Part shown: positions 1-64,000 of the stretch, piece after piece | How positions within the stretch are numbered: position 1 is the first letter of the stretch | Layout of the letters: every line of letters begins with the position of its first letter | IMG/VR virus record: IMGVR_UViG_3300042691_049879 | Coordinates: 4,801 to 68,800 of that record | Direction: 5' to 3' (one strand) | DNA length: 64,000 nt | Source of the DNA: a virus | The notes under the pieces: generated by a model | The model's input: the letters and a program-made list of their open reading frames with translations, nothing else | Databases searched by the model: none | What the model was told of the DNA's origin: nothing | Made by a program: the position numbers and the translations under genes

Positions 1-1191
1 TTCATAATCCATTGAACCCAAAATACTTTCAATGTTTTTCAAAACAACTTCTTGTCCGTATTGATTTATAAAATTTTCAAAATTTATTTCTGATAATATT
101 TTTAAACTTTCTTGTTTTTCAGTTCTTAAATAAGTAGGTAAATTTTCTATGAATTTTTTAGGGTCTTTTTCATATAACTCTCTTGCCTTTATTTTTAATA
201 AAGCATATTCTTCTTCAGTTAAATGTTTTTGTAAAAATGGCTCATAAAACTCAACAAATTCTGGTTTATTTCTTAAAAGCTCATAAAATAATTCTTGATT
301 TTCTTTTTTAATTAATTCACCAAAAGCTCTTGGCTTAGGATTGTTAGGGTCACTTTTATATATTTTTTTACCTTCAGGATTATTAATCAGAAAATCAACA
401 AAAGCTTTTAAAAAATCTTTTTTTGTCCAATCGATATAATCATGAGTTTGTGCTCCTATTACAACATTCCCAAAAGAAGCGGCATCACCAATAAATTCTC
501 CAGTGTTAATATTTCCTGCAAAAGATATTATTCCCGTATAATGACCATTTTTTGCCTTTGCCAACAAAGTATATGTATTTACTGTACTGCTGCCTATACC
601 TTGTGCTCCACTACCACCTCTAGCACCCTTTTGACAGCCAATACCAAATTCTCCAGCTTTTGTATCGCTCATACTAGTCAAAGGTCCACATTGAGCAACG
701 CCAAAAAATTCTCCCTTTAATGGTGTAATCCAAAAGCTATTTTTAGGGCCTCTTCCAACTATCCTTAAAAGACCTTCATCTATCCATGATTTCAATTCTT
801 CTTCTCCGCTCAATTCTTCATCTTCTTCATCCTTTTTTTTAGATTCTGTTTCTATATATTCTAAAGCTTCTTTTGGAGGTAAACTTTTTATTTTATTTAT
901 TATTTCTTTGTCATCATTTTTCGACTTTACAAATTCAAGTATTTTTTGAAAAGAATTTTCATTTCTTGTTTTGTGAGGCTCGGCCCATGGCAAATCACCC
1001 ATTTTTTTTGCAGTTTTTGCAATCCATTCGGCCAAAGGATGATTTGAAATGTCTTTATCTGGATATGCTTGCTGCAACATTCTGCCAACAAGTATTAATA
1101 AATCTTCACTATATTTGTTAGAAAGATTTTCCATCCAATTTTCGTTCAGGATGTTATATTTATAAAGTGCTTCTTTTAGATTAAATTTCAT
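1..1191 (-). CDS. Hypothetical protein, truncated by window edge (MKFNLKEALYKYNILNENW...)
   Basis: ATG at 1191 opens a minus-strand frame that appears to run off the window start; TATTTAT motif upstream (1221-1227); not in ORF track because it has no stop in the window. Confidence 0.7.
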   Translation of the reverse strand, partial: MKFNLKEALYKYNILNENWMENLSNKYSEDLLILVGRMLQQAYPDKDISNHPLAEWIAKTAKKMGDLPWAEPHKTRNENSFQKILEFVKSKNDDKEIINKIKSLPPKEALEYIETESKKKDEEDEELSGEEELKSWIDEGLLRIVGRGPKNSFWITPLKGEFFGVAQCGPLTSMSDTKAGEFGIGCQKGARGGSGAQGIGSSTVNTYTLLAKAKNGHYTGIISFAGNINTGEFIGDAASFGNVVIGAQTHDYIDWTKKDFLKAFVDFLINNPEGKKIYKSDPNNPKPRAFGELIKKENQELFYELLRNKPEFVEFYEPFLQKHLTEEEYALLKIKARELYEKDPKKFIENLPTYLRTEKQESLKILSEINFENFINQYGQEVVLKNIESILGSMDYE

Positions 1192-1246
1192 AATAATGAC
1201 TAAATATTATTTTATATATAATAAATAGTATTTTTTTTTAAAAATA

Positions 1247-1278
1247 AAGCCCCTATCAATTAAGATAGAGGCTTTTTT
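1247..1278. terminator. Intrinsic terminator after pheS-like gene
   Basis: aagcccctatc-aattaa-gatagaggctt hairpin flanked by A/T tracts. Confidence 0.6.
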
Positions 1279-1300
1279 AAGTAGTAATAGTATATATAAA

Positions 1301-2329
1301 TTATCTTATTTCTAATGACATTATATTTTGTAAGTCTTCTCTAATTTTATTTTGAATTGAATCAACTTCTTCATTAGTCAAACTTCTATCATTAGACCTA
1401 TAAACAATTCTGTAACAATGTGAAGTTCTATTTGTTTTAGGATGAGTAAATTCATCTATTTTCAATATTTCTTCAATAATATCTCCACCTTGTTCTCTAA
1501 CTATCTCACAAAAATTGTTATAGTTATAGTCTTCATTTAGCCAAAAAGCGATATCTTTATGACAAGAAGGGTATTTTGAATATTCTTTAAATTCTATGAT
1601 TTCTCCAGAACTAAATTGTTTTATGAATCTTTCGTCATTGGTCCAGAAGTATCTAATGTCTGGGATTTTGAATAAAATCATAGCAAGTCTTTCTAGTCCA
1701 AGACCAAAAGCCCAAGCCTCTCTGTCTTGTATGCCGCAATTATTTAAAATCTCTTGTCTTACCATTCCGCCTCCAAGAATCTCAAGCCACTTTCCATTGA
1801 ATTTTACTTCAACCTCTAATGAAGGATTTGTAAATGGAAAATAATCTTCATTAATTCTGTATTCACAACCTGGAAATAGATGATTCACTAAACCGTCTAA
1901 AACTTTAAGAAATTCTTTTTGAGCATCTTCTCCATTTTCAAAAACGTGTACTCCTTCCATTTGATGGAACACTGGATAGTGGCAACTGTCTATCTCATCT
2001 TTTCTATAAACATCCCCTGTAACCAAGAAGCTTTTATATCCATTATTCAATAATTCGTTTTGATGTGCAGAAGTGTGAGTTCTTAAAACATTATTTTCAT
2101 CAAAATAATACGTATCAGAAGCGGCTCTGGCTGGGTGGTCGCTCGGAATTAATAATTTATCAAAGTTTTCCGAAACATTAACTTTTGGTTCTAAATTATC
2201 GAATTTAGAGAAAGATTCACCAAAATAATCATAAATTTTTCTTTTAATAATTTCAATTGGATGATTTTTTAGATTGTGCAAATTCCTTCCAATCTTTTCT
2301 TGAATTGATGGAGTTATATTACTTTTCAT
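1301..2329 (-). CDS. pheS: Monomeric (mitochondrial-type) phenylalanyl-tRNA synthetase: catalytic domain plus C-terminal FDX-ACB anticodon-binding domain
   Basis: Motifs HPAR..DTYY, LRTHTSAHQ, GDVYRKDEID..HYPVFHQMEG, YFPFTNPSLE, AFGLGLERLAM; C-terminal KDIAFW...SHCYRIVYRSNDRSLTNEEV. Confidence 0.93.
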   Translation of the reverse strand: MKSNITPSIQEKIGRNLHNLKNHPIEIIKRKIYDYFGESFSKFDNLEPKVNVSENFDKLLIPSDHPARAASDTYYFDENNVLRTHTSAHQNELLNNGYKSFLVTGDVYRKDEIDSCHYPVFHQMEGVHVFENGEDAQKEFLKVLDGLVNHLFPGCEYRINEDYFPFTNPSLEVEVKFNGKWLEILGGGMVRQEILNNCGIQDREAWAFGLGLERLAMILFKIPDIRYFWTNDERFIKQFSSGEIIEFKEYSKYPSCHKDIAFWLNEDYNYNNFCEIVREQGGDIIEEILKIDEFTHPKTNRTSHCYRIVYRSNDRSLTNEEVDSIQNKIREDLQNIMSLEIR

Positions 2330-2386
2330 ATTTTATAAAAATTAAAATGTCTTACAAATTTAAATAAAATATATAAAATAAAAAAA

Positions 2387-3058
2387 TTAAAATTTAAGAT
2401 TAATTAAGTAAGATATGTCTTCATCAACTTCTTTATCAAATCCACTCGCATAAATAGCAAATTCAGTTATTACTTTCATATATTCTTCTGACGGATTTGT
2501 ATTTGCCTTTCCTTTTACTTGTGTTACAGTATTTGTTTTTATGTCTATTTCTATAGTTACATGAGGCTCATTTTTCATGTCTCTCATAGAAACTATTAAT
2601 GATTTACCTCTAATTATCTTATCTGTATAGCTTCCAACACAGTTTTTCATTATGTCACCTTCCATTTGTAATTCTTTGTAGTTAAGTAACATAAAAAAAT
2701 ATTTTCCATTTTTACTTTTGTAGATTATACGCTCTTCATCTTTGTCATCCTCAAAAATTCTATATTTCCCAGTGCTTTTTAGATTGTCATGCCATTTTTT
2801 TGATAACTGTAAAGCGTCTTCAAAATTTAGTCTAAAAATATCTGGTTTATCTTTCTTGGCCCAATCAATTATGAATTGAAAGTCAGACGCTCTAAGTAAA
2901 AATTCCTTATTTTTTGAAATTTCCCTTCCTATCCAAACATCATATTTATTTGTACCTGCAAGTCTACCTATTTCTGTAACAGCTTTTGTGGACTCATAAT
3001 CAAGCCCCATAGTATCCATTATCTGCTTCTCTCTTTTAGAAATTTTATTTTTAGACAT
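2387..3058 (-). CDS. PcfJ-like domain protein
   Basis: L..EG..MKNCVGSY...IVSMRD....PHVTIE......QVKGKAN motif. Confidence 0.75.
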   Translation of the reverse strand: MSKNKISKREKQIMDTMGLDYESTKAVTEIGRLAGTNKYDVWIGREISKNKEFLLRASDFQFIIDWAKKDKPDIFRLNFEDALQLSKKWHDNLKSTGKYRIFEDDKDEERIIYKSKNGKYFFMLLNYKELQMEGDIMKNCVGSYTDKIIRGKSLIVSMRDMKNEPHVTIEIDIKTNTVTQVKGKANTNPSEEYMKVITEFAIYASGFDKEVDEDISYLINLKF

Positions 3059-3332
3059 TATCTCCTACAGTTATAGTTAAAATATACTCTTTATCTTCTA
3101 TTGGATTTTCTTTTTTTTCCAACAAATAATTTCCAATATAAATTTTTGAATCTTTAAAAAGAATCCCTCTTATTTTATGTGTCTTTTTAAAATTAAAAGA
3201 ATTGTTTAAGTCATCAATATTAAAATCTGTAATTGTATAACACTTCATAACAACTCTTAATTTATGTTGTATTGTTGAAGAAATTCTTTTTTCAGCTTCT
3301 CTATTTGATATTTCAAATCTTTGAGAAATCAT
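3051..3332 (-). CDS. Hypothetical protein
   Basis: ORF packed in operon with neighbours. Confidence 0.65.
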   Translation of the reverse strand: MISQRFEISNREAEKRISSTIQHKLRVVMKCYTITDFNIDDLNNSFNFKKTHKIRGILFKDSKIYIGNYLLEKKENPIEDKEYILTITVGDNV

Positions 3333-3337
3333 ATTTT

Positions 3338-3880
3338 TTATTTTTTACTTTTAGAAGTTGCTTTTTTGGTTTTCTTTTTAGGTCTTCCAGCCTTTCCCTT
3401 TTTTTTAGTAGATTTATTTTTCGAACCTTTTGGTCGTCCTCCTTTGTTTTGATTAGAGTCTTCCTTTAATGAATTATCTGGCACAATAACTTCTACGACA
3501 ATCTCTTCTTCTTCTGAATTAATTTTGTCTTCAATTTTTGAAAACTCTTCTCTTAATGCTTTTGGAAATCTTTCGTCATTAATTACTTCATTTCTAAGCT
3601 TTTCATGAGCATTAGCAATATTCTCAGAAACTTCCTTAAGAAGGTCAAAGTAATTATAAACTACATAAAAATTTAAGTTGCTTGGCTTTTCTTCTTCAAG
3701 TACCTCTATCATTTTTTTACGCTCATAGAATCTTAGCATACTATTATTGCCTATTTCTTCTACGTAAACAAATTCTCCTGGATTTAAAGTTACTTGTTGA
3801 TTACCACCATTTTTTTTCAATAGAGGCAAGCTTATTTCACTTTTAATTAAAAGCTTATTAGTTGCATTAACAATTTTCAT
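3338..3880 (-). CDS. Hypothetical protein with AT-hook-like basic C-terminus (GGRPKG, KAGRPKK), possibly DNA-binding
   Basis: Two GRP motifs in a Lys-rich tail. Confidence 0.6.
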   Translation of the reverse strand: MKIVNATNKLLIKSEISLPLLKKNGGNQQVTLNPGEFVYVEEIGNNSMLRFYERKKMIEVLEEEKPSNLNFYVVYNYFDLLKEVSENIANAHEKLRNEVINDERFPKALREEFSKIEDKINSEEEEIVVEVIVPDNSLKEDSNQNKGGRPKGSKNKSTKKKGKAGRPKKKTKKATSKSKK

Positions 3881-3933
3881 AATATTAATTATTTATTATG
3901 CAATATAAGAAAAAAAAACAGAAAATTAAAGAG

Positions 3934-5157
3934 TTATATTAAAGATAAAAATCTTTCATAATTTGCCTTATCTATTTCAAAGCCAAGCTCTTTTCCTTGA
4001 ATTGGAATTTGCCCAGATTCAATTTTATTTTGTACTTCTGGTAAATCTTTTATTTTTAATTTATCAAAATTATATAATGATTTCGCTATATTTTTATCGA
4101 TTTTATTTATTTCAGACCAAATAATAAAATCTTTTTCATCAACAGAGTCTTTAATTGACTCTTTTGCTGTTAAAAGTTTTGAAAAAGAATTTATGTCAAT
4201 TAAATATGATTCTGATTTTTTAAAATCTGTAAATAACTTTAAAAAATCTAATAAAAATTTAATAGCTCTTTTTTCTTCATTATTATATTTCATTTCAGTC
4301 AATGTTGATACTACCGATTCAACATTATTGTTTTTAAGAATAAAAGAAACTACAAGAATAGGATTTTTACTACTTATAAAATTAGTGTTTATATTTAATT
4401 TTGGAAACATTCTTTTCATTATCCCAAAATTGTATAAGTCATTTAAAAAAACTTTTGGTTCTTTTGATTTTTTTAATCCAGCATAAAACTCATCTCTAAT
4501 TCTTTCACTTGAAACGCCTGGCATTTCACTGTATTTTAAAATCGCTTTTTTTGTTTTATCATCCAAGTCTCCACCAGTAATATTTTTAAATCTAATAGCT
4601 CTCATTATTCTAAGCCTATCTTCATAAAATCTTTCTTCTGGTTCGCCTACAGTTTTTATTGTGCCAGTTAATAAATCATCAACCCCACCATGAAAATCTA
4701 TGATTTTATTTTCATCAACATCATAATATAAAGCATTTATAGTTAAATCTCTTCTATTGGCATCTTGTTCTATGGTTGAATGCTTAACTTCAGTCGGCCT
4801 TCTACCACTTCCATCATAACTTTCAGACCTAAAAGTTGCTATTTCAACTTCTTCACCATTTATAATAGCAGATACAACGCCAAATGCTTCTCCTTTAGGG
4901 AAATTGTCTATATTGTTTTTATTTAATATGTCAACAACTTCTTCTGGTGTTGCTTCAGTTGCTACATCATAATCTTTTGGCGTCTTTTTTTGTAAAGAAT
5001 CTCTTACTGCGCCTCCAACAACATAAATTTTATAGCCAGAGTCTTTAAAAGCATTATTCAAAACTTCAATTTCATATGGCAGGTCCATCTTAAAAGAAAT
5101 CTCTTTAGTTTCTTTTAAGATTCCAGATAAAAACATATTTCTTCTAACGTTATTCAT
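3934..5157 (-). CDS. cca: CCA-adding tRNA nucleotidyltransferase (PolyA_pol family)
   Basis: VVGGAVRD, KDYDVAT, EIATFRSE, DANRRDLTINALYYD, FYEDRLRIMRAIRF, VSSERIRDE. Confidence 0.9.
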   Translation of the reverse strand: MNNVRRNMFLSGILKETKEISFKMDLPYEIEVLNNAFKDSGYKIYVVGGAVRDSLQKKTPKDYDVATEATPEEVVDILNKNNIDNFPKGEAFGVVSAIINGEEVEIATFRSESYDGSGRRPTEVKHSTIEQDANRRDLTINALYYDVDENKIIDFHGGVDDLLTGTIKTVGEPEERFYEDRLRIMRAIRFKNITGGDLDDKTKKAILKYSEMPGVSSERIRDEFYAGLKKSKEPKVFLNDLYNFGIMKRMFPKLNINTNFISSKNPILVVSFILKNNNVESVVSTLTEMKYNNEEKRAIKFLLDFLKLFTDFKKSESYLIDINSFSKLLTAKESIKDSVDEKDFIIWSEINKIDKNIAKSLYNFDKLKIKDLPEVQNKIESGQIPIQGKELGFEIDKANYERFLSLI

Positions 5158-5219
5158 ATTGCAAATTTAAAAAAAAAGACTCAACTTTTGCTGAGTCTTT
5201 ATAAAAAAATTAATTTTTA

Positions 5220-7043
5220 TTATTTTGAAGCATTTGGATTTGGAACAAAAACCATAGAATTTAAATCTAAAATAAATTTCTTACTTTCATTTAAGAAATC
5301 TTTTTCATAAAACTTTTGTTTAATCCCAAAAATACTTCCAGGCTTTTCTACCTCAATAGTGTTTTCTTTCTTTGATTCGTTTAAAGTGTAATCTTTTGAC
5401 TCATTTACTAAACTTACTTTTTCTTCAAAGAAAGAATTGTAATCATCTATATTATCTAATACAGAACTCATTTCTTCAGCTTCTTTTATGGTCTCAAATT
5501 TACTGAAAGTAGATAGTTTTTTCCATCTTTCTTGTTCATATTCTTGACTAGTCTTTTCAGTAACTATATAACGCTTATTTATGCCTTTAACTTCATTTTC
5601 TGTAAGAGATGAAAATCTTCTTTTTCTAAGTCTTTCTATTCTGTCAGCTTCGCTTTCATTAAGACCCATTCTTTTCATTTTATCATGGTCTTTACCAACA
5701 GTTCTTTCAAGTTCTTCTTTGCTGTTAGGCTCAACGAAAGGCATCCCTTGTGGGTGATAGTTAGGGTCAACTTTTACAACTTGAGTATAAGGCTTGCTTG
5801 CTTGTACTTTTCTTTCCTCTGGAATTATATTCCAATTTTTATCTACTTTAGGTCTGGAAGTTTGTGCTTTAGAATAAGGAGTTTTTTCAAATGATTTCTT
5901 TCTTGATTCGCTTAAAGTTTCTCCTTCCTCATAAATAGGATGATTTACTGGAATATTGTATGGTGCGCCAACATCAGACTTTTTGCCTCCCTTAGATTTA
6001 TTTGCAAACTTTCTTGAAACATTTTTTGCAAACCATTTTGTTAAGTAAGAACCAGCACCAGCTCCGCCAGGGCCAGACATAGTAATTTCTTCAATAGTTT
6101 CTTTTTTTAATGAATTAAAGAAATCCTTTTTTTCTGCATCTGTTAAATCTGAAACATCTCCATCTTTAGCTCCATATTCATCTTCAAGTCTTTTTTTGAA
6201 TTCTTTAGCTTCTTCTACGCCAAATTCCTTAATCATTTCTTCAAAATTAATTTCTTCATCATCAAACAAAAGATTAACATCATCTTTTCCGTCTAATGGC
6301 AAAGTGTTTAATTTTTTAACTGCAGGAATATTTTCTTCCTCATCATCAGAAAGTCTTTCAAAACCTTCATTTTCGTTTATTTTCCCTTTTGAAAAGTCTA
6401 AATCATCTTCAAAAAGACTTTTAAGTGTTAATTTTTTCATATTTAAATTTTCAACAATTGATGTAGTACTTTCTTCGAATCTATCTTCGACTCCAAGTTT
6501 AGTGTTTGTTAAATAACCAACTTCTCTTTCTGCAGCGTCTGTAAGTTCATCTTTTAAAACCTTATCTGCATCTTTTAAAGGTACTGATATTTTTTTTCTT
6601 ACCATAAAAGTTTTTCCTTCATCATCAACTCCTCTAAAAAATCCTGCTTCAGGACTTCTATATTGAATATGGAGAATTTTTCCTTTTATTTCAAAGTCAA
6701 GTTGTGACTCAACTCTTTTTGTGCCAATTATTATTTGTTTTTCAAAAGTTCCATTACCATGGCCATGACTCATATTTAATGAGCTACTAAACTTTCTAGG
6801 TCTAGCCGTTATAATTACATTATACTGATTTTCTTCAACTCCAGTTCCATAAGTTGTTCCGTCTCCATAAACTCCAGCTACTTTATTATTTTTTTCATAT
6901 CCAAGATTTTCAATTACTTTTTCTGTAGTTGTTCTAAGCAATTCTTTTATCTTCTCAAAAGTATCATGAGTATTTGATTCTAGACCTGAAAAATCTTTGT
7001 TAGATTTTTCTTCACCATTTTTTATATCTTCCATATCGGCCAT
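5220..7043 (-). CDS. Large acidic hypothetical protein, probable virion/head protein
   Basis: 607 aa ORF; TATTTAT at 7073-7079; many [LI]xE motifs. Confidence 0.65.
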   Translation of the reverse strand: MADMEDIKNGEEKSNKDFSGLESNTHDTFEKIKELLRTTTEKVIENLGYEKNNKVAGVYGDGTTYGTGVEENQYNVIITARPRKFSSSLNMSHGHGNGTFEKQIIIGTKRVESQLDFEIKGKILHIQYRSPEAGFFRGVDDEGKTFMVRKKISVPLKDADKVLKDELTDAAEREVGYLTNTKLGVEDRFEESTTSIVENLNMKKLTLKSLFEDDLDFSKGKINENEGFERLSDDEEENIPAVKKLNTLPLDGKDDVNLLFDDEEINFEEMIKEFGVEEAKEFKKRLEDEYGAKDGDVSDLTDAEKKDFFNSLKKETIEEITMSGPGGAGAGSYLTKWFAKNVSRKFANKSKGGKKSDVGAPYNIPVNHPIYEEGETLSESRKKSFEKTPYSKAQTSRPKVDKNWNIIPEERKVQASKPYTQVVKVDPNYHPQGMPFVEPNSKEELERTVGKDHDKMKRMGLNESEADRIERLRKRRFSSLTENEVKGINKRYIVTEKTSQEYEQERWKKLSTFSKFETIKEAEEMSSVLDNIDDYNSFFEEKVSLVNESKDYTLNESKKENTIEVEKPGSIFGIKQKFYEKDFLNESKKFILDLNSMVFVPNPNASK

Positions 7044-7142
7044 AATATATTAACCTTTATAATATTTTTAATATAAATATACTTAAAAATTAAAAAACTA
7101 ATATTAATAAAAATAAAAAAACCCACCTAAAGCGGGTCTTTT

Positions 7143-7391
7143 TTAAAGATTTTTTTTGATTATTTTCCAGTCTTGTTCATTTTTTATTGGAATGCCAGGA
7201 TTATCTTGATATATTTTACCATCATATTCATATCCTTGAAACCTTCTTTTTATTACTTTTTCTATTTTTCCACTAATAGGATTTTTTATTGTATAACTAT
7301 AATCCACATATTTTCTTTTAGAAAAAAGCCAAAATTTATAGTTCCAAATTGCATTTTTTATATAAAATTTTATTTTTTTAAAGAAAGACAT
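7143..7391 (-). CDS. Hypothetical protein
   Basis: ORF in operon, terminator hairpin at about 7118-7143. Confidence 0.6.
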   Translation of the reverse strand: MSFFKKIKFYIKNAIWNYKFWLFSKRKYVDYSYTIKNPISGKIEKVIKRRFQGYEYDGKIYQDNPGIPIKNEQDWKIIKKNL

Positions 7392-7394
7392 ATT

Positions 7395-7634
7395 TTAAAA
7401 AGGTAATATTACATTTATTTTTGAAAAAATTAAAATTGAAGAAAATGATATTGTAGATAAAATAATTATACCAATTATAAAAATTATTCCATTTACTAAG
7501 ATTCTTTCAGCTAAAGAAGTGTTTTTAAACTCTATATCTTTATTAAATAATTTATATTCTTGAAATAAAAGTCTCCCAAAAAATAAAGAAGCAATTATTA
7601 ATACTCCAAGTATTATTTTTAATAAAATTTCCAT
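7395..7634 (-). CDS. Small membrane protein (2 TM)
   Basis: Two hydrophobic stretches. Confidence 0.65.
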   Translation of the reverse strand: MEILLKIILGVLIIASLFFGRLLFQEYKLFNKDIEFKNTSLAERILVNGIIFIIGIIILSTISFSSILIFSKINVILPF

Positions 7635-7638
7635 GCTA

Positions 7639-7890
7639 TTATTGATTATCGGTTATATCTTGTGAATTTGGTGTTAATATCATCCCTTCAATCATATTCA
7701 TCATTGAATTAGAATGTTCTAAATCCTCGAGTATTTTAATAACTTCTTCTGTAATTGAATTGTGTTCACCAACTCCAACTGGTCTATTCAAATAAATTTC
7801 TAAATCTGCAATTGCTTTATCTTTTTTTGCTTGATAATGGCTTTTTACGGCTCTAATTTGATTGTTCATTTGCACTTTTACATCTTCCAT
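7639..7890 (-). CDS. Phage hypothetical protein (YLNRPVGVGEH motif)
   Basis: Motif I recall from T4-like phage small proteins; not searched. Confidence 0.7.
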   Translation of the reverse strand: MEDVKVQMNNQIRAVKSHYQAKKDKAIADLEIYLNRPVGVGEHNSITEEVIKILEDLEHSNSMMNMIEGMILTPNSQDITDNQ

Positions 7891-7968
7891 AATTTCTTGT
7901 TTTTATTTTAAAAGTATGTTTTTTTTTAAAAAAGTAAATAAAAAAAGGTGGAAAAACCACCTTTTATT

Positions 7969-8526
7969 TTATTTGTTTTTCTTATTTAATTCCCTTTCCT
8001 CTTTTTTTCTCTCTTTTCTTTCATCCATGATTCTTTGGCAAGCCAAGTCAACCATCTCTGAACTGTCTAATACAGTTTCTGCACCATAATAACGCAAGTT
8101 ATCGTTAAACTCTCTTGTGTCTGGTGTTTTTTTGCCTAGAGAAGGATTGTCCATAGTTCCCATATCAATTCCGCATAAAGACTTATCTAATTGAATAATT
8201 TTATTTGAATCATCTAAATCTTTCCAGACATCATAAAATACAGTAATAATGTAATCATAATCATCATTTACCATTTTTTCAATGTCTGACCTTTTAATTA
8301 GTGAAGTTAAAACAAACCTTCCACCTTCTTTTCTTGGGTTTTTTGTACAATAAAGAAACTTAATTCTTTCTGGTTCTATATCAGCATTATGAGTTGTGGT
8401 GTCTTTAATGTGTTCAGCAATAACCATTAACTCATCGTCTGCATCCATGTAGCCTTCAAAGTCTGCTGGCAATACAGGTGTCGTTGGGAAATTGTGATTT
8501 GTTGTTTCAATTGTTGTCTCTGACAT
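7969..8526 (-). CDS. Putative phage metallopeptidase-like protein with degenerate HExxH
   Basis: RIKFLY...YDYIITV...W..L.....IIQLDKSLCGI...PD..EF.....YYG pattern. Confidence 0.5.
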   Translation of the reverse strand: MSETTIETTNHNFPTTPVLPADFEGYMDADDELMVIAEHIKDTTTHNADIEPERIKFLYCTKNPRKEGGRFVLTSLIKRSDIEKMVNDDYDYIITVFYDVWKDLDDSNKIIQLDKSLCGIDMGTMDNPSLGKKTPDTREFNDNLRYYGAETVLDSSEMVDLACQRIMDERKERKKEERELNKKNK

Positions 8527-8591
8527 ATACTTATATTTAAAAGTTACATATTAATATGTCAAAGTTAAAGAAAAAAAAATAAAAATAAAAA

Positions 8592-9107
8592 TTATTTGTG
8601 AATTCTTGTGTTATTTGTATCCATAAGAGTTTTGGTTCTAATTCCAGATGCTCCTCTTACTGTTTTGCTTGTATTGTTGCTACTATTTCTTTGTTTTAAC
8701 TTTTTTTCGCACCAAGCTCTAGCAGCATCACCTCCCCATAAACCCCAAATTTGCATGATTCCAGAGTTTTCTATTGTTTTGCCACTTATTTTTTCTTTTT
8801 TGTATTCTTCTTCTCTATTATCAAAGAAAGCTTTCATTCTTTTTAATTGAGAATGACTAAAAGGCTCTTTTTTTATTATTGAATTAGCCTTACTTTTACC
8901 AGAGCCTTCATTAGGATTAGAAACGTCTTTTGTTAAATCATTTTTGTTAACGGCATTTAAGGCTTCCTGTGCAGTATGTATCATTCCTTCTTCTGGTTCA
9001 AAGCTGCCATCATATCTATATCTGAAATCTTCTTCTAATTGAAATAAGTTTTCTTGTAAAAACATTTCATTTATTATATTTCTTATAATAATTCTTACAG
9101 ATTTCAT
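8592..9107 (-). CDS. Phage protein (LKRMKAFF...WGLWGGDA motif), probably head-associated
   Basis: Motif plus N-terminal IRNIINE tag. Confidence 0.6.
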   Translation of the reverse strand: MKSVRIIIRNIINEMFLQENLFQLEEDFRYRYDGSFEPEEGMIHTAQEALNAVNKNDLTKDVSNPNEGSGKSKANSIIKKEPFSHSQLKRMKAFFDNREEEYKKEKISGKTIENSGIMQIWGLWGGDAARAWCEKKLKQRNSSNNTSKTVRGASGIRTKTLMDTNNTRIHK

Positions 9108-9119
9108 GAATATAAATTA

Positions 9120-9647
9120 TTAGCCTAAAGAAGTATTTAAATCTCCTCCTATTATTTTTATCATTGCAGTTTTAATATCAACTGCACTTTTTGAGTCAAA
9201 CCCTAAATTGTTTAAAATCCAATTTACCTCTTCGTAAAAACTCATATTATTAATAGGAGTTCCAGATTCAATAGCTCTTTTTATTGCAATCTCTAAAGCT
9301 TCTTCTGGTTTTATATAAGAGAAAGATGTGTTTTTTGCTGCGTCAGCTATTGTAGGAAGGAAAGTGTTAACAGTTTGACCTTGACCAGCCTGACTAATTC
9401 CCATAAAAGGAATTCCATCATTTCCATGTTCTTTCAAAACATTTCTGTGAGAAGTTAATTTCTTAAGTCTATCAGTTTCTTCCTTTAATTTGTTTTCATT
9501 AATATTTTTTACTTCTTTATCTTTTATGAATTCGCCTCTTTTTTGAAATGTTTCATTCAATTGTTTCATTCTTTCAAGCTGAGAATCTTTTTTATTGTTA
9601 TTCTCTTCATTAGAATCGAAATCAAATATATCTTTTATTTTGTACAT
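9120..9647 (-). CDS. Hypothetical protein, probably late
   Basis: ORF; TATTTAT at 9664-9670. Confidence 0.65.
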   Translation of the reverse strand: MYKIKDIFDFDSNEENNNKKDSQLERMKQLNETFQKRGEFIKDKEVKNINENKLKEETDRLKKLTSHRNVLKEHGNDGIPFMGISQAGQGQTVNTFLPTIADAAKNTSFSYIKPEEALEIAIKRAIESGTPINNMSFYEEVNWILNNLGFDSKSAVDIKTAMIKIIGGDLNTSLG

Positions 9648-9688
9648 ATCTTTTTGTTTTTATATAAATAATTTAATATTTTTTTTAA

Positions 9689-10174
9689 TTACCAAGTTAT
9701 AACGCCAAGACCCAAATCTCCGTAATATCTTTTACTTTTTGCTATAGTTTGTCTAATTGCTTTATCTGAATCGAATTTAGATTTACCAATCATTGAATTA
9801 TTTGAATTATTTGGCATGTCATCATCTGACATTATATCTCCATATTCATCCACTATTTCTTCTAACGTATCAGTTTCTAATTCTTCTTCTGGTTTTGATT
9901 TAGAGATAAATTCTTTAACAAAATCAACCATCCCAGAGTTTTCTGAGTTATTATTCATCCAATTGCTTACACAATCATTCTTAACTGACAATTTCATATC
10001 TCTACCATCTGTTGTAGTAAAGTCGATTACAAACTTATTTTTGCCAATATTCATATTTGCATTTGCAACAGAACCTATAATGTCTGGCGCTAGATAAAAG
10101 AAATCTTCATTTCTTTCTTGAAAACTTTCAAATAATAAATTTCTTAAAAGCTGTTTACCTTTATACATATTCAA
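9689..10174 (-). CDS. Hypothetical protein, probably late
   Basis: ORF; TATTTAT at 10188-10194. Confidence 0.65.
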   Translation of the reverse strand: MNMYKGKQLLRNLLFESFQERNEDFFYLAPDIIGSVANANMNIGKNKFVIDFTTTDGRDMKLSVKNDCVSNWMNNNSENSGMVDFVKEFISKSKPEEELETDTLEEIVDEYGDIMSDDDMPNNSNNSMIGKSKFDSDKAIRQTIAKSKRYYGDLGLGVITW

Positions 10175-10204
10175 TATATTATATTAAATAAATATTATAG
10201 CTTT

Positions 10205-10642
10205 TTATAAATTGATTAAATTTTTCCAGTTATTAATTAAATTTGGATGAATAGAAAATTTTAAATGAGATAACTTATCATCTTCGAATGCTATTTGTGT
10301 TTTTATTGTTGGGTAATAAAAATTATGTTGTTTTGTGTTGTTTTGATAATAACTTGGATACTTTTTTTCTACTTTATCATATTGCCTTTCGCTTTTTATC
10401 ACTTCTGATTCTTTTTGGACAACACTTATCCAACTTTCTCCACATTCAAACCTATGCACTACTTTTATCGGTTCATTATATTTTATAACATGCCTATATT
10501 TCCCGTTTTCCTCTATCTTGGTTACAGAATAATCTTTTATTAAACAATAACACATTAAATAATCTTTATAGCAATCATAAGTGTCATATTTTTCAAAATA
10601 TCTTTCCAGATAACCTTCTTTATTATATTCAAAATAATACAT
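10205..10642 (-). CDS. Hypothetical protein
   Basis: 145 aa ORF. Confidence 0.6.
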   Translation of the reverse strand: MYYFEYNKEGYLERYFEKYDTYDCYKDYLMCYCLIKDYSVTKIEENGKYRHVIKYNEPIKVVHRFECGESWISVVQKESEVIKSERQYDKVEKKYPSYYQNNTKQHNFYYPTIKTQIAFEDDKLSHLKFSIHPNLINNWKNLINL

Positions 10643-10730
10643 AACACAAATTAACTGAAAAAAAAGATACTTGTAAATGATAAAAGTTTTTGATTTCTAT
10701 TTATTTAAAACAATAAAATAGAGATAAAAA

Positions 10731-13700
10731 ATGCCATTTTCTGCAGTTACATTAATAGACGTTGAAGGATATCATAGTCCTAATGAAGGAAGAGTTATAA
10801 TAAATGATAACTTTAAAAAATTATTTAGTGGAGTTAGCGATAGTCTTTCTTCTATAACTACAAGTGATATATATGCAACTAGCTTATCTGCTGGGACTAT
10901 ATATTCTGGCTCAACAAATTTATATGATATTTTCTTAACTACAGCAGACGGGAATGATGTAACAAGAGTACAAGCAGGAACAAATATAACAACTGGTGGT
11001 ACAGGCAACTTACCAATAGTAAATCTTGCAGATGATATTTCATTAAATTCAATAAGTGCTAATACAATTTCTGGCTCTAGCTTTTTTGTTGGTTCAACAA
11101 CGTTATCAAATTATTTAACTGGTAATTCTGTTTTTGTTTCTGGCTCATCTGGGAATTATTCAATTAAAGCAAATAATGATAGTCTTATTGATGCGACAGG
11201 AAATTATTCTTATGCTCAAGGATATTCAACTTCAGCGGTAGGGGATTACTCACATGCTGAAGGAGGTACAAGTACTTCATTAGGAAGTTTTTCTCATTCA
11301 GAAGGCTTATCAACAACAGCAAACGGAACTGCGTCTCATTCTGAAGGAACTTATACAACAGCTATAGGTTCATATTCTCATTCTGAAGGAGACTCTACTA
11401 CTGCTTCAGGATTGCGTTCACATGCAGAAGGCGGCTTTACAACTTCTACTGGTAATTCTTCACATTCCGAAGGTTGGTACACAACTGCATTTGGTAATTA
11501 TTCACATACAGAAGGTAGGTCTACTGTTTCAGTTGGTGAGTCGGCTCATGCAGAAGGAGAATCTACAATAGCTTCAGGTGACACTTCACATGCAGAAGGA
11601 CTATCAACAACCTCAATAGGTCAGCGTTCGCATGCAGAGGGATATGGCTCTGTAGCTATTGGTATTGTTTCACACGCTGAAGGAAGTAGTACGTCAGCTA
11701 TAGGGTCTGCTTCTCATGCAGAGGGTGAAGGCACGTTTGCTATTGGTGATTTTTCACATGCAGAAGGTGGTTATACAACGTCAGTTGACAGTTTTTCGCA
11801 TTCAGAAGGTCAGGGTACAATTGCATCTGGTAATAGTTCTCACGCTGAAGGCTATGCCACTACAGCTTTTGGAAACTATTCACATGCAGAAGGGGAATAT
11901 ACAGTTGCTAAAGGTTATTCAACACATGCAGAAGGAGGTTATACAACTGCATATAATGATTATGCTCATGCTGAAGGTCTTAGTTCTTTTGCAATAGGAA
12001 CATATTCTCACGCAGAAGGCCAGGCAACAATTAGCTCTGGAGAGTCTTCACATGCAGAAGGTCGTCAAACTACATCTTTAGGAAATTATTCTCATACAGA
12101 AGGCTCATTTAATACGTCAATTGGTCAAGCTTCACACACTGAAGGTTCTGAAAATACTGCTAGTGGTATTTATTCACATGCTGAAGGATGGTATACTATT
12201 TCTGCGGCTGAAGCCACTCATACAGAAGGTATATATACGACGGCTAGTGGTGACTATAGTCATGCCGAAGGCGAATCAACTATAGCTTCTGGTGATTCAT
12301 CACATGCGCAAGGCCGTCTATCTGTAGCTGGTGGTGGAGTTAGTCATGCAGAAGGTTATAATACTAGAGCTATTGGAGACTATTCTCACTCAGGAGGTTA
12401 CAATTCAATTGCCTCAGGAGAAACATCTTTTATTCACTCTTTAAATTCTTTAGTTACAGGAGCTAGAAGTGTTGTTCTTGGAGGTCAAAATATTACAGGT
12501 ACAACTGCTGATACAGTTTATGTCCCAGGATTAAATATAAAAAATATAGGTTCTGGTTCATCAACAATAAATTTAGGTTTAGATTCAAATGGTAATGTTG
12601 TAACAGGAACAACAGCTTTATTAAGTAATTATCTACCATTATCTGGTGGTACAGTAACTGGTAATATTAATTTAAATAATGCAATTTTATCTGGCGTAGG
12701 AACATCAAATATATTTGATTTTAATTGGCTTGGGTTAGGGTATGTGGCCCTTGATAATGATAATGGTAATGGCGGTAAAGAATATTTATCGCTTGGGAAT
12801 GATAGCCTACAAGCTTTTGCAAAAGGTGGTGCCATATCAATTAGTATGGGCGGTCTTAATGATAATCTAACACTTTATTCTAATGATAGAATGGCGTTAG
12901 AATCTAATGAGAGTATTAGATTAATATCACCATTTACTGGTAGTACAGCTATCGCTAATTTACAAATTGACTCACTTGGAAATATTGTAACAGGAACAAC
13001 TAGTGTAGGTAGTTCGTCAATTTTTACAACAGGCTCAACTGGTACTTTTTCAATTAAAGCAATTAACGATTCAGGGCTTGACGCAACTGGTAATTATTCA
13101 TATGCTGAAGGTAACTCAAACACATCTATTGGAGAAAGTTCTCACTCAGAAGGTAGAAATAATTTTGCAATTGGGAATTATTCACATGCTGAAAATTATT
13201 TTACAGTTGCTTCTGGTCAGTCATCTCACGCCGAAGGTGAGGCTACAACTTCTTTTGGAACAATTTCACATGCAGAAGGTAGCTATTCTATAGCAATTGG
13301 TAACGTATCACACGCTGAAGGTAGTGGAACTATTGCAAATGGTAGTAATTCTCATTCTGAAGGAAGTAATACTATAGCATCTGGAAATACATCACATGCT
13401 GAAGGTAGAGAAACTACTACTTTTGGAGAATATTCACATTCAGAAGGGTCTTATACAACTGCAGTTGGAGGCGCATCTCATTCAGAAGGAGACAATACTA
13501 TTTCTATAGGTTCTGCATCACACGCAGAAGGTTCAAATACTAATTCAATAGGAACAAATTCACATTCTGAAGGATATTTAACAACTTCTAATGGAGCTCA
13601 ATCTCATGCTGAAGGTAGACAGACTACTGCTTTTGGAGACTATTCTCATTCTGAAGGGTTTGGAACTATAGCTTCTGGTAAGTCTTCACATGCTGAAGGT

Positions 13701-14684
13701 TATCGTTCAACTGCAGTTGGATTTGGTTCACACGCTGAAGGAGGAGGAGAAATAGGCTTGACACCTTTTAGTGGAGGTACCGCTATTGGTGTAGGTTCAC
13801 ATGCTGAAGGAATTTTAACAACTTCTTTTGGTGTAACTTCTCATGCTGAAGGTGGAGTTACTACAGCATTTGGAGAATCTTCTCATTCTGAAGGTGTTAA
13901 TTCTATAGCTTTTGGAGACTATTCTCACTCAGAAGGTCAATATACAACTGCCATTGGTAACAATTCTCATGTCGAAGGTAGTTATACAATTGCAACTGGA
14001 GTTAGTTCTCATGCTGAAGGATATAGTACGACAGCTTTTGGTCAACAATCACATGCTGAAGGAAATTATTCTATTGCTTTTGGGGACCATTCACATGCTG
14101 AAGGTCAATATACATATTCAGTCGGTAGCACATCTCATGCTGAAGGACTTTTTTCTACTGCTTTCGGCCCAGTTTCACATGCTGAAGGTTCTAGCACAAC
14201 TTCATTTGGGTCAGAATCACATTCTAGCGGAATATATACAGTGGCTGGTGGTGATTATTCTTTTGCAGGCGGTAGAGGTTTTAATTCTACAAATAAAATA
14301 ATAGCTAGTGGTAATACGTCCTTTTCTTTTTTTAGTAAAGCCGCAACTGGAAATAATGGTTCTTTCGGTAATTATTCTGCTATATTAGGAGGTCAAGACC
14401 AAAGTATAAAAACAGGTGCTACTAGTTCTGGTATTTTTGTCGGTGAAAATAATGTTGTAAATTCAAATGTATTAAGGTCAGCAATTATTGGAGGCCAAAC
14501 AATAACTGCAACAACAAGTAATACAGTCTATGTTCCAGATTTTGTTATTAAAAAATCTGCTGCAATTCCAACAGGAACTACAGATACGGTTGGAGAAAGT
14601 GGTTCAATAACGTGGGACAATAATGGTTACATTTATTGGAAAACTCCTGTTGGATGGCTTAGAACAAGTGGAAGTACATTCTAA
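10731..14684 (+). CDS. Tail fibre / adhesin with YadA-head-like 14-aa SHAEG repeats
   Basis: Two long arrays of xSHAEGxxTxAxGx repeats; TATTTAT at 10698-10704. Confidence 0.8.
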   Translation: MPFSAVTLIDVEGYHSPNEGRVIINDNFKKLFSGVSDSLSSITTSDIYATSLSAGTIYSGSTNLYDIFLTTADGNDVTRVQAGTNITTGGTGNLPIVNLADDISLNSISANTISGSSFFVGSTTLSNYLTGNSVFVSGSSGNYSIKANNDSLIDATGNYSYAQGYSTSAVGDYSHAEGGTSTSLGSFSHSEGLSTTANGTASHSEGTYTTAIGSYSHSEGDSTTASGLRSHAEGGFTTSTGNSSHSEGWYTTAFGNYSHTEGRSTVSVGESAHAEGESTIASGDTSHAEGLSTTSIGQRSHAEGYGSVAIGIVSHAEGSSTSAIGSASHAEGEGTFAIGDFSHAEGGYTTSVDSFSHSEGQGTIASGNSSHAEGYATTAFGNYSHAEGEYTVAKGYSTHAEGGYTTAYNDYAHAEGLSSFAIGTYSHAEGQATISSGESSHAEGRQTTSLGNYSHTEGSFNTSIGQASHTEGSENTASGIYSHAEGWYTISAAEATHTEGIYTTASGDYSHAEGESTIASGDSSHAQGRLSVAGGGVSHAEGYNTRAIGDYSHSGGYNSIASGETSFIHSLNSLVTGARSVVLGGQNITGTTADTVYVPGLNIKNIGSGSSTINLGLDSNGNVVTGTTALLSNYLPLSGGTVTGNINLNNAILSGVGTSNIFDFNWLGLGYVALDNDNGNGGKEYLSLGNDSLQAFAKGGAISISMGGLNDNLTLYSNDRMALESNESIRLISPFTGSTAIANLQIDSLGNIVTGTTSVGSSSIFTTGSTGTFSIKAINDSGLDATGNYSYAEGNSNTSIGESSHSEGRNNFAIGNYSHAENYFTVASGQSSHAEGEATTSFGTISHAEGSYSIAIGNVSHAEGSGTIANGSNSHSEGSNTIASGNTSHAEGRETTTFGEYSHSEGSYTTAVGGASHSEGDNTISIGSASHAEGSNTNSIGTNSHSEGYLTTSNGAQSHAEGRQTTAFGDYSHSEGFGTIASGKSSHAEGYRSTAVGFGSHAEGGGEIGLTPFSGGTAIGVGSHAEGILTTSFGVTSHAEGGVTTAFGESSHSEGVNSIAFGDYSHSEGQYTTAIGNNSHVEGSYTIATGVSSHAEGYSTTAFGQQSHAEGNYSIAFGDHSHAEGQYTYSVGSTSHAEGLFSTAFGPVSHAEGSSTTSFGSESHSSGIYTVAGGDYSFAGGRGFNSTNKIIASGNTSFSFFSKAATGNNGSFGNYSAILGGQDQSIKTGATSSGIFVGENNVVNSNVLRSAIIGGQTITATTSNTVYVPDFVIKKSAAIPTGTTDTVGESGSITWDNNGYIYWKTPVGWLRTSGSTF

Positions 14685-14714
14685 ATATAAAATATAATTA
14701 AAAATTAAAAAAAA

Positions 14715-14975
14715 ATGACAAATCAAGAAATTGAATTAACAACGGTAGTCAGAGCTACATTTGAAAATAACATTTGGAATATTGTTGTTACTGATGAAAA
14801 TCAACATTTATATGGTCTTAGAATTGAAGGCAATGAAAATGACAACGATGATGATTTATTAGACAAAATCGAAAAGAAATTGTTAACAATTAATAAGTAT
14901 GTTCCGCCAGTTTTGTATGCACCAACAACAAAAGAAAGTTTAGTTGGAAAAAAACCAAAAAAGAAAGAAAATTAA
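14715..14975 (+). CDS. Hypothetical protein, possibly tail-fibre associated
   Basis: Directly follows the fibre gene. Confidence 0.6.
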   Translation: MTNQEIELTTVVRATFENNIWNIVVTDENQHLYGLRIEGNENDNDDDLLDKIEKKLLTINKYVPPVLYAPTTKESLVGKKPKKKEN

Positions 14976-14988
14976 GTACTTTCTAAAC

Positions 14989-15018
14989 AAAAAGGCGAGA
15001 TTAATTCTCGCCTTTTTT
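14989..15018. terminator. Bidirectional intrinsic terminator
   Basis: aaaaaggcgaga-ttaat-tctcgcctttttt between convergent genes. Confidence 0.8.
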
Positions 15019-17033
15019 TATAACATTCCAAACAAGTTATTTTCACTTCTTGACCTTCCATTCAATGTATCCATCTTTAAATCTCTTACTTCCCTATAAG
15101 AAATTTCTTTTTCTTTTAGATATTCTATAACTAATTCTTTTTGTCTATTTGAAGCTTGTTTATTACAAGGTCCTTTAAGTTGTTCAAATTCTAGTCCTAT
15201 ACTTGTAACATTCATTCCTATCATGAATTTTTCGTCTTCATCAGACTTTCTTTCTTTAGTTTTGTCATATACCATTATTAATAAATATTGACCATTACTA
15301 ATCCTTGTAACATATGAACCAGAGCAATTTTTCATTTCATTTGCGGCATCAAGAACTGACTTCGGATTTGCCAAAAGTTTAATTTTTAAACCTTCGTTAT
15401 AATCTTCTAGGTATCTAAACCTTTCAGCAAATTTCATAAATTTTTCATTTTTTTCTTTGTTGCTCAACATATTATAATGTTCAACAAGCTTATCATGATA
15501 TTCTTTTAGTTCTGAAACTTTCTTGATTTTATCAAATTCTTTTGTTCTATCCCACTTCAAATCATTTATCATTCTAACACTATCATCATATTCATAAAAG
15601 CTAAAATTGCCCAATAAAGAATAATTTAATTTTGGCTCTACATCAGAATTAATATTTTCAAAACTCATTTCTTTATTTTGACCTATCCCAGCCATTTCCA
15701 TTAGACGTTCTTTAATCGCACCACTTTCTGTATTTGTGTAAGAGTTTAATGCTCTCATTTTTAAATAGTCTAATGTTAATGGAATTATTTGTTTTAAGCT
15801 GTATTCGTTTATGTCACTTCTAAATTCAACCAAATCAAATAGATTTATAATATATTCAATGTCATATTTCATTACAAGATTTATAAGCTCTTCATAACTT
15901 ATGAATTTAGTAAATCTTATTAATTTTTTATATTCATTAAATTTTTCTATTTTATTGAAAATGTATTTAGATACAGTTTTATTTTTAAGGTCTTCTCGTA
16001 CATTTATTTTACCATAAGAAAAATCTAATTTCGTTCCATTGTTTATATTATTGAAACCCCACCTCTCTAATTCAGCATTAAAATTTATGAATTTTTTACC
16101 ATCTTTAGATTTATAAACAAAATCTGATTTAGTATTTTTTTCTAAATCTAGTTCTTCTTGTGTTTTTTTATTTTCTATTGTAACAAGGAAATTAAATATT
16201 TTTAAAGGAGATGTAACGCCATTATCTGAAAGAACTGAAGGATTAGGTAGATTACAATTGCTCATCATATCATACAAAAATACAGAACCTTTTGTTAAAG
16301 CTATTGTAGATAAGTTTGAATAACAAATTATACCAAAGAATATAGAGTTTATTTTCATCAATATATCAAGACCAGCCTTTCCAATCATTTGGCTCATAAG
16401 CCCATCTATTATATTAATATTTTTAGAATCAACAACAATTCTTGCAACTTCACTCAAAAACATATGTACAGAAACTATTTTGTCAATAATAGTTATTTCT
16501 GAACCGTCATCACTTAAATAGAAATCTTTTAAAACCTTAATTATTTCATCTAGATTAAATTCTTTTTCTTTTTTTGAATTAAAGCTTTTATAAAATAATT
16601 TTTTATTTTCTTCGTCTACTAATAAATAAGATTTTTCTTCTTTAAATTTAACGAATCTAGATTTTTCTGTACAAACAGTTTTTACTTTATTTTTATAAAG
16701 AAATATTTTTTTATCCTCTTTCACAAAATCAAAATAACCATAAAAAAATATATTCGCTTCTTTTATTTTTTGAGAGTTAGCTTTTTTAGAGTAATCTGTT
16801 TTACATTTTGGGCAGATTACATTTACAGTACCTTCAATTCTATCAAAAACATCCAAATCTCCATAATAAGAGTTTGTCTCAACTTCCAGAGTTAATTCAT
16901 CCTTTTTAGCTTTATTGTTTTTTTGTGTTATTTTTTTACCACACGTACAAAAATAAATTTCTTTATCTTTTTCTTCTCCATCATTATATACATGTTGAAA
17001 ACAAAAGTTGTCTTTTAAAATTTTATAATCCAT
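15018..17033 (-). CDS. PcfJ-like domain protein with N-terminal Zn-binding motifs
   Basis: CTCG and CPKC pairs; C-terminal YHDKL...EMKNCSGSY...QLKGPCN. Confidence 0.7.
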   Translation of the reverse strand: MDYKILKDNFCFQHVYNDGEEKDKEIYFCTCGKKITQKNNKAKKDELTLEVETNSYYGDLDVFDRIEGTVNVICPKCKTDYSKKANSQKIKEANIFFYGYFDFVKEDKKIFLYKNKVKTVCTEKSRFVKFKEEKSYLLVDEENKKLFYKSFNSKKEKEFNLDEIIKVLKDFYLSDDGSEITIIDKIVSVHMFLSEVARIVVDSKNINIIDGLMSQMIGKAGLDILMKINSIFFGIICYSNLSTIALTKGSVFLYDMMSNCNLPNPSVLSDNGVTSPLKIFNFLVTIENKKTQEELDLEKNTKSDFVYKSKDGKKFINFNAELERWGFNNINNGTKLDFSYGKINVREDLKNKTVSKYIFNKIEKFNEYKKLIRFTKFISYEELINLVMKYDIEYIINLFDLVEFRSDINEYSLKQIIPLTLDYLKMRALNSYTNTESGAIKERLMEMAGIGQNKEMSFENINSDVEPKLNYSLLGNFSFYEYDDSVRMINDLKWDRTKEFDKIKKVSELKEYHDKLVEHYNMLSNKEKNEKFMKFAERFRYLEDYNEGLKIKLLANPKSVLDAANEMKNCSGSYVTRISNGQYLLIMVYDKTKERKSDEDEKFMIGMNVTSIGLEFEQLKGPCNKQASNRQKELVIEYLKEKEISYREVRDLKMDTLNGRSRSENNLFGML

Positions 17034-17036
17034 AAT

Positions 17037-17606
17037 TTAATCGTTTTTATCTGGGAGGTTTTCTTTATCGGCAAAGCCTATTTTTATCTTATCATCAATA
17101 ACCATTAAATAGAAGTCTAAATTGGTTTTTTTTGATTTGTATGTATAAAATTTAGCCAACTCTTTTGCAACATTCAAATTTTCTACATAAAACTCACCTA
17201 TATTTTCATCTTTAACTTTAGACTCAAATTCTTTCCTTGTTATCTCTTTAAGCAAATCTTCTTCTCTTAAGTGTTCTAGAAAAATTTTATTATTATCAAA
17301 CTGACTATTATCCTTTTTTTCAACCACAAAAAATTCTGATAAATATTCTTGATTCTCTTGAAGTAAATCCATAATCATTGTCATCGATTGCTCTCTACAA
17401 CTATTCAACTCTTCTGTTTCACTACGATTTTTCCAGAAGTCATTAATTTGAATAAACCTTCTATAAATACTTTCATTTTCAATTATGCCTCTTAAAAAAT
17501 CTTCTTCAAAAGAGATTCCTTTTTCATAAAAAAACACAATAAATAAATCTTTGTTATTATCATTTTTTACAGTAAAATGACCTAATAATTTCCCTAAAAC
17601 TTTCAT
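17037..17606 (-). CDS. Hypothetical protein
   Basis: ORF; TATATTTG promoter box at 17612-17619. Confidence 0.65.
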   Translation of the reverse strand: MKVLGKLLGHFTVKNDNNKDLFIVFFYEKGISFEEDFLRGIIENESIYRRFIQINDFWKNRSETEELNSCREQSMTMIMDLLQENQEYLSEFFVVEKKDNSQFDNNKIFLEHLREEDLLKEITRKEFESKVKDENIGEFYVENLNVAKELAKFYTYKSKKTNLDFYLMVIDDKIKIGFADKENLPDKND

Positions 17607-17730
17607 AAAATCAAATATACAAATATTTTTTTTTGTTTCAAAGTATTAATACTTTTTGAAAATACGATTTTTTCTTTTTTTAATATATTTATATGTACTA
17701 CAATCACAAAAAAATTAAACCTTAATAAAA

Positions 17731-18501
17731 ATGAAACTAAGTAAAGAAGAGCTTATTGAAATGATTAAGCAAGAAGCAAAAGCTTTAAAAGCATCAATGT
17801 TAAAAGAATCTGCTGTAGAATCATCAATGGATGTTTTTGAAGTTGAAATGAATTCAAACGATGAATTGGGAGATTCAGATAAGGCTTTAACTTATAAAGC
17901 TCCTTCAAAGAAAGTTGAAAAATCAGGAGAAACTCCTTCTGCTGTTAAAATGAACCAAAAAGATAATGACCAAGGTTCTGATGAAAAAGCATCTGTAGCA
18001 GTTAAAGTAGATGCTAGCGGTAAAAAAGGTGGTTCTAATCACTTAACTGGTCAGGCTAATGCTAATTTTACTTCTAAAAACGATATTCAAGGAACTAAAG
18101 CTTCTGGACCTTTCGAAGATAGAGTTAGTAAAAATCATGAAGTTGAAATGAATACAGAAGATAAGGTTGTTGACGAAAAAGCAAAAACTTACGTTTCAGC
18201 TGGAGCTGAAAAAGGAGGTCATACTCATACTGCTGGACAAGCTAAAGCTGAAGTTCATGAAAGAATGCCAGAAAAAGATGCTGAAGAACCAACTGAAAGA
18301 ATTGCTAAAGGTATAGAAATTGACGGAAGCAATATTGACCTTAAAGAGTCTTATTCAAAGAAAGAACTTAAGAGCTTTGTATTATCTGAAGCTAAAAAAG
18401 CAGTTGATAATTATAAAAAAGCACAAAAAAGAGCTGAATTAGAAAAAGAACTTTTAACTCTTAAAGAAGGTCTTGAAAAATTGGGAGAAAATATAGATTA
18501 A
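17731..18501 (+). CDS. Probable internal head / scaffold-like protein
   Basis: MKLSKEELIEMIKQEA tag, internal repeat (GG..H..GQA.A twice), TATTTAT at 17686. Confidence 0.6.
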   Translation: MKLSKEELIEMIKQEAKALKASMLKESAVESSMDVFEVEMNSNDELGDSDKALTYKAPSKKVEKSGETPSAVKMNQKDNDQGSDEKASVAVKVDASGKKGGSNHLTGQANANFTSKNDIQGTKASGPFEDRVSKNHEVEMNTEDKVVDEKAKTYVSAGAEKGGHTHTAGQAKAEVHERMPEKDAEEPTERIAKGIEIDGSNIDLKESYSKKELKSFVLSEAKKAVDNYKKAQKRAELEKELLTLKEGLEKLGENID

Positions 18502-18517
18502 TAAAATTCATTTAATT

Positions 18518-18548
18518 AAAAAGCCGACAAATAAGTCGGCTTTTTTTT
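18518..18548. terminator. Bidirectional intrinsic terminator
   Basis: aaaagccgac-aaataa-gtcggcttttttt. Confidence 0.8.
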
Positions 18549-18783
18549 ATGCTTTTATTTTATTGTTAAACCATTCTTTTGGTTCGTTATTATTTATGTT
18601 TCTGAAAATTCTTACTGTTATACTTTTTTTGTTTGTGCTAATTTCTTTCCAGCAAGACAAACATATATCAAAATCTTTTCTTATGGATTTTCTAGCATTT
18701 TTTACTCTTTTGAAGTATTTATGAACAATTTTTCCGTTAATTCTATCCAAAAAAGTAATATGATATAAAGTTTGTTTTTTCAT
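18547..18783 (-). CDS. Hypothetical protein
   Basis: ORF. Confidence 0.5.
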   Translation of the reverse strand: MKKQTLYHITFLDRINGKIVHKYFKRVKNARKSIRKDFDICLSCWKEISTNKKSITVRIFRNINNNEPKEWFNNKIKA

Positions 18784-18951
18784 TTATTTATGAATTTAAA
18801 TTTTATTAAGAGTTATGGTGTATTTAGCGCCTTCTCCACGTTCAACTCTAATTTGTTCAATATACTCTATCAATTCTTGATGGCTATTCGCTTCTGCGTA
18901 TTTACTGCCATTTACATAAATTGCATAATCGTAAGTTTCTATAATTGTAAA

Positions 18952-19155
18952 TTAATATTCAAAAATAACAGCTTTTTCAGATTTCCCAGATTTTGGGCCA
19001 TTAGGTTGTGCATATTCGTTTACTGACATATTATGTTCAGTCAAATAAGTTTGTAAACTTCCCCAATATTCATGAGATTCAGAAACGCATACATTTAAAT
19101 CGCCTTCTTTATCTTTAATTTCTTCAAGCTTTACTATTAACTCAGATATTTTCAT
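18952..19155 (-). CDS. Hypothetical protein (MKISELI.KLE....EGDL.V type)
   Basis: N-terminus typical of small phage proteins. Confidence 0.65.
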   Translation of the reverse strand: MKISELIVKLEEIKDKEGDLNVCVSESHEYWGSLQTYLTEHNMSVNEYAQPNGPKSGKSEKAVIFEY

Positions 19156-19166
19156 AGTTAAAGTTT

Positions 19167-19601
19167 TTACGATTTTAGAATTTTATAATCATGCTCTTGA
19201 AGAGACTTCATGCCTAGAGCGTTAATCTTATCTAAAACCATATCTTTAGTTACATTGCCATTAATAAATTCATCAAACAACATGTCAAAAGTTTCTTCAT
19301 AATCTTCGTTCAAAGATTTTTTAAACTCTTGAATTCTATTTGAATTTACAATTTCTACTAAACTATTAGTAAAATCTTCTTTGCCCAAAACTGGTACATT
19401 ATTTTCTAACATTGCATTGATTACAGCATTACAAATTATTTCATCTCCAAAAATATAAGTATGTTCATATTTTTCACATTTACTGTCTTCAGTTAGCAAA
19501 TGTTCATGCAAAAACAACCCTGTATTTTCATTGAAATGTCTAAATACAGCAATTGCTTGTTCTTCTGTAATATCTGTTGGTACTGTTATTTTTGTTACCA
19601 T
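19167..19601 (-). CDS. Hypothetical protein (DMVLDKINALGMKSL C-terminal motif)
   Basis: C-terminal LDKI...G..SL motif. Confidence 0.65.
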   Translation of the reverse strand: MVTKITVPTDITEEQAIAVFRHFNENTGLFLHEHLLTEDSKCEKYEHTYIFGDEIICNAVINAMLENNVPVLGKEDFTNSLVEIVNSNRIQEFKKSLNEDYEETFDMLFDEFINGNVTKDMVLDKINALGMKSLQEHDYKILKS

Positions 19602-19715
19602 GTTTTATAGTTTTAAATATAATATGAAAACGTTTAAAGTAAAAAAAAATTACAAAGTTTAAAATTTATTTTTTTTTCATATTTATTAATAAATAATATA
19701 AAATAGAATTAAATC

Positions 19716-20387
19716 ATGAAAATAACTAAACAAGAATTAGCTCAAATCATCAAAGAAGAAGCTCAAAGATTTATGGCTATAAAGAAATTAGAATCAGAAA
19801 AGGCTGAAATAGAAAGACAACTTAATGAGTCTTACATGGAAGAAGAAATTGATGAAATGGAAGAAGGATTTCTTGGGGACGTTGGTAAGAAAATAGGTGG
19901 CGCACTTCAGGCTGGAGCATCGGCTGTACAAAAAGCAGCAGCATCAAAAATAATCAGCCCAGAACAAAAAGCGGCAGGCAAAAAAATGTTTGATGAAAAG
20001 ATGGCAAAACTTAAAAGTGAAATACAATCTAAAGGCTTTACTGATGATAGAATAATTACAGTTGATACTAACGGTAAACAAATTCAAGGACTTGATGAGA
20101 AGAGTTTAAATGATGCGGCTGAGCAATACGCTTATCAAGGATATTTAAATTATGGATTATCTAAAAGTAGCGGTAAAGTTGTTGTTAGTTTTGTTGAAGG
20201 CTCACTAACAGGTGCTGGTGGACAAGGAGGCGGCAAAGTTGTGAAAACACCAGAATTAAAGAAAGAAGAAACAATTTCAGAATCAGTTATCAGACAAATG
20301 ATTAAAGAAGAAGCTGAAAAAATTGAAAAAGCAAAAGCTTTAAAAGCAAGAGCTAATCAAATTAAAGAAGAATTGAAAAATCTATAA
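19716..20387 (+). CDS. Probable virion-packaged protein
   Basis: MKITKQELAQIIKEEA tag, repeated near C-terminus; TATTTAT at 19680. Confidence 0.65.
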   Translation: MKITKQELAQIIKEEAQRFMAIKKLESEKAEIERQLNESYMEEEIDEMEEGFLGDVGKKIGGALQAGASAVQKAAASKIISPEQKAAGKKMFDEKMAKLKSEIQSKGFTDDRIITVDTNGKQIQGLDEKSLNDAAEQYAYQGYLNYGLSKSSGKVVVSFVEGSLTGAGGQGGGKVVKTPELKKEETISESVIRQMIKEEAEKIEKAKALKARANQIKEELKNL

Positions 20388-20402
20388 TTAATTAAACATT
20401 AT

Positions 20403-20432
20403 AAAAAAGCGAGCTAAATGGCTCGCTTTTTT
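20403..20432. terminator. Bidirectional intrinsic terminator
   Basis: aaaaaagcgagc-taaatg-gctcgctttttt. Confidence 0.8.
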
Positions 20433-20668
20433 TATTTGTAAATATTTCCTATCGTTCTAGAACTTACTCCTATTGGTTGGCCAAAATTTTCAAAAAAACT
20501 TGAATAATCATTAATTTCTACAGGAATATTTTTTGGATTTTTAGAACTGTTTAAACTTAAATTAAAAGCAGGGCTAGCAACTAAATCATAAGAAAAAACA
20601 GTATAATCAGTTTCTGCAAAAAAAAGTTTTTCTTTTTTCTCTAACAATAATTTTCTATAATATATCAT
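20432..20668 (-). CDS. Mosaic small protein with prohead-protease-like (FSYDLVASPA) and tail-sheath-like (VEINDYSSFFENFGQP) fragments
   Basis: Motif resemblance by eye; YRKLLLEK linker. Confidence 0.45.
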   Translation of the reverse strand: MIYYRKLLLEKKEKLFFAETDYTVFSYDLVASPAFNLSLNSSKNPKNIPVEINDYSSFFENFGQPIGVSSRTIGNIYK

Positions 20669-21036
20669 AAATTAGAATATTTTATATTTGGACCTCTTCT
20701 TGAACGTCTTGTCCTATATTTCTTATACTTTTCTATCAACAATTCTCTTCTGTATTCATTTTCTTTTTCATATTCAAAATCAATATAGTGAAGTAATCCT
20801 GTAGGAGCACTTAATGGTTGCACACTAACTAAATCAGTACCTATAGTAGAAGCAAAAACTCTTCTAACTAAAGGCATTGTTAATGTGCCAAAATCAAAAG
20901 AAAATTTTTTCTTTTTTTCAAACAACAACTCTCTTTTAAAAATGTTATCTGTTTTATTTTTAGATTCTGTTTCAATAACTGTATTGTTAAGAATTTTTGT
21001 CCAAGAATCAAGGTAATGTTTTAAGGTTGAACTCAT
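20665..21036 (-). CDS. Small protein carrying a gp23-like major capsid N-terminal fragment
   Basis: MPLVRRVFASTIGTDLVSVQPLSAPTGLLHYIDFEY. Confidence 0.7.
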   Translation of the reverse strand: MSSTLKHYLDSWTKILNNTVIETESKNKTDNIFKRELLFEKKKKFSFDFGTLTMPLVRRVFASTIGTDLVSVQPLSAPTGLLHYIDFEYEKENEYRRELLIEKYKKYRTRRSRRGPNIKYSNL

Positions 21037-21047
21037 TTTTTTTGTTA

Positions 21048-21542
21048 TTAACTAAATCTTCTATTAACTATTGGAAATCTAACTGCACCATATGGATTTT
21101 GATATTTTTTTTCATATAAAAGATTTCTTTTATACTTTGACTTTTTATTGGCAATATGATTTATTTTTTGTTTTTTTATCTTATCTAAGCTAATAGAATT
21201 GTCTGAACTAAGATTGAAATTTAATAAAGAAATTATTTCTCTATCAATTTCTTTTGCTATTTGTTCAGACAAAAGTTTTGTCAATTCTTCTTCAGCGCTA
21301 AATGTTTTAGGCTTATATGTTTCAATTAAAAGAAATCTTTTATATACATTATTTGACTTATAACTTAATTTTTCAAGTTCTTTTTCTGAATCAACACTAT
21401 AATATGAATGAACATCTTGAGCTAATTCAGGAGTCCATGTGCACTTTAATTTTCTTGGTTCTGAATTTACAACTACCGACTTTAACTGAAAAGTATAGTG
21501 TTTTTTTTCTAACAATAAAACTCTTAAATATTTTTTAGACAT
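21048..21542 (-). CDS. Small protein carrying gp23-like major capsid fragments
   Basis: VVVNSEPRKLKCTWTPELAQD..Y.SVD.EKEL and AEEELTKLLSEQIAKEIDREII; ATG at 21542 preferred to the track start. Confidence 0.7.
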   Translation of the reverse strand: MSKKYLRVLLLEKKHYTFQLKSVVVNSEPRKLKCTWTPELAQDVHSYYSVDSEKELEKLSYKSNNVYKRFLLIETYKPKTFSAEEELTKLLSEQIAKEIDREIISLLNFNLSSDNSISLDKIKKQKINHIANKKSKYKRNLLYEKKYQNPYGAVRFPIVNRRFS

Positions 21543-21609
21543 ATTACAATTATACGACAAAAATTAAAAAAATAAATATTTGCATATTTATTAAAAAAAA
21601 CAAAAAGAG

Positions 21610-21753
21610 ATGGCAAAAAAAATTAATAACAGTTCAGTTGGATTCATTAAAGCCAACAAAAGAAAAAGACCAGGAGTACACTCTAAGTGTAAAAATTCAA
21701 ATTTAAAAAGGTCTAAAAATTATTCAAAAAAATATAAAGGTCAAGGAAAGTAA
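21610..21753 (+). CDS. Small basic protein (47 aa, ...KRPGVHSK...KKYKGQGK)
   Basis: Below ORF-track cutoff; TATTTAT at 21585; K.Y.GQG C-terminus typical of T4-like small basic proteins. Confidence 0.7.
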   Translation: MAKKINNSSVGFIKANKRKRPGVHSKCKNSNLKRSKNYSKKYKGQGK

Positions 21754-22221
21754 TTGGAAAATTTAAGAAAAATAATTAGACAAATTTTAAAAGAATATGT
21801 TGAACATTCAACAGTATTGTCTAATTATGAATTTTACGCTTCTCCTTACGTAGTTTCAAAAATGCTTAATGACATAAGAAATGTTGGAAAACATTTAGAT
21901 TCTAACTTTCTAAAAAATATAGAAGGCTTACAAGTCCTTTCCATAAATGAAAGAGATGGTAAATTGGTTTGTGAAATAGGATATCCAGATGGAACAGTTG
22001 TACTATTTTATAAATCTGGGAGGGGTACTAGTGGTAAACAAAAAGGGTCCTGGTTTCCAATACCTGGTTTTACAAGAAATGCTTTTGAAAATCGTGGACA
22101 AATATTTCCAGAAGGTTGGTTTGTAAAAGGTTCTCTATCAGAAGTTTCTAATAGATACGGCAGTAGAGTTTTTAATTATACTGCCGATTATCTATTAGCT
22201 AATGAAAATGAAATTTTTTGA
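21754..22221 (+). CDS. Hypothetical protein with LRKIIRQILKE tag
   Basis: TTG start right after previous stop. Confidence 0.6.
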   Translation: MENLRKIIRQILKEYVEHSTVLSNYEFYASPYVVSKMLNDIRNVGKHLDSNFLKNIEGLQVLSINERDGKLVCEIGYPDGTVVLFYKSGRGTSGKQKGSWFPIPGFTRNAFENRGQIFPEGWFVKGSLSEVSNRYGSRVFNYTADYLLANENEIF

Positions 22222-22477
22222 CAAAAAACGAGCGTAACCCACATTCTGTTTTAATTCATCATTTATCTTTGCCGCCAACCCGACATCATAGAACAGCTCA
22301 CCTTCTCTGTCTGTTTGCGTTGCATCCTCGGCAGTAAAAGCGACTTGGTAAAGATTCGAACTTTACTATCCCTGCAAATGGGTTATTGCCAATTAATTTT
22401 ATCTAAGTCTCCTGCCTTAAGCTGTGATGTGTGGAGTTTCCTCTCTTTCGAGCGATGAATCCTCTTTTTTCTGTCAA
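22216..22477 (-). ncRNA. rnpB: RNase P RNA, compact, with S-domain replaced by a tRNA-like element
   Basis: GAGGAAACUCCACA pairs with ACAGAAUGUGGGUUA (P4 with bulged U); P1 end pairing; P2 GAUUCAUCG/UGAUGAAUU; P3 CUCGAAAGAG; P5 CAUC/GAUG followed by CAA; P6 ACAGC/GCUGU; P7 GGCAG/CUGCC; P16 GACA/UGUC; L15 GGU. Confidence 0.88.
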
Positions 22478-22486
22478 ATATTTATA

Positions 22487-22894
22487 TTATGCTAAAACTT
22501 CTTCAGCCACTTTTCTTACCTCAGAATTATCTGCTTTTCCCTGAAACTTTTTATTGAACGCTCCCATAATCATTCCAATATTATTAGCGCCATCATTAAC
22601 AATAATTTCAACTTCTTTTCTCACTTCTTCTGTTGTCATTAATTTAGGCAAATAATCATTTAGTATATTAAGTTGAAATTCAGATTCAACGTCTCCAGAC
22701 TTAATTGATTCTTTAAGAGATTTTTCAACTTTCTTTAAAATGCTCATAACATTTTCGTCAGTTGATTCAACTCCTCTTCCTTCAGCATTTTGAATTTCAC
22801 CTTTAATAACTCCAAGAAAATTCTTTTTTTCCATTTCTTTGCTCTTAAAGGCTGTCATAAAATCTTGATTGATTTTTTCTTTTAAAGTTGTCAT
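22487..22894 (-). CDS. GatB/YqeY domain protein
   Basis: LKEKINQDFMTAFKSK...YLPKLMT.EE...MGAFNKKFQGKAD. Confidence 0.85.
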   Translation of the reverse strand: MTTLKEKINQDFMTAFKSKEMEKKNFLGVIKGEIQNAEGRGVESTDENVMSILKKVEKSLKESIKSGDVESEFQLNILNDYLPKLMTTEEVRKEVEIIVNDGANNIGMIMGAFNKKFQGKADNSEVRKVAEEVLA

Positions 22895-22966
22895 AATATT
22901 TTTTTACTAATTAATTTTTATAATACAAATTTAAACATAAAATTGCAGAACAAAAAATTTTAATTG

Positions 22967-23038
22967 AGACAGCGAAGAGAATCGAACTCTTCTAAATGGG
23001 TTTGCAATCCATCACCTCTGCCGCTCGGTCACGCTGTC
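22967..23038 (-). tRNA. tRNA-Cys(GCA)
   Basis: Cloverleaf; loop UUGCAAA; U73. Confidence 0.9.
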
Positions 23039-23043
23039 ATTAT

Positions 23044-23121
23044 TGGAGCCTTATGAGGGACTCAAACCCCCGACCTGCTGAGTACAAATCAGCTGCTCTA
23101 AGTCAACTGAGCTAATAAGGC
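23044..23121 (-). tRNA. tRNA-Thr(UGU), CCA encoded
   Basis: GCUGA-UUUGUAC-UCAGC. Confidence 0.9.
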
Positions 23122-23131
23122 ATTATATATG

Positions 23132-23205
23132 TACTCCCAGAAAGATTCAAACTTTCAACCTCCGAATCCGTAGTTCGGCACTCTATTCAATTGAGCTATA
23201 GGAGC
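23132..23205 (-). tRNA. tRNA-Arg(ACG)
   Basis: CCGAA-CUACGGA-UUCGG. Confidence 0.9.
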
Positions 23206-23213
23206 ATTTATTG

Positions 23214-23287
23214 TACGCCTAAGTGGAATTGAACCACTGACCTCTTGATTATCAGTCAAGTGCTCTAACCAACTGAGCTATAGGCGT
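23214..23287 (-). tRNA. tRNA-Ile(GAU)
   Basis: CUUGA-CUGAUAA-UCAAG. Confidence 0.92.
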
Positions 23288-23293
23288 ATGTTG

Positions 23294-23366
23294 CGCACCA
23301 GGCAAGATTCGAACTCGCAACTACTAGTTTTGGAGGCTAGTACCCATACCATAGGGTCTCTGATGC
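23294..23366 (-). tRNA. tRNA-Trp(CCA)
   Basis: Loop CUCCAAA, G73, T-arm GUUCGAAUC. Confidence 0.85.
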
Positions 23367-23450
23367 ATTTTGTAGCTCAAACAAACATTTAATTAAGCTC
23401 AACTTAAAATATTAATGAGCTTTAAATATTACTTTTTGAGCTGTATTTTG

Positions 23451-23523
23451 AGCAAGAGATGGGGTTCAAACCCACGGCCTTCTGAGTGGAAGTCAGATGC
23501 TCTATCAACTGAGCTACTCTTGC
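23451..23523 (-). tRNA. tRNA-Gly(UCC)
   Basis: UCUGA-CUUCCAC-UCAGA, U73. Confidence 0.9.
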
Positions 23524-23531
23524 ATATGTTG

Positions 23532-23609
23532 TGGGGATAGAAGGACTCGAACCTCCGTGTGGTATGCTTGATTTACAGTCAAGTGCAGTCGCCGCTGTGC
23601 CATATCCCC
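23532..23609 (-). tRNA. tRNA-Tyr(GUA)
   Basis: CUUGA-CUGUAAA-UCAAG. Confidence 0.9.
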
Positions 23610-23666
23610 ATTTTCCGATTTTCTTTAATTTTCAGTTTGCGGTATCGGACTACCATTTCTGCTACG

Positions 23667-23792
23667 TGGACGGAGCTAGATTCGAACTAACATTAACCAT
23701 TTAGGTGTTTAGTGTACTGCTAAACTTGCTTGCCGACAATCGAGGTTTGGAATAGGCGATAATCCAAACTGACATGCCATTGCCATCCGTCC
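23667..23792 (-). ncRNA. Oversized tRNA-like RNA (126 nt) with extra arms
   Basis: Acceptor GGACGGA/UCCGUCC-A, T-arm GUUAG-UUCGAAU-CUAGC, D-like arm, three internal hairpins, no canonical anticodon loop. Confidence 0.65.
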
Positions 23793-23795
23793 TTA

Positions 23796-23872
23796 TGGTG
23801 GAGCTGGGCGGGCTCAAACCGCCGACCCCTGCAGTGCAAGTGCAGTGCTCTAGTCAACTGAGCTACAACCCC
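23796..23872 (-). tRNA. tRNA-Ala(UGC), CCA encoded
   Basis: G3-U70 pair; loop CUUGCAC. Confidence 0.92.
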
Positions 23873-23885
23873 ATAATAATTAAAA

Positions 23886-24804
23886 GCTTGAGACTACAGC
23901 TTTTGCAACAATACTTTCATCCTTACATTCCTTTAAGTGCTACCTTATTGGTTTGAGATTTATCCACAGTGTCCCTTTCAGGTATCTGTATATTGTCATC
24001 GCTGCCTTTTTTGAAGAGTGGCATTTCTCTTATCAATACTAACTACTCGACATTTCGAATCATCACCTGTCTTGCGGACATTAATTACGCTTTTAACGCT
24101 TATTAGAAAATCTTCTACTTTATCAAACGACTTTCCCTTGCGAGGTCCATCGCTCCTGTTATCTTAAAGACCAGGAATTAAGCGACTTTTCGTTTAGTAT
24201 TTGTTCCAGACTTTTGCTTTTAATTTGCTTGATGAAGGAGTTGAACCTTCGACCTATTGTTTAAGAGACAATCACTCTACCAACTGAGTTAATCTAGCTT
24301 TTTTACCTACTAAGTTGTGCTGGAACCATTGCTTCATTCTCTTTTGAAGAACAAAATACAACACAACTCTATGCGTTTCGGCTTGCGGCCTACTGTACAG
24401 AAATTAACTTTAATTTTCATCAAAGCTTATTCAAGATTACTACGACAACTTTAACATCATCGCCTCACCTCTCATTCTGGAGTCTAGCCCTTGATTTGCG
24501 GTCTCGAACAGTACTCCTACACCTTATCCATACTCTAGACTACGTGACTTGGATATGATAGATAACGCATCCCTGCATCTATTTGTGTCCAGCATCGCCT
24601 AACACTTATCCTTTCCAAAGGACTATCTAATCACTTACGCCTTTCACTCCGCTTGGTTACGAAGTCTGCTGTTGGCAGCAGGGGACGGTGCTTGCTTGAA
24701 TTGACCATAAAATGGCGGGTAGTTGTAGGCAACTTTCCCCTTCACATCATTGCTGATGTTTATCTTTCTTCGTGACGCCATAAGACATCACAACCTTCTC
24801 AAGC
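23886..24804 (-). ncRNA. Large ornate ncRNA, GOLLD-like (~920 nt)
   Basis: ORF-free and GC-elevated; 5' GCUUGAGA pairs with 3' UCUCAAGC; several GCAA tetraloop hairpins on the minus strand; lies in a tRNA operon and contains a tRNA. Confidence 0.65.
24226..24298 (-). tRNA. tRNA-Lys(CUU) embedded in the large ncRNA
   Basis: AUUGU-CUCUUAA-ACAAU; one acceptor mismatch. Confidence 0.85.
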
Positions 24805-24844
24805 AAAGGTAATTTTTTTAATATTTCAAAGAACTTATTTTCAG

Positions 24845-24920
24845 TAGGGTAGACAGGGCTCGAACCTGCAGTAATGTCCTCATCCCAAATGAGGCGACTT
24901 GCCAATTAGTCTACTACCCT
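24845..24920 (-). tRNA. tRNA-Pro(UGG)
   Basis: CCUCA-UUUGGGA-UGAGG. Confidence 0.88.
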
Positions 24921-24966
24921 ATTTTTCAAATTATGAAAGCTCGTTTGCTTCCTAAAGTTTTGACAC

Positions 24967-25064
24967 AAAAAAACCCGAATCTTTTTTATGGATTCGGGTG
25001 TGTTCTAGTTTGATATATATTTGTTTAACTTAACTAATCAATACTATTGTGAATTAACACACCC
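24967..25064 (-). promoter_or_regulatory. Attenuator 1 (terminator plus antiterminator) before tRNA operon 1
   Basis: Terminator CCCGAAUC/GAUUCGGG-U7 (24967-24998); GGGUGUGUU (25056-25064) can pair with AACACACCC (24996-25004). Confidence 0.8.
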
Positions 25065-25141
25065 ATACCATCCCAACGATACGCGGGACAAATCCCCGTC
25101 GCTGTCGGTCTAATATTCTTATATGTGTTAATTGTTTTCAT
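25034..25141 (-). CDS. Leader peptide 1 (MKTINTYKNIRPTATGICPAYRWDGMGVLIHNSID)
   Basis: 35-aa ORF between the TACATTTG promoter (25197-25204) and the terminator; codons match downstream tRNAs. Confidence 0.8.
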   Translation of the reverse strand: MKTINTYKNIRPTATGICPAYRWDGMGVLIHNSID

Positions 25142-25344
25142 TTTGTTTTTAGTTTAAATATAATTAAAAAATCTTTTTTCTAATTTTGTAACGTTGCAAA
25201 TGTAAGAAAATTACACAAAAAACAAAACATTTTTTTAATTTTTTTTTCACTTTTTTTATAAAGTGCTGATAATCAATAAGATATTTTTTAAAATTTTTTT
25301 TTTATTTTTCATAAAAAATATTAAAATAAAATATATTTATTTTT

Positions 25345-25773
25345 ATGAATAAGCAAGAGTTAAGAAAATTAATAAGAGAATCTTTTGGAAATGATTCTCA
25401 AATATATGTTACTGAAGGAATAGAAGTTGATGCATATTTAAGTTCTACAATTAATCCAGATGACTACTATACTAACAAAAGTAAAGCTACAATATATTGG
25501 ATTATTGATATGGAAAATAAAAGTTTTGGTATAAAAGAATTCTTTCCAGTAATAAAAAAAATAGATTTAAATTTAGAAATTTGGAGAGAAGAAAATCAAG
25601 AATACGAAACAATAAAAAAAGTATTTGATAATATAAGTGCAGCAGACGGAGGTACAATAGAAGATTTTAAGTTGACAATCACAAAAACATGTGATAGAGG
25701 TCATATTTATCCTACTGATTTATTGATGGATGAAGGAAATAAAACAATAGAAATAAGTTTTGATATGCCATAA
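25345..25773 (+). CDS. Hypothetical protein with ELRKLIRES tag
   Basis: TATTTAT at 25334. Confidence 0.65.
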   Translation: MNKQELRKLIRESFGNDSQIYVTEGIEVDAYLSSTINPDDYYTNKSKATIYWIIDMENKSFGIKEFFPVIKKIDLNLEIWREENQEYETIKKVFDNISAADGGTIEDFKLTITKTCDRGHIYPTDLLMDEGNKTIEISFDMP

Positions 25774-25879
25774 TTATTTGCCATGAAAAAGAAAGACGAA
25801 GAATTCGATGATTACGATTGGTTCAATGAACAAAGTATTTGAAGATACGGTTTAGGACCGTTATAGTTTCGGCTATACA

Positions 25880-25920
25880 GGCCATCTAAAGCTCGCTACT
25901 ATTAGATGGCCTTTTTTTTT
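25880..25920 (+). terminator. Intrinsic terminator
   Basis: ggccatctaa...ttagatggcc followed by a T-tract. Confidence 0.75.
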
Positions 25921-25946
25921 GATATTTATTAATATAATATACAAAC

Positions 25947-26630
25947 ATGTTAAAGGAAAATTACATAAAAAGATTAAAGGAATTAGCTGGTATTATTTCT
26001 GAAAATAATATAGAAGAAAAAAATGAATTAAATGATTTAATCTATAGTAATGAGGTATTTTTAAGTGAAAATGAAAAATTTAGAAAATACTTTAAAGGCA
26101 TACAAATAAACGACTATAAAAACAAAACATTTCCAGAAAATAATTCTGAAAAAACAAGAGAAGAATTATTGAAAATAAAAGCCCTAAAAGCAGATGAGGA
26201 ATTTATAAGAGAACATGATAATATATATTATGTATTTAAAAAATATTTTGAAGAAAACAATTTAGATTTTCCAAAACTTTTAGTTAAAGATTTAATAGAG
26301 GCTTCAAGATATTTCTTGATGAAACTTAAATATCATTATAAAAGACCAAGACCATATCAAATAGCAAAAAAGATGGATATAAACTTAAATTCAATTAGAC
26401 TTAGTTCGGCTAAATCTCCATCTTTTCCTTCTGGACACGCTTCTCAATCAAATTTAATAGCCTATGTGCTTTCTGATATGTTCCCAAAGCATGAAGACAA
26501 ATTGATGAAAATAGCAGACAATATCTCAAAAAGCAGAATGATGGCAAAAGTCCATTTTCCAAGCGATATAGAATATGGTGAAAAAATAGCAAAAGACCTA
26601 TTTAAACAATATAAGAAGAACAATAAATAA
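25947..26630 (+). CDS. PAP2-superfamily phosphatase / vanadium haloperoxidase-like protein
   Basis: KYHYKRPRP, SPSFPSGHA, SRMMAKVHFPSD. Confidence 0.85.
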   Translation: MLKENYIKRLKELAGIISENNIEEKNELNDLIYSNEVFLSENEKFRKYFKGIQINDYKNKTFPENNSEKTREELLKIKALKADEEFIREHDNIYYVFKKYFEENNLDFPKLLVKDLIEASRYFLMKLKYHYKRPRPYQIAKKMDINLNSIRLSSAKSPSFPSGHASQSNLIAYVLSDMFPKHEDKLMKIADNISKSRMMAKVHFPSDIEYGEKIAKDLFKQYKKNNK

Positions 26631-26666
26631 GAAAAAAAATAATATTTATCAATATAATATTTAAAC

Positions 26667-27110
26667 ATGAGAAAAGAAAAACTACGTATGAAAATGCTTT
26701 CAGGTATTATCACAGAAAGTGAATACAAAGCAAAATTAGAAGAAAATTATGATGCAAATTCTATTGGTTCAGAAATAGATGAGTGGATTGAAGCTAATAG
26801 TGATTATATATCAAAGTATAGTTTAGAAGATAAAGTAAAAGAATTATTAGGAATTGATTCTGAAATAACATCAACAGAAGAGATAGAAGAGGATAAAGGA
26901 GGGAGAATGTATGGTGAAAATTGGGACAAGAAATTGATTACAATTAAACTAAATGGTCAAGATTTAGTGAAAGTTTGGACAGATTCAAATGGAAGATTTG
27001 CTTTTGGAAAGAGTAGTATACATTTTGATGATTTGCCAAAAGATAAAATAGTTTCAGCACCTTATGGTGGTGGTGCTCGTTTTTATTTTGACAGAAGCTT
27101 ATTAAATTAA
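26667..27110 (+). CDS. Hypothetical protein with RMKMLSGIITE tag
   Basis: TATTTAT at 26643. Confidence 0.65.
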   Translation: MRKEKLRMKMLSGIITESEYKAKLEENYDANSIGSEIDEWIEANSDYISKYSLEDKVKELLGIDSEITSTEEIEEDKGGRMYGENWDKKLITIKLNGQDLVKVWTDSNGRFAFGKSSIHFDDLPKDKIVSAPYGGGARFYFDRSLLN

Positions 27111-27167
27111 CCTAAAAACGTGCCTTCTTCTGAAGCACCAAGACAAAAAAACCTAGAATTTCTAATT

Positions 27168-28184
27168 ATGAACAATAAAATTTTATTAGAACACGATAAT
27201 GTTATAGATGAAATTATTTCATTATTTGCATTAAATGAGGCTGGTATACCAGATAACCCTTCTGATACTTATGTGTGGGATATTGCAAAAGAAAAAGTAG
27301 AAAAGGCCACTAATAAAATTGATAATAAAGAAAGGGCTATTTTGTTTGTGGAAAAATTTTTACAAAAGGCAAAAATGTTGCCTAAAAAAATAAAGGTTAG
27401 ATTAACAAAGTATGTATTAACTGGTCTTTTAGGATTATTGTCAATGACAACAATCAATAACCTTTTAAATAACGAAGTTCCAGAAGTAAAAAACGACATA
27501 ATCAATCAACTTTCCGTTATAACAACAAATTTTGAAAAAGAAAAAAAAGATTATAAACAAGATAAAGAAGTTGAACAATCATATTATTTTAAAACTCCAA
27601 AAAAAGTTTCAGATAATTTGATAGAATTTTTAAAAAAAACAGAAGGTTATAGGTCAATAGGATATATTGTAAAATCGAATAATGGTAGAGACGATGGAAT
27701 GATAACGATTGGTCATGGACATGCGGAACCAAAAAGAAAATCAAAATACAAAGTTGGACAAAGAATCTCAAAAGAGGAAGCTGAAAAACTTTTGAGGCAA
27801 GACCTTAAAGATGCAGAAAAAGCAGTTAATGATATTTTTGAAAAATGGGACAAAGAAGGAATACCATATCAATTAGACCAGAATATGTATGATGCGATGG
27901 TTTCTATAGCGTTTAATAGAGGAAGAGGAAATTTATGGAACTCAGAATTTGTAGCATTAATTAAACAAGGTAAATATATAGAAGCTAAAGAAGAAATAAA
28001 AAATATGAGTAAACATAAATATGCAGAATTTCCTGGATTAAAAACTAGAAGATATGAAGAAGCGGAAATGTTTGGAAAAAATCTTGATAAAGTACTTGCT
28101 TTACTAAAAGACGTTTCTAAAAATAATAATACTATTTCTGAATCATATAAATTAAGACTCAAAACTTTAGCTGGCATTTTATAA
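27168..28184 (+). CDS. GH24 phage lysozyme domain protein, possibly virion-associated
   Basis: LKKTEG...TIGHGH...ISKEEAEKLL..DL...QNMYDAMVSIAFNRG...GLKTRRYEE; ATG at 27168 preferred. Confidence 0.85.
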   Translation: MNNKILLEHDNVIDEIISLFALNEAGIPDNPSDTYVWDIAKEKVEKATNKIDNKERAILFVEKFLQKAKMLPKKIKVRLTKYVLTGLLGLLSMTTINNLLNNEVPEVKNDIINQLSVITTNFEKEKKDYKQDKEVEQSYYFKTPKKVSDNLIEFLKKTEGYRSIGYIVKSNNGRDDGMITIGHGHAEPKRKSKYKVGQRISKEEAEKLLRQDLKDAEKAVNDIFEKWDKEGIPYQLDQNMYDAMVSIAFNRGRGNLWNSEFVALIKQGKYIEAKEEIKNMSKHKYAEFPGLKTRRYEEAEMFGKNLDKVLALLKDVSKNNNTISESYKLRLKTLAGIL

Positions 28185-28232
28185 ATAAAAACTATTTATA
28201 TAAAACAAAAACAAACACAAAAACAAACAATT

Positions 28233-28481
28233 ATGAAAAATTTTTTATTAAACATGTTAAGCTCTGAAGGAAAGACATCTTCTAAAAGATTTATTACTTT
28301 TCTAGCCTTTGGACTAATATCAATCGGCTTTTTAGTTGATTTATTTACCAATTTAACAATATCAGAACAAGTGTATTCAGGTGTTGAATATATAGTTATA
28401 GCTGGTCTTGGGTTTACTGCATCTGAAAATTTTGTTGGATGGAAAAGAGCATCAAAAGGAAAAAGTGATGTGGAGGGTTAA
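28233..28481 (+). CDS. Holin-like membrane protein (2 TM)
   Basis: SSKRF followed by two hydrophobic helices; adjacent to lysozyme. Confidence 0.55.
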   Translation: MKNFLLNMLSSEGKTSSKRFITFLAFGLISIGFLVDLFTNLTISEQVYSGVEYIVIAGLGFTASENFVGWKRASKGKSDVEG

Positions 28482-29337
28482 AGATTTATTTATAAATTTA
28501 TTTTTAAAAATTAGACTTTGGTATTTTGTTAAATTTAAGCCAAATAAATTTAACAATGTAATAAACAGCATAGAAAAAAATGGCTGGGAACTTACATTCA
28601 ATGATGAATTTGATAAAGGCGAATTGGACAGAACAAAATGGAGAACTGATAATTATTTTGGTCTTAGATATCACCCAGGTAACATAACAGAAAAAGGTAT
28701 AGCTCCAGATGTATATTTTGACGATGACTGTTTTGAATTTACAGATACAACAATGAAACAAATTGCAAAGAATGAACCTATTGATGTTAATTACATTGAT
28801 TGGAATGGTCGTGATTGGGGTAAATACACAATACCATATAGAGTTGCAATGATTGATAGTTCAAACAGTTTTTCTCAGAAATATGGTTATTTTGAAATTA
28901 GAAGTAAAGTAACGCCAGAACCTGGTAGTTGGCCAGCATTTTGGATGGTTTCTACAGATTTTTATCCTCCAGAAATTGACATATACGAAATATATACAGG
29001 AAGGAAGGGTGCGGCAAATTCTTTTACTTCAACTTTTCACTGGAAGGAGAGGCCTATAGAAGAATTGAAAAAGAAAATGAAAGCTTCAAGACATTGGACT
29101 ATGGATAATGCTAAAGATTTTCATTTATACGCTTTTGAATGGGACAATAAAAGTTTTAAAATTTACTATGATAATATTCTTGTTAGAATTTATTCTAATC
29201 CAGAAGCTGTTAAATTTTTTAATTTCCCAATGCACATTATAATTAATAATTCAATACACATTGAACAAGGGCCAGAAAATGCTAAATATCCAAATTATCA
29301 TGAAGTTGATTATGTTAGAGCCTATAAAAAGAAATAA
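28468..29337 (+). CDS. Glycoside hydrolase family 16
   Basis: WELTFNDEF, YGYFEIR, WPAFW, PEIDIYE catalytic motif, FHLYAFEW, VDYVRAY. Confidence 0.88.
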   Translation: MWRVKDLFINLFLKIRLWYFVKFKPNKFNNVINSIEKNGWELTFNDEFDKGELDRTKWRTDNYFGLRYHPGNITEKGIAPDVYFDDDCFEFTDTTMKQIAKNEPIDVNYIDWNGRDWGKYTIPYRVAMIDSSNSFSQKYGYFEIRSKVTPEPGSWPAFWMVSTDFYPPEIDIYEIYTGRKGAANSFTSTFHWKERPIEELKKKMKASRHWTMDNAKDFHLYAFEWDNKSFKIYYDNILVRIYSNPEAVKFFNFPMHIIINNSIHIEQGPENAKYPNYHEVDYVRAYKKK

Positions 29338-29387
29338 TTTAAAAAAAATAAATAATATTTATATAAAAATACAAAATATAACTAATC

Positions 29388-31223
29388 ATGAAAATAACTA
29401 AATCTCAATTAAAACAAATAATAAAAGAAGAAGCTTCAAGATTTGTTCACATACAAACACTAAAAGAAAGAAGAGAGGAAATAATTAAAGAACTTAATTT
29501 ATTAAATGAGTCTGATGAACTATTAGAAGAAGGATTAAAAGGATGGATTACTGCTGGACTTTTGTCTTTGGCAGCAATAGGAGGAGGGGCAAAAGTTTAT
29601 CAATTAGAAAAAGAACATGCTAAAAATGAAAAAATAGAACAAAAATATTACAATGATTTTTTATCGGAAGCACTTCAGAAAATGTCTAAAAGTGAATTAG
29701 AAGATTTAGGTATTGACATAAATGGTAAAACAAATTATTTATACGTTTCTGGCAATGACAGTCAAGAAGAATTACAATCAATATTTTCAAATTATGCCAG
29801 AAATTATATTATGTCAAACCCAAAAGAATTTGGATTAGATTCATCTACTGGCAAAATTAAATGGTTAAATCAAGACAATTATACAATAAAAGAAAATGAA
29901 CAAATGCCTTCAGGATTTGTTCACATACAAACACTAAAAGAAAGAAGAGAGCAAATAATAAGAAAAATTAATTTACTAAATGAAGAAGAAGTGGGAAATA
30001 AATCTTTATTGGAGCAAATAAAAGACTTACTTAAAGCTAATAAATTTTTGGCAGATAAAGCTGACTTTATAACTGAAGAAATGGTAAAAGATGAAGGTAA
30101 TTCTATATATTTACAATTTCCAAATGAACTAGACTCTCCTCATATAAAAAAACATTTTGATAAATCAGGTCCTGCATCAGCTTGGTCAATAAGTAAAGAA
30201 TCTGTAAGTGATTTGATTTTAAAAACAATAAAAACAAAACCAACAAAGTCCGTTCAAGAAGGGCCAACATTTAAATATAAATGGCTTAATGTAAATTCTG
30301 GTAAAAATATAGGATTTGATTCTTTGAAAAAAGTTAGCGAAAAAGTAGAGCAAGTTGTTGACTTAGAACCGTTTGGAATGGTTGATAGAGTTAAAGATTG
30401 GAATCAAATAAGTAAAGTTGTAAGTGATAACAATTATGAGCTAGTAACAAAAAACGAACAACCATATACTGAAGAAGATTTAAATAATAATGAACCTGCT
30501 TTTATAAAACAAAATATAGGAGTTATTTATGGTGATAAAACAGAAAATCCAACAAGTATTTTTAATTTAATTTTAGCTAAAATTGGTGAGGTTAACAATA
30601 AACCAGTACTAACTTTAATGACCGTATTTCCTGGAATTAATCCTGTTGATAACTCTGGTAATGATATTACCAATAAAAAAGATTTAATAAAACATGGATA
30701 TGCTTTAATCAAATCAAAGTCAATAAATGAATCAATAAGAAAAATTGTTAGAGAAGGATTTTTAAATCTTTTAAAAGAAAATATTTATGATAATATTGAA
30801 AACATTTCTGATAAACATTGTGGTGGCGAATTTAATTGGTGGAACCTTATGGAAGATATTAAATTAGCATTAAAAGGACATTTTGAAAACTATTCTATAA
30901 CTGAACTACCTGATACTGATGATTCATGCGGCTTTAAAATAACTAAAGATGACCGTTCAGTTCCTTTATATATTAAATATGATGATGATAGAGGTGAAAA
31001 TATAATTAAAATTATATGTAAAGATTCTAATGGAACTTATGAATATGAAATGCTTTCTTGGGAAAATACTGGCGGAGAATCTAGAGGATTTGACTCATTC
31101 GGACATGAAAGTTCATCATATCAAGAAGAAGGTGTTGAATGTGATGTTAAAAAAAGTAATATTCAAGAAGCTATAACTGAAATTGAAGAATATTTAAATA
31201 AAAAATACGATAGTATAAAATAA
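29388..31223 (+). CDS. Modular probable virion-packaged protein
   Basis: MKITKSQLKQIIKEE tag; FVHIQTLKERRE.II...NLLNE occurs twice; TATTTAT at 29356. Confidence 0.65.
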   Translation: MKITKSQLKQIIKEEASRFVHIQTLKERREEIIKELNLLNESDELLEEGLKGWITAGLLSLAAIGGGAKVYQLEKEHAKNEKIEQKYYNDFLSEALQKMSKSELEDLGIDINGKTNYLYVSGNDSQEELQSIFSNYARNYIMSNPKEFGLDSSTGKIKWLNQDNYTIKENEQMPSGFVHIQTLKERREQIIRKINLLNEEEVGNKSLLEQIKDLLKANKFLADKADFITEEMVKDEGNSIYLQFPNELDSPHIKKHFDKSGPASAWSISKESVSDLILKTIKTKPTKSVQEGPTFKYKWLNVNSGKNIGFDSLKKVSEKVEQVVDLEPFGMVDRVKDWNQISKVVSDNNYELVTKNEQPYTEEDLNNNEPAFIKQNIGVIYGDKTENPTSIFNLILAKIGEVNNKPVLTLMTVFPGINPVDNSGNDITNKKDLIKHGYALIKSKSINESIRKIVREGFLNLLKENIYDNIENISDKHCGGEFNWWNLMEDIKLALKGHFENYSITELPDTDDSCGFKITKDDRSVPLYIKYDDDRGENIIKIICKDSNGTYEYEMLSWENTGGESRGFDSFGHESSSYQEEGVECDVKKSNIQEAITEIEEYLNKKYDSIK

Positions 31224-31242
31224 AATTAATAATAATCAATTT

Positions 31243-31284
31243 AAAAAGCCCACTAAAAAAGCCCACTAAAAAAGTGGGCTTTTT
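31243..31284. terminator. Bidirectional terminator with duplicated arm
   Basis: gcccactaaaaaa twice, then gtgggcttttt. Confidence 0.75.
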
Positions 31285-31286
31285 AT

Positions 31287-31793
31287 TTAATTAACAATTC
31301 CAACATAAACTTTCCAGGAATCATGAAAAGAGTTTAATCTTTCTATGTATGACAAATAATTAGGCCTAAAAGGTTTATGATGCATTGTCAAATTGTATTC
31401 CTTTAAAAAATCATCTACTAATAAATCTCCTTTTTTAACATTACATTTTCCGCAACAAGTAACAAGATTATTCCAAGTATTTTGTCCTCCTTTTGACCTT
31501 GGATGAACATGGTCTATAGTTAATTTTTCGCTAGAACGACAATATATGCATTTAAAATCATCTCTTCTAAAAACATTTTCTCTTGTTAAGTTAACCTTTC
31601 TAAATGGAACTGAAACATATCTTAATAAACGTATAACTGTAGGTCTTTGGTATTTTGTTGTTGAAGTAACTATTGGTCTATCAGGTATATGTTCTACTAC
31701 TTCAGCCTTACCTTTAAAGACCAATTTAAAACCTCTTGACAATGTTGTTACATTTATAGGTTCATAAGCACTATTTAAAACTAATACCTTCAT
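31287..31793 (-). CDS. HNH endonuclease (McrA-like)
   Basis: VLVLN.AYEPI, RD...CIYC, TIDHVHPRSKGG..TW.NLVTCCGKCN..K. Confidence 0.9.
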   Translation of the reverse strand: MKVLVLNSAYEPINVTTLSRGFKLVFKGKAEVVEHIPDRPIVTSTTKYQRPTVIRLLRYVSVPFRKVNLTRENVFRRDDFKCIYCRSSEKLTIDHVHPRSKGGQNTWNNLVTCCGKCNVKKGDLLVDDFLKEYNLTMHHKPFRPNYLSYIERLNSFHDSWKVYVGIVN

Positions 31794-31872
31794 ATAATTT
31801 ATTTTATAATTATAAATAATTATTTTTTTTTATTTAAAAACTATTCAATTTATTATTTTTTTTATTTTAAAG

Positions 31873-31956
31873 TAGCGGAGGTCGGACTCGAACCGACGGG
31901 GTCTTTCGACACAAGGTTATGAGCCTTGCCAGCTACCAACTACTTACTACTCCGCA
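31873..31956 (-). tRNA. tRNA-Met(CAU), initiator-like, with long variable arm
   Basis: 1:72 mismatch, CAAGG-CUCAUAA-CCUUG, extra GUC-GAAA-GAC arm. Confidence 0.75.
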
Positions 31957-31964
31957 ATATATTG

Positions 31965-32038
31965 TAGCGAGAGACAGAATCGAACTGTCGACCTTGGGGT
32001 TATGACTCCCACGCTCTAGCCAACTGAGCTATCTCGCC
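31965..32038 (-). tRNA. tRNA-Met(CAU), elongator
   Basis: GGCGAGA acceptor; loop GUCAUAA. Confidence 0.82.
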
Positions 32039-32215
32039 ATAAATTAAAGCCTACATTAAGTAAGCTTTAATTTTTTTAAGAAGGATTTAATTTTTTTTAT
32101 TCTTCTTATTTTTCTGATTTTATTTGCTCGTTCAAAAATTAAACGAACTTTTTTATCAATCTTTCCTTCTCTCTCTGACACACTTAACACTTCTCTCATA
32201 TCTATTTGTTTTTAT

Positions 32216-32548
32216 TTATTCTTTTTTATCTGGAAGCTTTGAATCCAATTCATTTATTAACCAATATGGACTTCCACCTTCTACTTAATGTATTTCGTTG
32301 AAACCATTTTCTTTAGTAATTAAAGACTCTTCTTCAGTTATTGAGCCAGAATGTTTTCCTGCACCTTTTTTATTTTCAATATTACCAGTACTAGGATTAT
32401 AACTGCCCCAATCAGCCATTCTATCATTTCCTATTGTTTCAATAAAATATTTTTTACCAGTTCTATAAGAAACAACAATCTCTCTTCCAGTTTCATCTCT
32501 ATTAATCAAAAAGTTTTTTAATACTTCTTCTTTTATATTTCTTTTCAT
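32216..32548 (-). pseudogene. Phage hypothetical protein interrupted by an in-frame TAA
   Basis: Frame continues after ...NEIH* as VEGGSPYWLINELDSKLPDKKE*. Confidence 0.45.
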
Positions 32549-32559
32549 TTTAAGTCATT

Positions 32560-32751
32560 TTAAAGTTCAAACGAGTGTGATTTGCCACACTCGTTACACT
32601 TTACGTCAATGTAAGTGTAAGACCAGTCTTCGTAATAATTACCTTGACTGATATATGGATTTTGAATTTCTTGTCTTATTTTTTTATTTTCTGTTGGACA
32701 AGTAAACTCAATTTCAATCACATGTCTAATTGTCGTACATCCTTTTAACAT
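32560..32751 (-). CDS. Small Zn-ribbon protein
   Basis: CPTE...CNECG; ATG at 32751 (the track start overlaps tRNA-Gly). Confidence 0.6.
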   Translation of the reverse strand: MLKGCTTIRHVIEIEFTCPTENKKIRQEIQNPYISQGNYYEDWSYTYIDVKCNECGKSHSFEL

Positions 32752-32772
32752 GACTTTTAATTTTAGTTTTTG

Positions 32773-32846
32773 AGCAAGAGATGGGATTCCAACCCACGAC
32801 CCCAACCTTGGCAAGGTTGTGCTCTAAGCAGCTGAGCTACTCTTGC
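32773..32846 (-). tRNA. tRNA-Gly(GCC)
   Basis: CAACC-UUGCCAA-GGUUG. Confidence 0.9.
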
Positions 32847-32855
32847 TTATTGTTG

Positions 32856-32929
32856 CTCTCCCGCCTGGGCTCGAACCAGGGACCCTCTGATTAACAGTCA
32901 GATGCTCTAACCAACTGAGCTACAGGAGA
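32856..32929 (-). tRNA. tRNA-Asn(GUU)
   Basis: UCUGA-CUGUUAA-UCAGA, G73. Confidence 0.93.
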
Positions 32930-32947
32930 TTGTATTTACATTATTTG

Positions 32948-33023
32948 CGGTCCCACACGGATTCGAACCGAGCTGAAATCCTCCGTGACAGGGAGGTGGC
33001 CACACCAAGCAGCCCCTGAGACC
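32948..33023 (-). tRNA. tRNA-Asp(GUC)
   Basis: CCUCC-CUGUCAC-GGAGG, G73. Confidence 0.88.
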
Positions 33024-33042
33024 TTTTTTTTTACAAAAAGTG

Positions 33043-33116
33043 GGTGAATAGTCGGAATCGAACCGACGACACAAGGAACCACAATCCTATGCTCTGCCTA
33101 CTGAGCTATATCCACC
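33043..33116 (-). tRNA. tRNA-His(GUG) with G-1
   Basis: Loop UUGUGGU; G-1:C73. Confidence 0.9.
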
Positions 33117-33164
33117 ATATTAAAACTTACTTTTTTCACATTAATCGGAATTTAGATTGTGCTT

Positions 33165-33239
33165 TTTACCTTGTTGGAGTCGAACCAACATTCTCTCGGC
33201 TAACCGCCGAGCGCCCTACCAATTTACTACCAAAGGTAA
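33165..33239 (-). tRNA. Atypical tRNA-like RNA, GUU anticodon with G33
   Basis: UUACCUU/AAGGUAA acceptor, CUCGG-CGGUUAG-CCGAG, perfect T-arm, unpaired D-arm. Confidence 0.55.
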
Positions 33240-33281
33240 GTAAGTTTTTTATTTTAAATTCAAAGAACGTTTTCTTTTTTG

Positions 33282-33355
33282 TTCCCCCGACAAGATTCGA
33301 ACTTGTGGCCCTTCCATTAAAAGTGGAATGCTCTAACCTGCTGAGCTACGAGGGA
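33282..33355 (-). tRNA. tRNA-Lys(UUU)
   Basis: UUCCA-CUUUUAA-UGGAA. Confidence 0.88.
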
Positions 33356-33363
33356 ATAATTTG

Positions 33364-33436
33364 TGCGCCCAGCAAGATTCGAACTTGCGACCCCCGCATT
33401 AAAAGTGCGGTGCTCTACCAACTAAGCTATGAGCGC
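33364..33436 (-). tRNA. tRNA-Lys(UUU), second divergent copy
   Basis: CCGCA-CUUUUAA-UGCGG. Confidence 0.9.
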
Positions 33437-33493
33437 ATTTTGATTTGGGATTCGCTCACACTTATTAGTAGAGTGAATCCCTAAAGTTTATAT

Positions 33494-33748
33494 TTAAATT
33501 TCTTTTTCATTTTCTTCAATTTCTTTTAATACTTCTTTTAAAGCTTCTCTTTTAATTTTATTTCTTTCTTTTCTGTATTTGTAATATGAACACATTTCAC
33601 AACTACATGGTGTCGATGTAGATTTCATCCAATAATAAAATTCTCCATCATTAAAAAATTGTTTAACTCTCTTTTTAACTTTTTTAGCTAAATCTTTCCT
33701 TCTTTTTGCTCTTTTGTAATTTTTCATTTTTACCTCAGTTTTTGCCAA
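33494..33748 (-). CDS. Small basic protein (PCSCEMC motif)
   Basis: TSTPCSCEMCS; true start uncertain. Confidence 0.6.
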   Translation of the reverse strand: MAKTEVKMKNYKRAKRRKDLAKKVKKRVKQFFNDGEFYYWMKSTSTPCSCEMCSYYKYRKERNKIKREALKEVLKEIEENEKEI

Positions 33749-33810
33749 TTACTCTTGAGCCAAGTAACTAGCTTGTTATATGAGGTATCTAATTCTACAA
33801 TTTTTCATTT

Positions 33811-34023
33811 TTATATTTTTAAAGTCACTAACACATAAGCATTTACATACTTACCGTCATTTATAAATTTTAGTTCATTATAAACATATCCTTTTTTAAC
33901 AGCCATTTTTTCAAGTTCATCATAATAATCATCGAAGAACTCTTCAAAATCTTGTTTTTTTATTTTCTTTAGAAATATCAAACGTTCTTCGTCTGGTATT
34001 TCATTTATTTTTACTTTAGGCAT
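33811..34023 (-). CDS. Hypothetical protein
   Basis: ORF within tRNA operon 2. Confidence 0.55.
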   Translation of the reverse strand: MPKVKINEIPDEERLIFLKKIKKQDFEEFFDDYYDELEKMAVKKGYVYNELKFINDGKYVNAYVLVTLKI

Positions 34024-34048
34024 AATATTACCTTTTAGTTTTTAAGTG

Positions 34049-34137
34049 CGGAGAAGAGAGGATTCGAACCTCCGATACCAGTTTCCCAGTATGCCTTCTT
34101 AGCAGGAAGGTGCTTTTAGCCACTCAGCCACTTCTCC
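34049..34137 (-). tRNA. tRNA-Ser(GCU)
   Basis: Loop CUGCUAA, long variable arm. Confidence 0.92.
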
Positions 34138-34213
34138 AAAACGCTACCCCGTAAGTAGCGAGGGCAATGTACGGCCTTGCCAAGCCAGAGTATTTACCCT
34201 TTGGGTAAACCAG

Positions 34214-34302
34214 AGGAGAGAGAGGGATTCGAACCCCCGTTACCTTTTACGGTAAGTCTGTTTTCAAGACAGGTGCAATAAGCCAGACTCTGCCATCTCT
34301 CC
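34214..34302 (-). tRNA. tRNA-Ser(UGA)
   Basis: Loop CUUGAAA, long variable arm. Confidence 0.9.
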
Positions 34303-34317
34303 ATTATTCAAAGAACT

Positions 34318-34824
34318 TTAAATTTCAACTTTCCACATAGGGACAAATCCTGCATATCTATCATTTACAACATCTTCCCAGTGGTCTAGCCAACCATCCA
34401 TTCCAAATTGTTGTTGACCTGGAGCTAAGAACATATCTTTTTCTTTAACCCATTTAGCTTGTCCACTAAATCTTGCAACTCTCTTTGCCTCTTCATTGCA
34501 ATCATACCAAGCTCCATCTTCAAGTTGTTCTTTTGGAATAGCTATTTTTAATAAATCTAAATCTCTTTTTCTATTATGTTCAACTATTTGAACAGCTTTT
34601 TCCCAAAGTTCAGCTCCAGTAATATTTTTCCTAATTGTTTCAATTTTTTTTAAAACCTCGTTTGGTTTTTCTCCTTTATCTATTAATTCTTTTATTTTGT
34701 TGTTCCAAGTTTCTTCATTATCCATTTCTACAAACTTTTCAACTTTCTTGTTGGCATAATATTCACCATAATTTGCGTTTATAAGTCTATCGTACCATTC
34801 TTTATATTTTCCTTTAAATTCCAT
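34318..34824 (-). CDS. Hypothetical protein, first gene after attenuator 2
   Basis: 168 aa ORF starting 16 nt after the terminator U-tract. Confidence 0.65.
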   Translation of the reverse strand: MEFKGKYKEWYDRLINANYGEYYANKKVEKFVEMDNEETWNNKIKELIDKGEKPNEVLKKIETIRKNITGAELWEKAVQIVEHNRKRDLDLLKIAIPKEQLEDGAWYDCNEEAKRVARFSGQAKWVKEKDMFLAPGQQQFGMDGWLDHWEDVVNDRYAGFVPMWKVEI

Positions 34825-34839
34825 AACTCAATTTTTTTC

Positions 34840-34925
34840 AAAAAAAAACCCGAACTTTTTCGGTTCGGGTGTCTTATTTCTTTTCAGTTATATTATTAAC
34901 TTTTAAAAGTTGCTAAAGCACACCC
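34840..34925 (-). promoter_or_regulatory. Attenuator 2 before tRNA operon 2
   Basis: Terminator CCCGAAC/GUUCGGG-U9 (34840-34869); GGGUGU(G)CUU can pair with AAGACACCC. Confidence 0.75.
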
Positions 34926-35025
34926 TTATAAACCCTGATTTGTTATCATCATGATTCTTCTTTACATTCCCACTCATTTTCGAAGTGGAAACCAAAGTTG
35001 CGATATGTGTACTTGTAAGTTGCAA
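34903..35025 (-). CDS. Leader peptide 2 (MQLTSTHIATLVSTSKMSGNVKKNHDDNKSGFIRVCFSNF; TTG start, or ATG at 34977)
   Basis: ORF between the TACATTTG promoter (35080-35087) and the terminator; S/K/M/G/N/H/D-rich core. Confidence 0.72.
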   Translation of the reverse strand: MQLTSTHIATLVSTSKMSGNVKKNHDDNKSGFIRVCFSNF

Positions 35026-35257
35026 AATTTTATTTTTTATAATTGTTAATAAATATATCTGTTTTTTTAAAACCCGATACAAATGTAAAACTTTTTTTTT
35101 AATTTACAATAATTATAACGACTTTTTTTTAAAAAAATTACAAAAAAAATTAAAAAAAAACTATAAGTTATTGATTTACAGTATTTTATAATAATTATTT
35201 TTTTTGTATAAATTCATAATTTAAAAGCATTTAAAAAAAAAGTTAATATTTATTATT

Positions 35258-35758
35258 ATGGAAAAAGAAAATTTAAGACATTTAATAAGACAAATTATAA
35301 AGGAGTCTTTCAATAATGTAGAAGAAGGTTCTGGAAGTCATTCTGACGCTAAAGAGATGAGAAAAACTCTTAAATGGATTAGTAAAAATCTTGAAGGAAT
35401 AAAAATAGAAGAAGTTGGAGACGGCCATAGAATTTGTCCACCAATAGACAAATCAGATGAATGTTATACTGTGCACAGAGGGGGAAAAGGAATATATGAT
35501 TTATATAGATTTTTAGCAAAAGCATATAATGTAAATAAGCATGATATAGAATACGCAGTTAGCTCAAATAGACCATTAAATTTAACGTCTGTTAATCCTG
35601 AAGAATTAGCAATTATGAAAAAAGTTAATTTGTCTGGGAAGGATTGGTATATAGATGAAAAGGAACAAAGATTAATAATGGTGAAAAATTTAAATAAAAT
35701 TAAAAATTTTGATGATTTAGATTTTGATGAATACGAAAAAGTAATTGAAGCATTATAA
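35258..35758 (+). CDS. Hypothetical protein with LRHLIRQIIKES tag
   Basis: TATTTAT at 35247. Confidence 0.65.
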   Translation: MEKENLRHLIRQIIKESFNNVEEGSGSHSDAKEMRKTLKWISKNLEGIKIEEVGDGHRICPPIDKSDECYTVHRGGKGIYDLYRFLAKAYNVNKHDIEYAVSSNRPLNLTSVNPEELAIMKKVNLSGKDWYIDEKEQRLIMVKNLNKIKNFDDLDFDEYEKVIEAL

Positions 35759-35792
35759 AAAATGCCCGAATTACTTCGGGCATTTTCTTTTT
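35757..35792. terminator. Bidirectional terminator
   Basis: aaaatgcccgaa-ttac-ttcgggcatttt. Confidence 0.8.
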
Positions 35793-35793
35793 A

Positions 35794-35882
35794 GAGATTA
35801 TTCGAACTTCTCAAAAACCTTACCTAAAATAACATTTAATACTGTGAGGATTATTCGAACTTCCTCAAAACCTTACCTAGAA
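35794..35882 (-). repeat. Two ~36-nt direct repeats, each with a T-loop-like hairpin
   Basis: gagattattcgaacttctcaaaaaccttacctaaaa / gaggattattcgaacttcctcaaaaccttacctagaa. Confidence 0.75.
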
Positions 35883-35891
35883 ACTGATGTG

Positions 35892-35965
35892 TGGTCCCAG
35901 CAGGGCTTGAACCTGCGACCCCCTGATTATGAGTCAGGTGCTCTGACCAGCTGAGCTATAGGACC
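35892..35965 (-). tRNA. tRNA(CAU), probably Ile2 (lysidine-modified, reads AUA)
   Basis: GGUCCUA acceptor, CCUGA-CUCAUAA-UCAGG, Ile2-like body. Confidence 0.8.
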
Positions 35966-35970
35966 AAAAA

Positions 35971-36155
35971 TGGCTATCTGTTGATGCAAACAATTTACCT
36001 TGACTAGTATTTGGTAAACCCGTTAAGTCTATCATCTTTTATCTATATTCTACCCTATGTATAGGGGTGACATTAACAGAAACTCCTCACACTAGATATC
36101 CTCACACGGATTTGTGCCCTGGTAGAGCTAGTGATATGTTTGGAGCTTATCGCCA
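35971..36155 (-). ncRNA. Unidentified structured RNA (~185 nt)
   Basis: End pairing UGGCGAU/AUAGCCA; stems CAAACA/UGUUUG, CACUAG/CUAGUG, CCCUAU/AUAGGG, UUUACC/GGUAAA. Confidence 0.55.
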
Positions 36156-36180
36156 ATTTTTCAAAAAACTTTTTTTAAAA

Positions 36181-36309
36181 TGATATATAGACGTGCAAGG
36201 TAATGGTTTGCAGCCCGTATTAACACGTAACTTTTCTCTGATGAGTGTGTATCTGCAAAGCTACACAACTGCCTCCATACGAATCAGAAATAAGCGACTC
36301 TATATATCA
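36181..36309 (-). ncRNA. Unidentified structured RNA (~130 nt) with potential pseudoknot
   Basis: 11-bp closing stem UGAUAUAUAGA/UCUAUAUAUCA; loop UUUGCAG complementary to CUGCAAA. Confidence 0.55.
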
Positions 36310-36315
36310 TTCTTG

Positions 36316-36399
36316 TGGTATAGGGTGGAATCGAACCACCGACAAGTCAGACGTACATTACTGCCCTTGCCCCAGGTTTGCTAGCTATTTTACTATACC
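36316..36399 (-). ncRNA. tRNA-like RNA with expanded anticodon region
   Basis: GGUAUAG/CUAUACC-A acceptor, GGUGG-UUCGAUU-CCACC T-arm, 19-nt loop in the anticodon arm. Confidence 0.6.
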
Positions 36400-36410
36400 A
36401 TATATTAAAA

Positions 36411-36499
36411 TTCAATGGTGGGATTCGAACCCTAAAGAGTCAACATTAAACTCACCCTCCTGTACGTCCTTGCCAAACAAGATAACTTTCCTCATTGAA
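36411..36499 (-). ncRNA. tRNA-like RNA, non-canonical
   Basis: UUCAAUG/CAUUGAA ends, GGG-UUCGAAU-CCC T-loop hairpin. Confidence 0.55.
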
Positions 36500-36562
36500 T
36501 TTTTTAAATTTTAGGGGGAACAATGTTAATTTCCCTAGTACAGGTGCTCCTAAAATTTATTG

Positions 36563-36636
36563 TACACCCACCAGGATTCAAACCTGGGACCTATTCATTA
36601 GAAGTGAATTGCTCTATTCAGCTGAGCTATGGGTGC
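36563..36636 (-). tRNA. tRNA-Arg(UCU)
   Basis: AUUCA-CUUCUAA-UGAAU. Confidence 0.92.
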
Positions 36637-36731
36637 ATTTTAATCTTTCAAAGAACTTTCATTGTTTATTGTAACGACAAATGTAAAACTTTATTACAAT
36701 AAAACAAAAAAAAATTAATTTTTTATTTTTG

Positions 36732-36803
36732 TACTCTAGAAGGGAATTGAACCCTCACCTTCATATTATAAGTATGATGCTCTGACCACTGAGCTACTAG
36801 AGT
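36732..36803 (-). tRNA. tRNA-Ile(UAU)
   Basis: UCAUA-CUUAUAA-UAUGA. Confidence 0.88.
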
Positions 36804-36839
36804 ATTGTTTCTTTCACAAAAATAGTCAATAATTGTGAC

Positions 36840-36913
36840 AAAAAAAAAGGTCTAGACAATTCTGCCCAGACCCTTTAGTGTTTTAATTATTAAAATTTAC
36901 ACAATATCTAGGC
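36840..36913 (-). promoter_or_regulatory. Attenuator 3 before tRNA operon 3
   Basis: Terminator GGUCUGGGC/GUCUAGACC-U9 (36840-36872); GCCUAGAU (36906-36913) can pair with GUCUGGGC. Confidence 0.8.
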
Positions 36914-36971
36914 TTGAACAAGAATTTCTTCTTATCCTTTTAGCTATTGATATTGAGTTAATTTTTTTCAT
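36897..36971 (-). CDS. Leader peptide 3 (MKKINSISIAKRIRRNSCSSLDIV)
   Basis: Codons ATA TCA ATA GCT AAA AGG ATA AGA AGA directly upstream of tRNA-Ile(UAU), Arg(UCU) and Ile2. Confidence 0.8.
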   Translation of the reverse strand: MKKINSISIAKRIRRNSCSSLDIV

Positions 36972-36977
36972 ATTTTA

Positions 36978-37139
36978 TTAATCTTTTACGATAACTGACC
37001 AAACAGTACCAACCAAAGCAACTACACCACCAACTACTTCAGTAACTAGTGTTTCATCCACTAAACCTTTCATCACTAAAAAACCACCAACGAAAGTAAG
37101 TGTGTGACGAATAATTCCTAAAACTTTTTCTTTATTCAT
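36978..37139 (-). CDS. Small 2-TM holin-like protein (MNKEKVLGIIRHTLTFVGG...GTVWSVIVKD)
   Basis: 53 aa, below ORF cutoff; TATTTAT at 37164-37170. Confidence 0.7.
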   Translation of the reverse strand: MNKEKVLGIIRHTLTFVGGFLVMKGLVDETLVTEVVGGVVALVGTVWSVIVKD

Positions 37140-37196
37140 AATATTTCTTTTAAATTACTTATTATAAATATAGAGAAAAAAACAAAAAAGTAAAGT

Positions 37197-39092
37197 TTAA
37201 TCATATAAAGTCTTTAATAAATCGCTAAAAATACTTTCATCTTTAACTTCAACTTTTTGCTCAAATTCAGTTCCATCAAGCACTTTAGATAAAATTGAAG
37301 ATTTGTGATTTAACATTCTATCTATATCTTCATCTATTGTATCTTGACAAATAAGTCTTATAATTTGCACCTTATCCGCCTTTGATGAAGCTCTATGTAT
37401 TCTATCTTCTGCTTGTTCTCTATCTGCACTTGTCCATGGTTGGTCAATAAATATAGATATACTTGCAGAAGTTAAAGTAATTCCTACACCAGCCGCTCCT
37501 ATAGTTCCAGAGAATACTTTAGTTTTTTCATCATTCATAAACTTTTCAACAGCTTCGTCTTTTTTGTTTGAATTAATATCTCCATTAAAAACTACAGCAG
37601 CATCACCAAATCTTTCTGCAACTTTATAAGATATATCTTTATATTGTGTGAATACAACAACTTTTTCATCTCCATCTATAATATCTTGTATAAAATCAAA
37701 AGCTCTTTTCATTTTTATTTCAGACGTAAAATGTTTTAACTTTTGAATTCTGGTTAAATGATTCATTCTATTATCTTCACCTGGTTTATCGGATTGATGT
37801 TCTTCTTTTATTCCTTTCTTTATTTTATTATATTCCCTTAATTCTATTTCATTTAATTCTATTGGAATTGCTGTATATGTTTTTTCTGGGAGATGTTTTA
37901 AAATATCCTTTTTAAGTCTTCTTAAGAAATAAGGAGAAATTTTTTCAAACAACTCTTCCAGATTAGAAGCACCATTATAATCCCATCCAAAATTATTTTT
38001 TTCAGCCGCACAATACTTTACACCAAAAGCGTGTGAATTTGACCATTCCTCTGGATATAAGAAGTTTAATAAAGAGAAAAACTCGTATGGTCTACTTTTT
38101 ATCGCTGTACCAGTAAGTAAAATTCTATGTGGTATATCTTTAAAATTTTTCTTTACCAACTTAGTCCTATCTGCAGAATCATTTTTTATATAATGAGCTT
38201 CATCCATTATTAAAATTTCATAATCTTTTGGATTTATTGTTATTCCTTCAGAGTCATTTGTAAAGGTTATATTTTTTGTTGCCCTTGAAGTTACCATATT
38301 TCTAACTCCACATTTAGGACAAGTCTTATCTTTGTATCTTTTTTTATCATTCCTTTCTTTCCAGCCACAAAAGACATTCTTACATGTGTGTGACATTTCA
38401 ATCGTTATATATGAGCCTAAAGAATCATATCCTATTATATCAAACAAACTTTCTTCTTTAATATAATTTATTTTACCAGACTTTTTTGTTGGTTTCCATT
38501 TATAGACAAAAGCTTTTTCATGTGTAAATTTTAAAATTTCACTTCTCCAATTAAGCCTTAAGTTTGCTGGACAGATTATTAACGTTTTCTTTTTTTTCCA
38601 AGCCGCATATGTCATTGCAGAATTTGTTTTTCCTACTCCTGGCTGGTCTCCAAGTAAGGCTCTACCATTACAAGTGTCAAAAAAAACTGCAGCCTGTTTT
38701 TGATATTCATATGGTTCTATTTTCATGAAGGAAAAATCAATACCAGAAACATCTATATTTTCAGACTTCATAGATAAAGATTTCATTAAAGATTCTTGTC
38801 TTTTTATGAACTTCATCCTTAATTCCTCAACTTCTTCATTTGTTAAGTTTGTGAACTTAAAAGGTATACCATTATCCTTAATAAAGCCTATTACTTTACC
38901 TATATAGCCTTCGGAAACTACTCTATACCAACTTTCATAACCACTTCCATCAGGTCTTTGCATAAAGTCCATCTTTATTTGTCTTTGGTCTTCTGGGAAG
39001 GATTTTATAAAATCGCTTAGACTTTTCCTGTAATTATACTCTAATTTGTAATTTGACTTTAACTTCGTTATTATAACCTTATTATCATCCAT
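37197..39092 (-). CDS. SNF2-family (HARP/SMARCAL1-like) helicase with Zn-ribbon insertion
   Basis: DQPGVGKT, DEAH, LTGT, GVGITLT, QAEDRIHR; CKNVFC...CPKC insertion. Confidence 0.9.
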   Translation of the reverse strand: MDDNKVIITKLKSNYKLEYNYRKSLSDFIKSFPEDQRQIKMDFMQRPDGSGYESWYRVVSEGYIGKVIGFIKDNGIPFKFTNLTNEEVEELRMKFIKRQESLMKSLSMKSENIDVSGIDFSFMKIEPYEYQKQAAVFFDTCNGRALLGDQPGVGKTNSAMTYAAWKKKKTLIICPANLRLNWRSEILKFTHEKAFVYKWKPTKKSGKINYIKEESLFDIIGYDSLGSYITIEMSHTCKNVFCGWKERNDKKRYKDKTCPKCGVRNMVTSRATKNITFTNDSEGITINPKDYEILIMDEAHYIKNDSADRTKLVKKNFKDIPHRILLTGTAIKSRPYEFFSLLNFLYPEEWSNSHAFGVKYCAAEKNNFGWDYNGASNLEELFEKISPYFLRRLKKDILKHLPEKTYTAIPIELNEIELREYNKIKKGIKEEHQSDKPGEDNRMNHLTRIQKLKHFTSEIKMKRAFDFIQDIIDGDEKVVVFTQYKDISYKVAERFGDAAVVFNGDINSNKKDEAVEKFMNDEKTKVFSGTIGAAGVGITLTSASISIFIDQPWTSADREQAEDRIHRASSKADKVQIIRLICQDTIDEDIDRMLNHKSSILSKVLDGTEFEQKVEVKDESIFSDLLKTLYD

Positions 39093-39166
39093 AATCTTGC
39101 AATATAAATCAAAAAATAAAAAAAACCTAATATTTATTATTATAAATAATGTTTAAAATAAAACTA

Positions 39167-39403
39167 ATGAAAATAACTAAATCACAACTCAAAGAACTTA
39201 TAAAGGAGGAAATTAAAAAAATTCAACTAAATGAATATTTTTATTATCCTTTATATATGGCTCAAGAACCAATAGAAGAATTGATTAAAAAAATAAAAGA
39301 AGAAACTCCTAAGAATCAAGGTGAAGACGGTTATTTATCTGATGAGTTTATAAAGGAAGAAATTATGAAAATGGTTGAAATAGAATTGGAGAAATATAAA
39401 TAA
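39167..39403 (+). CDS. Small protein with MKITKSQLKELIKEE tag
   Basis: TATTTAT at 39131; second ATG matches the tag. Confidence 0.65.
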   Translation: MKITKSQLKELIKEEIKKIQLNEYFYYPLYMAQEPIEELIKKIKEETPKNQGEDGYLSDEFIKEEIMKMVEIELEKYK

Positions 39404-39410
39404 TAACAAA

Positions 39411-39842
39411 ATGAAATTAACTAAGCAACAATTGAAAGATATAATAAAAGAATCTGTAGAAAGACATTCTAAATCTTTTATTTTAAAACAAAGACTTGAT
39501 AAAATAAATCAAGAATTAAAACAACTTAATGAAAATGAAGATTTTGAAGTTTCTCCAAAAGAAGAAGTTGAAGAAAAAGAAAGTATTTTTGATAGCAAAC
39601 CAGGAGAAACTGTAATTTTAAATTTTGATGGAGTTACCATAAAAATTGAAAGACAGTTAGATGACTTATTTAAAGTTGTAGATGCTGCTGAAAGCCAAAA
39701 GATAGAAGAGGGTGATTATGTAAAAATTCAAGGTGATGACAGTTTAGATAAAGGTAAAACTTTTAAATTCTCAATTTATAGAAAAACAAATTTACCTTAT
39801 GAAACAAACGAATTACAAAGTTGGAAGATTATAAAAAATTAA
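39411..39842 (+). CDS. Protein with MKLTKQQLKDIIKES tag
   Basis: Tag; followed by a bidirectional terminator at about 39857-39886. Confidence 0.65.
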   Translation: MKLTKQQLKDIIKESVERHSKSFILKQRLDKINQELKQLNENEDFEVSPKEEVEEKESIFDSKPGETVILNFDGVTIKIERQLDDLFKVVDAAESQKIEEGDYVKIQGDDSLDKGKTFKFSIYRKTNLPYETNELQSWKIIKN

Positions 39843-39889
39843 TTATATACACAAATAAAAAAAGCCTCTTTACAGAGGCTTTTTTGTTT

Positions 39890-40384
39890 TTATAGACCAG
39901 CTAATTTTTTCATTCTATCTCCACTTGAATCAATCAATCTTTTTCTTCCAGAAAAACTTCTTGATTCAGCTATTGTTTCTTGTCCAGCAGTAACATCTAA
40001 TTCAGCGTCAGTTGATGTAATTTCTTCTGAATTATTATTTTCTTCTGAACTTCTAACATATTTAGATAAATTATCTGACCAAATATTGTACAAATCGAAA
40101 ATTGTAGATATTATATCTTTATTTGAATCATTTATTTTAAACGTTGCCTTAGTAACTTTTGGCCCATTTTTTAATGAAAATTCCCACTTAATATAGTAAT
40201 CTTGTTCTAAAATTACAGAACCAGACCAAAGTGCATCTTCTCCACTTTGACCTTTATAAATTTTAAAATTATCTCGACCTTCTTCATCTTTATCAAAAAC
40301 AACAGAATAGTTATTTCCTATTTTGTCGTCGAATTGTTTTTTTAATTCATTTATTTCCGCTTGAGTAATTTGTGCTGTCATCAA
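39890..40384 (-). CDS. Hypothetical protein with C-terminal RMKKLAGL tag
   Basis: ORF. Confidence 0.6.
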   Translation of the reverse strand: MMTAQITQAEINELKKQFDDKIGNNYSVVFDKDEEGRDNFKIYKGQSGEDALWSGSVILEQDYYIKWEFSLKNGPKVTKATFKINDSNKDIISTIFDLYNIWSDNLSKYVRSSEENNNSEEITSTDAELDVTAGQETIAESRSFSGRKRLIDSSGDRMKKLAGL

Positions 40385-40397
40385 TTATTTTTTTAAA

Positions 40398-40604
40398 TTA
40401 TTCTTCATCTAAAGGTCTTTTTCCTCCATAAAATAAAATGTCATCCAATTCCTCTTCTGTTAAATTAGCAATTTTATTTATATTAGTTTGACTATCTTGA
40501 GACAATTCGTTATTTTTATCTGATTGGGGCTCTTTTGAAACCATGTCAGAAAAAATTTTAGAAACTTCACTGTCTATCAATTGTTCCAATTCTTTTCTAG
40601 TCAT
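40398..40604 (-). CDS. Hypothetical protein
   Basis: TATTTAT at 40625-40631. Confidence 0.55.
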   Translation of the reverse strand: MTRKELEQLIDSEVSKIFSDMVSKEPQSDKNNELSQDSQTNINKIANLTEEELDDILFYGGKRPLDEE

Positions 40605-40655
40605 CTTAAAGCTTTTAATATATTATAAATATGTAACAAAAAAGAATTGTTAAAT

Positions 40656-41252
40656 TTATTTTATATCAGTAGATTCTAGTAATGTGTAACTAAAAGAATT
40701 GCCATGTATTTTAGCTGCTTTTTTACAAATTGACATAAAAACATCAAAATCTTTAACTCTCTTAAATACTTGACAACCTTCGCTCCAATTTTCTACCCAT
40801 GTAGAATCTTGTCCTGCTTTATGTATGTTTATTCCAAACATTCCAGTATCAACAAGCATATTTTCAAATATTAAGTCTTTATCTGAGTCTCTCCAAACGT
40901 TTACATTTCCCTTTCTTTGACAAAGGGCATCATATTTACCTTGATGCTTATCTACACTCCATACACCTCTATACTGATTTGGTACTAATCTAGCGACTCC
41001 TTTTTTGTTGTGAAATTCCATTACACCCTTTTTTCCAGGGTCTGTTGTTGCATTCCAACAAAAGAATTTCCATTCACCATTTTCTTTATATGATATAGTA
41101 ATCCAATCATCAAAAACATTAGTTACTTTATCACCAGTTGCCTTATTTCTTACACCAACTATATTTACATCATAACCCTTGTTTTTGTTATCTTCAAACC
41201 AAACATATCCTTTTGATTTTGCTGCAGCTTCTATTTGTTCTCTTGTGTACAT
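40656..41252 (-). CDS. Putative peptidoglycan peptidase (L,D-transpeptidase-like His/Cys motif), endolysin candidate
   Basis: ATTDPG, GINIHKAG......WSEGCQV. Confidence 0.6.
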   Translation of the reverse strand: MYTREQIEAAAKSKGYVWFEDNKNKGYDVNIVGVRNKATGDKVTNVFDDWITISYKENGEWKFFCWNATTDPGKKGVMEFHNKKGVARLVPNQYRGVWSVDKHQGKYDALCQRKGNVNVWRDSDKDLIFENMLVDTGMFGINIHKAGQDSTWVENWSEGCQVFKRVKDFDVFMSICKKAAKIHGNSFSYTLLESTDIK

Positions 41253-41253
41253 A

Positions 41254-42099
41254 TTAATTTATTTTAATTATATCTTGAATTTTACTTTCGGCACTAATTT
41301 TAATTCCATTCTGATTGAAATATGATATTATCATTGATAAATAACCATTACCAGAACGAGCTCCAGTAGAATAAATTTTTACAAATTGGTCAAGTTGTCC
41401 AGTAAATACAAATTCATATCCAGGAACATAAGGGCTCATTCCATAGCTTTTTGCATTCTTTGCTATTTCTGGACTATAGTAAGGTTTTATTATTTTCTTT
41501 TTACCTAATGGGTAGGAACTATTTTTTCCTTCCGCTATTTTAGAAATGTAATTTTTTTGCAAAAGAATCCCATCAATCAATGTTGTATTTTTCTTATTTG
41601 CTCCAGAATCTGTATTTCCTATATTTCCTGGATTATTTGTTCTATAAGACCTCGAACCGTTAAAAAACCCTTCTTTGTGAGCCATTATAGTAACTAAAAG
41701 CTTAAATCCTTTAGGTTCGTTCCCCATAGCCTTTTCTAATGCTGGCAAATATTCATTTAACATTTCTTTTGAAAGGTTAACTTTTAAATTTTCTTTTATA
41801 GGTTTGTCTGGGAAGTTTGAGCCTTTTATTGTTACATTCTTATATTTTGTTTCTTCACTTGTGTCAGCATCTGGCAAATCTACACTTTCATTTATTGTTA
41901 TGCCAAGTGCTGCTAGAGTTTTAGCTCCAACTTCACCATCTATGGTAAGCCCTTTTGCTTCTTGAAATTTTTCTACAGCCTCTTCTGTAACTGGACCGTA
42001 AATCTCAGTAAATTTACCGTATGTCCAAAATCCAGCTGCATCAAGCGCTTTTTGAATCTTTGTTACATGTGGTCCTTTAGCTCCTTTTTGTATTAACAT
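41254..42099 (-). CDS. Peptidoglycan-binding domain plus putative lysozyme-like hydrolase
   Basis: YGPVTEEAVEKFQ...GLTIDGEVG.KT PG-binding domain; EGF....RSYRTNNPGNIG. Confidence 0.7.
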   Translation of the reverse strand: MLIQKGAKGPHVTKIQKALDAAGFWTYGKFTEIYGPVTEEAVEKFQEAKGLTIDGEVGAKTLAALGITINESVDLPDADTSEETKYKNVTIKGSNFPDKPIKENLKVNLSKEMLNEYLPALEKAMGNEPKGFKLLVTIMAHKEGFFNGSRSYRTNNPGNIGNTDSGANKKNTTLIDGILLQKNYISKIAEGKNSSYPLGKKKIIKPYYSPEIAKNAKSYGMSPYVPGYEFVFTGQLDQFVKIYSTGARSGNGYLSMIISYFNQNGIKISAESKIQDIIKIN

Positions 42100-42512
42100 T
42101 ATCTTAAGTTTTCATTTATTTTCTTTATTCCAGCCATTCCCATCATTTTACTTTTGTAGCCTTCATAAATTTTGCCTTTAGAAATCATTGATGAATTAGT
42201 TTTTTCTAAAAATAAATTTATTTCTTCACAAAAGTTATTTAAATGTTTTTTGTTAAAATCTTCAACAAAATCATAATCTTTAGAACATTCAAGTAATTTT
42301 TTGGAAAAATCTTTAGCATCTTTATTAAAGACTATTTTGTTTATGATTTTTTTATTTTTTTCTACATTAAAATGAATTTTATTTTCTTCAATAACTCCAT
42401 TTAAAAAATACTTATCATTAGTAAAGTCGTCTTTATAGTTTATTTCTGCATTTACAAAAGCATTATCTTTTTTTGTAAATCCAGTATCTATTTTATAATT
42501 GCTTTCTATCAT
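42099..42512 (-). CDS. Hypothetical protein
   Basis: ORF coupled to neighbours; C-terminal YKSKMMGMAGI. Confidence 0.6.
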   Translation of the reverse strand: MIESNYKIDTGFTKKDNAFVNAEINYKDDFTNDKYFLNGVIEENKIHFNVEKNKKIINKIVFNKDAKDFSKKLLECSKDYDFVEDFNKKHLNNFCEEINLFLEKTNSSMISKGKIYEGYKSKMMGMAGIKKINENLR

Positions 42513-43213
42513 TCTGCTATTGGCTTTAGTGTATATATTCTTCCTCCTATTTTTACTTTATTTTTTCCAACAATCTCAGCCTTTTTAACGTTATTAGATT
42601 CAACTATTATGCCTCCTTCTTTTTTAGAAAATTCTAATAAAACTTTCTTTATCATTTCTTTAGAGATATCTCTTGCTATTTCACTAATTCTTTCATTAAG
42701 TTCTGCTTCGGTAAGAGTTAGGCCTATACCTTCTTTGCTGTAATTAAAATTTTCATTCTGTAATTCATTTTGTCTTTCGTGTAATCTTTGTTGAAGCCTT
42801 GCTCTAGTGTCAACGTTTGAAGGGCCAAAATCAGACACTTCAGAATGACTTTGTGTATAATTACTTGTTGAACTTTGATTATCGCCAAACAACATATCTT
42901 CATACATTTTTGCTTGTGAATTTTTTGGTGCAAAAGATTCTAACTTAGGCGCTGACTTTGTCGCATTACTTGAATTGTTAGAAGGTTTTGGCACTGGCAT
43001 ATTTGATGGTGTATGAGAAACGTTTTCTGATTTTTCAATGAAAGATTGAAAATTGCCTTTTAATGCACCATTTCTTATCTGGTCCATTTTGCTGGCCATT
43101 TCTGGATTTTTTATTGGCGCTTGTGGTGATTGAATTGGCTTTAGCGGAACAGGTATTCCCATCTTCTCAAACCTTTCAAGCATTTCTTTTTTTGAACTTC
43201 CTTTATCACTCAT
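42509..43213 (-). CDS. Hypothetical protein
   Basis: ORF in operon. Confidence 0.65.
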   Translation of the reverse strand: MSDKGSSKKEMLERFEKMGIPVPLKPIQSPQAPIKNPEMASKMDQIRNGALKGNFQSFIEKSENVSHTPSNMPVPKPSNNSSNATKSAPKLESFAPKNSQAKMYEDMLFGDNQSSTSNYTQSHSEVSDFGPSNVDTRARLQQRLHERQNELQNENFNYSKEGIGLTLTEAELNERISEIARDISKEMIKKVLLEFSKKEGGIIVESNNVKKAEIVGKNKVKIGGRIYTLKPIAE

Positions 43214-43541
43214 AATCTTCTTTTATTATTGTAATGTCTTTAACTATCCAATCATAAATAGTTCTAATCTTATTATTTTGTATCAATTCTTCAAACTTTT
43301 CTATTTCATTTTCGTACATTTCAGCCTTTATAGTAAGTATATCGCCTATTCTGCCATATTTTCTGAATTTTATTTTATCATTAATGCTTTCGAACATTAT
43401 TTCCTTAAATTCAATGTAACTCTGCTGTTCTAAATCTTGATACTTGACTGAGAAACCGTAAAATTCCTCGAATTCATTTATTGAGCCGTGATACGACAAA
43501 TCTATTAATACCTCTTTAGTGTTCTTTCTGTTTGCTTTCAT
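43206..43541 (-). CDS. Hypothetical protein
   Basis: ORF in operon. Confidence 0.6.
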   Translation of the reverse strand: MKANRKNTKEVLIDLSYHGSINEFEEFYGFSVKYQDLEQQSYIEFKEIMFESINDKIKFRKYGRIGDILTIKAEMYENEIEKFEELIQNNKIRTIYDWIVKDITIIKEDYE

Positions 43542-43818
43542 ATAAATATATTTCTACTTTTTCTGTTATTTCATCCCACCAAGCATAGTATTTGGGATAA
43601 ATATTATTTTCGTTTATAAAGAATTTTTTAATATCTTTTTCTGGATTTGTTTTTTTAAATTTACTGCTTAGTTTATTTATTTCTTTTTGGATTTCCTCAT
43701 CATAAGTTTCTATTTCCAATAAATCATTTTTAGAGTTATTAAAATCATTTAATAACCATTTTTTTATCTCATAACCAAATTCTTTTTGGTTTTTTAATAT
43801 TTCTTTTCTTGTGTGCAT
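43516..43818 (-). CDS. Hypothetical protein
   Basis: ORF in operon. Confidence 0.55.
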   Translation of the reverse strand: MHTRKEILKNQKEFGYEIKKWLLNDFNNSKNDLLEIETYDEEIQKEINKLSSKFKKTNPEKDIKKFFINENNIYPKYYAWWDEITEKVEIYLYESKQKEH

Positions 43819-43876
43819 TGATATAACAATTTAAACAAAACAAACTAAAAGTAAAGTTTATTAATATTTATATTAA

Positions 43877-44257
43877 ATGACTTATTTAAATAGTATGAAT
43901 TTATCAGAATCGTACAAAAAAAGACTCAAATTTCTATCAGGATTAATTGAAGAATCTTCAAATAAAAATGAATATGAATATCAACTAAGAGATATTGGTG
44001 GAGATGTTTTTTATAAAAGAAAAAAAGGTGAAAAAAAATGGTTATTTACTGACGAAGTTGATTTTTATAAAAATTCAAAAAAAGGAAATATAGTAAAATG
44101 GGAAAAATCTGAAAAACCCAAAAAAAATGAGACTTCACAAAACTTAAATTATAAAAAAGATATTTTAAAAATATATAAATCTTATTACGAAAACCTATCT
44201 CCTTCTGATTTTAAAATAAAAATTGATGGCGATTCTATAATTATAAAAATAAAGTAA
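43877..44257 (+). CDS. Protein with LSESYKKRLKFLSGL tag
   Basis: TATTTAT at 43865. Confidence 0.65.
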   Translation: MTYLNSMNLSESYKKRLKFLSGLIEESSNKNEYEYQLRDIGGDVFYKRKKGEKKWLFTDEVDFYKNSKKGNIVKWEKSEKPKKNETSQNLNYKKDILKIYKSYYENLSPSDFKIKIDGDSIIIKIK

Positions 44258-44748
44258 TGTTTTTAAGTGAAGAATATAAAAATAGAATAGCAAAACTTTC
44301 TGGACTAATAGTGTGCGACAACTGTTATCACAGTTGGCAAAAGGAGAAAGGAGATGCTGACCCACATCTTTGTCATGTTTGTGGCTATGATTCTGAAAAA
44401 GAAAAGTTCAGAATTGAAGATTTAAAAAATTGGATGATAAAAAAATATGGTAAATTAGTAAATGAAAATATTGGTCCAGGCCCTAGTGATGTAGTCCCCA
44501 TGTCTAACGTTTACATTGATATGTTTAATCAAAAGTTTAATTCAAAAGACTTTAGTTATGAATATGACCCAGAAAATGGAAAGTTCTATGGAGAGGAAGA
44601 ATATGATTTAAAAAACCCAGTTTCATATTCAGATAATAATGATGAAATGTCTGACGAAAACGACTTAAACAAAGAGGAAATAAAGGATATAGATAAAAAA
44701 TATAAAAAAATAAAGAAATCTATGAACTGGAAGGGCTTCCTTCGTTAA
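44257..44748 (+). CDS. Tagged protein with Zn ribbon (CDNC...CHVCG)
   Basis: LSEEYKNRIAKLSGL tag plus four Cys. Confidence 0.65.
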   Translation: MFLSEEYKNRIAKLSGLIVCDNCYHSWQKEKGDADPHLCHVCGYDSEKEKFRIEDLKNWMIKKYGKLVNENIGPGPSDVVPMSNVYIDMFNQKFNSKDFSYEYDPENGKFYGEEEYDLKNPVSYSDNNDEMSDENDLNKEEIKDIDKKYKKIKKSMNWKGFLR

Positions 44749-45601
44749 TCCTTTTAATGAAATTGTCAAAATCTTCTTTTTTGTTGTTACATAAATTTAT
44801 ATTATCCTTAAATGGACAATAAATACAAGATTTTTTATTATTGCTAAGTTTTGCTTTATTGAAAACTTTTCTGATAAATATATCTCTTGTAACTTTTGCC
44901 AAATCTTCTAAGCATTCTTCAAGTTCTTTTTCGTCAGTTTCTATTTCAACATTTTGTAATTTTCCAAAGCCTGCATTATGATTGTTTTTTTCTTTAAACC
45001 TACTCAATATAACATATTTACATTCTATTTCTTCCAATGGTATTCCTTTTTGTTTGCTATAGAAATATTTATAAAATTTCATTTGAGTTAAAAGGACCTT
45101 GTCTTCTTTTTTATTTTCTATATCCCATTCATATGTTGAAGTTTTCCAGTCTATTATAATATATTTTTTTGTTTTCTTGTTCTTAAGAATTAAATCTATA
45201 AATCCAACAAAACAATAATTTTTATATAATTTCTCATTTATTGTATATTCTGCCCCTATATATATGTATTTTTTAGACAATTTTTCAGTAGGTATTAATT
45301 TTAATATCTCTTTTCCTTGTTCTAAAAATTCTTCTACATTATTGTAATCTGGGAGGCCTTTTAGTTTATTAAAACATTTTTGTCTAAAAATAAATTCAAA
45401 CTCTTTTATTCTTTCTTCTTCATTAAATTCATGCTCAAAACTTTTTTGTAATACAGAATGAATTGCATCTCCAAAACATGAATTTATTGTTGGTATGCTT
45501 TCCTGAACATTTAATATACTTTCCAGTAAATATCTATGCCCACATTCTTTATATAAAGAATAATGAGAATAACTTATTTTAATTTTTTCTTTTTTATACA
45601 T
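44720..45601 (-). CDS. PD-(D/E)XK nuclease (RecB/Cas4-like exonuclease)
   Basis: SYS.....KEC, G.AIH, E...GFIDL...IIDWKT, Q...Y, C..CPF....C. Confidence 0.85.
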   Translation of the reverse strand: MYKKEKIKISYSHYSLYKECGHRYLLESILNVQESIPTINSCFGDAIHSVLQKSFEHEFNEEERIKEFEFIFRQKCFNKLKGLPDYNNVEEFLEQGKEILKLIPTEKLSKKYIYIGAEYTINEKLYKNYCFVGFIDLILKNKKTKKYIIIDWKTSTYEWDIENKKEDKVLLTQMKFYKYFYSKQKGIPLEEIECKYVILSRFKEKNNHNAGFGKLQNVEIETDEKELEECLEDLAKVTRDIFIRKVFNKAKLSNNKKSCIYCPFKDNINLCNNKKEDFDNFIKRINEGSPSSS

Positions 45602-45675
45602 AATATAATATGCAAAAGTAGTGTTTTAAAAACAAAAAACAAAACTATTTATAAAAGATTAATAAACACTAAAAT

Positions 45676-46299
45676 ATGCTTAGAGAATTAATTAGAGAAA
45701 CTCTTGAATGTGAATTAAACGAAATTATGATTCTTAAAGAATCAAGAGACATTATTAGTGAAGAATTGTGCTATCACCTAGATAACAATTTAAGCCTTTC
45801 AAATACAGCATTTAGATACGGTTCTGAAAAACATTTAGATTTAATAAATGAAATAAGAGAATTACACAATGACAATTTAATTGTTCTTTGTGAAGATGAT
45901 GAAGAAATAGTAAAAACTGACGCTGGAGAGAGAGCTTTGTACGAAGGCAGAATGGTATCTTTAGATTTACCATTTGAAGAATATGAAGAAGATATTAATG
46001 AAGCAGAATATAAAGGAAAAAAAGTTCAATTAGGAAAACCTAAAAGAGGTGGTTCTAAGAAATTTTATGTTTATGTAAGAAATCCAAAAACAAAAAAAAT
46101 AATGAAAGTGTCTTTTGGGGCAAAATCTGGCGGCGGCAATTTAGCTGTTAAACTTAGAGACCCAAAAGCTAGAAAGAGATTTGCTGATAGACATAATTGT
46201 GAACAAAAAAATGACAAAACAAAACCAGGATATTGGGCTTGTAGACTTCCTAGATATGCAAAGTCTTTAGGTTTGTCTGGTGGTGGAACATGGTGGTAA
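45676..46299 (+). CDS. Phage protein (KKFYVYV...VSFG...RHNC...GYWAC domain)
   Basis: Motif I recall from large phages; TATTTAT at 45646. Confidence 0.65.
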   Translation: MLRELIRETLECELNEIMILKESRDIISEELCYHLDNNLSLSNTAFRYGSEKHLDLINEIRELHNDNLIVLCEDDEEIVKTDAGERALYEGRMVSLDLPFEEYEEDINEAEYKGKKVQLGKPKRGGSKKFYVYVRNPKTKKIMKVSFGAKSGGGNLAVKLRDPKARKRFADRHNCEQKNDKTKPGYWACRLPRYAKSLGLSGGGTWW

Positions 46300-46303
46300 A
46301 ATT

Positions 46304-47341
46304 ATGGAAGAAAAAGAATATATAAGGTCAATTATAAGCGAACTTTTTAAGTCAACATACAATAGGGCTGCGGCAAAAGCTGTAGAAAATGGAGATGAAG
46401 AGTTGGCTATTAAATTTTTAACTCATTCAAATGAGATGGGAATAGAAGATGATGCATCAATAAATTCTATTTATTTTAATGTTGTTATTGATAAGCCTTA
46501 TAAAGAAGATGTTGACGGAAATTTAGTTTATAGAACATTTTCAAACAATATTAATGAAAATGAACTTGTATGGCATAGAGACAAAGAAGATAGAATAATA
46601 TTTCCTTTGCATGAAACTGATTGGAAATTTCAGTTTGATGATGAGTTGCCAATTGAAATTACGCCAGATAATCCAATTTTTATAGAATCTGAAAGATTTC
46701 ATAGATTAATAAAAGGTTCTGATGAATTAGAGTTAGAAATTTATAAGACCAATTTAGAAGATGAAGAAAACATTCAAACTATAATTTCTGAAACTTTACA
46801 ATTATTTTTAGAAAAAAGAGGAAAAAGCTCAAGAACAAAAAAGGGAAGGAAAGTTCCAGGAAAATATTTGACTGCTAAATCTGCAGAAAAAAGGTCTCAA
46901 ATGAAAAAAGAAATTGATAAATTTGCTGACAAACATCATTCTGACCCTGAAGCATATACCAAACAATGGCAGGCTGATAAAGGCCAAAAAACAAAAGAAA
47001 GTGAAGCTACTAAGGCTTACAAAAAAATGTTTGGTGAAGATTTAGATTTTTCAAATCAATATAACGACTTGATGGAAGAATCAAGCTCTAAAAACAATAA
47101 AGGATTAAAAAACAAATCAAAAGCATCTGGTATACCTTATTATATTTTAAAACAAGTTTATAATAGAGGAATGGCAGCTTGGAGAACTGGACATAGGCCT
47201 GGTGTGGCTCAAAATCAATGGGCTATGGGTAGAGTTAATAGTTTTATTACTGGTTCTGGCGGTTCAAGAAAAGCTGATTCTGATTTATGGAAAAAAGCAA
47301 AGGCCTCAAAAGACAAAAAAAGAAAATCAAATAAAAAATAA
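46304..47341 (+). CDS. Multidomain protein: cupin-like (WHRD..DR...HRLIKG) plus basic C-terminal domain (VYNRGMAAW...QWAMGRVNSF)
   Basis: Motifs; ATG at 46304 preferred. Confidence 0.6.
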   Translation: MEEKEYIRSIISELFKSTYNRAAAKAVENGDEELAIKFLTHSNEMGIEDDASINSIYFNVVIDKPYKEDVDGNLVYRTFSNNINENELVWHRDKEDRIIFPLHETDWKFQFDDELPIEITPDNPIFIESERFHRLIKGSDELELEIYKTNLEDEENIQTIISETLQLFLEKRGKSSRTKKGRKVPGKYLTAKSAEKRSQMKKEIDKFADKHHSDPEAYTKQWQADKGQKTKESEATKAYKKMFGEDLDFSNQYNDLMEESSSKNNKGLKNKSKASGIPYYILKQVYNRGMAAWRTGHRPGVAQNQWAMGRVNSFITGSGGSRKADSDLWKKAKASKDKKRKSNKK

Positions 47342-47988
47342 TGTTGTTATCAGAGTCTTATAAAAAAAGATTAAAAGAATTAGCAGGTTTAATTAATGAA
47401 GCTGATAATGACCCTTTTTCTGGCAGTTCAGAAAGAGAAGTTTTTAACATGGATTTAATGACTCAAGCAATCTTGCAAGGAAGAGAAGTTGGGATTTTAT
47501 ATAAAGGAGACAAAATGAAAGCTCCTTCTGGGAAATATAGGATAATTTATCCTGTTGCTATGGGTCTTTCTCATGCTGGGAATAGGGTTATTAGAGCGAT
47601 TCATAAACTTGGTCAATCTGAATCAAAAGCTTTAGAAACTGGTATTCGTAGTGCTGAAGCAAAAAACGAATGGAGACTTTTTAAGGCTGACAATATAAAA
47701 GGAATGTGGTTTACTGGTAATTTTTTTGATTTTGTTCCTAGTGATTATAATGCCAACGACAAAGGAATGAGTTCTGTTGAGGTAAATTTCAATTCTACAA
47801 AAGCTAAGAAATATCAGCAAGAATTTATTAATAATCAAAAAGAAGAAGAGAGAAAAGCTAAAGTTACTAGGTTTGTTGAAAAAAATGAAAGAGACTTAGA
47901 GCAGCCTTATAAAAATCCAGAAACTAGAATTGGAGACAATGAAGAAAATGTGCCCCCAATCCCAGATAATGATTCTGAATTAGATTAA
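47341..47988 (+). CDS. Tagged protein with WYL-like domain
   Basis: I.Y......R.I.P.AMG......IRA...WRLFK.D.I pattern. Confidence 0.55.
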   Translation: MLLSESYKKRLKELAGLINEADNDPFSGSSEREVFNMDLMTQAILQGREVGILYKGDKMKAPSGKYRIIYPVAMGLSHAGNRVIRAIHKLGQSESKALETGIRSAEAKNEWRLFKADNIKGMWFTGNFFDFVPSDYNANDKGMSSVEVNFNSTKAKKYQQEFINNQKEEERKAKVTRFVEKNERDLEQPYKNPETRIGDNEENVPPIPDNDSELD

Positions 47989-50900
47989 TTTTGAACATCA
48001 AATACGGAAACTCCAGCATTTGGATTTTCCAATAACTGTTCTTCAGTTAATCCTTTTTTACTTTTTGATACTTGTATTATATTATCTACAAAGTCTTTAA
48101 TTTCATTTTTATGAGTAATAATCCAAGTGTTTCTATATTTACCTCTTAAATAAGAAAAAACAGAATGCATTGCCATCGATAGGTCATCATCCAAAGAGCC
48201 AAAGCCTTCATCTATTATGCAAAGAGATGGTTTTGTTAATGAGCTCACAAAGTGCAAAGAATCTCTAATTGCAACACTTCCTATAAACTTTTGCGCCCCA
48301 GAACCCATAGACATTGGTAGAGCATCTTTTTCCATAGAATTAAAATAGAAAAACTCTTTAATATCTCCATTTGGTTTTATTGTTAATTCAATTTTAAAAT
48401 CAACCAAATCCCTTAAGATTGAATTTATCTTTTGATTTATTAAAGGCAACTTTTTTCTAATTATTCTAGCTGGTATCCCATCTCTATGTACTGCTTGCAA
48501 ATAGATTGCATACTTACCATAAGCCTCTTCTGCACTCTTTATGGAGTTAAGTTTTTCATTAAAGTTATCTATGTTGTTTTCGGAAACTTTTATAGAACTT
48601 TTTGAATCAGTTAATTTTTCATTTAATTGATTAAGTCTTAATTTACATCCTTTCTTTTCAAATTCATATCCTTTAATTTCTTCGTTTATTTTGTTGTTTT
48701 CAATTATAGAAGATTGATTTGAATCTATTATTTTTATTTCTTTATTTATTTTTTCTATTTCTGATTCATTTGAAATAACTTTTTTCCTGTTTCCTTCTAG
48801 TTTTATACTATTTGTTTCTACATTTAAATTATGTTTTTTTATCTCTTCTATACTATTAGAAATCTCAAGCTGTCTTTTAAGTTCTTCTATCAAAATCTTT
48901 TTTTCTTGTAAGACATTTTTTAGTGAGCCTAACTTTACTTCATTTTTGTCATAATTAGAATTATGAGTTTGCACATTTTTTGCTATAACCAAATTATCTT
49001 TCTCTAACTTTAATGCTTCTTCACCTCTTTTTATGTCATCTGTACATTTTTTTTCTAAATCTGGATTCGCTGCTTGCTCAACATTACCACAAGTAGGACA
49101 TTTTTTTCCTTTTGAAATTAATAATTTATCTTTTAATGAAGTTATTGCATTTTCTATGTCGTTAATCTTTTTACTTATAGCTTCAACATCTTTCTCTTCT
49201 TTTTTAGGATTATCTTTAATCCACTTTTCTAAAGTTACATATTCGTTTTTATTTGAATCAAAAAGTAATCTTTCTGAAGATAGTTTTTTCTCTATTTCAG
49301 AGTAATTTAAACCGCCATTATCTGGGAGTTCTTTTTTAAAGTTTTTAGATAGCCATTCTTCAAGTTCACCTATTTCTTTGTTTAAGGTTGAATTGTTTTC
49401 TTCTAATACTTTTATTGCTTTTTGTGCACTTTCTTTATCTTTATAAGTGGTTCCTTCTACTTTTATTATTTTTTTTGTTAATTCTAAAATCCTACTTTCA
49501 TTAATGTCTAGCTCTTTTTCTACTTCTATTTTTTCTTTTTGATAGGACTCTATTAAATCTTGATTTTCCTTTATTGATTTATTTTGCGATTCTATTTCTT
49601 CTTCTATATCTTTTGGATTTCCTAAAACTTTTTGTCTAGACTTAATATCGTTAAATATTTTTTTAGCATATTCATATCTGTCCCTAAAAATTTCAAGACC
49701 TAAATATTTATTTATTAAATCATTTTTAGGTTGTTGACTCATATCTAAAAAGTTTCCTTCTCCACCCTGCGCTTGAAGTACTGTCTTTGTAAAATCTTCA
49801 AAAGTACCTATAGATTCTACTATTATATTGCTTTTTTCCTTCTTTTCTGTAGCGGCTTTTTCTGAATCAACATTTTCCCACTTAATAATACCATCTTCTT
49901 TTTTTATTTCTTTTTTATATTCAACACCATAAGAAACATCACTTGTTCCATCTTTTTTCGTTTTAACTTTTATCGTTCTTTCGATATAATATCTTTGAGA
50001 GTCAATAGTCAAATATATTCTACCACCAGCAGTATCGCTTCCTGTATACATATTTACCAACTTATTAGATTCTCCATCTCCAAGTATTTTTCTATATGCT
50101 ATCCAAATAAATGCTCTTATTAAATTAGTTTTCCCATTGAAGTTTTTACCAAAAATACCAGTTATACCATTTAGATTATTAAAGTCAAATTCAATTTGTT
50201 TATTTGGAAAGCTAAACAAGTTCCAAACGACTAACTTATCGAGAAACCATTTTTTCCCTTTTATTGAAGAATAGTTTAATTCTTTGTCTATATTTTTAGC
50301 CAACTCAATAACTTCTTCAACATTTTCATAGTCGCTACTTTCAACGAATTCTTTTAATAATTTTTCAAACTCTTCAGAATTAGAATAATCCGTTGAATCA
50401 TCTATATCTAATCCATTAATTTCATCATTTTTGCCTATAAATTTACTATCAACACTTATTGTTTGACAGCCATATTTATTTTTTATTAACTTTTCTATTT
50501 GTCTTTCTTTTTCTAAAGAATAATCTTCTTCAAAACATTCCCAAACAACTTCAACTTTTGTCTTTTTTGGGTCATTTGACACTTTTAATTCTTCAATTCT
50601 TTCTTCTACTATTTCTCCTCTAGATATGTAAATTTTTGAAAACCCATAATCATTTTCAATAAATCTTCTCTCAAAAGAATTGTTTTTTAGATTCCAAGTT
50701 ATATAACCTTTCTCTAAAGATTCTCCAAACCCTTGTTGAATCAAACTTCCAGGATAAGCAACATTGTCTACAGTTGAATTTTTTGTTTTAAAAAATTGAT
50801 GTTCATGAATGTCTCCCAACATTACTATATCAAAATTATTAAAAGAAGACAAATTCATTAATCCTTCTCCTTTTAATTCATAACCGTTATCACCCCTACA

Positions 50901-51428
50901 ACCATAAACTGGCCCATGATATAATGCTATATATTTTTTCTTTTGTTCTTTCTTTGATAAAGTTAATATTTCATCGTCCAAACAAGAATAAACACCATAA
51001 ACTATATTCTCCTCTACTTCATAAAATCCACTATGTAAATAAAAATAAACTCCATGACCAACACCTTCATGTTTTGGCATTTCTTTAGCGTTTTTTTCAA
51101 CAATATAACCATCGCTTATTAAATCAATTATTGGCTCTATAGAATTGCCTTGGTCAAGAGACTGTAAATTTAAATCATGATTACCTAATATAATGTCCAC
51201 TGGTGCTATCTTAGATAATTCCTTTAAAAACCATCCAGCTAATTGAATTGCTTTTGGTGATAATGTAATTTTTATATGAAAAACATCACCAGTTATAGAA
51301 ATTCTTCTTGGCTTAATTTCTTTTAAGTCATTTATAGTTCTTTGAAATACAGTTTTGTATTCATCGTGTCTACTTCCATATCTTATGTGTATATCAGAAA
51401 GTTGTGCTATAATATCATTATTTTTCAT
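47985..51428 (-). CDS. SbcD-SbcC (Mre11-Rad50, gp47-gp46-like) fusion nuclease-ATPase
   Basis: SDIH, GD, GNHD, GDIH phosphoesterase motifs; GKNFNGKT Walker A; coiled coil with CPTC hook; SGAQKF signature; IIDEGFGSLD; ITH. Confidence 0.9.
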   Translation of the reverse strand: MKNNDIIAQLSDIHIRYGSRHDEYKTVFQRTINDLKEIKPRRISITGDVFHIKITLSPKAIQLAGWFLKELSKIAPVDIILGNHDLNLQSLDQGNSIEPIIDLISDGYIVEKNAKEMPKHEGVGHGVYFYLHSGFYEVEENIVYGVYSCLDDEILTLSKKEQKKKYIALYHGPVYGCRGDNGYELKGEGLMNLSSFNNFDIVMLGDIHEHQFFKTKNSTVDNVAYPGSLIQQGFGESLEKGYITWNLKNNSFERRFIENDYGFSKIYISRGEIVEERIEELKVSNDPKKTKVEVVWECFEEDYSLEKERQIEKLIKNKYGCQTISVDSKFIGKNDEINGLDIDDSTDYSNSEEFEKLLKEFVESSDYENVEEVIELAKNIDKELNYSSIKGKKWFLDKLVVWNLFSFPNKQIEFDFNNLNGITGIFGKNFNGKTNLIRAFIWIAYRKILGDGESNKLVNMYTGSDTAGGRIYLTIDSQRYYIERTIKVKTKKDGTSDVSYGVEYKKEIKKEDGIIKWENVDSEKAATEKKEKSNIIVESIGTFEDFTKTVLQAQGGEGNFLDMSQQPKNDLINKYLGLEIFRDRYEYAKKIFNDIKSRQKVLGNPKDIEEEIESQNKSIKENQDLIESYQKEKIEVEKELDINESRILELTKKIIKVEGTTYKDKESAQKAIKVLEENNSTLNKEIGELEEWLSKNFKKELPDNGGLNYSEIEKKLSSERLLFDSNKNEYVTLEKWIKDNPKKEEKDVEAISKKINDIENAITSLKDKLLISKGKKCPTCGNVEQAANPDLEKKCTDDIKRGEEALKLEKDNLVIAKNVQTHNSNYDKNEVKLGSLKNVLQEKKILIEELKRQLEISNSIEEIKKHNLNVETNSIKLEGNRKKVISNESEIEKINKEIKIIDSNQSSIIENNKINEEIKGYEFEKKGCKLRLNQLNEKLTDSKSSIKVSENNIDNFNEKLNSIKSAEEAYGKYAIYLQAVHRDGIPARIIRKKLPLINQKINSILRDLVDFKIELTIKPNGDIKEFFYFNSMEKDALPMSMGSGAQKFIGSVAIRDSLHFVSSLTKPSLCIIDEGFGSLDDDLSMAMHSVFSYLRGKYRNTWIITHKNEIKDFVDNIIQVSKSKKGLTEEQLLENPNAGVSVFDVQN

Positions 51429-52474
51429 AAACTATTTTGCTTTTTTAGGTTTTCCCAATTTTCTTTTATCTTTTTTTCATCAACAACATCTTCATTTATC
51501 TTGTCAATATTTTGTTGAGCAAATTCTTTAAACAATTCTTGAAAATTTAAATTTCTGCAAATTTTTAACAATTCAATAGTAGAATTTTTGCCGTATTTTT
51601 TATTATATTCATCTATATCTCCCATAACTTCGACGAAATATACCTCTAAACCAAGAGAAGTTAGCTTATTATAAATAACTATACTATCATATAGAGCGTC
51701 TTCATCCAAACATAAAATTACTCTAGAATTATGTTCTATAAGCTTTTCTATTATAACACTTGCTGGCTCTTTGCCTAACATTGGAATTGCATTATACAAA
51801 GGAAACATATCAAATGCTCCTTCAACTAATACGACTGGTATATCGAAATTTATATTTTTTACATTAAAAATAATTTCTGTTCTTGCAACTTCTTCTTTTG
51901 GTGGACCTAAATAATTTGGTTTAAATGTATTATAGTAAGAGCGTCCTACGTAATAATTAATTTGCCCATAAGAATTATAAGAAGGTATAATTAATCTATA
52001 CCTCATTTTTCCCTTATCTTCAGTATAGCCTATTCTGTATTTTTTTATAAGCTCTAAGCTTAACCCTCTTTCTAAAGTTGCATATTTTATTGCATCATTA
52101 TAAAATTTTGTGTTTTCCCTCTTCCAAAGAGGCTTGTATTCAGCAGGAAGCGAACATGTAATCATGTCATTATAAAACTCGTCTTTCTTTTCTGTTTTAT
52201 ATGACTTTGTTGCTGGGAGGATTGTGTTAATTTTAAGAATATCATCTTGACTCCCATATTCGGAAATCAATTTATTGACATTTCCTTTGTATCTACACTT
52301 CCAACAATGAAATATATTATTTTTAGAGTTAAAAGCTAAATTATACTTGTCTACATCATTTCTGCAAACTTTACTTTTACAATTAAATTCATATTCGTTT
52401 AAGTCACCACTTTTTTTGGGACTTCCCAATATTTTATTTAATAAAAATAATATATTTTCTTTTTTATTATCCAA
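51425..52474 (-). CDS. DNA primase (Zn finger plus TOPRIM)
   Basis: C....C...FHCWKC, RLIIP, VEGAFD, CLDED. Confidence 0.85.
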   Translation of the reverse strand: MDNKKENILFLLNKILGSPKKSGDLNEYEFNCKSKVCRNDVDKYNLAFNSKNNIFHCWKCRYKGNVNKLISEYGSQDDILKINTILPATKSYKTEKKDEFYNDMITCSLPAEYKPLWKRENTKFYNDAIKYATLERGLSLELIKKYRIGYTEDKGKMRYRLIIPSYNSYGQINYYVGRSYYNTFKPNYLGPPKEEVARTEIIFNVKNINFDIPVVLVEGAFDMFPLYNAIPMLGKEPASVIIEKLIEHNSRVILCLDEDALYDSIVIYNKLTSLGLEVYFVEVMGDIDEYNKKYGKNSTIELLKICRNLNFQELFKEFAQQNIDKINEDVVDEKKIKENWENLKKQNSL

Positions 52475-52524
52475 GGCTATATTTTATAGCTAGCAAATAT
52501 AGCAAAAAAAAACTATTAATAAAA

Positions 52525-53094
52525 TTATTTATTTAAATTTTGATTAGTTTTTTCTCTCATGTTTATATCACAAATTCCAACAACATAAGCATCGCTCATA
52601 TCAAAATTTTCTTGAATTAATTTATGTGTAGACTTTGAATATTTCCAATTTATTTGTGGTTCTTTTTCAACAACTTTTTCCCAAACCAAATATTTTTTAT
52701 TAGGTGCGCTTTGTGGAATTACTAAATCTGGAAACGCTGACTTTCTTGCTGTATTAACATTATAATATCTAGGTTCTGTTTTAAACTTTCTATAAAGATA
52801 GCCGCTAACCATAGCATTCATCATTGTTAATTTTTGTATTGTATCTGAATCAGAAAATTTTCCTTTAAATTTTTTCAAAGGTTCTTCTATTGATATATGT
52901 TTAATTTTATTTTCCCCCTCTTCTAAGCCAATAGCTTCAGATAATGTTTCTATATGCTTAACAAAATCATCTAACCTTTCAAATAAAGTTGTTTTTGGTT
53001 TAAATTTTATATATTCTAAATTACACAATTTATTTTCATTATTAAATAATGCTATTCCTATTACAGTTGTTGATATATCTAGTCCTAATGTCAT
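52525..53094 (-). CDS. RuvC-like Holliday junction resolvase
   Basis: LGLDISTT.IG, IEE, DMSDA. Confidence 0.8.
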   Translation of the reverse strand: MTLGLDISTTVIGIALFNNENKLCNLEYIKFKPKTTLFERLDDFVKHIETLSEAIGLEEGENKIKHISIEEPLKKFKGKFSDSDTIQKLTMMNAMVSGYLYRKFKTEPRYYNVNTARKSAFPDLVIPQSAPNKKYLVWEKVVEKEPQINWKYSKSTHKLIQENFDMSDAYVVGICDINMREKTNQNLNK

Positions 53095-53190
53095 ATATTA
53101 TTTTTTGTTAAAATATAAAATAATAAAAATAAAAGTAAATAAAAAATCCCACCAAAATTTGATGGGATTATTAAATGAAAACAAGATAAT

Positions 53191-54345
53191 TTACATTTCA
53201 AGATTTATCTCAAAAGTAATTGCATTAACATAAGTTTTTAGAACTGGTTCGCTTAATTTAGCAAATGCTATAAGTTCTCCAAACGCATTATATAAACCTA
53301 TTTCAGTTATATATATATCATCATAATTTGCTAATCCTTCTTCGCTATTTAATTGAGATATAGCTTTTTCTTTATCCCATGTTGGGTTGTTTGAAATAAA
53401 AAATTCTTGAGGTAAAGCTATACAGACAGATGTCATTTTGAAAGAAGTATCTAATTCTTTAAAGGATAATATTGAACCTTCAGAAGAAATGTCTGCTAAA
53501 CTTTGTCCAGTAAAATAAATATTAGTTTTACTTCCAACATTAAAATCGTCAACATAAGCAGAACCAGATTGAGTAAATCCAGAATCCCAAGGTATGTTGT
53601 TTACTATTTGTGGATGCGTTATTACAATATAACCTTTATCTAATATTGCAAAACCGCAAGGAATATCATAATTATATCCGTCTCTATTGTCTGGATACCC
53701 AGCCGCCACAGAAACTGCATAATTTGGATTATTTCTTTGGTCTGTGTTATAAAAATCTTGAACTTCTATATAAGAAATTGCTCCAGGTCTATCATAATAT
53801 TCACCAGTTGGGTTCCAAGAAGCATTATTTGAATTATCAACTGCGTCGCCCAATTCATTTCTTGTCTGTCCACTATATGGCTTATTTATGTCGTCAGAGA
53901 AAAGAAATACTATATTATCTCCAAGTAACATATTTGATTCTGATTTAAGAGGCTTAGTTGCAGTATATGTACTTGAAACTAATGTAACACCAGACAACTG
54001 TCCAAGTGTAGTGCTTCCAGAAACTGGAACTGTCATTGTTATAGTTCTACCATCTATAAATTCGCCATATTCTGACCCTGGTATTGGCACTATTACAATT
54101 TGGTCAACATTTAGTTGTTGTAATTCTGGGAATGTTTTTGACAAATCGCTAGTTGTTGGAAGTTTTGAAGACTTATAAGGTAAATTAAATGACATAAAAT
54201 AATTACCTTTATTATTAGTCAAGTCACTTCTATCACATAGAGTATATTTTATTTCACTTTCTGAAATGCTCTTAATTCTTGCCGTTTCTCTCTGTAAAGC
54301 AACATACGAATCAACTTTTTTTGTAAATCTTGTATCTACAATCAT
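53191..54345 (-). CDS. Baseplate/tail structural protein
   Basis: C-terminal YITEIGLYN..GELIAFAKLSEP..K. Confidence 0.65.
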   Translation of the reverse strand: MIVDTRFTKKVDSYVALQRETARIKSISESEIKYTLCDRSDLTNNKGNYFMSFNLPYKSSKLPTTSDLSKTFPELQQLNVDQIVIVPIPGSEYGEFIDGRTITMTVPVSGSTTLGQLSGVTLVSSTYTATKPLKSESNMLLGDNIVFLFSDDINKPYSGQTRNELGDAVDNSNNASWNPTGEYYDRPGAISYIEVQDFYNTDQRNNPNYAVSVAAGYPDNRDGYNYDIPCGFAILDKGYIVITHPQIVNNIPWDSGFTQSGSAYVDDFNVGSKTNIYFTGQSLADISSEGSILSFKELDTSFKMTSVCIALPQEFFISNNPTWDKEKAISQLNSEEGLANYDDIYITEIGLYNAFGELIAFAKLSEPVLKTYVNAITFEINLEM

Positions 54346-54356
54346 CTTATTTTATT

Positions 54357-54770
54357 TTATCTTGTTAATAAATTATTGTCACCAGAAGAAGTAGAAATAG
54401 GCTGTACAATTCTTCTAGTATATTGAAATTTAAGTTCAAATTTTCCTACCTCACCAGCTCCTATTATGTCTTTTGAAGGATTTCCGTAAAATTGGAAATT
54501 TATTGTTTTACTTCTTGTAGAGCCAGTTGGATTTGTAACAACAACACCTTCTTTTGTTGTATTAATCCAATTTATTAAAGCTTGTCTTAAACCTTCATCA
54601 AAAACATCCATTACTTGCCAATCATTATATTCTACATCCTGATTTTGAGCATTTATAGCAGCCTCTAAAGGCGGCAAATCAACTGGTTTTGGACCAAGCC
54701 TTCCAGTTAAAGGTGTTTTACTAAAATCTGGCGATATTTGCCTTGATGGATATACGTTTTTCTTTGCCAT
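54357..54770 (-). CDS. Hypothetical protein in structural module
   Basis: ORF in operon. Confidence 0.55.
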   Translation of the reverse strand: MAKKNVYPSRQISPDFSKTPLTGRLGPKPVDLPPLEAAINAQNQDVEYNDWQVMDVFDEGLRQALINWINTTKEGVVVTNPTGSTRSKTINFQFYGNPSKDIIGAGEVGKFELKFQYTRRIVQPISTSSGDNNLLTR

Positions 54771-54788
54771 TTTTTTTTAATTTTTTTA

Positions 54789-55475
54789 TTATTTACTTCC
54801 TAATTCAGCATTGCTTATTTGAGATGCTATTTGTTTGTATGTTTTTAAAGATGTTGTTTTAACTGTAGCTCTTTCAAACTGTATAGTAACTTTATTGTGG
54901 TCATCTTCAATTGTTGGATAAAAAATTCTCATTCTATAACCAGGTCTAGTCGTTGTAGCTTCTCTTAGATTTATTACTAACTGATTATCTTTAACTACAT
55001 TTTCACCAAAATTTTTAGGCATCAATTCATAAGTTGATTCTAAAGTTGGTTCATCATTTAGTAAAGTTATTAGCTCTTGAGTTATTACCGTTGGTATTTT
55101 ACTTAAATCTTTATTTAAATCTATAACTATATTTTCTTGGCTTGTTATATATTCAAGAGTGTCATCACCAGTTCCTAATACTGATTCTGATGGAGAAACT
55201 AAACAATTTAAAGTTCTTCCTTTAGCGCCAGTTATATTATTTTCATTTTCACCAGATAAATCTGGAATTTCTCCTGATTGTAATCTATCAGGAAGTTTAT
55301 AATTAATATCAGGGTCTCCAAGAGAAAATCTTTCAATTTTTAACCTATCTATCTTTGTTCCGTCTGACAATTCTACAAATCTAGGATTATTTTCATCTTG
55401 AAAAAGATATTTTCTGCCCATTTCTGTCAAATAAGCTCTAGCTGTAACTGTATCACCTGAAGTTATTGCTCCCAT
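54789..55475 (-). CDS. Probable structural protein
   Basis: AYLTEMGRKYL...FSLGDPDINY, paralogous to the N-terminus of the next gene. Confidence 0.6.
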   Translation of the reverse strand: MGAITSGDTVTARAYLTEMGRKYLFQDENNPRFVELSDGTKIDRLKIERFSLGDPDINYKLPDRLQSGEIPDLSGENENNITGAKGRTLNCLVSPSESVLGTGDDTLEYITSQENIVIDLNKDLSKIPTVITQELITLLNDEPTLESTYELMPKNFGENVVKDNQLVINLREATTTRPGYRMRIFYPTIEDDHNKVTIQFERATVKTTSLKTYKQIASQISNAELGSK

Positions 55476-55507
55476 ATTTTATTTTATTTATTTATATATA
55501 ATTATTT

Positions 55508-57556
55508 TTAAAAATCAATTTGTAATTGGAAAGTTAAAAATCTTCCTTCATTTTTCTTGATTGGATATGTTGGTTTTCCTATTGCTACTAAATTTCCATC
55601 GCCATCTAAAACTCCAACTTCTGATATATAAGTGTTGTTATCTAAGTTTGAATCGAAAGATTCATTTAAAGATGAATTAAGAGAATCGTTTTGCGCAAAA
55701 GTTGTTATAACAGTTTTGTAAGTTACGGCCAAAATATCTGCTTTTACATTTCCAAAAAAGAAAGATTCGTTTCCAAAAGTTAATCCAGTAATACTAGAAT
55801 CGTTATTGTCTGTAAATATATTGTCAAGAACATATGTTGTTCCACTATCATAATCTTCTTGTGAAACTATAAATTGATATGAATTTAATTTGCTAGGGTC
55901 TATAGTCAAATCAGTTGTATCACCAGTATAAATTCCATTACCAACAACATTAGAAATTAGCTTCCATTCATAAGAAGGAACATCAGATAGGCTAAATAAT
56001 TCTCCAGCCGTTAAATCTGTTTGTTCAGAAACTAACAATTGAACTTTATTAGCATTCCAACCAGTTCCAGAATAGGCCGAAGTTGAATCCATATTTACAC
56101 TGTTTCTTAAGTATGGAAAACCATTTGTTGGAAATGCTGCAGCCAAATATTGTGGATTTCCCTGGTCATCAGTTTCTCCATTTAATTTTTGAACATAACC
56201 ACAATGTAATCCTTTTGGATATCCAAAAGTTGACCCAGAAGTATAAGTACTATCACTTTCTGTTATATATGTAACAAAATAAGTTTTCCCAGATTTTAAA
56301 AGACCTGTTGCTTCTGATGTGCTCAAAGGATATTTTGGTACACTAGAACTATTTATTTGTAATGCAGGTAATGTATAATTTCTATTTGATTTATAAGACA
56401 TAACAGTTAACAACTCTGGGTCTGTTATAACTATTAGTTTTAGTTTATGATATACTCTACCTACAACTTTACTTGTACTTGTCGTACCATCTCTTAACTC
56501 TCTAAAAGTTGTTGAAGCCGCTGAATCTATTTGTGTAGTTCCATATATATCATAAAGAGTTACGCCATAAGACAGACCTTGACCATTATCTGCAGAAATA
56601 TTATGCCACATTATATTTGGAATATCTATTCTGATAGTCTTTTCCAACAATTGTTCTGCATAAGTATTTCCTGTGAACTCATTTGTGTAATGTAGAATTC
56701 CTATTTTTGTATAATCATCAACAAAACCTAAATATTTTTTTGTTCCATTATATTGTATTGAACCATAAGATGTATAGCCACTAACTGATAATGGCGTACC
56801 TTCTACTGAACTAGTTCTTACTATATTCATGTTCCATAGCATAGGATTTACAGTAGATGCTGTACCATAATATGATTCTGGCCCATTGTAAGGATAAAAA
56901 TATGTATTTATAACTTGAGATGTAGATTCGCCGCCAAAATCTGGTATTGGTCTATCTAATGATATTTCTCCAGTCATACCGCTTGTTGCCGTTGTTACTC
57001 TATACCATAATCCAACTGTAGGATTTCCAGACAATAAAATATCTCCTGAATATGTTTTACCACTATTTTGTATTGGCTCCCAAGGAATATAAACCAAATC
57101 TCCAGCATTTGGATAATAAGAACCTATTCCATTATCTAAAGTTATAACATTTCCTCCGTTTATTGATGAAGAACTATATGTTACTGAATTTACTCCTAAA
57201 ATTTTTGTTACATCATAAGCAGTAGATGCTGTACTTATTGTTGTTCCAGTAAAAAACCCATAGCTTTCTGTTGCTCCAGTTGAAATTTGTTTTGCAGAAA
57301 CAACTTGGTTACCAGCTAAAGGAAGCGGATTAGTTCCGTCAAAATTTGCAATTATAGAAGGTTGAGCTTCTGTTGGCGACAAAATTCTATTGTTAGATAT
57401 ACTATAGTTTTCATTTCTATCAATAGAATAATCTATTTCTCTATCTGAAAAGACAGCATTAACAAATCTTAGGTTACCAAGAGACAATTGTCTTCTACCA
57501 ACATCAGTAAGTTTAATGTTTATAAAAGTTTTTGGTTCATTTAAAATATATCCCAT
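55508..57556 (-). CDS. Baseplate/tail structural protein
   Basis: KLTDVGRRQL...FSDREIDY; C-terminal YISEVGVLD..GNLVAIGK..PIKK. Confidence 0.65.
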   Translation of the reverse strand: MGYILNEPKTFINIKLTDVGRRQLSLGNLRFVNAVFSDREIDYSIDRNENYSISNNRILSPTEAQPSIIANFDGTNPLPLAGNQVVSAKQISTGATESYGFFTGTTISTASTAYDVTKILGVNSVTYSSSSINGGNVITLDNGIGSYYPNAGDLVYIPWEPIQNSGKTYSGDILLSGNPTVGLWYRVTTATSGMTGEISLDRPIPDFGGESTSQVINTYFYPYNGPESYYGTASTVNPMLWNMNIVRTSSVEGTPLSVSGYTSYGSIQYNGTKKYLGFVDDYTKIGILHYTNEFTGNTYAEQLLEKTIRIDIPNIMWHNISADNGQGLSYGVTLYDIYGTTQIDSAASTTFRELRDGTTSTSKVVGRVYHKLKLIVITDPELLTVMSYKSNRNYTLPALQINSSSVPKYPLSTSEATGLLKSGKTYFVTYITESDSTYTSGSTFGYPKGLHCGYVQKLNGETDDQGNPQYLAAAFPTNGFPYLRNSVNMDSTSAYSGTGWNANKVQLLVSEQTDLTAGELFSLSDVPSYEWKLISNVVGNGIYTGDTTDLTIDPSKLNSYQFIVSQEDYDSGTTYVLDNIFTDNNDSSITGLTFGNESFFFGNVKADILAVTYKTVITTFAQNDSLNSSLNESFDSNLDNNTYISEVGVLDGDGNLVAIGKPTYPIKKNEGRFLTFQLQIDF

Positions 57557-57724
57557 TTTCTATTTACTCTTTTTAGGATTTTTTTATAATATAATAAAAA
57601 AAGTTTTAAAGTAAACTTTTGAATTATTTTTTATCCCTTAGAAATAAATATAAAATAAAAAAAAATAGAAATAATTTTATGTAAGTTTTTTTGCCTAAAT
57701 ATTTATCATTAAATAAAAGTATAA

Positions 57725-60229
57725 ATGGAGCCAATAAATAGTGGAACAACTTTAGATATAAGACCTACTCCTGGTCAAGATATAAGATTTGCTGCAACTC
57801 AAGCGGATTCTGTTTTTACGTTTGGTAATTTTAGAATTGACAGAAGTGTTGATTCTGATTTTATTAATTCAGAAAATGCCTATTTATCTTACGGCCCTTA
57901 TTCTACAATACAAAATTCTAATTCAAATAATTTTGATATTATTAAAATAATTAATACAAAAGAAAATGAATTAAATTTAAAATCTGAAGATGCAACAAGT
58001 TATGCTTATTTTGGTTCGTTTTATACTCAAGTTGCAAATGCAATTAATAAAATAGTAGATAACTTTCCTTATGCCTTTTTATCTAAATCAATAAATAGTG
58101 GAATTACAATATATGATTATTCTCACGATTTAGTACAAAACTTTTCAACATTTAAGGTAGCGTTTTCTTCAATAACAAATCAAGGTGAAATAATTTATGT
58201 ATCTGGGAGGAGTGAACAATCTGAAGCTCAATTTGATTTATATAATGAAACAGATTCTTTCGAGATACAATTAAGTGGCAATTCACAAGATTTAACAACT
58301 GGTGACACCTTTTTTAATACAATACATAAAATAAGGAGTTACAATTATTCTTTAAATAATTATCTAGAATTTGAAGTTGAAGGCATTTTATTACCTGCAG
58401 AATCAACTACTGCTACAACTTTTAATTATCCTTTATATATAAGGCCATCAAGAGAAAGATATGGACAATACAAAAAAACTATATCAAGCTTAGAAAATCA
58501 CCTTTTAAATGATGGTACTTTTTTGGTTCCAGACCCAGATACTGATACATTCGAAAGGATAAAATTTACTTGGCCTAGAAATATTGATGGATTTGCTCCA
58601 GATAGTTACGGTTCTGATTTTGAAGAATATGCTGAAGATTTATTAAACGCAGCAAGAAGCATTGATGAAGAGAAAACTAACATAATGGTTAGAACAATGC
58701 TCCCAGAAAATTTTATAGATTTAGATTCTGACGATAAAATATACAGAAAATTAACAACAGTATATGCTACAGAATTTGATAAAATAAAAAATTACATAGA
58801 CGGTTTAGCTTATGCTCATTCTATTAGTTACGATGGCTCTGAAAGCGTTCCAAATAAATTTATTTCAAGATTAGCAAACTTACTTGGAGCAAAGTTACCA
58901 AACGCATTCACTTCTGAAAATGTATTAGATTATCTTTCTGGAGAATTCGATTCAGTAGGTAAGCCTTATGAAGAGTATAATTTAGAATTGTGGAGAAGAA
59001 TAATGGTAAATTTAGTTTGGCTTTATAAAAAGAAAGGAACTAGAGATGCTATAAGTTTTATTTTTAAATTATTAGGAGCGCCAGAATGTTTATTTAATTT
59101 AGAAGAATTTGTTTATGATGTAAAAAGAAATATGGCATCAGAAGCTTTGGCGACTTTACCAAATGCTGAAATAGAAAATTTACCATCAGAAGATACTGGA
59201 CCTACAATTACTTTTCAAGATATTCTTGGAGATGAAGACAGTGAAACTGGAGACGGTTACCCTGATGTAGAATTTGAGATTTTTCAAATAGGAGGCCCAG
59301 GAAGAGGTAATGGACAAGCTTTTATAGATGCTTTAGGAGCAGATTATGACCCAACTAAAAGAGTTGATAATATTAAATCTCATACTGGAGACACTAGAGC
59401 AATAGTAAACTCAAAAGAAGCTAATGTTGACCTTAGACCATCAAGAGCTATTGAATGCGATGTTATGGATTGGTATGAGTTGGGTTATGGATGGTGGAAT
59501 TGGGGTACAACAAGTATTGCATTTAGTGCATTAACAGTTCCTTTTGAATGGCAAGTTGAAGACATAGATACTGTTGTGCCTGCTAATATGAGTGCCATGA
59601 CAATACATCAATGGCTAGATTTTATATATACTTCTAATGTAAATCCTAGAAACAGAAAAACTGATGGTTGGCAGCAAGGTACAACAAATACTTATAGAGA
59701 TTTGAAAAAAATCTATATAACTTATATGCTTTGGACCAACAATCAAGAGTCAAATAGATTAACATTTAGAAAATTAGAGAAATTTTTAGGTTTACTAGAG
59801 AGGAATTTTCAAGAATTTGTACCATTTTTAATACCAGCTACTACTATATTCAATAATTATGGAACAACTTATGGAAATCATGAATTTAATAGACATAGGT
59901 TTGTTTATAGACCTGGTATAAATGATGGGTCTGAGTTTCAAGTAGAACTTCCTCCAGTGTTTGAACCTACAATAAATTTAGTAAATTTTACAACTAGTTT
60001 ATCCAATAATTATGACCCTGTAATAAATGCTACTAATTTTAGTGTGAATATTCCAGAAAATCCTCAATCAAATATTGACGTTTCAAATTTTGAGGTTATA
60101 TTAAGTACAAATATATCACCTAATTCTAATTTGATTAATTCAAATACTAGTGTTTATGAAGAAACTACAAATGAAACTCCTTACATTCAACCTGTAAGTA
60201 ACTTAACGCCAATAGTTTATCCAGAATAA
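57725..60229 (+). CDS. Baseplate wedge / tail protein I-like
   Basis: LANLLG...LWRRIMVNLVWLYKKKGTRDAI..IFKLLG; TATTTAT at 57700. Confidence 0.6.
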   Translation: MEPINSGTTLDIRPTPGQDIRFAATQADSVFTFGNFRIDRSVDSDFINSENAYLSYGPYSTIQNSNSNNFDIIKIINTKENELNLKSEDATSYAYFGSFYTQVANAINKIVDNFPYAFLSKSINSGITIYDYSHDLVQNFSTFKVAFSSITNQGEIIYVSGRSEQSEAQFDLYNETDSFEIQLSGNSQDLTTGDTFFNTIHKIRSYNYSLNNYLEFEVEGILLPAESTTATTFNYPLYIRPSRERYGQYKKTISSLENHLLNDGTFLVPDPDTDTFERIKFTWPRNIDGFAPDSYGSDFEEYAEDLLNAARSIDEEKTNIMVRTMLPENFIDLDSDDKIYRKLTTVYATEFDKIKNYIDGLAYAHSISYDGSESVPNKFISRLANLLGAKLPNAFTSENVLDYLSGEFDSVGKPYEEYNLELWRRIMVNLVWLYKKKGTRDAISFIFKLLGAPECLFNLEEFVYDVKRNMASEALATLPNAEIENLPSEDTGPTITFQDILGDEDSETGDGYPDVEFEIFQIGGPGRGNGQAFIDALGADYDPTKRVDNIKSHTGDTRAIVNSKEANVDLRPSRAIECDVMDWYELGYGWWNWGTTSIAFSALTVPFEWQVEDIDTVVPANMSAMTIHQWLDFIYTSNVNPRNRKTDGWQQGTTNTYRDLKKIYITYMLWTNNQESNRLTFRKLEKFLGLLERNFQEFVPFLIPATTIFNNYGTTYGNHEFNRHRFVYRPGINDGSEFQVELPPVFEPTINLVNFTTSLSNNYDPVINATNFSVNIPENPQSNIDVSNFEVILSTNISPNSNLINSNTSVYEETTNETPYIQPVSNLTPIVYPE

Positions 60230-60232
60230 TTT

Positions 60233-61747
60233 ATGAGTATAAATAAAGAAATAATAGCTAGAACTGTTGGAGAAAATGATGGTATATCTCAAGTTTTTAT
60301 TCAAAATAATATACCATTTATAGGAGAGCAGCAAGTAGAGCCTACAATATTTAATGTTCCATTATATACTTTGGTTGGTGCTACAAAAAATTATTATGAA
60401 CAAACTATAGATGGAGTTTCTGTAAATATCAATAATTTAAAAAATTTATATTACACATATACAGCAAACACTTCTTCATTTAGTGCAATAACAAGAGTTA
60501 TATATGATGTTTATAGGGTTGATTTTGAAGACTATTCATATGTATTAAATAATTTAGATGAAGATGGTGATGAAATAATAACTGGCTCTGCGACTACTGC
60601 AAATAAAGAAACTATAAATAATTATTTAAATTCTCCTTTAGTTACTCTTTATGATACTGGTTCAACATTAACATTACCAACATACACATATACACTTCCA
60701 GAAATTGTAAAACCAATAGATGATTTTGCTCAACCTTTATTAGTAGATAAAAATCAATATTTTGTTGATACAAGATTTGAATTTATTCAACCTAGAGATA
60801 AAACTTTAGGTGCATATCAAACTATAAGTGCTGGTACTGTTGTTGACTTAACTTTGACTGGATTAACAACTAGCGCAAATACATTATCTGGTTTTAGTGT
60901 TGGAGACTTTTTATTAGAAACAAGTAAAGATAGTGATGTTATAAATAAAGGTAAATTTTCTGGACTTACTATTAATGGTAGATTGTTTACTTATTTTGTA
61001 GCTCCACAAAAGCCTAATATAGATGTAATAAATGATGCGCCAACTGTAATTGGTAGTTTAGATACATTTTCTCCAATATTCAGTTTTAATAATGTTTCTG
61101 ATGGAGATTATTATAAACTTCAAGTTAGTTATGATTTGTCAGATGTAACTTTTACAGGTGGAACAATATTTAATATACCAAAACAAGAAGGAGACCCAGA
61201 ATTTATAAGAACTTTCTCAACACCTTTATCACCAGATGCTTTCTTTATTTATAGAATAGGTAATACTAAAGAAATTATAAATGTTTTTGGCGTAAAACAA
61301 AATGTAACAACTTGGGGTAGAGCAGAACAGGCATTTACTGCAACTGATGGTATTTATGATGTGTCTGGTACTATATTCCAAGACCAATTATACGGAAGTC
61401 CAGTTTCTGGTGCTACAATTAAATTTATAGTTCTTAGTACGACTGCAGATGTTGAACTTGGAGTTGATGCTCCTTATGAAAACATAATACAAGGTGGTGT
61501 ATTTGAGCCATTAGGTGGAGGTGCAGGAACTTCATTCTCAGCATTAACTGATTCTAATGGTAATTATACAGTTAACGATATTAAAGGAGGCCTTCTTGTT
61601 GTCGAAGTTTCGCATCCACTTTATGAAACTACTTATCATACAATTAATGTAGACCAAGACTTAACAGATGCAGACTTTACAATTATATTGAGATGGGGTA
61701 GCACAACTACAACATTTGGAGATGTAGGAGGTCAATTGTTTATATAA
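60233..61747 (+). CDS. Structural protein with carboxypeptidase-regulatory-like beta domain
   Basis: VSGTI....PVSGATI...TDSNGNYTV...VSHPLY. Confidence 0.6.
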   Translation: MSINKEIIARTVGENDGISQVFIQNNIPFIGEQQVEPTIFNVPLYTLVGATKNYYEQTIDGVSVNINNLKNLYYTYTANTSSFSAITRVIYDVYRVDFEDYSYVLNNLDEDGDEIITGSATTANKETINNYLNSPLVTLYDTGSTLTLPTYTYTLPEIVKPIDDFAQPLLVDKNQYFVDTRFEFIQPRDKTLGAYQTISAGTVVDLTLTGLTTSANTLSGFSVGDFLLETSKDSDVINKGKFSGLTINGRLFTYFVAPQKPNIDVINDAPTVIGSLDTFSPIFSFNNVSDGDYYKLQVSYDLSDVTFTGGTIFNIPKQEGDPEFIRTFSTPLSPDAFFIYRIGNTKEIINVFGVKQNVTTWGRAEQAFTATDGIYDVSGTIFQDQLYGSPVSGATIKFIVLSTTADVELGVDAPYENIIQGGVFEPLGGGAGTSFSALTDSNGNYTVNDIKGGLLVVEVSHPLYETTYHTINVDQDLTDADFTIILRWGSTTTTFGDVGGQLFI

Positions 61748-61835
61748 TGTTTACATTTTTGACTTAAAATATAAATTATATTAAAATAATTAACAAAATA
61801 AAATAGAGATTAATATTTATTAAAAATAGAAAATT

Positions 61836-63698
61836 ATGCCAGTTTATGAATTAATACTTAGTAGTGACACTATCGAACAAGGTAGAATAAAAATAAATGA
61901 TGCTTTTTCAGCAACAACAGGATTGTGGTCTGGTGGTACAGGTTCTCAATCTTTAATTTCAAATAATGGTTCTGACATTTTTGCAAATGGAGATTATTCT
62001 CTTGCAGCAGGCTTTTCGGTGTCTGCATTAACTAATTATTCTCAGGCATTTGGTTTAACTACATTATCTGATGGTTTAGCTTCTTTTACGGAAGGATATT
62101 TAACTTATGCTTCAGGAGATTATTCACATGCTGAAGGGCAACAAACTGGTGCTATAGGTACAGCTTCACATGCTGAAGGACAATTGACAGTTGCTTCTGG
62201 AGATGCTTCACATGCTGAAGGTAGATTAAATACGGCATATGGTTCTTATTCACATGCTGAAGGGTTTGACAATGAGGCTATAGGGACAAGGTCTCATGCT
62301 GAAGGTAGACAAAATACTGCATATGGTGCTCAATCACATGCTGAAGGTCTTAACAATATAGCTTCTGGAACATCTTCACATGTTGAAGGTAGATTTAATA
62401 CTGCAATAGGATTAGATTCTCACGCTCAAGGTTATAATAATATAGTTTATGGCAATCAATCTTTTGTAGGAGGAAGTAATAATATATCTTATGAACAAAA
62501 TTCTTTTATATTAAGCAGTGAAAGTACTGGTGAAACAGAGTATAGCGCAATAATAGGTGGGCGTGAAAATAGAATTGATAATAAAAGCTTTCTTGGTCCG
62601 ACTGATGGTGAAAGTATTTTAGGAGGAACTCTTAATGTTGCTGCAAATGGGTTTTCAAGCGTTATTGGTGGTGTTTCAAATGAAGCACTTTCTTATTCTA
62701 CAGGAGTTTTTGTTGGCGCAAATAATAGATTAAATGGAGGCACATTTTTCGCTAATATTGATACTAGTTTTTCGGTAATATTAGGAGGAAGATATAATTT
62801 AATAAACGCAACTCCTCTTCTTGGTTCTTCAATCTATTCTGCTATATTGGGAGGTTATTTAAATGAAATAAAAGATAGTGATTATTCTGTAATTTTAGGA
62901 GGAAGAGACAACTATACAGATGGTTATGGTAATACTTTGTTGGCTGGTGCTGGTGCTCAATCAACTTCTGCTTATACTTTTACTATGGGCGCTACTCCAG
63001 GAGGACCTAACCCATCTAATAATACAATTATTTTTGAATTTACTGATGGCTCTGGGTATTGGGATGGAAATAGCAATTTAGGTCCTGCCGATTATGCTGA
63101 ATATTTTGAGTGGAATGATGGAAATTTATTGAATGAGGATAGAGTTGGTTATTTTGTTTCTTTAATTAATGATAAAATTGAAATAGGAAATTCTTCTGTT
63201 GTTGGTGTTGTTTCTGCAAATCCTGCTATAGTTGGTGATTCTGCTTCATTAAAGTGGACTAACACTTTTGTTAAAGATGAGTGGGGAAGATTTATAAAAG
63301 ATAAATATGATGTTTATAAGGTTGGAGAAAATAAATTAGAAATTTATGAAGATATAAATAGAAATGTTTATACAGAAATTCCAAGTCCAACAAATATTTT
63401 AGGAAATCTTTATAATGGAGATTTATCTGGTAAAACTTATTTAAGGACTGAATATATAAAAAGAGTAAATCCACTTTATGACCATACACAAAATTATACT
63501 CCAAGAAAAGACAGAAAAGAATGGTCTCCTATAGGTTTATTGGGCAAATTATATGTTAGAACATCTGAACAGATAATTGGTGATAAGGTTAGTGTTGACT
63601 CAAACGGTATGGCTATAAATGGAACAGATTATTATGTATTAGAAAATGCTAAAGCATATGACGGTAATTACGGAATAGTTAGAATTTTATTTAAATAA
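61836..63698 (+). CDS. Tail fibre with SHAEG repeats and C-terminal peptidase G2-like autocleaving chaperone domain
   Basis: SHAEG array; ADYAEYFEW...VGVVSANP...YTPRKDRKEWSPIGLLGKLYVR. Confidence 0.8.
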   Translation: MPVYELILSSDTIEQGRIKINDAFSATTGLWSGGTGSQSLISNNGSDIFANGDYSLAAGFSVSALTNYSQAFGLTTLSDGLASFTEGYLTYASGDYSHAEGQQTGAIGTASHAEGQLTVASGDASHAEGRLNTAYGSYSHAEGFDNEAIGTRSHAEGRQNTAYGAQSHAEGLNNIASGTSSHVEGRFNTAIGLDSHAQGYNNIVYGNQSFVGGSNNISYEQNSFILSSESTGETEYSAIIGGRENRIDNKSFLGPTDGESILGGTLNVAANGFSSVIGGVSNEALSYSTGVFVGANNRLNGGTFFANIDTSFSVILGGRYNLINATPLLGSSIYSAILGGYLNEIKDSDYSVILGGRDNYTDGYGNTLLAGAGAQSTSAYTFTMGATPGGPNPSNNTIIFEFTDGSGYWDGNSNLGPADYAEYFEWNDGNLLNEDRVGYFVSLINDKIEIGNSSVVGVVSANPAIVGDSASLKWTNTFVKDEWGRFIKDKYDVYKVGENKLEIYEDINRNVYTEIPSPTNILGNLYNGDLSGKTYLRTEYIKRVNPLYDHTQNYTPRKDRKEWSPIGLLGKLYVRTSEQIIGDKVSVDSNGMAINGTDYYVLENAKAYDGNYGIVRILFK

Positions 63699-63711
63699 TT
63701 AGATTTAGAAA

Positions 63712-64000
63712 ATGTCACAAATAGACTTCAGAAATGGTAGAGGAGTTAATTTGGCTGACCCGAAATACGATAAAGATGCTGTAAATCTTAGAACGTTAAG
63801 AAATGAAATTTTACAAATATCTGGTGGTACTTCTGGAATAGCTGGGACGAGTGGCACTAGTGGTACTAGTGGTATTTCTGGTTCTTCTGGAACGAGTGGT
63901 ATTTCTGGTTCTTCTGGAACGAGTGGCATTTCTGGTTCTTCTGGAACAAGTGGTATAAGTGGTTCTTCTGGAACAAGTGGTATAAGTGGTTCTTCTGGAA
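63712..64000 (+). CDS. Collagen-like (Gly-X-Ser) repeat fibre protein, truncated by window end
   Basis: MSQIDFRNG...DAVN...GTSGISGSSGTSG; 27-nt tandem repeats. Confidence 0.75.
   Translation, partial: MSQIDFRNGRGVNLADPKYDKDAVNLRTLRNEILQISGGTSGIAGTSGTSGTSGISGSSGTSGISGSSGTSGISGSSGTSGISGSSGTSGISGSSG

What the first reader, a model, noticed from the sequence alone, without database searches (positions are those of the whole stretch)
20432..21560. Three ORFs stitched from capsid, protease and sheath fragments joined by a repeated [YF]xRxLLxEK linker
Seen: the linker recurs six times (YYRKLLLEK, FKRELLFEK, YRRELLIEK, YLRVLLLEK, YKRFLLIET, YKRNLLYEK). Between linkers are short pieces resembling conserved motifs of T4-like structural proteins. 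These include gp23 major capsid (PLVRRVF...LVSVQPLSAPTGLL; RKLKCTWTPELAQD; AEEELTKLLSEQIAKEIDREII; FPIVNRRF), and less certainly prohead protease (YDLVASPA) and tail sheath N-terminus (INDYSSFFENFGQP). The frames are intact, overlap or abut, and end in a terminator, which argues against random decay. Established: some defence systems (CapRel, Lit) are triggered by major capsid protein. Inference: epitope decoys that jam immune sensors, or dominant-negative inhibitors of a competing phage's assembly.
Basis: partly seen in the sequence, partly recalled or inferred. Interest (0 to 1): 0.75.

Follow-up and report, generated by a model that had tools for sequence, protein, structure and literature searches.

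The report
Tagged capsid-and-protease fragment mini-proteins
A large freshwater phage keeps three small intact genes whose products are chains of short copies of the most conserved pieces of its head-shell protein and, less surely, its head-maturation protease, each preceded by the same short peptide tag; the gene class is widespread in giant phages, I found it in no paper, and its job is untested.

Summary
Three co-oriented minus-strand ORFs (164/170, 123 and 78 aa) end at a bidirectional terminator. They carry all 6 copies of [YF]xRxLLxE[KT] found in the window's six-frame translation. ORF1 and ORF2 match Pfam Gp23 significantly, but only as short blocks in non-collinear order. ORF3 weakly matches two prohead-protease blocks. 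The tail-sheath resemblance fails.

This is not decay. ORF2-like plus ORF3-like pairs are intact in 4 of 4 related loci. A complete 519-kb phage has these mini-genes as well as an intact capsid gene and S77 protease. Among the best 150 hits of a 1.84-billion-protein profile search, 35 small proteins carry the tag and 0 of 23 full-size capsid proteins do. The tag is conserved as peptide, not as DNA.

Function is inferred only. My best guess (about 0.35) is that the tag is a T4-type I/L-x-E processing or targeting signal and that the released blocks mimic capsid and protease surfaces, including the Gol-equivalent block. Immune decoy, anti-competitor poison and an uncut interaction label remain open.

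Earlier notes of this scan describe the same class on other DNA (AI notes, not independent evidence).

The parts
21048..21542 (-). ORF1, 164 aa from ATG 21542 (170 aa from TTG 21560). Layout: tag, capsid E-loop return-strand block, tag, capsid spine-helix block, tag, possible capsid C-terminal block.
   Evidence: (P0001, the 164-aa form, seen on 10 contigs).
21504..21530 (-). Tag copy 1 (YLRVLLLEK), residues 5-13 of the 164-aa form.
21369..21497 (-). Capsid block A: strand before and through RKLKCTWTPELAQD up to the start of the spine helix (own-HMM positions 227-269).
   Evidence: Aligns to T4 gp23 252-313 together with block B.
21318..21344 (-). Tag copy 2 (YKRFLLIET). It sits between two blocks that overlap by 8 profile columns (262-269).
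   Evidence: The same split occurs in the G001 homologue.
21225..21299 (-). Capsid block B: spine helix (EELTKLLSEQIAKEIDREII).
   Evidence: domain 2, 30.6 bits. Stand-alone relatives in L004 and L006-L011.
21108..21134 (-). Tag copy 3 (YKRNLLYEK).
21051..21092 (-). Possible capsid C-terminal block (YGAVRFPIVNRRFS).
   Evidence: By eye only. No HMM domain. Relatives P0036 and P0063 carry a clearer copy after their last tag.
20665..21036 (-). ORF2, 123 aa. Layout: remnant of the capsid propeptide start, tag, Gol-equivalent capsid block, tag, arginine-rich tail.
20914..20940 (-). Tag copy 4 (FKRELLFEK). It lies where full capsid proteins have the region just upstream of the PxVRRVF block.
   Evidence: HMM alignment runs through it.
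20761..20889 (-). Capsid block C (PLVRRVF...DLVSVQPLSAPTGLLHYIDF), residues 50-92.
   Evidence: Aligns to T4 gp23 residues 92-134, with 0 of 300 shuffles as good. Pfam profile 7-49. Nearly invariant across 5 homologues.
20728..20754 (-). Tag copy 5 (YRRELLIEK).
   Evidence: The position is conserved in P0023, P0024, L015 and L016.
20668..20727 (-). Basic tail (RTRRSRRG...).
   Evidence: RRSRRG is conserved in P0023 and P0024.
20432..20668 (-). ORF3, 78 aa. Layout: tag, then two protease-like blocks in reversed order. Its start overlaps the ORF2 stop.
20636..20662 (-). Tag copy 6 (YYRKLLLEK), residues 3-11.
20567..20632 (-). Protease-like block 1 (…DYTVFSYDLVASPA), matching own S77 HMM positions 142-163.
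   Evidence: (6.2 bits). A near-identical block occurs in the L164 ORF3-like gene and in P0039.
20441..20482 (-). Protease-like block 2 (GQPIGVSSRTIGNI), matching own S77 HMM positions 125-138 (catalytic-serine loop).
   Evidence: (4.9 bits). 17 of 127 small family members carry a G[IV]SSR block.
20403..20432 (.). Bidirectional intrinsic-terminator-like hairpin that closes the unit.

Best explanation
What it is (shown). The three ORFs are intact, selected genes that encode mosaic mini-proteins. Each is a string of short blocks copied from the most conserved parts of T4-type head-morphogenesis proteins. Every block is preceded or separated by a conserved amphipathic tag with consensus E-[ND]-[VIL]-[YF]-x-[RK]-x-[VL]-[LI]-x-E-K.
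- Capsid protein blocks: propeptide start, the Gol-equivalent block, the E-loop return strand, the spine helix, and perhaps the C-terminal strand.
- Prohead protease blocks, less surely: the serine loop and the strand after it.

The proteins belong to a large family, absent from Pfam and PHROGs as such, found in giant freshwater phages that also carry a normal capsid gene and an S77 protease.

How it works (inferred, not shown). The tag is a processing and targeting signal of the kind T4 puts on its internal head proteins. It carries the I/L-x-E site after which T4-type prohead proteases cut. The proteins would therefore be engaged by the protease, in or at the prohead, and cut at each tag into single-block peptides plus a basic tail.

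The blocks stay as conserved as in the full proteins although the fold around them is gone. They should therefore bind whatever constrains them there: neighbouring capsid subunits, the protease, or EF-Tu for the Gol-equivalent block. In short, they act as mimics within the capsid-protease maturation system.
For: Shown:
- Significant but partial Gp23 matches.
- All 6 tag copies lie in the locus, against 0.32 expected.
- The tag varies at synonymous sites, so it is conserved as peptide.
- ORF2 homologues at 42-50% identity keep both tags and the block.
- ORF1's tag-split helix is kept in a 519-kb phage.
- ORF2-like plus ORF3-like pairs are intact in 4 of 4 related loci.
- That 519-kb phage, complete by CheckV, also has a 519-aa capsid gene and an S77 protease (109.9 bits).
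- 35 of 127 small hits carry the tag, against 0 of 23 full-size capsid proteins.
- 10 of 150 hits match my protease HMM at E<=0.01.

Bearing on the mechanism:
- Every tag copy here and in the relatives shown contains [ILV]-x-E. T4 gp21 cuts after E in I/LxE (PMC12991175, section 7 read).
- T4 core proteins are cut at several sites, and internal proteins share only a targeting peptide (PMC5694885 and PMC3012670, passages).
- ORF1 and ORF3 carry the tag within their first 13 residues.
- The tag is about 10-fold enriched on small unrelated ORFs of the 519-kb phage (29 against 2.76). This resembles a shared label on diverse cargo.
- Long family members keep the capsid propeptide region.
- The Gol region works as a 29-residue linear ligand of EF-Tu (PMC3014915).
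Against: - I/L-x-E is a low-information motif. The other conserved tag positions (aromatic, basic, K after E) are not known determinants of gp21.
- None of the 29 tagged ORFs of the 519-kb phage lies in its head-gene module, and its real capsid propeptide lacks the extended tag.
- No T4 head protein matches the tag pattern.
- In long family members the position equivalent to the capsid's own cleavage site keeps E in fewer than half of the 16 sequences (read by eye).
- Many tags sit at C-termini, unlike the T4 targeting peptide.
- The locus lies among tRNA and small accessory genes, not among head genes.
- There is no proteomic, expression or binding evidence.
- Structure models were of low confidence.
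Confidence: 0.35

Rival explanations
1. Immune decoys. The peptides present conserved capsid and protease surfaces to host sensors that detect these proteins, such as Lit/Gol-type, CapRel-type, capsid-sensing STAND or TIR systems, or protease-sensing CBASS. They would occupy the sensors without triggering them.
For: - The blocks are the most conserved ones. The Gol-equivalent block is known to act as a linear peptide, and ORF2's block aligns to T4 gp23 92-134.
- Capsid proteins and prohead protease are reported triggers: PMC9712102 (listing only), bioRxiv 10.64898/2026.01.04.697583 (passages) and PMC12991175 (abstract and section 7).
- The locus sits in an accessory region.
Against: - The sensors described in the preprint are said to recognise core folds, not linear motifs.
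- A free Gol-like peptide would be expected to activate Lit rather than block it.
- G003's fragments mimic capsid proteins unlike its own.
- The shared tag is unexplained.
- There is no PADLOC match and no known anti-defence family.
Confidence: 0.2
2. Weapons against competing phages. The peptides are dominant-negative pieces that insert into folding or assembling capsid protein, or protease, of co-infecting T4-like phages and poison their heads.
For: - In G003, 3 of 4 capsid fragments score 81-138 against foreign canonical capsid proteins but 43-56 against G003's own divergent capsid protein, which ranks 35-41 of 42. That phage would be immune to its own fragments.
- The blocks kept are those shared by the widest range of T4-like phages.
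Against: - The 519-kb phage G001 has a canonical capsid protein that ranks 1st of 42 for one of its own fragments (11th and 14th for the other two). Self-poisoning would need to be avoided.
- This phage's own capsid gene is not on the contig, so the comparison cannot be made here.
- The tag is unexplained.
- There is no experimental precedent in the papers I searched.
Confidence: 0.2
3. An uncut interaction label. The tag is a short helix that binds one common partner, such as a chaperone, a host hub protein, the membrane or a phage adaptor. The mini-proteins act whole, bringing capsid or protease blocks to that partner. The I/L-x-E in the tag would be incidental.
For: - The tags fall inside predicted helices with the highest local confidence of the ORF2 model (block means 72-76), in a weak model overall.
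- The tag occurs at N-terminal, internal and C-terminal positions and on 29 ORFs of G001.
- A different giant phage uses another basic C-terminal tail (RKxKIK[KR][IL]F-like) on the same kinds of fragment. That tail has no I/L-x-E.
Against: - No partner has been identified.
- The invariant E and following K have no obvious role in a simple amphipathic helix.
- Model confidence is low.
Confidence: 0.15
4. Decaying remnants of duplicated capsid and protease genes with no function of their own.
For: - The order of blocks is scrambled and partly duplicated.
- T4 itself carries small ORFs annotated as an old duplication of the first part of alt (record annotation).
- No RNA-library contig was found on the ORFs (this is only absence of cover).
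Against: - The frames are open despite about 8% stop probability per codon.
- The same architecture and tag positions are kept at 42-50% identity in several phage lineages.
- At least 35 distinct 50%-identity clusters carry the tag.
- Conservation is at peptide level.
- No indels in the ORFs were listed in the 4 runs laid.
Confidence: 0.05

Closest known systems
T4 internal head proteins (IPI-III) and Alt with their capsid targeting sequence, processed by prohead protease gp21
   Same: A short shared peptide sits on otherwise unrelated small proteins. It contains an I/L-x-E site, and it lies at the very N-terminus in ORF1 and ORF3. The phage lineage has an S77 protease.
   Different: - The tag here has a different, longer consensus. 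It also occurs internally and C-terminally and is repeated up to three times in one protein.
- The cargo consists of fragments of the head proteins themselves.
- Packaging and cleavage are untested.
- The T4 targeting peptide itself was not fetched or compared.
Gol region of T4 gp23 (ligand of EF-Tu that activates the Lit protease of prophage e14)
   Same: ORF2's central block aligns to T4 gp23 residues 92-134. The review calls Gol a 29-residue stretch in the first quarter of gp23, the most conserved part of the protein, and active as a peptide. I recall its position as about residues 93-122.
   Different: Here the block is a free-standing gene product flanked by tags, not part of a capsid protein. 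EF-Tu binding and any Lit-like partner are untested.
T4-type major capsid protein gp23 and its paralogue gp24 (Pfam PF07068, HK97 fold)
   Same: The sequence blocks are homologous at E 1e-10 to 1e-25.
   Different: Only 43-64 profile positions per block out of 376 are present. The order is scrambled across ORFs, the A-domain and insertion domain are missing, and the proteins cannot form the fold.
T4 alt.-1 / alt.-2 small ORFs (annotated as an old duplication of the first part of alt) and T4 Inh (minor head protein, protease inhibitor)
   Same: They are precedents in the T4 record for small ORFs derived from the start of a head-internal protein, and for a phage-encoded protein that acts on the prohead protease (annotation).
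   Different: There is no sequence similarity to Inh: scores lie within shuffles. alt.-1 and alt.-2 are not tagged mosaics.
Dominant-negative protein fragments and eukaryotic microProteins
   Different: No evidence here of titration of a partner. Those systems have no shared tag and no mixing of pieces from two proteins.

Membership tests
T4-type major capsid protein (Pfam PF07068 Gp23) | Significant match to the family profile | tested here: met
   ORF1 53.9 bits and ORF2 39.5 bits against a cut-off of 24.4. ORF3 has no match.
T4-type major capsid protein (Pfam PF07068 Gp23) | Coverage of the whole fold in collinear order | tested here: not met
   ORF1 covers profile 134-197 and ORF2 covers 7-49 of 376. 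ORF1 lies upstream of ORF2. These are fragments, not capsid proteins.
S77 prohead protease (Pfam PF03420) | Match to the family profile above the curated cut-off | tested here: not met
   No hit for ORF3 in Pfam. There were no candidates on the contig.
S77 prohead protease (Pfam PF03420) | Conserved blocks around the catalytic serine and the following strand | tested here: inconclusive
   My own HMM of 18 proteases gives ORF3 11.9 bits, E 3.8e-5 among 6 sequences. Two blocks match, in reversed order. Controls ORF1 and ORF2 gave E 0.16 and 0.23.
S77 prohead protease (Pfam PF03420) | Complete catalytic set (His, Ser, Asp) | tested here: not met
   Only HMM positions 125-138 and 142-163 are matched. 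No histidine block is present in ORF3. It is not an enzyme.
CTS-tagged internal head proteins of T4 | Short N-terminal peptide ending in I/L-x-E | tested here: inconclusive
   ORF1 and ORF3 have the tag within residues 3-13, with LLE. This is a pattern only. The T4 targeting peptide was not compared.
CTS-tagged internal head proteins of T4 | Cleavage by the prohead protease and presence in the virion | not testable with these tools
   This needs protease assays or virion proteomics.
Gol peptide / EF-Tu / Lit system | Correspondence to the Gol stretch of gp23 | tested here: met
   ORF2 residues 50-92 align to T4 gp23 92-134, with 0 of 300 shuffles as good. The Gol coordinates themselves are recalled; the review gives only '29 residues, first quarter'.
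Gol peptide / EF-Tu / Lit system | Binding to EF-Tu and activation of a Lit-type protease | not testable with these tools
Tail sheath (T4 gp18 type) | Sequence similarity of the ORF3 C-terminal half to a sheath protein | tested here: not met
   Score 27, with 452 of 500 shuffles as good. No Pfam or PHROG sheath hit.
Known anti-phage defence or counter-defence families | Match to a PADLOC model | tested here: not met
   No family at E<=0.1 for ORF1-3.

The most novel reading that the evidence does not exclude
Giant phages maintain a natural library of tagged peptide mimics. These are mini-genes that each present one conserved surface of a head-assembly protein (capsid protein, prohead protease, and in some phages terminase and others). 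The phages deploy them either to sabotage head assembly of co-infecting phages or to blind host sensors of conserved phage proteins. The shared tag would serve as the delivery or processing signal.
Probability: 0.3. Interest if true: 0.9.

Novelty: categorically new. Interest (0 to 1): 0.75.

Why it matters
If these proteins work as mimics, they would be a new class of phage accessory gene: fragments of a virus's own essential proteins, kept and tagged for use as ligands. That bears on three open questions:
- How giant phages compete inside a cell.
- How phages cope with immune systems that sense conserved capsid and protease features.
- Why the Gol stretch of capsid proteins is so conserved.

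It also matters for annotation. Hundreds of small metagenomic proteins now get a partial 'major capsid protein' label although they cannot be capsid proteins.

The blocks that nature has chosen to keep point to the interaction-critical parts of T4-type capsid protein and protease. The tag offers a candidate handle for targeting cargo in such phages.

Tried and rejected
Structure.
- AlphaFold2 of ORF2 (5-row alignment) gave mean pLDDT 58.9. ORF1 (2 rows) gave 42.6. Both were too poor for fold searches.

Binding.
- The complex job ORF1 + ORF2 gave no verdict (score 0.05 against a mark of 0.32). This is no evidence either way.

Expression.
- One metatranscriptome run (X18) gave exact contigs on neighbouring genes (19980-20078, 21622-21772, 21895-22051, 22092-22298) but none on the three ORFs. 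Cover by contigs is patchy, so this says nothing about transcription.
- A variant DNA run (X14) showed 6 differences in ORF1 and ORF2: 1 synonymous and 5 amino-acid replacements, mostly between similar residues. All were on single contigs of depth 2.5-2.7, which is too thin for dN/dS.

Promoter.
- The sigma-70-like scan gave 9 sites against 9.8 expected, so it is uninformative.

Origin of the tag.
- A profile-profile comparison of 48 tag windows with the protease alignment picked the protease N-terminal block. P was 0.042 and probability 1.2%, against controls of 0.15-0.58, so this is not significant.
- Resemblances I saw by eye to capsid strands were not supported by HMM alignment.
- My guess that the ORF3 end matches the capsid stretch before block A was rejected (ORF3 E 0.45).

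Other checks that found nothing.
- The other 20 tagged ORFs of G001 that I scanned have no Pfam hit above the curated cut-offs; the few matches at E<=0.05 were all weak.
- My guesses that G003 tail-tagged ORFs copy DNA polymerase motif B and a helicase Walker B got no support. The protease and terminase fragments did.
- The neighbouring 151-aa gene of related loci has only a sub-threshold LigT-like hit and no PDB relative.
- The ESM Atlas gave a 0.87 'hypothetical' lead only.
- Literature searches found no description of capsid-fragment mini-genes. I made two searches only, supplements are closed, and subscription journals are not covered.

The own capsid gene of this phage could not be reached.
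Full report
SETTING. The window is 64 kb of a 68.8-kb viral contig judged 26% complete. It has 29% G+C and 23 tRNA genes. DNA runs that hold it are freshwater or lake metagenomes. No full-length capsid gene lies on the contig.

ANATOMY. Three minus-strand ORFs follow one another.
- ORF1 is 170 aa from TTG 21560. The 164-aa form from ATG 21542 is the one on record.
- ORF2 is 123 aa, at 21036-20665.
- ORF3 is 78 aa, at 20668-20432, and its start overlaps the stop of ORF2.
- The unit ends in a hairpin-plus-T-run that reads as a terminator on both strands, at 20403-20432.

THE LINKER IS REAL AND NOT CHANCE.
- [YF]xRxLLxE[KT] occurs 6 times in the six-frame translation of the window, and all 6 lie in these ORFs.
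- A relaxed form gives 6 against a shuffle mean of 0.32 (maximum 3).
- A slightly wider form gave 2 hits in 72 other phage loci.
- The six DNA copies are only 74-78% alike and use different leucine and arginine codons.
- Across 39 instances here and in a relative, the third codon positions vary freely. The conservation is therefore of the peptide, not of a DNA signal.

THE CAPSID PIECES ARE REAL.
- Pfam Gp23 matches ORF1 (E 2.5e-14) and ORF2 (E 6e-10), but only over profile positions 134-197 and 7-49 of 376. PHROG 138 agrees.
- An HMM I built from 40 full capsid ORFs gives ORF1 two domains, at positions 227-269 and 262-319. They overlap by eight columns on either side of the second tag. ORF2 gets one domain, at 57-116.
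- Against T4 itself, ORF2 residues 50-92 align to gp23 92-134 and ORF1 residues 18-110 to gp23 252-313. No shuffle out of 300 did as well in either case.
- The ORF2 block is thus the equivalent of the Gol stretch. A review describes Gol as a 29-residue, most-conserved part of gp23 that binds EF-Tu as a peptide (PMC3014915, passages). Its exact residue numbers I give from recall.

THE PROTEASE AND SHEATH PIECES.
- ORF3 has no Pfam or PHROG match.
- An HMM of 18 S77 proteases taken from the flanks of capsid genes gives ORF3 11.9 bits (E 3.8e-5 among six sequences). It matches two blocks: the strand after the active site, and the catalytic-serine loop. They stand in reversed order. ORF1 and ORF2 as controls gave E 0.16 and 0.23. 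Pairwise tests agree weakly.
- Family members make the case stronger. P0039 and others carry an unmistakable serine-loop block, and 10 of 150 hits match the protease HMM at E<=0.01.

NOT DECAY, BUT A FAMILY.
- ORF2 has homologues of like size (P0023 and P0024, 50% identity in the five-row alignment). Both tags, the block and an RRSRRG tail are in place.
- ORF2-like and ORF3-like genes lie side by side and intact in all 4 related loci whose DNA I read: L015, L016, L164 and L165. Flanking genes are shared.
- L016 lies in a 518.8-kb record with terminal repeats, complete by CheckV. That record has a normal 519-aa capsid gene and an S77 protease at 109.9 bits.
- The same record also holds an ORF1-like gene whose spine helix is split by a tag at the same place, and a 77-aa gene made of a tag plus the capsid C-terminal block.
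- A profile of five ORF2-type proteins, run against 1.84 billion representatives, found 1798 proteins at E<=0.001. I examined the best 150, with these results.
  - 127 are 300 aa or shorter.
  - 35 of those 127 carry at least one tag, and 9 carry two.
  - 17 of the 127 carry the serine-loop block.
  - None of the 23 longer proteins carries either.
- Sixteen 'long-form' members share one layout: tag, capsid propeptide region, serine-loop block, a hydrophobic-basic helix, the Gol-equivalent block, tag, and a remnant of the capsid C-terminus.
- At 8% stop probability per codon, open frames of these lengths are not expected by chance.

THE TAG REACHES BEYOND CAPSID FRAGMENTS.
- In the 519-kb phage the relaxed tag occurs 29 times in ORFs, against 2.76 in shuffles (maximum 9) and 3 for the reversed pattern. 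Three of these ORFs are capsid fragments. The 20 others I scanned have no Pfam family above cut-off.
- A second giant phage (G003, 385 kb) lacks this tag (3 against 1.4). Several of its small ORFs end in a different basic tail.
  - Four are capsid fragments.
  - One copies the protease N-terminal block (E 5e-10).
  - One copies the Walker-A region of a terminase.
- Three of G003's four capsid fragments resemble foreign canonical capsid proteins much more than G003's own.
- Further kinds of capsid mini-protein turned up along the way.

MECHANISM. Nothing here measures function. I favour a processing or targeting tag for these reasons.
- Every copy holds [ILV]-x-E, the site after which T4 gp21 cuts (PMC12991175, section 7).
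- T4 cuts its core proteins at many sites and labels diverse internal proteins with one short peptide (PMC5694885 and PMC3012670, passages).
- Two of the three ORFs begin with the tag.
- The tag labels many unrelated small ORFs in a relative.

Against this reading:
- The extended tag is absent from the relative's true capsid propeptide and head module and from T4 head proteins.
- Many tags are C-terminal.
- The second phage's tail has no such site.

The blocks remain as conserved as in whole capsid proteins although the fold is gone. This argues that they bind a partner. For the Gol-equivalent block, a peptide-level partner (EF-Tu) is already known in T4.

EARLIER NOTES OF THIS SCAN. Look-ups made after my own analysis show that other windows yielded the same class: tagged mini-genes with capsid, protease and other fragments, and one with a repeated YKRxLLIE motif. 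These are AI notes, not independent evidence.

LIMITS.
- The phage's own capsid gene is unseen.
- Structure and complex jobs gave nothing usable.
- The literature check was two searches without supplements.

Noticed in passing
window 21610-21753 (+): A 47-aa, very basic ORF diverges from the operon. It has no Pfam hit. An exact contig from an RNA library covers 21622-21772.
   Followed up: partly
window 21754-22221 (+); L015, L016, L164, L165: The 155-aa ORF starts with MxNLRKIIR-like residues. Two conserved genes that flank the mini-gene cluster in related phages start the same way. One of them (151 aa) has a sub-threshold LigT-like phosphoesterase hit (E 9.4e-4) and no PDB relative.
   Followed up: partly
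window 21114-21132 and 21327-21345: The DNA of tag copies 2 and 3 forms a perfect 19-nt inverted repeat. The Y-K-R-x-L-L codons used there are self-complementary; the other four copies are not.
   Followed up: no
window 21500-21510, 21105-21112, 20905-20918, 20625-20640: Runs of 6-8 A follow four of the six tags (the codons after ...EK). They could be slippery. I did not test this.
   Followed up: no
G003 record (L116-L135): 342430-342618, 207303-207554, 81791-81994, 304124-304384, 127442-127714: A 385-kb phage has small ORFs that end in a basic RKxKIK[KR][IL]F-like tail. They carry a protease N-terminal block, a terminase Walker-A block and capsid blocks that resemble foreign capsid proteins more than its own.
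   Followed up: partly
P0006-P0021: A family of 133-142-aa proteins, some with Tara or JGI records, fuses the capsid E-loop return strand and spine helix directly to the VQPM block. It has no YxRxLLxEK tag.
   Followed up: no
L165 942-2975: A row of five or more small ORFs upstream of the long-form gene each carry a tag-like motif (such as LTRTVLFEK or STRKILIEK). One shows capsid-like snippets by eye but has no Pfam hit.
   Followed up: partly
P0168, P0114: These mosaics have the capsid VQPM block followed directly by the protease N-terminal block (…NGRVY…), at the place where this family has its tag. This hints that the tag may descend from that protease block; statistically it is unproven.
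   Followed up: partly
window 22487-22894 (-): A YqeY-like protein (Pfam E 1.8e-18; PHROG 'tRNA amidotransferase') lies next to the tRNA arrays.
   Followed up: no

What the first reader, a model, noticed from the sequence alone, without database searches (positions are those of the whole stretch)
22216..22477. Phage RNase P RNA whose specificity domain is replaced by a tRNA-like element
Seen: a complete catalytic domain (P1-P7, bulged-U P4, P15-P17 with L15 GGU, P6 pseudoknot, no P18) in only about 260 nt. Inside P7, where P8-P14 normally lie, is a ~70-nt insert (about 22340-22410) that folds like a tRNA. It has an acceptor GACUUAG/CCAAGUC, a D-loop-like AAUUGGCA, a short CCC-AUUUGCA-GGG arm and a perfect T-arm UAAAG-UUCGAAU-CUUUA. 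Established: the S-domain binds the substrate tRNA elbow through T-loop modules, and S-domain-less type T RNase P RNAs exist in some archaea. Inference: a captured tRNA elbow substitutes for the S-domain, or the RNA is a self-substrate, a decoy or an RnpA sponge.
Basis: partly seen in the sequence, partly recalled or inferred. Interest (0 to 1): 0.85.

Follow-up and report, generated by a model that had tools for sequence, protein, structure and literature searches.

The report
Phage mini RNase P, tRNA-like tip
A large freshwater phage carries a cut-down gene for RNase P RNA, the ribozyme that trims new tRNAs, and the small stub left of its substrate-reading half ends in a piece shaped like part of a tRNA, which none of the 55 related phage RNAs I could fetch has.

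Summary
The RNA is real. Window 22477-22218 (minus strand) matches Rfam archaeal RNase P over its full length (54 bits, E 2e-14, below the gathering score). It belongs to a family of 56 phage and metagenome RNAs whose catalytic-domain helices, including P4 with its bulged U and the P6 pseudoknot, covary strongly (93.6% of cells paired against 68% in shuffles).

The specificity domain is reduced to P7, a conserved GA / 7-nt internal loop and a short stem. The tip of that stem varies from a tetraloop to 131 nt, and 31 of 56 members have at most 24 nt there.

In this phage the tip is 68 nt. It has a 6-of-7-bp stem directly abutting a canonical T-arm. That arrangement arose in 9 of 1,000,000 shuffles, so it is probably tRNA-derived.

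It is not a full cloverleaf. Rfam tRNA and ARAGORN reject it, the D-stem has pairing probability near 0, and the CCC/GGG arm competes with another hairpin.

No other member has a T-arm, including the syntenic sister phage.

Most likely this is a working mini RNase P RNA carrying a lineage-specific tRNA-derived expansion. A role as an elbow-docking surrogate remains possible but unsupported.

This scan has noted phage mini RNase P RNAs before on other DNA. I found no paper describing them.

The parts
22218..22477 (-). Whole mini RNase P RNA gene, about 260 nt from the outer P1 pair to the outer P1 pair
   Evidence: Rfam RNaseP_arch matches 22223-22471 at 54.1 bits, E 1.8e-14, full model (same hit). 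Own model R1 matches 22216-22480.
22462..22477 (-). P1 5' strand. It pairs with 22218-22232, with a small bulge on each strand.
   Evidence: Direct reading. P1 helices 1-3 covary in A5.
22454..22461 (-). P2 5' strand. It pairs with 22253-22260.
   Evidence: helix 4.
22443..22452 (-). P3 hairpin, CUC-GAAA-GAG
   Evidence: helix 5. P3 is longer in L006.
22431..22438 (-). P4 5' strand, AAC(U)CCAC with a bulged U, inside the CR-I-like GAGGAAACUCC. It pairs with 22236-22242.
   Evidence: Bulged U in 55 of 56 members. 5 of 7 pairs show double changes (helix 6).
22420..22425 (-). P6 pseudoknot 5' strand, ACAGCU. It pairs with AGCUGU at 22293-22298 in the P17 loop.
   Evidence: All 6 pairs show double changes across the family (helix 8).
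22412..22416 (-). P7 5' strand, GGCAG. It pairs with CUGCC at 22330-22334.
   Evidence: 98.9% of cells paired. 4 of 5 pairs show double changes (helix 9).
22335..22341 (-). Conserved 7-nt 3' linker (GCUUUUA here), opposite the 5' GA at 22410-22411. Together they form the internal loop of the S-domain stub.
   Evidence: GA in 52 of 56 members. Among the 51 seven-letter linkers, G1 occurs in 46, U3 in 45 and A7 in 51.
22342..22409 (-). 68-nt tRNA-like tip of the stub
   Evidence: No equivalent in the 55 other members.
22403..22409 (-). Acceptor-like stem, 5' strand GACUUAG. It pairs with CCAAGUC at 22342-22348, with one A-C mismatch. It is homologous to the stub stem present in the whole family.
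   Evidence: Pairing probability 0.77-0.91. Stub helix 10 covaries. L006 has three double changes and a mismatch at the same position.
22383..22402 (-). D-region-like single strand containing AAUUGGCA (GG at 22389-22390). No stable D-stem.
   Evidence: D-stem pairing probability about 0. Its best alignment is to the D-loop of phage tRNAs.
22370..22382 (-). CCC-AUUUGCA-GGG hairpin (anticodon-arm-like, 3 bp). It competes with a GCAA/UUGC hairpin.
   Evidence: Probability 0.38 against 0.57 for the alternative. The MFE uses the alternative.
22349..22365 (-). Canonical T-arm UAAAG-UUCGAAU-CUUUA. It has the equivalents of the G53-C61 closing pair and of U54, U55, C56, R57 and A58.
   Evidence: Probability 0.92.
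22273..22319 (-). P15-P16-P17 arm with the L15 loop GGGUUG (22276-22281), which carries the GGU motif
   Evidence: Helices 12-14 covary. GGU-type L15 in most members.
22487..22894 (-). YqeY-like ORF (135 aa, PF09424), lying between the tRNA array and the RNA. Its stop is 10 nt before P1.
   Evidence: Syntenic in L006.
22966..24920 (-). Nearest block of 10 tRNA genes on the same strand, upstream of the RNA

Best explanation
This is a phage-encoded miniature RNase P RNA. It keeps a complete bacterial-type catalytic domain: P1-P7, a bulged-U P4, the P6 pseudoknot, and P15-P17 with a GGU-containing L15. It has lost P18 and the specificity domain. All that remains of the S-domain is P7, a conserved GA / 7-nt internal loop and a short stem.

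The gene lies at the 3' end of the phage's same-strand tRNA array, 10 nt after a YqeY-like gene. Inference: it is co-transcribed with that array. Inference: it pairs with the host's RnpA protein and raises the capacity to cut the 5' leaders of the phage's tightly packed pre-tRNAs.

The tip of the stub is a hot spot for expansion across the family. In this lineage the expansion is a 68-nt, probably tRNA-derived piece made of a stem, a GG-containing loop, a small hairpin and a canonical T-arm. I read it as a lineage-specific accessory or passenger, not as the family's way of reading the substrate.

Shown here: the identity and fold of the catalytic domain, the family ground plan, that the T-arm is unique and is not chance, and the absence of a full cloverleaf. 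Inferred: catalysis, the protein partner, co-transcription and the origin of the tip.
For: Identity: a full-length RNase P match at E 1.8e-14.

Family: model R1 finds 56 members in phage and metagenome contigs.

Fold: 93.6% of cells are paired against 68.4% in shuffles. 51 of 62 pairs show double changes (0 of 500 shuffles reach this), and slid controls give 33-42%. The P4 bulged U is present in 55 of 56 members, P6 covaries and most members have a GGU-type L15.

Ground plan: the 5' GA is present in 52 of 56 members and the A7 of the 3' linker in 51 of 51 seven-letter linkers. The P7 content ranges from 19 to 131 nt, and 31 of 56 members have at most 24 nt.

Context: a tRNA lies within 2 kb in 29 of 56 members, and all 177 of those tRNAs are on the RNA's strand. 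Here the order is tRNAs, then YqeY, then the RNA, and L006 has the same order.

Protein partner: no RnpA (PF00825) in the window's own record or in 5 of 5 records that are 95-100% complete and carry the RNA. The control rang in 10 of 14 cellular genomes.

Phage-specific: the clade pattern gave 0 hits in the 185,579-species genome collection.

Tip: a T-arm abutting the stem arose in 9 of 1,000,000 shuffles. The tip's best global score against 489 phage tRNAs is 12, while 20 shuffled tips reached at most 5. Only 1 of 56 members has a T-arm.

Presence in nature: two contigs of two RNA libraries from two studies are identical to the window and run unbroken through the tip and both its junctions. 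Outside possible source samples, the stretch occurs in runs of 10 studies.

Precedent: a C-domain alone can cleave, with reduced efficiency (abstract of PMC5839562, as listed).
Against: The Rfam score is below the curated cut-off (54 against 84), and no activity has been measured for any member.

A neutral passenger would be expected to decay. Yet every canonical T-arm nucleotide and an upstream GG are intact, which hints at selection.

Only 2 of 23 tRNA genes encode CCA by my crude test, although the CCA-binding GGU of L15 is conserved. The order of 3' and 5' processing is therefore unclear.

A complete related phage (G005, 257 kb) has no such RNA, so it is not essential to this kind of phage.

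Contigs from RNA libraries do not prove transcription.

The closest relatives, whose YqeY is 78-90% identical, could not be fetched. Conservation of the tip within its own lineage is therefore untested.
Confidence: 0.6

Rival explanations
1. Elbow surrogate. The tip folds into a tRNA-like elbow, with T-loop UUCGAAU locked by the upstream GG. It stands at the end of the stack formed by P7, the stub stem and the T-stem. Its flat face stacks on the elbow of the substrate pre-tRNA, partly restoring the measuring function of the lost S-domain.
For: The T-arm is canonical and abuts a 7-bp stem exactly as in tRNA. A GG sits in a D-loop-like AAUUGGCA that aligns to the D-loops of phage tRNAs. RNase P, the L1 stalk and T-boxes all dock the tRNA elbow by stacking on T-loop-built platforms (passages of PMC4810234). 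All conserved T-loop positions are intact.
Against: The element is absent from 55 of 56 family members, including the syntenic sister. Most members have only a stub of 19-24 nt. The D-stem is not predicted and the cloverleaf is 6 kcal/mol worse than the MFE. The known platforms are two interdigitated T-loops, not a tRNA elbow. No covariation data exist for the tip.
Confidence: 0.12
2. Processing or recruitment handle. The stem plus T-arm is a minihelix-like mimic that host tRNA enzymes recognise (RNase P, RNase Z, T-loop modification enzymes). It would direct cleavage, modification or stabilisation of the RNA. This includes the reader's 'self-substrate' idea.
For: An acceptor-like stem stacked on a T-arm is present. 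[quoted passage not shown] The RNA must in any case be released from a longer transcript, because P1 starts 10 nt after the YqeY stop codon.
Against: There is no free 3' end or CCA, because the 3' strand runs on into the conserved linker and P7. The flanking GA and linker are family-wide and so are unrelated to the tip. Contigs of two RNA libraries run unbroken across both junctions of the tip; this is weak, since the contigs may come from DNA or from precursors. The element is unique to one lineage.
Confidence: 0.08
3. Inactive decoy or sponge. The RNA does not cleave tRNA precursors. Instead it titrates host RnpA or other tRNA-binding factors during infection.
For: No phage RnpA was found. 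A poxvirus RNase P-like RNA showed no activity in vitro (passage of PMC3001073). The Rfam score is below the gathering cut-off.
Against: Family-wide covariation preserves exactly the catalytic elements: P4 with its bulged U, the P6 knot and the L15 GGU. The constant same-strand placement in tRNA arrays fits processing better than sequestration.
Confidence: 0.08
4. The tRNA likeness is coincidence. The tip is an ordinary AU-rich expansion hairpin set whose loop happens to read UUCGAAU.
For: The tRNA detectors reject it. Its folding energy is ordinary (z -0.36). No extended identity to any tRNA in the window; the best match is 13 nt of the T-loop.
Against: 9 of 1,000,000 shuffles place a T-arm against the stem, and 445 of 1,000,000 place one anywhere. 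In the 64-kb window the motif is otherwise confined to tRNA or tRNA-like genes, apart from one plus-strand hit. The tip's score against phage tRNAs exceeds that of all 20 shuffled tips.
Confidence: 0.05

Closest known systems
Bacterial type A RNase P RNA (rnpB, M1 RNA; Rfam RF00010)
   Same: The catalytic domain has the same architecture: P1-P5, P7, a bulged-U P4 within CR-I/CR-V-like sequence, the P6 pseudoknot, and P15-P17 with an internal L15 loop carrying GGU. A relative (L029) matches RF00010 over its full length at E 2.5e-06.
   Different: About 260 nt here; I recall about 380 nt for type A, and the Rfam RF00010 model has 367 positions. There is no P18 and no P8-P14 with the conserved J11/12-J12/11 T-loop pair. 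It is phage-encoded, scores below Rfam's cut-offs, and no cognate protein gene was found in the phage records.
Archaeal type T RNase P RNA of Thermoproteaceae (recalled; modelling paper PMC3579882, seen only as the abstract start in the listing)
   Same: A natural RNase P RNA that lacks nearly the whole specificity domain and remains a tRNA 5'-processing enzyme (recalled).
   Different: It is archaeal and works with archaeal proteins, and it has a different P15-17 region. Here the core is bacterial-type and the carrier is a phage. I did not score the type T model separately; within the RNase P clan only the best match, RNaseP_arch, was reported.
Engineered C-domain-only E. coli RNase P RNA (PMC5839562, abstract start seen)
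   Same: It shows that a catalytic domain without the S-domain cleaves substrates, with reduced efficiency.
   Different: It is a laboratory construct. Here the reduction is natural, is conserved in 56 RNAs, and keeps a conserved stub.
[quoted passage not shown]
   Same: A virus-encoded RNA resembling bacterial/archaeal RNase P RNA.
   Different: It comes from a virus of animals, showed no pre-tRNA processing in vitro, and lies in no tRNA array. The phage family shows strong covariation of the catalytic core.
Viral tRNA-like structures and tRNA mimics (TYMV TLS and mascRNA-type elements; passages of PMC4810234)
   Same: A T-loop with a partner loop, embedded in a non-tRNA RNA.
   Different: Those sit at RNA 3' ends and are recognised by tRNA enzymes. 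This one is internal, closed by P7 of a ribozyme, and lacks a D-stem and a full anticodon arm.

Membership tests
RNase P RNA (Rfam clan CL00002) | Covariance-model score at or above the curated gathering score | tested here: not met
   RNaseP_arch scores 54.1 bits against a cut-off of 84. There is no RNase P hit in the gathering scan.
RNase P RNA (Rfam clan CL00002) | Significant full-length match to a family model | tested here: met
   Model positions 1-288 of 288, E 1.8e-14 and 5.9e-16.
RNase P RNA (Rfam clan CL00002) | P4 helix with a bulged U, formed by CR-I and CR-V | tested here: met
   AAC(U)CCAC pairs with GUGGGUU. The bulged U is present in 55 of 56 members, and 5 of 7 pairs show double changes.
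Bacterial type A RNase P RNA | P6 pseudoknot and P15-P17 with a GGU-bearing L15 internal loop | tested here: met
   All 6 P6 pairs covary. Helices 12-14 covary. L15 reads GGGUUG here and is GGU-type in most members.
Bacterial type A RNase P RNA | Specificity domain P8-P14 with the conserved T-loop pair (J11/12-J12/11) that docks the tRNA elbow | tested here: not met
   Only P7, a stub and the tip are present. The Rfam alignment leaves 82 S-domain model positions to 54 unaligned bases. The model of the S-domain-like module of four members does not match the window at E <= 10.
Bacterial type A RNase P RNA | P18 hairpin | tested here: not met
   Ten bases (AAAGAUAAAU) join P15 3' to P2 3'. RF00010's 24 positions there are empty in the relative L029.
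RNase P RNA (any) | Site-specific 5'-leader cleavage of pre-tRNA | not testable with these tools
   No biochemical data exist for any member.
Bacterial RNase P holoenzyme | An RnpA protein partner | tested here: inconclusive
   PF00825 is absent from the window's own record (26% complete) and from 5 of 5 near-complete phage records carrying the RNA. The host protein would have to serve.
Phage mini RNase P RNA family (defined here by model R1) | C-domain plus P7, a 5' GA, a short stem, a variable tip and a 7-nt 3' linker ending in A | tested here: met
   The window is a founding sequence of R1. The ground plan is shared by the 55 other members.
tRNA / tRNA-like structure | Match to the tRNA covariance model or a tRNA gene finder | tested here: not met
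   No RF00005 hit at E <= 10, on a 501-base or an 81-base stretch. ARAGORN finds none on the RNA strand at default, -ps or -ps80 settings.
tRNA / tRNA-like structure | Canonical T-arm: 5 bp closed by G-C, with loop UUCRANY | tested here: met
   UAAAG-UUCGAAU-CUUUA at 22365-22349.
tRNA / tRNA-like structure | 7-bp acceptor stem directly abutting the T-arm | tested here: met
   6 of 7 pairs and no spacer. This arose in 9 of 1,000,000 shuffles. There is no free 3' end or CCA.
tRNA / tRNA-like structure | D-arm (stem plus GG loop) able to lock the T-loop | tested here: inconclusive
   The GG is present at 22389-22390, but the stem pairing probability is about 0, and four nucleotides rather than two separate the acceptor-like stem from the candidate D-stem (and direct reading).
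tRNA / tRNA-like structure | Anticodon arm of 5 bp with a 7-nt loop | tested here: inconclusive
   3 bp (CCC/GGG) with a 7-nt loop at probability 0.38. A competing hairpin has 0.57.
   1 of 56 members has a T-arm. A targeted scan for a T-loop between the family's P7 anchors returned 5 loci, none of them an RNase P RNA.

The most novel reading that the evidence does not exclude
The tip is a working tRNA-elbow mimic grafted onto an S-domain-less RNase P ribozyme. A T-loop locked by a GG loop, held at the end of the P7/stub/T-stem stack, stacks on the substrate's elbow. It thereby restores length measurement by a structural solution different from the interdigitated T-loops that RNase P, the L1 stalk and T-boxes all use. 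This would be natural evidence that RNA elbow readers are modular and can be rebuilt from a tRNA itself.
Probability: 0.1. Interest if true: 0.85.

Novelty: new variant of a known kind. Interest (0 to 1): 0.6.

Why it matters
RNase P RNA is treated as a universal cellular ribozyme. A conserved, covarying family of half-sized versions carried by large phages next to their tRNA arrays would show two things. First, viruses bring their own tRNA-maturation catalyst. Second, nature repeatedly runs the enzyme without the domain that reads the tRNA elbow.

This window adds a natural experiment. The same minimal scaffold occurs with a tetraloop stub, with long rods, with an S-domain-like module, and here with a tRNA-derived T-arm. 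The contribution of an elbow reader can therefore be tested directly by swapping natural tips.

In five searches I found no paper on phage RNase P RNAs.

Tried and rejected
Phage GenBank records: blastn of the RNA and megablast of 10 kb around it gave no match.

Pattern GAGGAAANTCC..ACAGAANNNGGNTTA with a 165-195 gap: 6 loci. Only L006 is a close relative; the other five are larger RNase P RNAs without T-arms.

Pattern with GAGGATGCAAC: L006 plus one coding false hit, L008.

YqeY-based loci L009-L021: no RNase P within 2.5 kb. Whole-record searches found the RNA in 2 of 10 records.

Targeted search for other RNase P RNAs with a T-loop between the P7 anchors: 5 loci, roughly the few chance matches I had reckoned by hand, and none is an RNase P RNA.

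Model R2 of the S-domain-like module: no match to the window's insert. I therefore dropped the idea that the tip is a decayed copy of that module, although I had noticed by eye a short resemblance (GGGAUA..GUAA).

My first reading that L006's hairpin GUAAAA-UCUA-UUUUAC is the homologue of the T-arm is uncertain. L006's tip folds best as one long rod (z -4.2, 0 of 200 shuffles).

Reads: run X13 has no cover over 22343-22396, and its contigs stop at the edges of the tip. Contigs at lower likeness in X10, X13 and X20 that 'skip' 72-73 bases, with 15-19 other letters between, are other family members with short stubs and not spliced forms. By eye, one equals the L032 stub. No within-lineage variation in the tip was recovered.

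Promoter and terminator scan: nothing usable. No terminator-like site was found and the promoter-like hits are near chance.

Literature. No phage RNase P RNA paper was found.

Full report
WHAT IS THERE

The feature lies on the minus strand. Read 5' to 3' from window 22477 to 22218, it is a roughly 260-nt RNA closed by a long P1. At gathering thresholds Rfam sees only 22 tRNAs in the window. At E-value thresholds the archaeal RNase P model matches 22471-22223 over all 288 model positions. The score is 54.1 bits, E 1.8e-14, against a cut-off of 84 (repeated).

The window is part of a 68.8-kb virus record judged 26% complete. Upstream on the same strand lie 10 tRNA genes (22966-24920) and a 135-aa YqeY-like ORF (22487-22894). 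That ORF's stop codon is 10 nt from P1. In all, 23 tRNA genes lie on this strand in the window.

THE CATALYTIC DOMAIN

By direct reading I find:
- P1, P2 and P3 (GAAA loop);
- P4 (AAC(U)CCAC / GUGGGUU, with a bulged U);
- P5, and P6 (ACAGCU pairing with AGCUGU in the P17 loop);
- P7 (GGCAG/CUGCC);
- P15-P17 with an L15 loop GGGUUG;
- 10 nt (AAAGAUAAAU) where P18 would be.

To test this fold I collected relatives. A syntenic sister phage (L006, about 70% nucleotide identity, same order of tRNAs, YqeY and RNA) came from a pattern scan. I built a covariance model (R1) from the two sequences. With a family pattern scan of virus contigs (58 loci) and a clade pattern scan of metagenome contigs (26 loci), R1 gave 47 and 28 matches.

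For the counts I used one copy of duplicates seen and dropped truncated or weak rows. The dropped rows were L033, L039, L049, L072 and L078, in which P7 did not align, and L089, which is cut by a contig end. L060 was searched but fell below the E 1e-4 limit. I added L023. A search of 57 sources then gave 56 distinct members (alignment A5).

On A5, with P4 and P6 added as pseudoknots:
- 93.6% of 2,993 cells form standard pairs, against 68.4% in shuffles;
- 51 of 62 pairs carry double changes, and 0 of 500 shuffles reach any of the five measures;
- sliding the partner by 1-3 columns drops pairing to 33-42%.

The alignment is fitted to the model, so these counts lean towards it. The slid control and the many pair types argue that the fold is real. 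The P4 bulged U is present in 55 of 56 members, P6 covaries freely, and most members have a GGU-type L15.

WHAT IS LEFT OF THE SPECIFICITY DOMAIN

Across the 56 members the content of P7 follows one ground plan. It consists of a 5' GA (52 of 56), a short stem, a variable tip, and a 7-nt 3' linker. Among the 51 seven-letter linkers, G1 occurs in 46, U3 in 45 and A7 in 51.

The total length runs from 19 to 131 nt. 31 members have at most 24 nt (a stem capped by a 4-7-nt loop), 12 have 25-60 nt and 13 have more than 60 nt.

The long tips are unrelated to one another, with one exception: a conserved module of about 110 nt in four distinct members (L029, L106, L056, L025). Others are long rods, such as L086, and L006 folds best as a rod with z -4.2. 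The stub tip is therefore a hot spot for expansion, and most of the family has no plausible reader of the tRNA elbow.

THE tRNA-LIKE TIP

The window's tip is 68 nt (22409-22342).

Two elements are solid. One is a 7-position stem with 6 pairs (probability 0.77-0.91). The other, directly abutting its 3' strand, is a canonical T-arm UAAAG-UUCGAAU-CUUUA (probability 0.92), with the G-C closing pair and the U-U-C-R-A positions of real tRNAs.

This is not chance:
- Shuffling the inner 54 nt a million times gave a T-arm anywhere 445 times and in the abutting position 9 times.
- In the whole window the motif occurs 20 times on the minus strand and once on the plus strand. I placed the hits by eye against the tRNAs: 16 lie in called tRNAs, 3 in other tRNA-like elements, and one is this.
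- The tip's best global alignment score against 489 phage tRNAs is 12, while 20 shuffled tips reached at most 5. That alignment runs through the D-loop-like UUGG-CAAU and the T-loop.

The rest of the cloverleaf is weak:
- The D-stem has probability about 0.
- The CCC/GGG arm (0.38) loses to a GCAA/UUGC hairpin (0.57).
- The full cloverleaf evaluates to -2.7 kcal/mol against an MFE of -8.8.
- The element is no more stable than its shuffles (z -0.36).
- The Rfam tRNA model and ARAGORN, even with lowered thresholds, do not accept it.
- It shares no long identity with any tRNA in the window; the best match is 13 nt of the T-loop.

My reading is an old or remodelled tRNA-derived piece, not a recently captured tRNA gene.

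IS THE TIP CONSERVED?

No. Only the window has a T-arm among the 56 members, and the five larger phage RNase P RNAs have none either.

The sister L006 keeps the stub stem, with three double changes and a mismatch at the same position. At the place of the T-loop it has a 4-nt loop, or more likely a rod. The next relatives (L093, L098, L103; 204-210 bits) have a 42-nt tip without a T-loop.

A scan aimed directly at family-type P7 anchors with GTTCGAATC between them returned 5 loci, none of them an RNase P RNA. The S-domain-like module of four members does not match the window.

The collections may withhold records very near the window's genome. Relatives whose YqeY is 78-90% identical do exist, but I could not fetch their DNA. 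Whether the T-arm is under selection within its own lineage is the main open point.

WHERE AND WHETHER IT IS MADE

The 801-nt stretch around the RNA is held, in whole or in large part, by runs of 10 studies beyond the six rows flagged as possible sources. Most are labelled freshwater or lake.

In two metatranscriptome runs from two studies, short contigs identical to the window run unbroken through the tip and both its junctions. These are X18, 22327-22484, and X20, 22238-22460, each the whole contig. As the tool warns, contigs from RNA libraries may derive from DNA and cannot show ends.

HOW IT PROBABLY WORKS

The family sits in tRNA arrays. A tRNA lies within 2 kb in 29 of 56 loci, and all 177 such tRNAs are on the RNA's strand. 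In 20 loci, many of them short, no tRNA was found at all.

No RnpA gene (PF00825) is present in the window's record, nor in five records that are 95-100% complete and carry the RNA. The control rang in 10 of 14 cellular genomes. The clade pattern is absent from the 185,579-species genome collection.

A catalytic domain alone can cleave, with reduced efficiency (abstract of PMC5839562 as listed). From memory, natural S-domain-less type T RNAs are known.

I therefore infer that the RNA is made with the tRNA operon and uses the host's protein subunit. I also infer that it adds cleavage capacity for the phage's closely spaced pre-tRNAs; the spacers of 5-9 nt are read by me from the coordinates.

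Only 2 of 23 tRNA genes encode CCA by my crude test. The conserved GGU-CCA contact would therefore need prior 3' maturation, or it is used weakly.

The tip is most simply a lineage-specific, tRNA-derived expansion. The intact T-loop and the GG keep alive the bolder idea that it forms an elbow which stacks on the substrate's elbow. RNase P, the L1 stalk and T-boxes all recognise that face by stacking, but they do so with two interdigitated T-loops (passages of PMC4810234).

COMPARISON AND NOVELTY

The closest known kind is bacterial type A RNase P RNA. The core matches it, but P18 and the S-domain are missing and curated cut-offs are not reached.

In having no S-domain it works like archaeal type T RNAs and like engineered C-domain ribozymes. 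A virus-encoded RNase P-like RNA is known from camelpox virus, and it was inactive in vitro (passage of PMC3001073).

I found no paper on phage RNase P RNAs. Supplements are closed and might list some.

Earlier notes of this scan describe phage mini RNase P RNAs on other DNA. I re-derived the family independently here and treat those notes as leads only.

VERDICT

This is a new variant of a known kind: a phage mini RNase P RNA. The tRNA-like tip is a real but so far singleton embellishment whose function is open.

Noticed in passing
window about 33150-33230 (-), T-arm at 33189: A perfect T-arm (GTTGG-TTCGACT-CCAAC) lies between tRNA-His and tRNA-Lys, where neither ARAGORN nor Rfam calls a tRNA. 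It may be another non-canonical tRNA-like element.
   Followed up: no
window 23691 (-) and 36340 (-): Two further T-arms lie outside the called tRNAs. They fall in the elements other first-stage notes call a 126-nt giant tRNA-like RNA and a pair of tRNA-like RNAs. Including the RNase P tip, this phage carries at least four T-arm-bearing non-tRNA elements.
   Followed up: partly
L029:3204-3312, L106:8485-8596, L056:228-341, L025:3517-3657: Four distinct family members share a conserved module of about 110 nt inside P7 (GUUAAAGCUG ... AAGGGUU ... AACCCnGAAAGACCCGA). It may be a genuine reduced specificity domain and the ancestral state of the family.
   Followed up: partly
L006:5505-5564: The sister phage's tip folds as one long imperfect rod built from repeated GUAAAAU-type words (MFE -12.3 kcal/mol, z -4.2, 0 of 200 shuffles as stable).
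   Followed up: partly
window 22487-22894 (-): A YqeY-like gene (PF09424) sits between the tRNA array and the RNase P RNA and is syntenic in L006. 215 homologues have E <= 1e-20. The YqeY-bearing phage loci fetched mostly lie among tRNA genes, which hints at a tRNA-related role for phage YqeY.
   Followed up: partly
window, all 23 tRNA genes: Only 2 of 23 tRNA genes are followed by an encoded CCA (crude test). Spacers within the arrays are often only 5-9 nt.
   Followed up: partly
record G005 (holds L017), 257 kb, 100% complete: A complete related jumbo phage with a YqeY homologue has no match to the RNase P model, so the RNA is not universal among these phages.
   Followed up: no
runs X10, X13, X20 laid on window 22256-22430: The same lake samples hold other members of the RNA family with short stubs. 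One equals the L032 stub by eye. Several phages with different versions therefore co-occur.
   Followed up: partly
window 21754-22221 (+): The convergent 155-aa ORF ends inside the last bases of P1 (22218-22221), so the RNA's 3' end and this gene's stop codon overlap.
   Followed up: no

What the first reader, a model, noticed from the sequence alone, without database searches (positions are those of the whole stretch)
24967..36971. Phage tRNA operons controlled by codon-matched leader-peptide attenuators (tRNA supply on demand)
Seen: all three minus-strand tRNA operons begin with the same architecture. A short ORF (25141-25034, 35025-34903, 36971-36897) carries an antiterminator segment near its 3' end, followed by a GC hairpin plus U-tract terminator just before the operon. 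The control stretch of each leader spells the amino acids of that operon's own tRNAs, and the three sets differ. Operon 1 has P,K,A,Y,G,W,I,R,T,C versus leader ..YKNIRPTATGICPAYRW... Operon 2 has S,S,K,K,N,H,D,G,M versus ..STSKMSGNVKKNHDDNKSG... Operon 3 has Ile(AUA) twice and Arg(AGA/AGG) versus ATA-TCA-ATA-GCT-AAA-AGG-ATA-AGA-AGA. Established: this geometry is trp/his/pheM-type ribosome-mediated attenuation, where stalling at control codons frees the antiterminator. Inference: the phage senses shortage of functional tRNA for specific codons, for example after cleavage by host anticodon-nuclease defences or starvation, and transcribes the matching replacement tRNAs. I do not know of attenuation described for tRNA arrays or phage tRNA genes.
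Basis: partly seen in the sequence, partly recalled or inferred. Interest (0 to 1): 0.97.

Follow-up and report, generated by a model that had tools for sequence, protein, structure and literature searches.

The report
Leader-peptide attenuators gating phage tRNA arrays
Each block of tRNA genes in this phage sits behind a tiny "test" gene written in the codons those tRNAs read and wired to a switchable transcription stop, so the phage probably makes a tRNA set only when ribosomes read those codons slowly, a trp-operon-style control that I could not find described for tRNA genes.

Summary
All three minus-strand tRNA clusters are preceded by a short ORF, an antiterminator segment and a strong intrinsic terminator.

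- **Conservation:** the three leaders occur in four related metagenomic phage lineages. Base pairs in both the anti-antiterminator and the antiterminator are kept through compensatory changes.
- **Association with tRNA arrays:** a search for the bare switch motif, with no tRNA criterion, gave 7 of 7 new hits directly upstream of tRNA arrays in other large phages.
- **A textbook case:** a complete 519-kb phage carries a leader with seven consecutive Gln codons in front of four tRNA-Gln genes.
- **Codon matching:** each of 8 leaders scores best against its own array among 8 arrays. Only 1 of 40,320 permutations reaches the observed total, and only the ORF frame matches.

Weak points: among the close relatives, variable tRNAs (Lys, Gly-GCC, Arg-UCU) do not track leader codons. 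Leader 3 shows no switch in equilibrium folding. tRNA-Arg(UCU) has its own promoter.

Five literature searches found no description. This scan has noted the same system before on other genomes.

The parts
25197..25204 (-). Leader 1 promoter -7 box TACATTTG, with TTTG about 18 nt upstream (Bacteroidota type)
   Evidence: Read and listed. The same box precedes leader 2. That this is the Bacteroidota consensus is recalled, not tested.
25034..25141 (-). Leader 1 ORF, 35 codons (MKTINTYKNIRPTATGICPAYRWDGMGVLIHNSID). Control codons run from codon 3 to codon 23.
   Evidence: 19 of 35 codons are cognate to cluster 1. Top segment of the whole record in six frames. Conserved in lineages A and D.
25123..25133 (-). 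Leader 1 segment 1 (AAUUAACACAU), the anti-antiterminator. It pairs with segment 2.
   Evidence: MFE and centroid folds; z = -4.49 for the leader.
25052..25064 (-). Leader 1 segment 2 (GGGUGUGUUAAUU). It pairs either with segment 1 or with segment 3.
   Evidence: duplex with the terminator arm at dG -17.2, z = -3.2.
24967..25004 (-). Leader 1 segment 3 (AACACACCC, 25004-24996) overlapping the terminator ACCCGAAUC/GAUUCGGGU plus U7
   Evidence: terminator dG -12.1. No TANNTTTG box lies between it and tRNA-Pro.
22966..24920 (-). tRNA cluster 1 (10 tRNAs), with a GOLLD-like RNA that encloses tRNA-Lys(CUU)
35080..35087 (-). Leader 2 promoter -7 box TACATTTG, with TTG 19 nt upstream
34903..35025 (-). 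Leader 2 ORF, 40 codons from the TTG (in-frame ATG at 34977). Core is SKMSGNVKKNHDDNKS.
   Evidence: 18 of 40 cognate. The frame is open in 5 of 5 lineages. The homologous leaders in G002 and G003 start with ATG at the equivalent place.
35007..35014 (-). Leader 2 segment 1 (AAGUACAC), which pairs with GUGUGCUU
   Evidence: centroid. The G-C pair becomes A-U in lineage D.
34916..34925 (-). Leader 2 segment 2 (GGGUGUGCUU)
   Evidence: Lineage C has GGGUAUG paired with CAUGCCC, so a G-C pair becomes A-U.
34840..34872 (-). Leader 2 segment 3 (ACACCC) overlapping the terminator ACCCGAAC/GUUCGGGU plus U9
   Evidence: Only about 15 nt separate the U-tract from the ATG at 34824.
31872..34824 (-). Unit 2: a 168-aa ORF of no known family (34824-34318), then 10 tRNAs interspersed with small ORFs
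36897..36971 (-). Leader 3 ORF, 24 codons (MKKINSISIAKRIRRNSCSSLDIV), with ATA x3, AGG and AGA x2 within nine codons. It starts 6 nt after the holin gene's stop.
   Evidence: Conserved in lineages A, C and D.
36949..36955 (-). Leader 3 segment 1 (CAAUAUC), inside the ATA-TCA-ATA control codons. It is complementary to GAUAUUG.
   Evidence: MFE folds of 4 of 4 lineages pair these two segments.
36902..36913 (-). Leader 3 segment 2 (GCCUAGAUAUUG). It pairs with segment 1 or with the terminator arm UCUGGGC.
   Evidence: dG -16.6, z = -4.0.
36840..36876 (-). Leader 3 terminator (14-bp stem plus U9)
35891..36803 (-). Cluster 3: tRNA-Ile(UAU), a separate TACATTTG promoter (36685-36678), tRNA-Arg(UCU), about 600 nt without an ORF, then a CAU tRNA

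Best explanation
These are ribosome-mediated (leader-peptide) transcription attenuators that control tRNA gene arrays.

Proposed mechanism:
- Transcription starts at a Bacteroidota-type promoter, or for leader 3 comes in from the holin mRNA.
- A ribosome translates a 24-40-codon leader. Its middle part is written in codons read by the tRNAs encoded downstream.
- If all those codons are decoded quickly, the ribosome reaches segment 2 and masks it. The terminator (3:4) forms and RNA polymerase stops before the array.
- If the ribosome waits at any control codon, segment 2 stays free and pairs with the 5' arm of the terminator (2:3). Polymerase then reads into the array.
- Without a ribosome, helix 1:2 sequesters segment 2 and termination is the default.

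The result is negative feedback on the supply of exactly those tRNAs. It works as an OR gate over up to ten codon kinds.

Shown: the sequence anatomy, its conservation, the compensatory base changes, and a codon-to-array match that is frame-specific.
Inferred: that the leaders are translated, that read-through depends on stalling, and the physiological trigger.
For: 1. Anatomy. In 21 of 21 leaders examined (window, lineages A-D, G002-G006) the ORF has 23-46 codons and its stop lies 21-39 nt before the terminator arm. Terminators have dG -11.2 to -16.6 and 6-9 U. An antiterminator duplex has dG -11.4 to -18.9, with z from -2.2 to -5.8.

2. The terminator really gates the genes. About 13-14 nt separate the U-tract from tRNA-Ala in lineages A and D. 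About 15 nt separate it from the 168-aa ORF in the window. No TANNTTTG box lies in these gaps in the window.

3. Compensatory changes.
- Leader 2 helix 2:3: GGGUGUG/ACACCC in the window becomes GGGUAUG/CAUGCCC in lineage C, and GGGUAUG/AUAUACCC in G006.
- Leader 2 helix 1:2: AAGUACAC/GUGUGCUU becomes AAAUACAC/GUGUGUU in lineage D.

4. Leader and array travel together. Lineage B lacks leader 3 together with cluster 3. Its 72-kb record holds only the 9 cluster 2 tRNAs and has no match to an 18-nt degenerate pattern of the leader 1 peptide core.

5. Association without a tRNA criterion. The switch motif gave 12 stretches in IMG/VR. Five lie on already known contigs. All 7 new ones lie 16-131 nt upstream of a tRNA array on the same strand.

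6. Arrays of G002 that the motif did not select also have leaders.
- CTA AGA CAA TTA GTG TTA GAA CAA CTT ATA GAA precedes Leu-UAA, Arg-UCU, Leu-CAA, Met, Glu, Ile-UAU, Leu-UAG, Glu x2 and Leu-AAG.
- Seven consecutive Gln codons precede four tRNA-Gln genes.
- TNTSHNHFNKSTFSNKS precedes Phe x2, Ser x2, Asn x2, His, Thr and Lys x5.

7. Specificity. In an 8 leaders x 8 arrays score matrix, 8 of 8 leaders score best with their own array. Only 1 of 40,320 permutations (the identity) reaches the observed trace.

8. Frame. In 8 of 8 leaders the ORF frame scores highest of the six frames.

9. Folding with the ribosome footprint masked. The terminator probability falls to 2-70% at control codons and rises to 94% or more just after them in W_L1, W_L2, G002_b, G002_c and G006. 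Without a ribosome it is 0.79-0.98.

10. Rare codons. Leader 1 uses the phage's rarest codons that its own UNN-anticodon tRNAs can read: CCG 0.7, CGT 1.3, ACG 2.5, GCG 2.8 and GGG 4.6 per 1000.
Against: 1. Among the close lineages the variable tRNAs do not track leader codons.
- Lys tRNAs number 2, 1, 0, 0, 0 in W, B, A, C, D. Leader 2 has 4, 3, 3, 4, 3 Lys codons.
- Gly-GCC cannot read the leader's GGG or GGA.
- Arg-UCU is absent from lineages A and D, yet AGA and AGG are kept.
- Lineage D's leader 1 has AAG without a Lys-CUU tRNA.
- Only the Val+Phe tRNAs against GTC-TTT fit.

2. Whole-ORF enrichment is weak for W_L2 (p = 0.10), G002_b (0.08) and G002_a (0.41). The signal there is a local run of codons.

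3. Equilibrium folding shows no switch for W_L3, G002_a or G002_Q. The terminator stays at 96-98%, so any antitermination there must be kinetic.

4. Leader 3 in the window.
- A TATTTTTG box (36824-36817) lies between the terminator and tRNA-Ile. It is not conserved in A, C or D, and such boxes are as frequent as chance (102 found against 117 expected).
- tRNA-Arg(UCU) has its own promoter.

5. Differences between homologous leaders are spread evenly over codon positions (220/221/270, 235/240/247 and 75/63/77). There is therefore no protein-type signature that would prove translation.

6. The start codon of leader 2 is uncertain. It may be the TTG; the in-frame ATGs sit at different places in different lineages.

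7. There is no expression evidence for the leaders.
Confidence: 0.8

Rival explanations
1. The element is a real terminator/antiterminator switch, but it is not read by ribosomes. A protein, a small ligand or a tRNA binding the leader RNA directly (T-box-like) decides between the two folds, and the open frame is incidental.
For: The helices are conserved with compensatory changes, which any riboregulator would show. Substitutions show no excess at the third codon position. Much of each leader is conserved at the nucleotide level, for example a 28-nt block identical between the window and lineages A and B.
Against: The triplets matching the array lie in one frame only, the ATG- or TTG-opened one, in 8 of 8 leaders. 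The frame is open in 21 of 21 leaders and stops at a fixed distance from the terminator. A run of seven Gln codons before four tRNA-Gln genes has the form of the his and phe leaders (the likeness is recalled). No T-box or other riboswitch family reaches E <= 1 over 21000-39000.
Confidence: 0.08
2. The short ORFs are independent small genes or sRNA genes with their own terminators. The arrays are expressed constitutively from leaky termination or from unrecognised promoters, so the likeness to attenuators is superficial.
For: The leader 1 and leader 2 units have their own promoter and a strong terminator, like stand-alone sRNA genes. In the window tRNA-Arg(UCU) has its own promoter. Related phages with 2-4 tRNAs express them from a promoter with no leader.
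Against: This does not explain why each leader is written in the codons of its own array. It does not explain why the ORF's 3' end is complementary to the terminator arm in 21 of 21 leaders. It also leaves unexplained why only about 13-15 nt separate terminator and first gene in several units, and why leader and array are gained and lost together. The peptides are too variable to be functional proteins.
Confidence: 0.06
3. The attenuators work as proposed mechanically, but what they report is general translation capacity or amino-acid starvation. Any slow ribosome would open them, not a shortage of specific tRNAs.
For: A ribosome stalls for lack of charged tRNA whatever the cause. Attenuators of amino-acid operons respond to charging (established knowledge, recalled). 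The only printed case found of an inducible accessory tRNA array, in Anabaena, responds to general translational stress (PMC8421152, passages read).
Against: A general sensor would not need codons re-written for each array, and 8 of 8 leaders fit their own array best. Making more tRNA does not help when amino acids are short.
Confidence: 0.15
4. The codon match is chance, produced by GC-rich hairpins that translate into Pro, Ala, Gly, Arg and Thr codons.
For: Cluster 1 covers 10 of 20 amino acids, and leader 1 is a GC-rich hairpin in a genome of 29% GC. Leader 3 ranks only about 4th-6th in the record.
Against: The permutation result is 1 of 40,320, and the match is confined to one frame. AT-rich leaders (Gln7; Phe/Asn/His/Lys) match as well. 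The motif-only search landed on tRNA arrays 7 of 7 times.
Confidence: 0.01

Closest known systems
Leader-peptide attenuators of amino-acid biosynthetic operons (trpL, hisL, pheL, leuL; multivalent thrL and ilvGMEDA leader). Named from recall; only search listings of papers on them were seen.
   Same: A promoter, then a short ORF with control codons. Three alternative helices (1:2, 2:3, 3:4) end in an intrinsic terminator. Termination is the default when no ribosome is present. One G002 leader has seven identical codons in a row, as his and phe leaders do.
   Different: The regulated genes are tRNAs themselves, plus in this window a GOLLD-like RNA and a 168-aa protein, not biosynthetic enzymes. 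Most leaders are highly multivalent, with up to ten amino acids at 1-3 codons each. The system is encoded by phages. The loop closes on tRNA supply rather than on amino-acid supply.
pheM leader of the pheST operon (attenuation of an aminoacyl-tRNA synthetase operon); recalled, not read here
   Same: A component of the translation apparatus is controlled by the decoding speed of cognate codons in a leader.
   Different: The target there is a synthetase, one amino acid is sensed, and the system is cellular.
T-box riboswitches (Rfam RF00230)
   Same: They sense the state of a specific tRNA and choose between terminator and antiterminator.
   Different: A T-box binds uncharged tRNA directly through a specifier codon and the T-box bulge, without translation. 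No T-box match reaches E <= 1 in 21000-39000. Here the many codons lie in one open frame.
Inducible accessory tRNA array (trn operon) of Anabaena sp. PCC 7120: PMC8421152 and PMC10272220, passages read
   Same: An extra tRNA array stays silent until translation is impaired and is then induced.
   Different: Control there is at the promoter, through direct repeats bound by the repressor TrcR. The terms 'leader peptide' and 'attenuat' occur 0 times in either paper.
Phage tRNAs as counter-defence against tRNA-targeting host systems: PMC10264068 and PMC11464382, search listings and abstract starts only
   Same: They give a reason why a phage might need replacement tRNAs on demand.
   Different: Those papers, as far as the listings show, concern the tRNAs and not their regulation. 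Nothing here links the attenuators to defence.

Membership tests
Ribosome-mediated (leader-peptide) transcription attenuator | A short ORF with a start codon lies between the promoter and the regulated genes and is kept open in relatives | tested here: met
   21 of 21 leaders have 23-46 codons. Leader 2's start is TTG, which aligns with the ATG of the G002 and G003 homologues.
Ribosome-mediated (leader-peptide) transcription attenuator | Control codons in the leader correspond to what the regulated genes supply | tested here: met
   8 of 8 leaders score best with their own array, and 1 of 40,320 permutations reaches the observed total. Only the ORF frame matches, in 8 of 8. Fine-scale exceptions among close lineages are seen.
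Ribosome-mediated (leader-peptide) transcription attenuator | An intrinsic terminator lies between the leader and the regulated genes, with no promoter after it | tested here: inconclusive
   A terminator is present in 21 of 21 leaders. The gaps are about 13-15 nt in leader 1 of lineages A and D and in leader 2, and no TANNTTTG box lies in the window's leader 1 and leader 2 gaps. After leader 3, however, there is a non-conserved TATTTTTG box, and tRNA-Arg(UCU) has its own promoter. Transcription starts were not mapped.
Ribosome-mediated (leader-peptide) transcription antiterminator and anti-antiterminator helices | Mutually exclusive helices 2:3 and 1:2 overlap the terminator | tested here: met
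   The antiterminator duplex beats shuffles in 21 of 21 leaders, with at most 3.7% of shuffles as good. Helix 1:2 appears in the MFE or centroid folds. Compensatory G-C to A-U changes occur in both helices.
Ribosome-mediated (leader-peptide) transcription attenuator | The leader is translated, and stalling at control codons raises read-through | not testable with these tools
   Only equilibrium folding with a masked footprint was possible. It shows a switch in 5 of 8 leaders and none in W_L3, G002_a and G002_Q. RNA-library contigs do not cover the leaders.
T-box riboswitch | Stem I with a specifier loop and the conserved T-box sequence in the antiterminator (Rfam RF00230) | tested here: not met
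   The Rfam scan of 21000-39000 at E <= 1 lists no T-box. The leader regions give only sub-threshold hits that cover mainly the terminator regions: Thr_leader 25.7 bits and L20_leader 28 bits.

The most novel reading that the evidence does not exclude
A widespread phage-encoded sensing layer. Large Bacteroidota phages, and according to earlier notes of this scan other phage groups too, meter the cell's decoding capacity codon by codon with multivalent leader peptides. They open the matching tRNA array when any one of its codons becomes slow. In this window the array also carries a GOLLD-like RNA, and an RNase P-like RNA lies just downstream. Such a system would detect depletion or cleavage of specific host tRNAs by defence nucleases and answer with replacement tRNAs, making it a counter-defence sensor and not only a homeostat.
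Probability: 0.3. Interest if true: 0.95.

Novelty: new variant of a known kind. Interest (0 to 1): 0.86.

Why it matters
Why phages carry tRNA genes has been debated for decades, with codon compensation, host shut-off and counter-defence all proposed. How those genes are regulated is almost unknown.

A leader-peptide attenuator in front of each array would mean the phage measures decoding speed of exactly the codons its tRNAs serve and makes the tRNAs on demand. This extends a textbook mechanism, known for amino-acid and synthetase operons, to tRNA genes. It also gives a compact natural sensor of tRNA availability with up to ten inputs.

The question becomes directly testable: deplete one tRNA and watch one array open. 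The leaders also offer a way to read from sequence which tRNAs a phage treats as one functional set. In this window the same gate would also control a GOLLD-like RNA, a hint about when that enigmatic RNA is needed.

Tried and rejected
Searches that added nothing:
- Cultured phage records: the leader 1 region hit only the tRNA-Pro part of one Tenacibaculum phage, and the leader 2 region hit nothing.
- Helicase tblastn gave no hit above 31% identity, so no cultured relative was identified.
- IMG/VR with a back-translated leader 1 peptide pattern and with a 20-nt leader 2 block returned only contigs already known.
- The leader 3 pattern returned lineage A contigs plus L037. L037 has no tRNA and no terminator nearby, so I treat it as a chance match.

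Steps that could not be completed:
- Lineage C's leader 1 and cluster 1 could not be completed.

Readings I dropped:
- I first read a promoter box between the leader 1 terminator and tRNA-Pro. The sequence there is TAATTTG, with one spacer base only, and one search lists no TANNTTTG at that place.
- The first version of the ribosome-mask folding used a loose definition of the terminator pairs and is superseded.
- The idea that the leader peptides are conserved micro-proteins was rejected because of their variability.

RNA libraries:
- Four runs (X21-X24) were laid on 33900-37200.
- No contig covers any of the leaders or terminators. The tool's own caution applies: this says nothing either way.
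- Pieces at 34211-34249 and 35123-35161 carry mismatches, or are low-complexity sequence or parts of tRNA-Ser, and probably come from other organisms.

Tools not used: structure prediction, fold search, complex prediction, the protein-atlas search, the search for homologous proteins and build_rna_model. Supplementary files of papers were not opened.

Full report
**What is in the window.** The window is 64 kb of a 68.8-kb viral record with 29% GC. ARAGORN finds 23 tRNA genes, all on the minus strand, in three clusters. Each ORF is followed 22-34 nt later by a strong hairpin with a run of 7-9 U. Leaders 1 and 2 have the same promoter box, TACATTTG, with TTG 18-19 nt upstream. Leader 3 starts 6 nt after the stop of a holin gene. 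Both longer leaders fold better than shuffles, with z = -4.49 and -3.70.

**Is the codon match more than chance in this genome?** I took wobble-cognate codon sets from the anticodons.
- Leader 1 has 19 of 35 codons cognate to its own cluster, against 13 and 1 for the other two sets.
- Leader 2 has 18 of 40 (9 and 2 for the others).
- Leader 3 has 6 of 24.
- A maximal-segment scan of all six frames of the whole record puts leader 1 first for its set (15.9, next 11.3), leader 2 second (12.8; the top, 16.8, lies elsewhere) and leader 3 about 4th-6th.
- Against the codon usage of the record's long ORFs, whole-ORF binomial probabilities are 1.2e-5, 0.10 and 0.016.

Taken alone, the window gives a strong case for leader 1 and a moderate one for leaders 2 and 3.

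**Relatives.** The 168-aa protein behind leader 2 and the SNF2 helicase upstream of leader 3 led to four related lineages:
- A: L004 and others.
- B: L001 / L018.
- C: L026.
- D: L029.

All leaders that these lineages hold are conserved as open frames with terminators. Where tRNA-Ala follows leader 1 in lineages A and D, only about 13-14 nt separate the U-tract from the tRNA. About 15 nt separate the leader 2 U-tract from the protein gene. The transcripts must therefore pass the terminator to express these genes.

Lineage B has neither leader 3 nor cluster 3 after the helicase. Its 72-kb record holds only the nine cluster 2 tRNAs and has no match to an 18-nt degenerate pattern of the leader 1 peptide core. 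Other helicase relatives, at about 80% identity, carry only 2-4 tRNAs directly behind a promoter, with no leader.

**Structure.**
- *Leaders 1 and 2.* They share one switch. ACACAU near the ORF start is segment 1, GGGUGUG near the ORF end is segment 2, and ACACCC is segment 3. Segment 3 is the foot of the terminator stem ACCCGAA../..UUCGGGU.
- *Compensatory changes.* Lineage C has GGGUAUG with CAUGCCC, and G006 has GGGUAUG with AUAUACCC. The same pair has thus changed from G-C to A-U twice. Lineage D changes a G-C pair of helix 1:2 to A-U.
- *Leader 3.* CAAUAUC, inside the ATA-TCA-ATA control codons, is complementary to GAUAUUG at the ORF end. The neighbouring GCCUAGA pairs with the terminator arm UCUGGGC.
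- *All 21 leaders.* The last 48 nt of the ORF pair with the terminator arm better than shuffled sequence does, with z from -2.2 to -5.8.

**The decisive comparison.** I searched IMG/VR for the bare switch motif, with no reference to tRNAs or ORFs. The pattern was GGGTRTG, a gap, AYRCCCGRA, a gap, then TYCGGGTTTTT. Besides the known contigs, it hit seven stretches in other phage contigs. Among them are a complete 518,809-bp genome with terminal repeats (G002) and a 212-kb contig (G003). All seven lie 16-131 nt upstream of a tRNA array on the same strand, and each has an ATG-opened ORF ending just after GGGTRTG. Their arrays differ, and so do their leaders.
- G006 has MTRTRLHMATLQGQGRHLPRG.. before Gln, His, Ala, Met, Arg-UCU, Leu, Gly and Thr tRNAs.
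- G003 has ..NNTHKHFNKSSFSNKS.. before Phe, Asn, His and Lys tRNAs.

I then looked upstream of the G002 clusters that the motif had not selected and found three more leaders.
- One is a run of seven Gln codons before four tRNA-Gln genes.
- One reads CTA AGA CAA TTA GTG TTA GAA CAA CTT ATA GAA. It precedes tRNAs with anticodons UAG, UCU, UAA, UUC, AAG and UAU, among others. The CAA codons match the UUG Gln tRNAs that lie further downstream behind their own leader.

The three window leaders look like reduced relatives of G002's leaders: leader 1 of c, leader 2 of b, leader 3 of a.

**Statistics over independent units.**
- For 8 leaders and 8 arrays, every leader has its highest maximal-segment score with its own array. 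Of 40,320 permutations only the identity reaches the observed total.
- Within the window alone the result is 1 of 6, and within G002 alone 1 of 24.
- The match is confined to the ORF frame in 8 of 8 leaders. This argues for reading by ribosomes and not by RNA-RNA contacts.
- Whole-ORF binomials are strong for W_L1, G002_Q, G006, G002_c and G003_2. They are weak for W_L2 (0.10), G002_b (0.08) and G002_a (0.41).

**Mechanism.** I folded the RNA downstream of a 30-nt ribosome footprint placed at each codon.
- In the GGGUGUG-type leaders (W_L1, W_L2, G002_b, G002_c, G006) the terminator probability drops to 2-70% while the ribosome sits on the control codons. It jumps to 94% or more within a few codons of where the cognate codons end.
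- Without a ribosome the terminator forms (0.79-0.98).
- This is the logic of the trp attenuator.
- For W_L3, G002_a and the poly-Gln leader the terminator wins at equilibrium at every position. If these work, the choice is kinetic.
- Leader 1 uses the rarest codons of the phage that its own tRNAs can read, as a sensitive sensor would. The GC-rich hairpin may also explain this.

**What speaks against the reading, or limits it.**
- Among the five close lineages, gains and losses of Lys, Gly-GCC, Arg-UCU and Leu-AAG tRNAs are not mirrored in the leaders. Only the Val+Phe tRNAs against GTC-TTT fit.
- tRNA-Arg(UCU) of the window has its own TACATTTG promoter with the same downstream sequence as in the leaderless relatives. 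Cluster 3 is therefore not one simple operon.
- Substitutions are spread evenly over codon positions. This fits a leader whose peptide does not matter, but it gives no proof of translation.
- No expression data bear on the leaders.

**Known or new.**
- Five full-text searches listed no paper on leader-peptide or attenuator control of tRNA genes or arrays.
- The nearest printed case I found is the inducible tRNA array of Anabaena. It is controlled at its promoter by the repressor TrcR. Neither paper contains the terms 'leader peptide' or 'attenuat' (passages read).
- Rfam has no family for these leaders.
- Earlier notes of this scan report the same arrangement on several other phage genomes. 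I did not test those genomes.
- I class the finding as a new variant of a known kind: the mechanism is classical, while the target and the closed loop on tRNA supply are new.

Noticed in passing
window 23885-24369 (-), perhaps extending to about 24800: Rfam GOLLD RNA match at 144.8 bits (E 5e-39, gathering score 150). It encloses tRNA-Lys(CUU) and lies inside cluster 1, downstream of attenuator 1, so it would be under the same gate.
   Followed up: partly
window 22223-22471 (-): RNase P-like RNA: archaeal RNase P model at 54.1 bits, E 6.6e-13, below the gathering score of 84. It sits at the end of cluster 1, after a YqeY-like gene at 22894-22487.
   Followed up: no
window 35973-36298 (between tRNA-Arg and the CAU tRNA): About 600 nt here have no ORF and no Rfam match. 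RNA-library contigs identical to the window cover 35861-36298 in four runs, and two of them stop at 35973 and 36296/36298. This is a weak hint of a stable RNA of about 325 nt.
   Followed up: partly
window 36678-36685 (-) and L007 / L014 around 12230 and 12570: tRNA-Arg(UCU) carries its own TACATTTG promoter, followed by ..GTTCTTTGAAA... The same arrangement occurs in relatives that lack any leader.
   Followed up: yes
window 34318-34824 (-): A 168-aa protein with no Pfam family is the first gene behind attenuator 2. It is conserved at 50-64% identity in all four related lineages, always between the leader and tRNA-Ser.
   Followed up: partly
window 31287-31793 (-); L038 about 1960-2400: HNH endonuclease genes sit inside or at the end of tRNA arrays, both in the window and in G002 cluster a.
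   Followed up: no
L038 1000-1075: A tRNA-like sequence lies directly after the G002 cluster a terminator. ARAGORN did not call it.
   Followed up: no
L030, L031, L033, L034: 40-110 nt after the terminator: A conserved hairpin (AGUCGAGCAAUGACUU) followed by AAAGUUUGC lies between the c-type attenuator and the first tRNA in four large-phage contigs. Its role is unknown.
   Followed up: no
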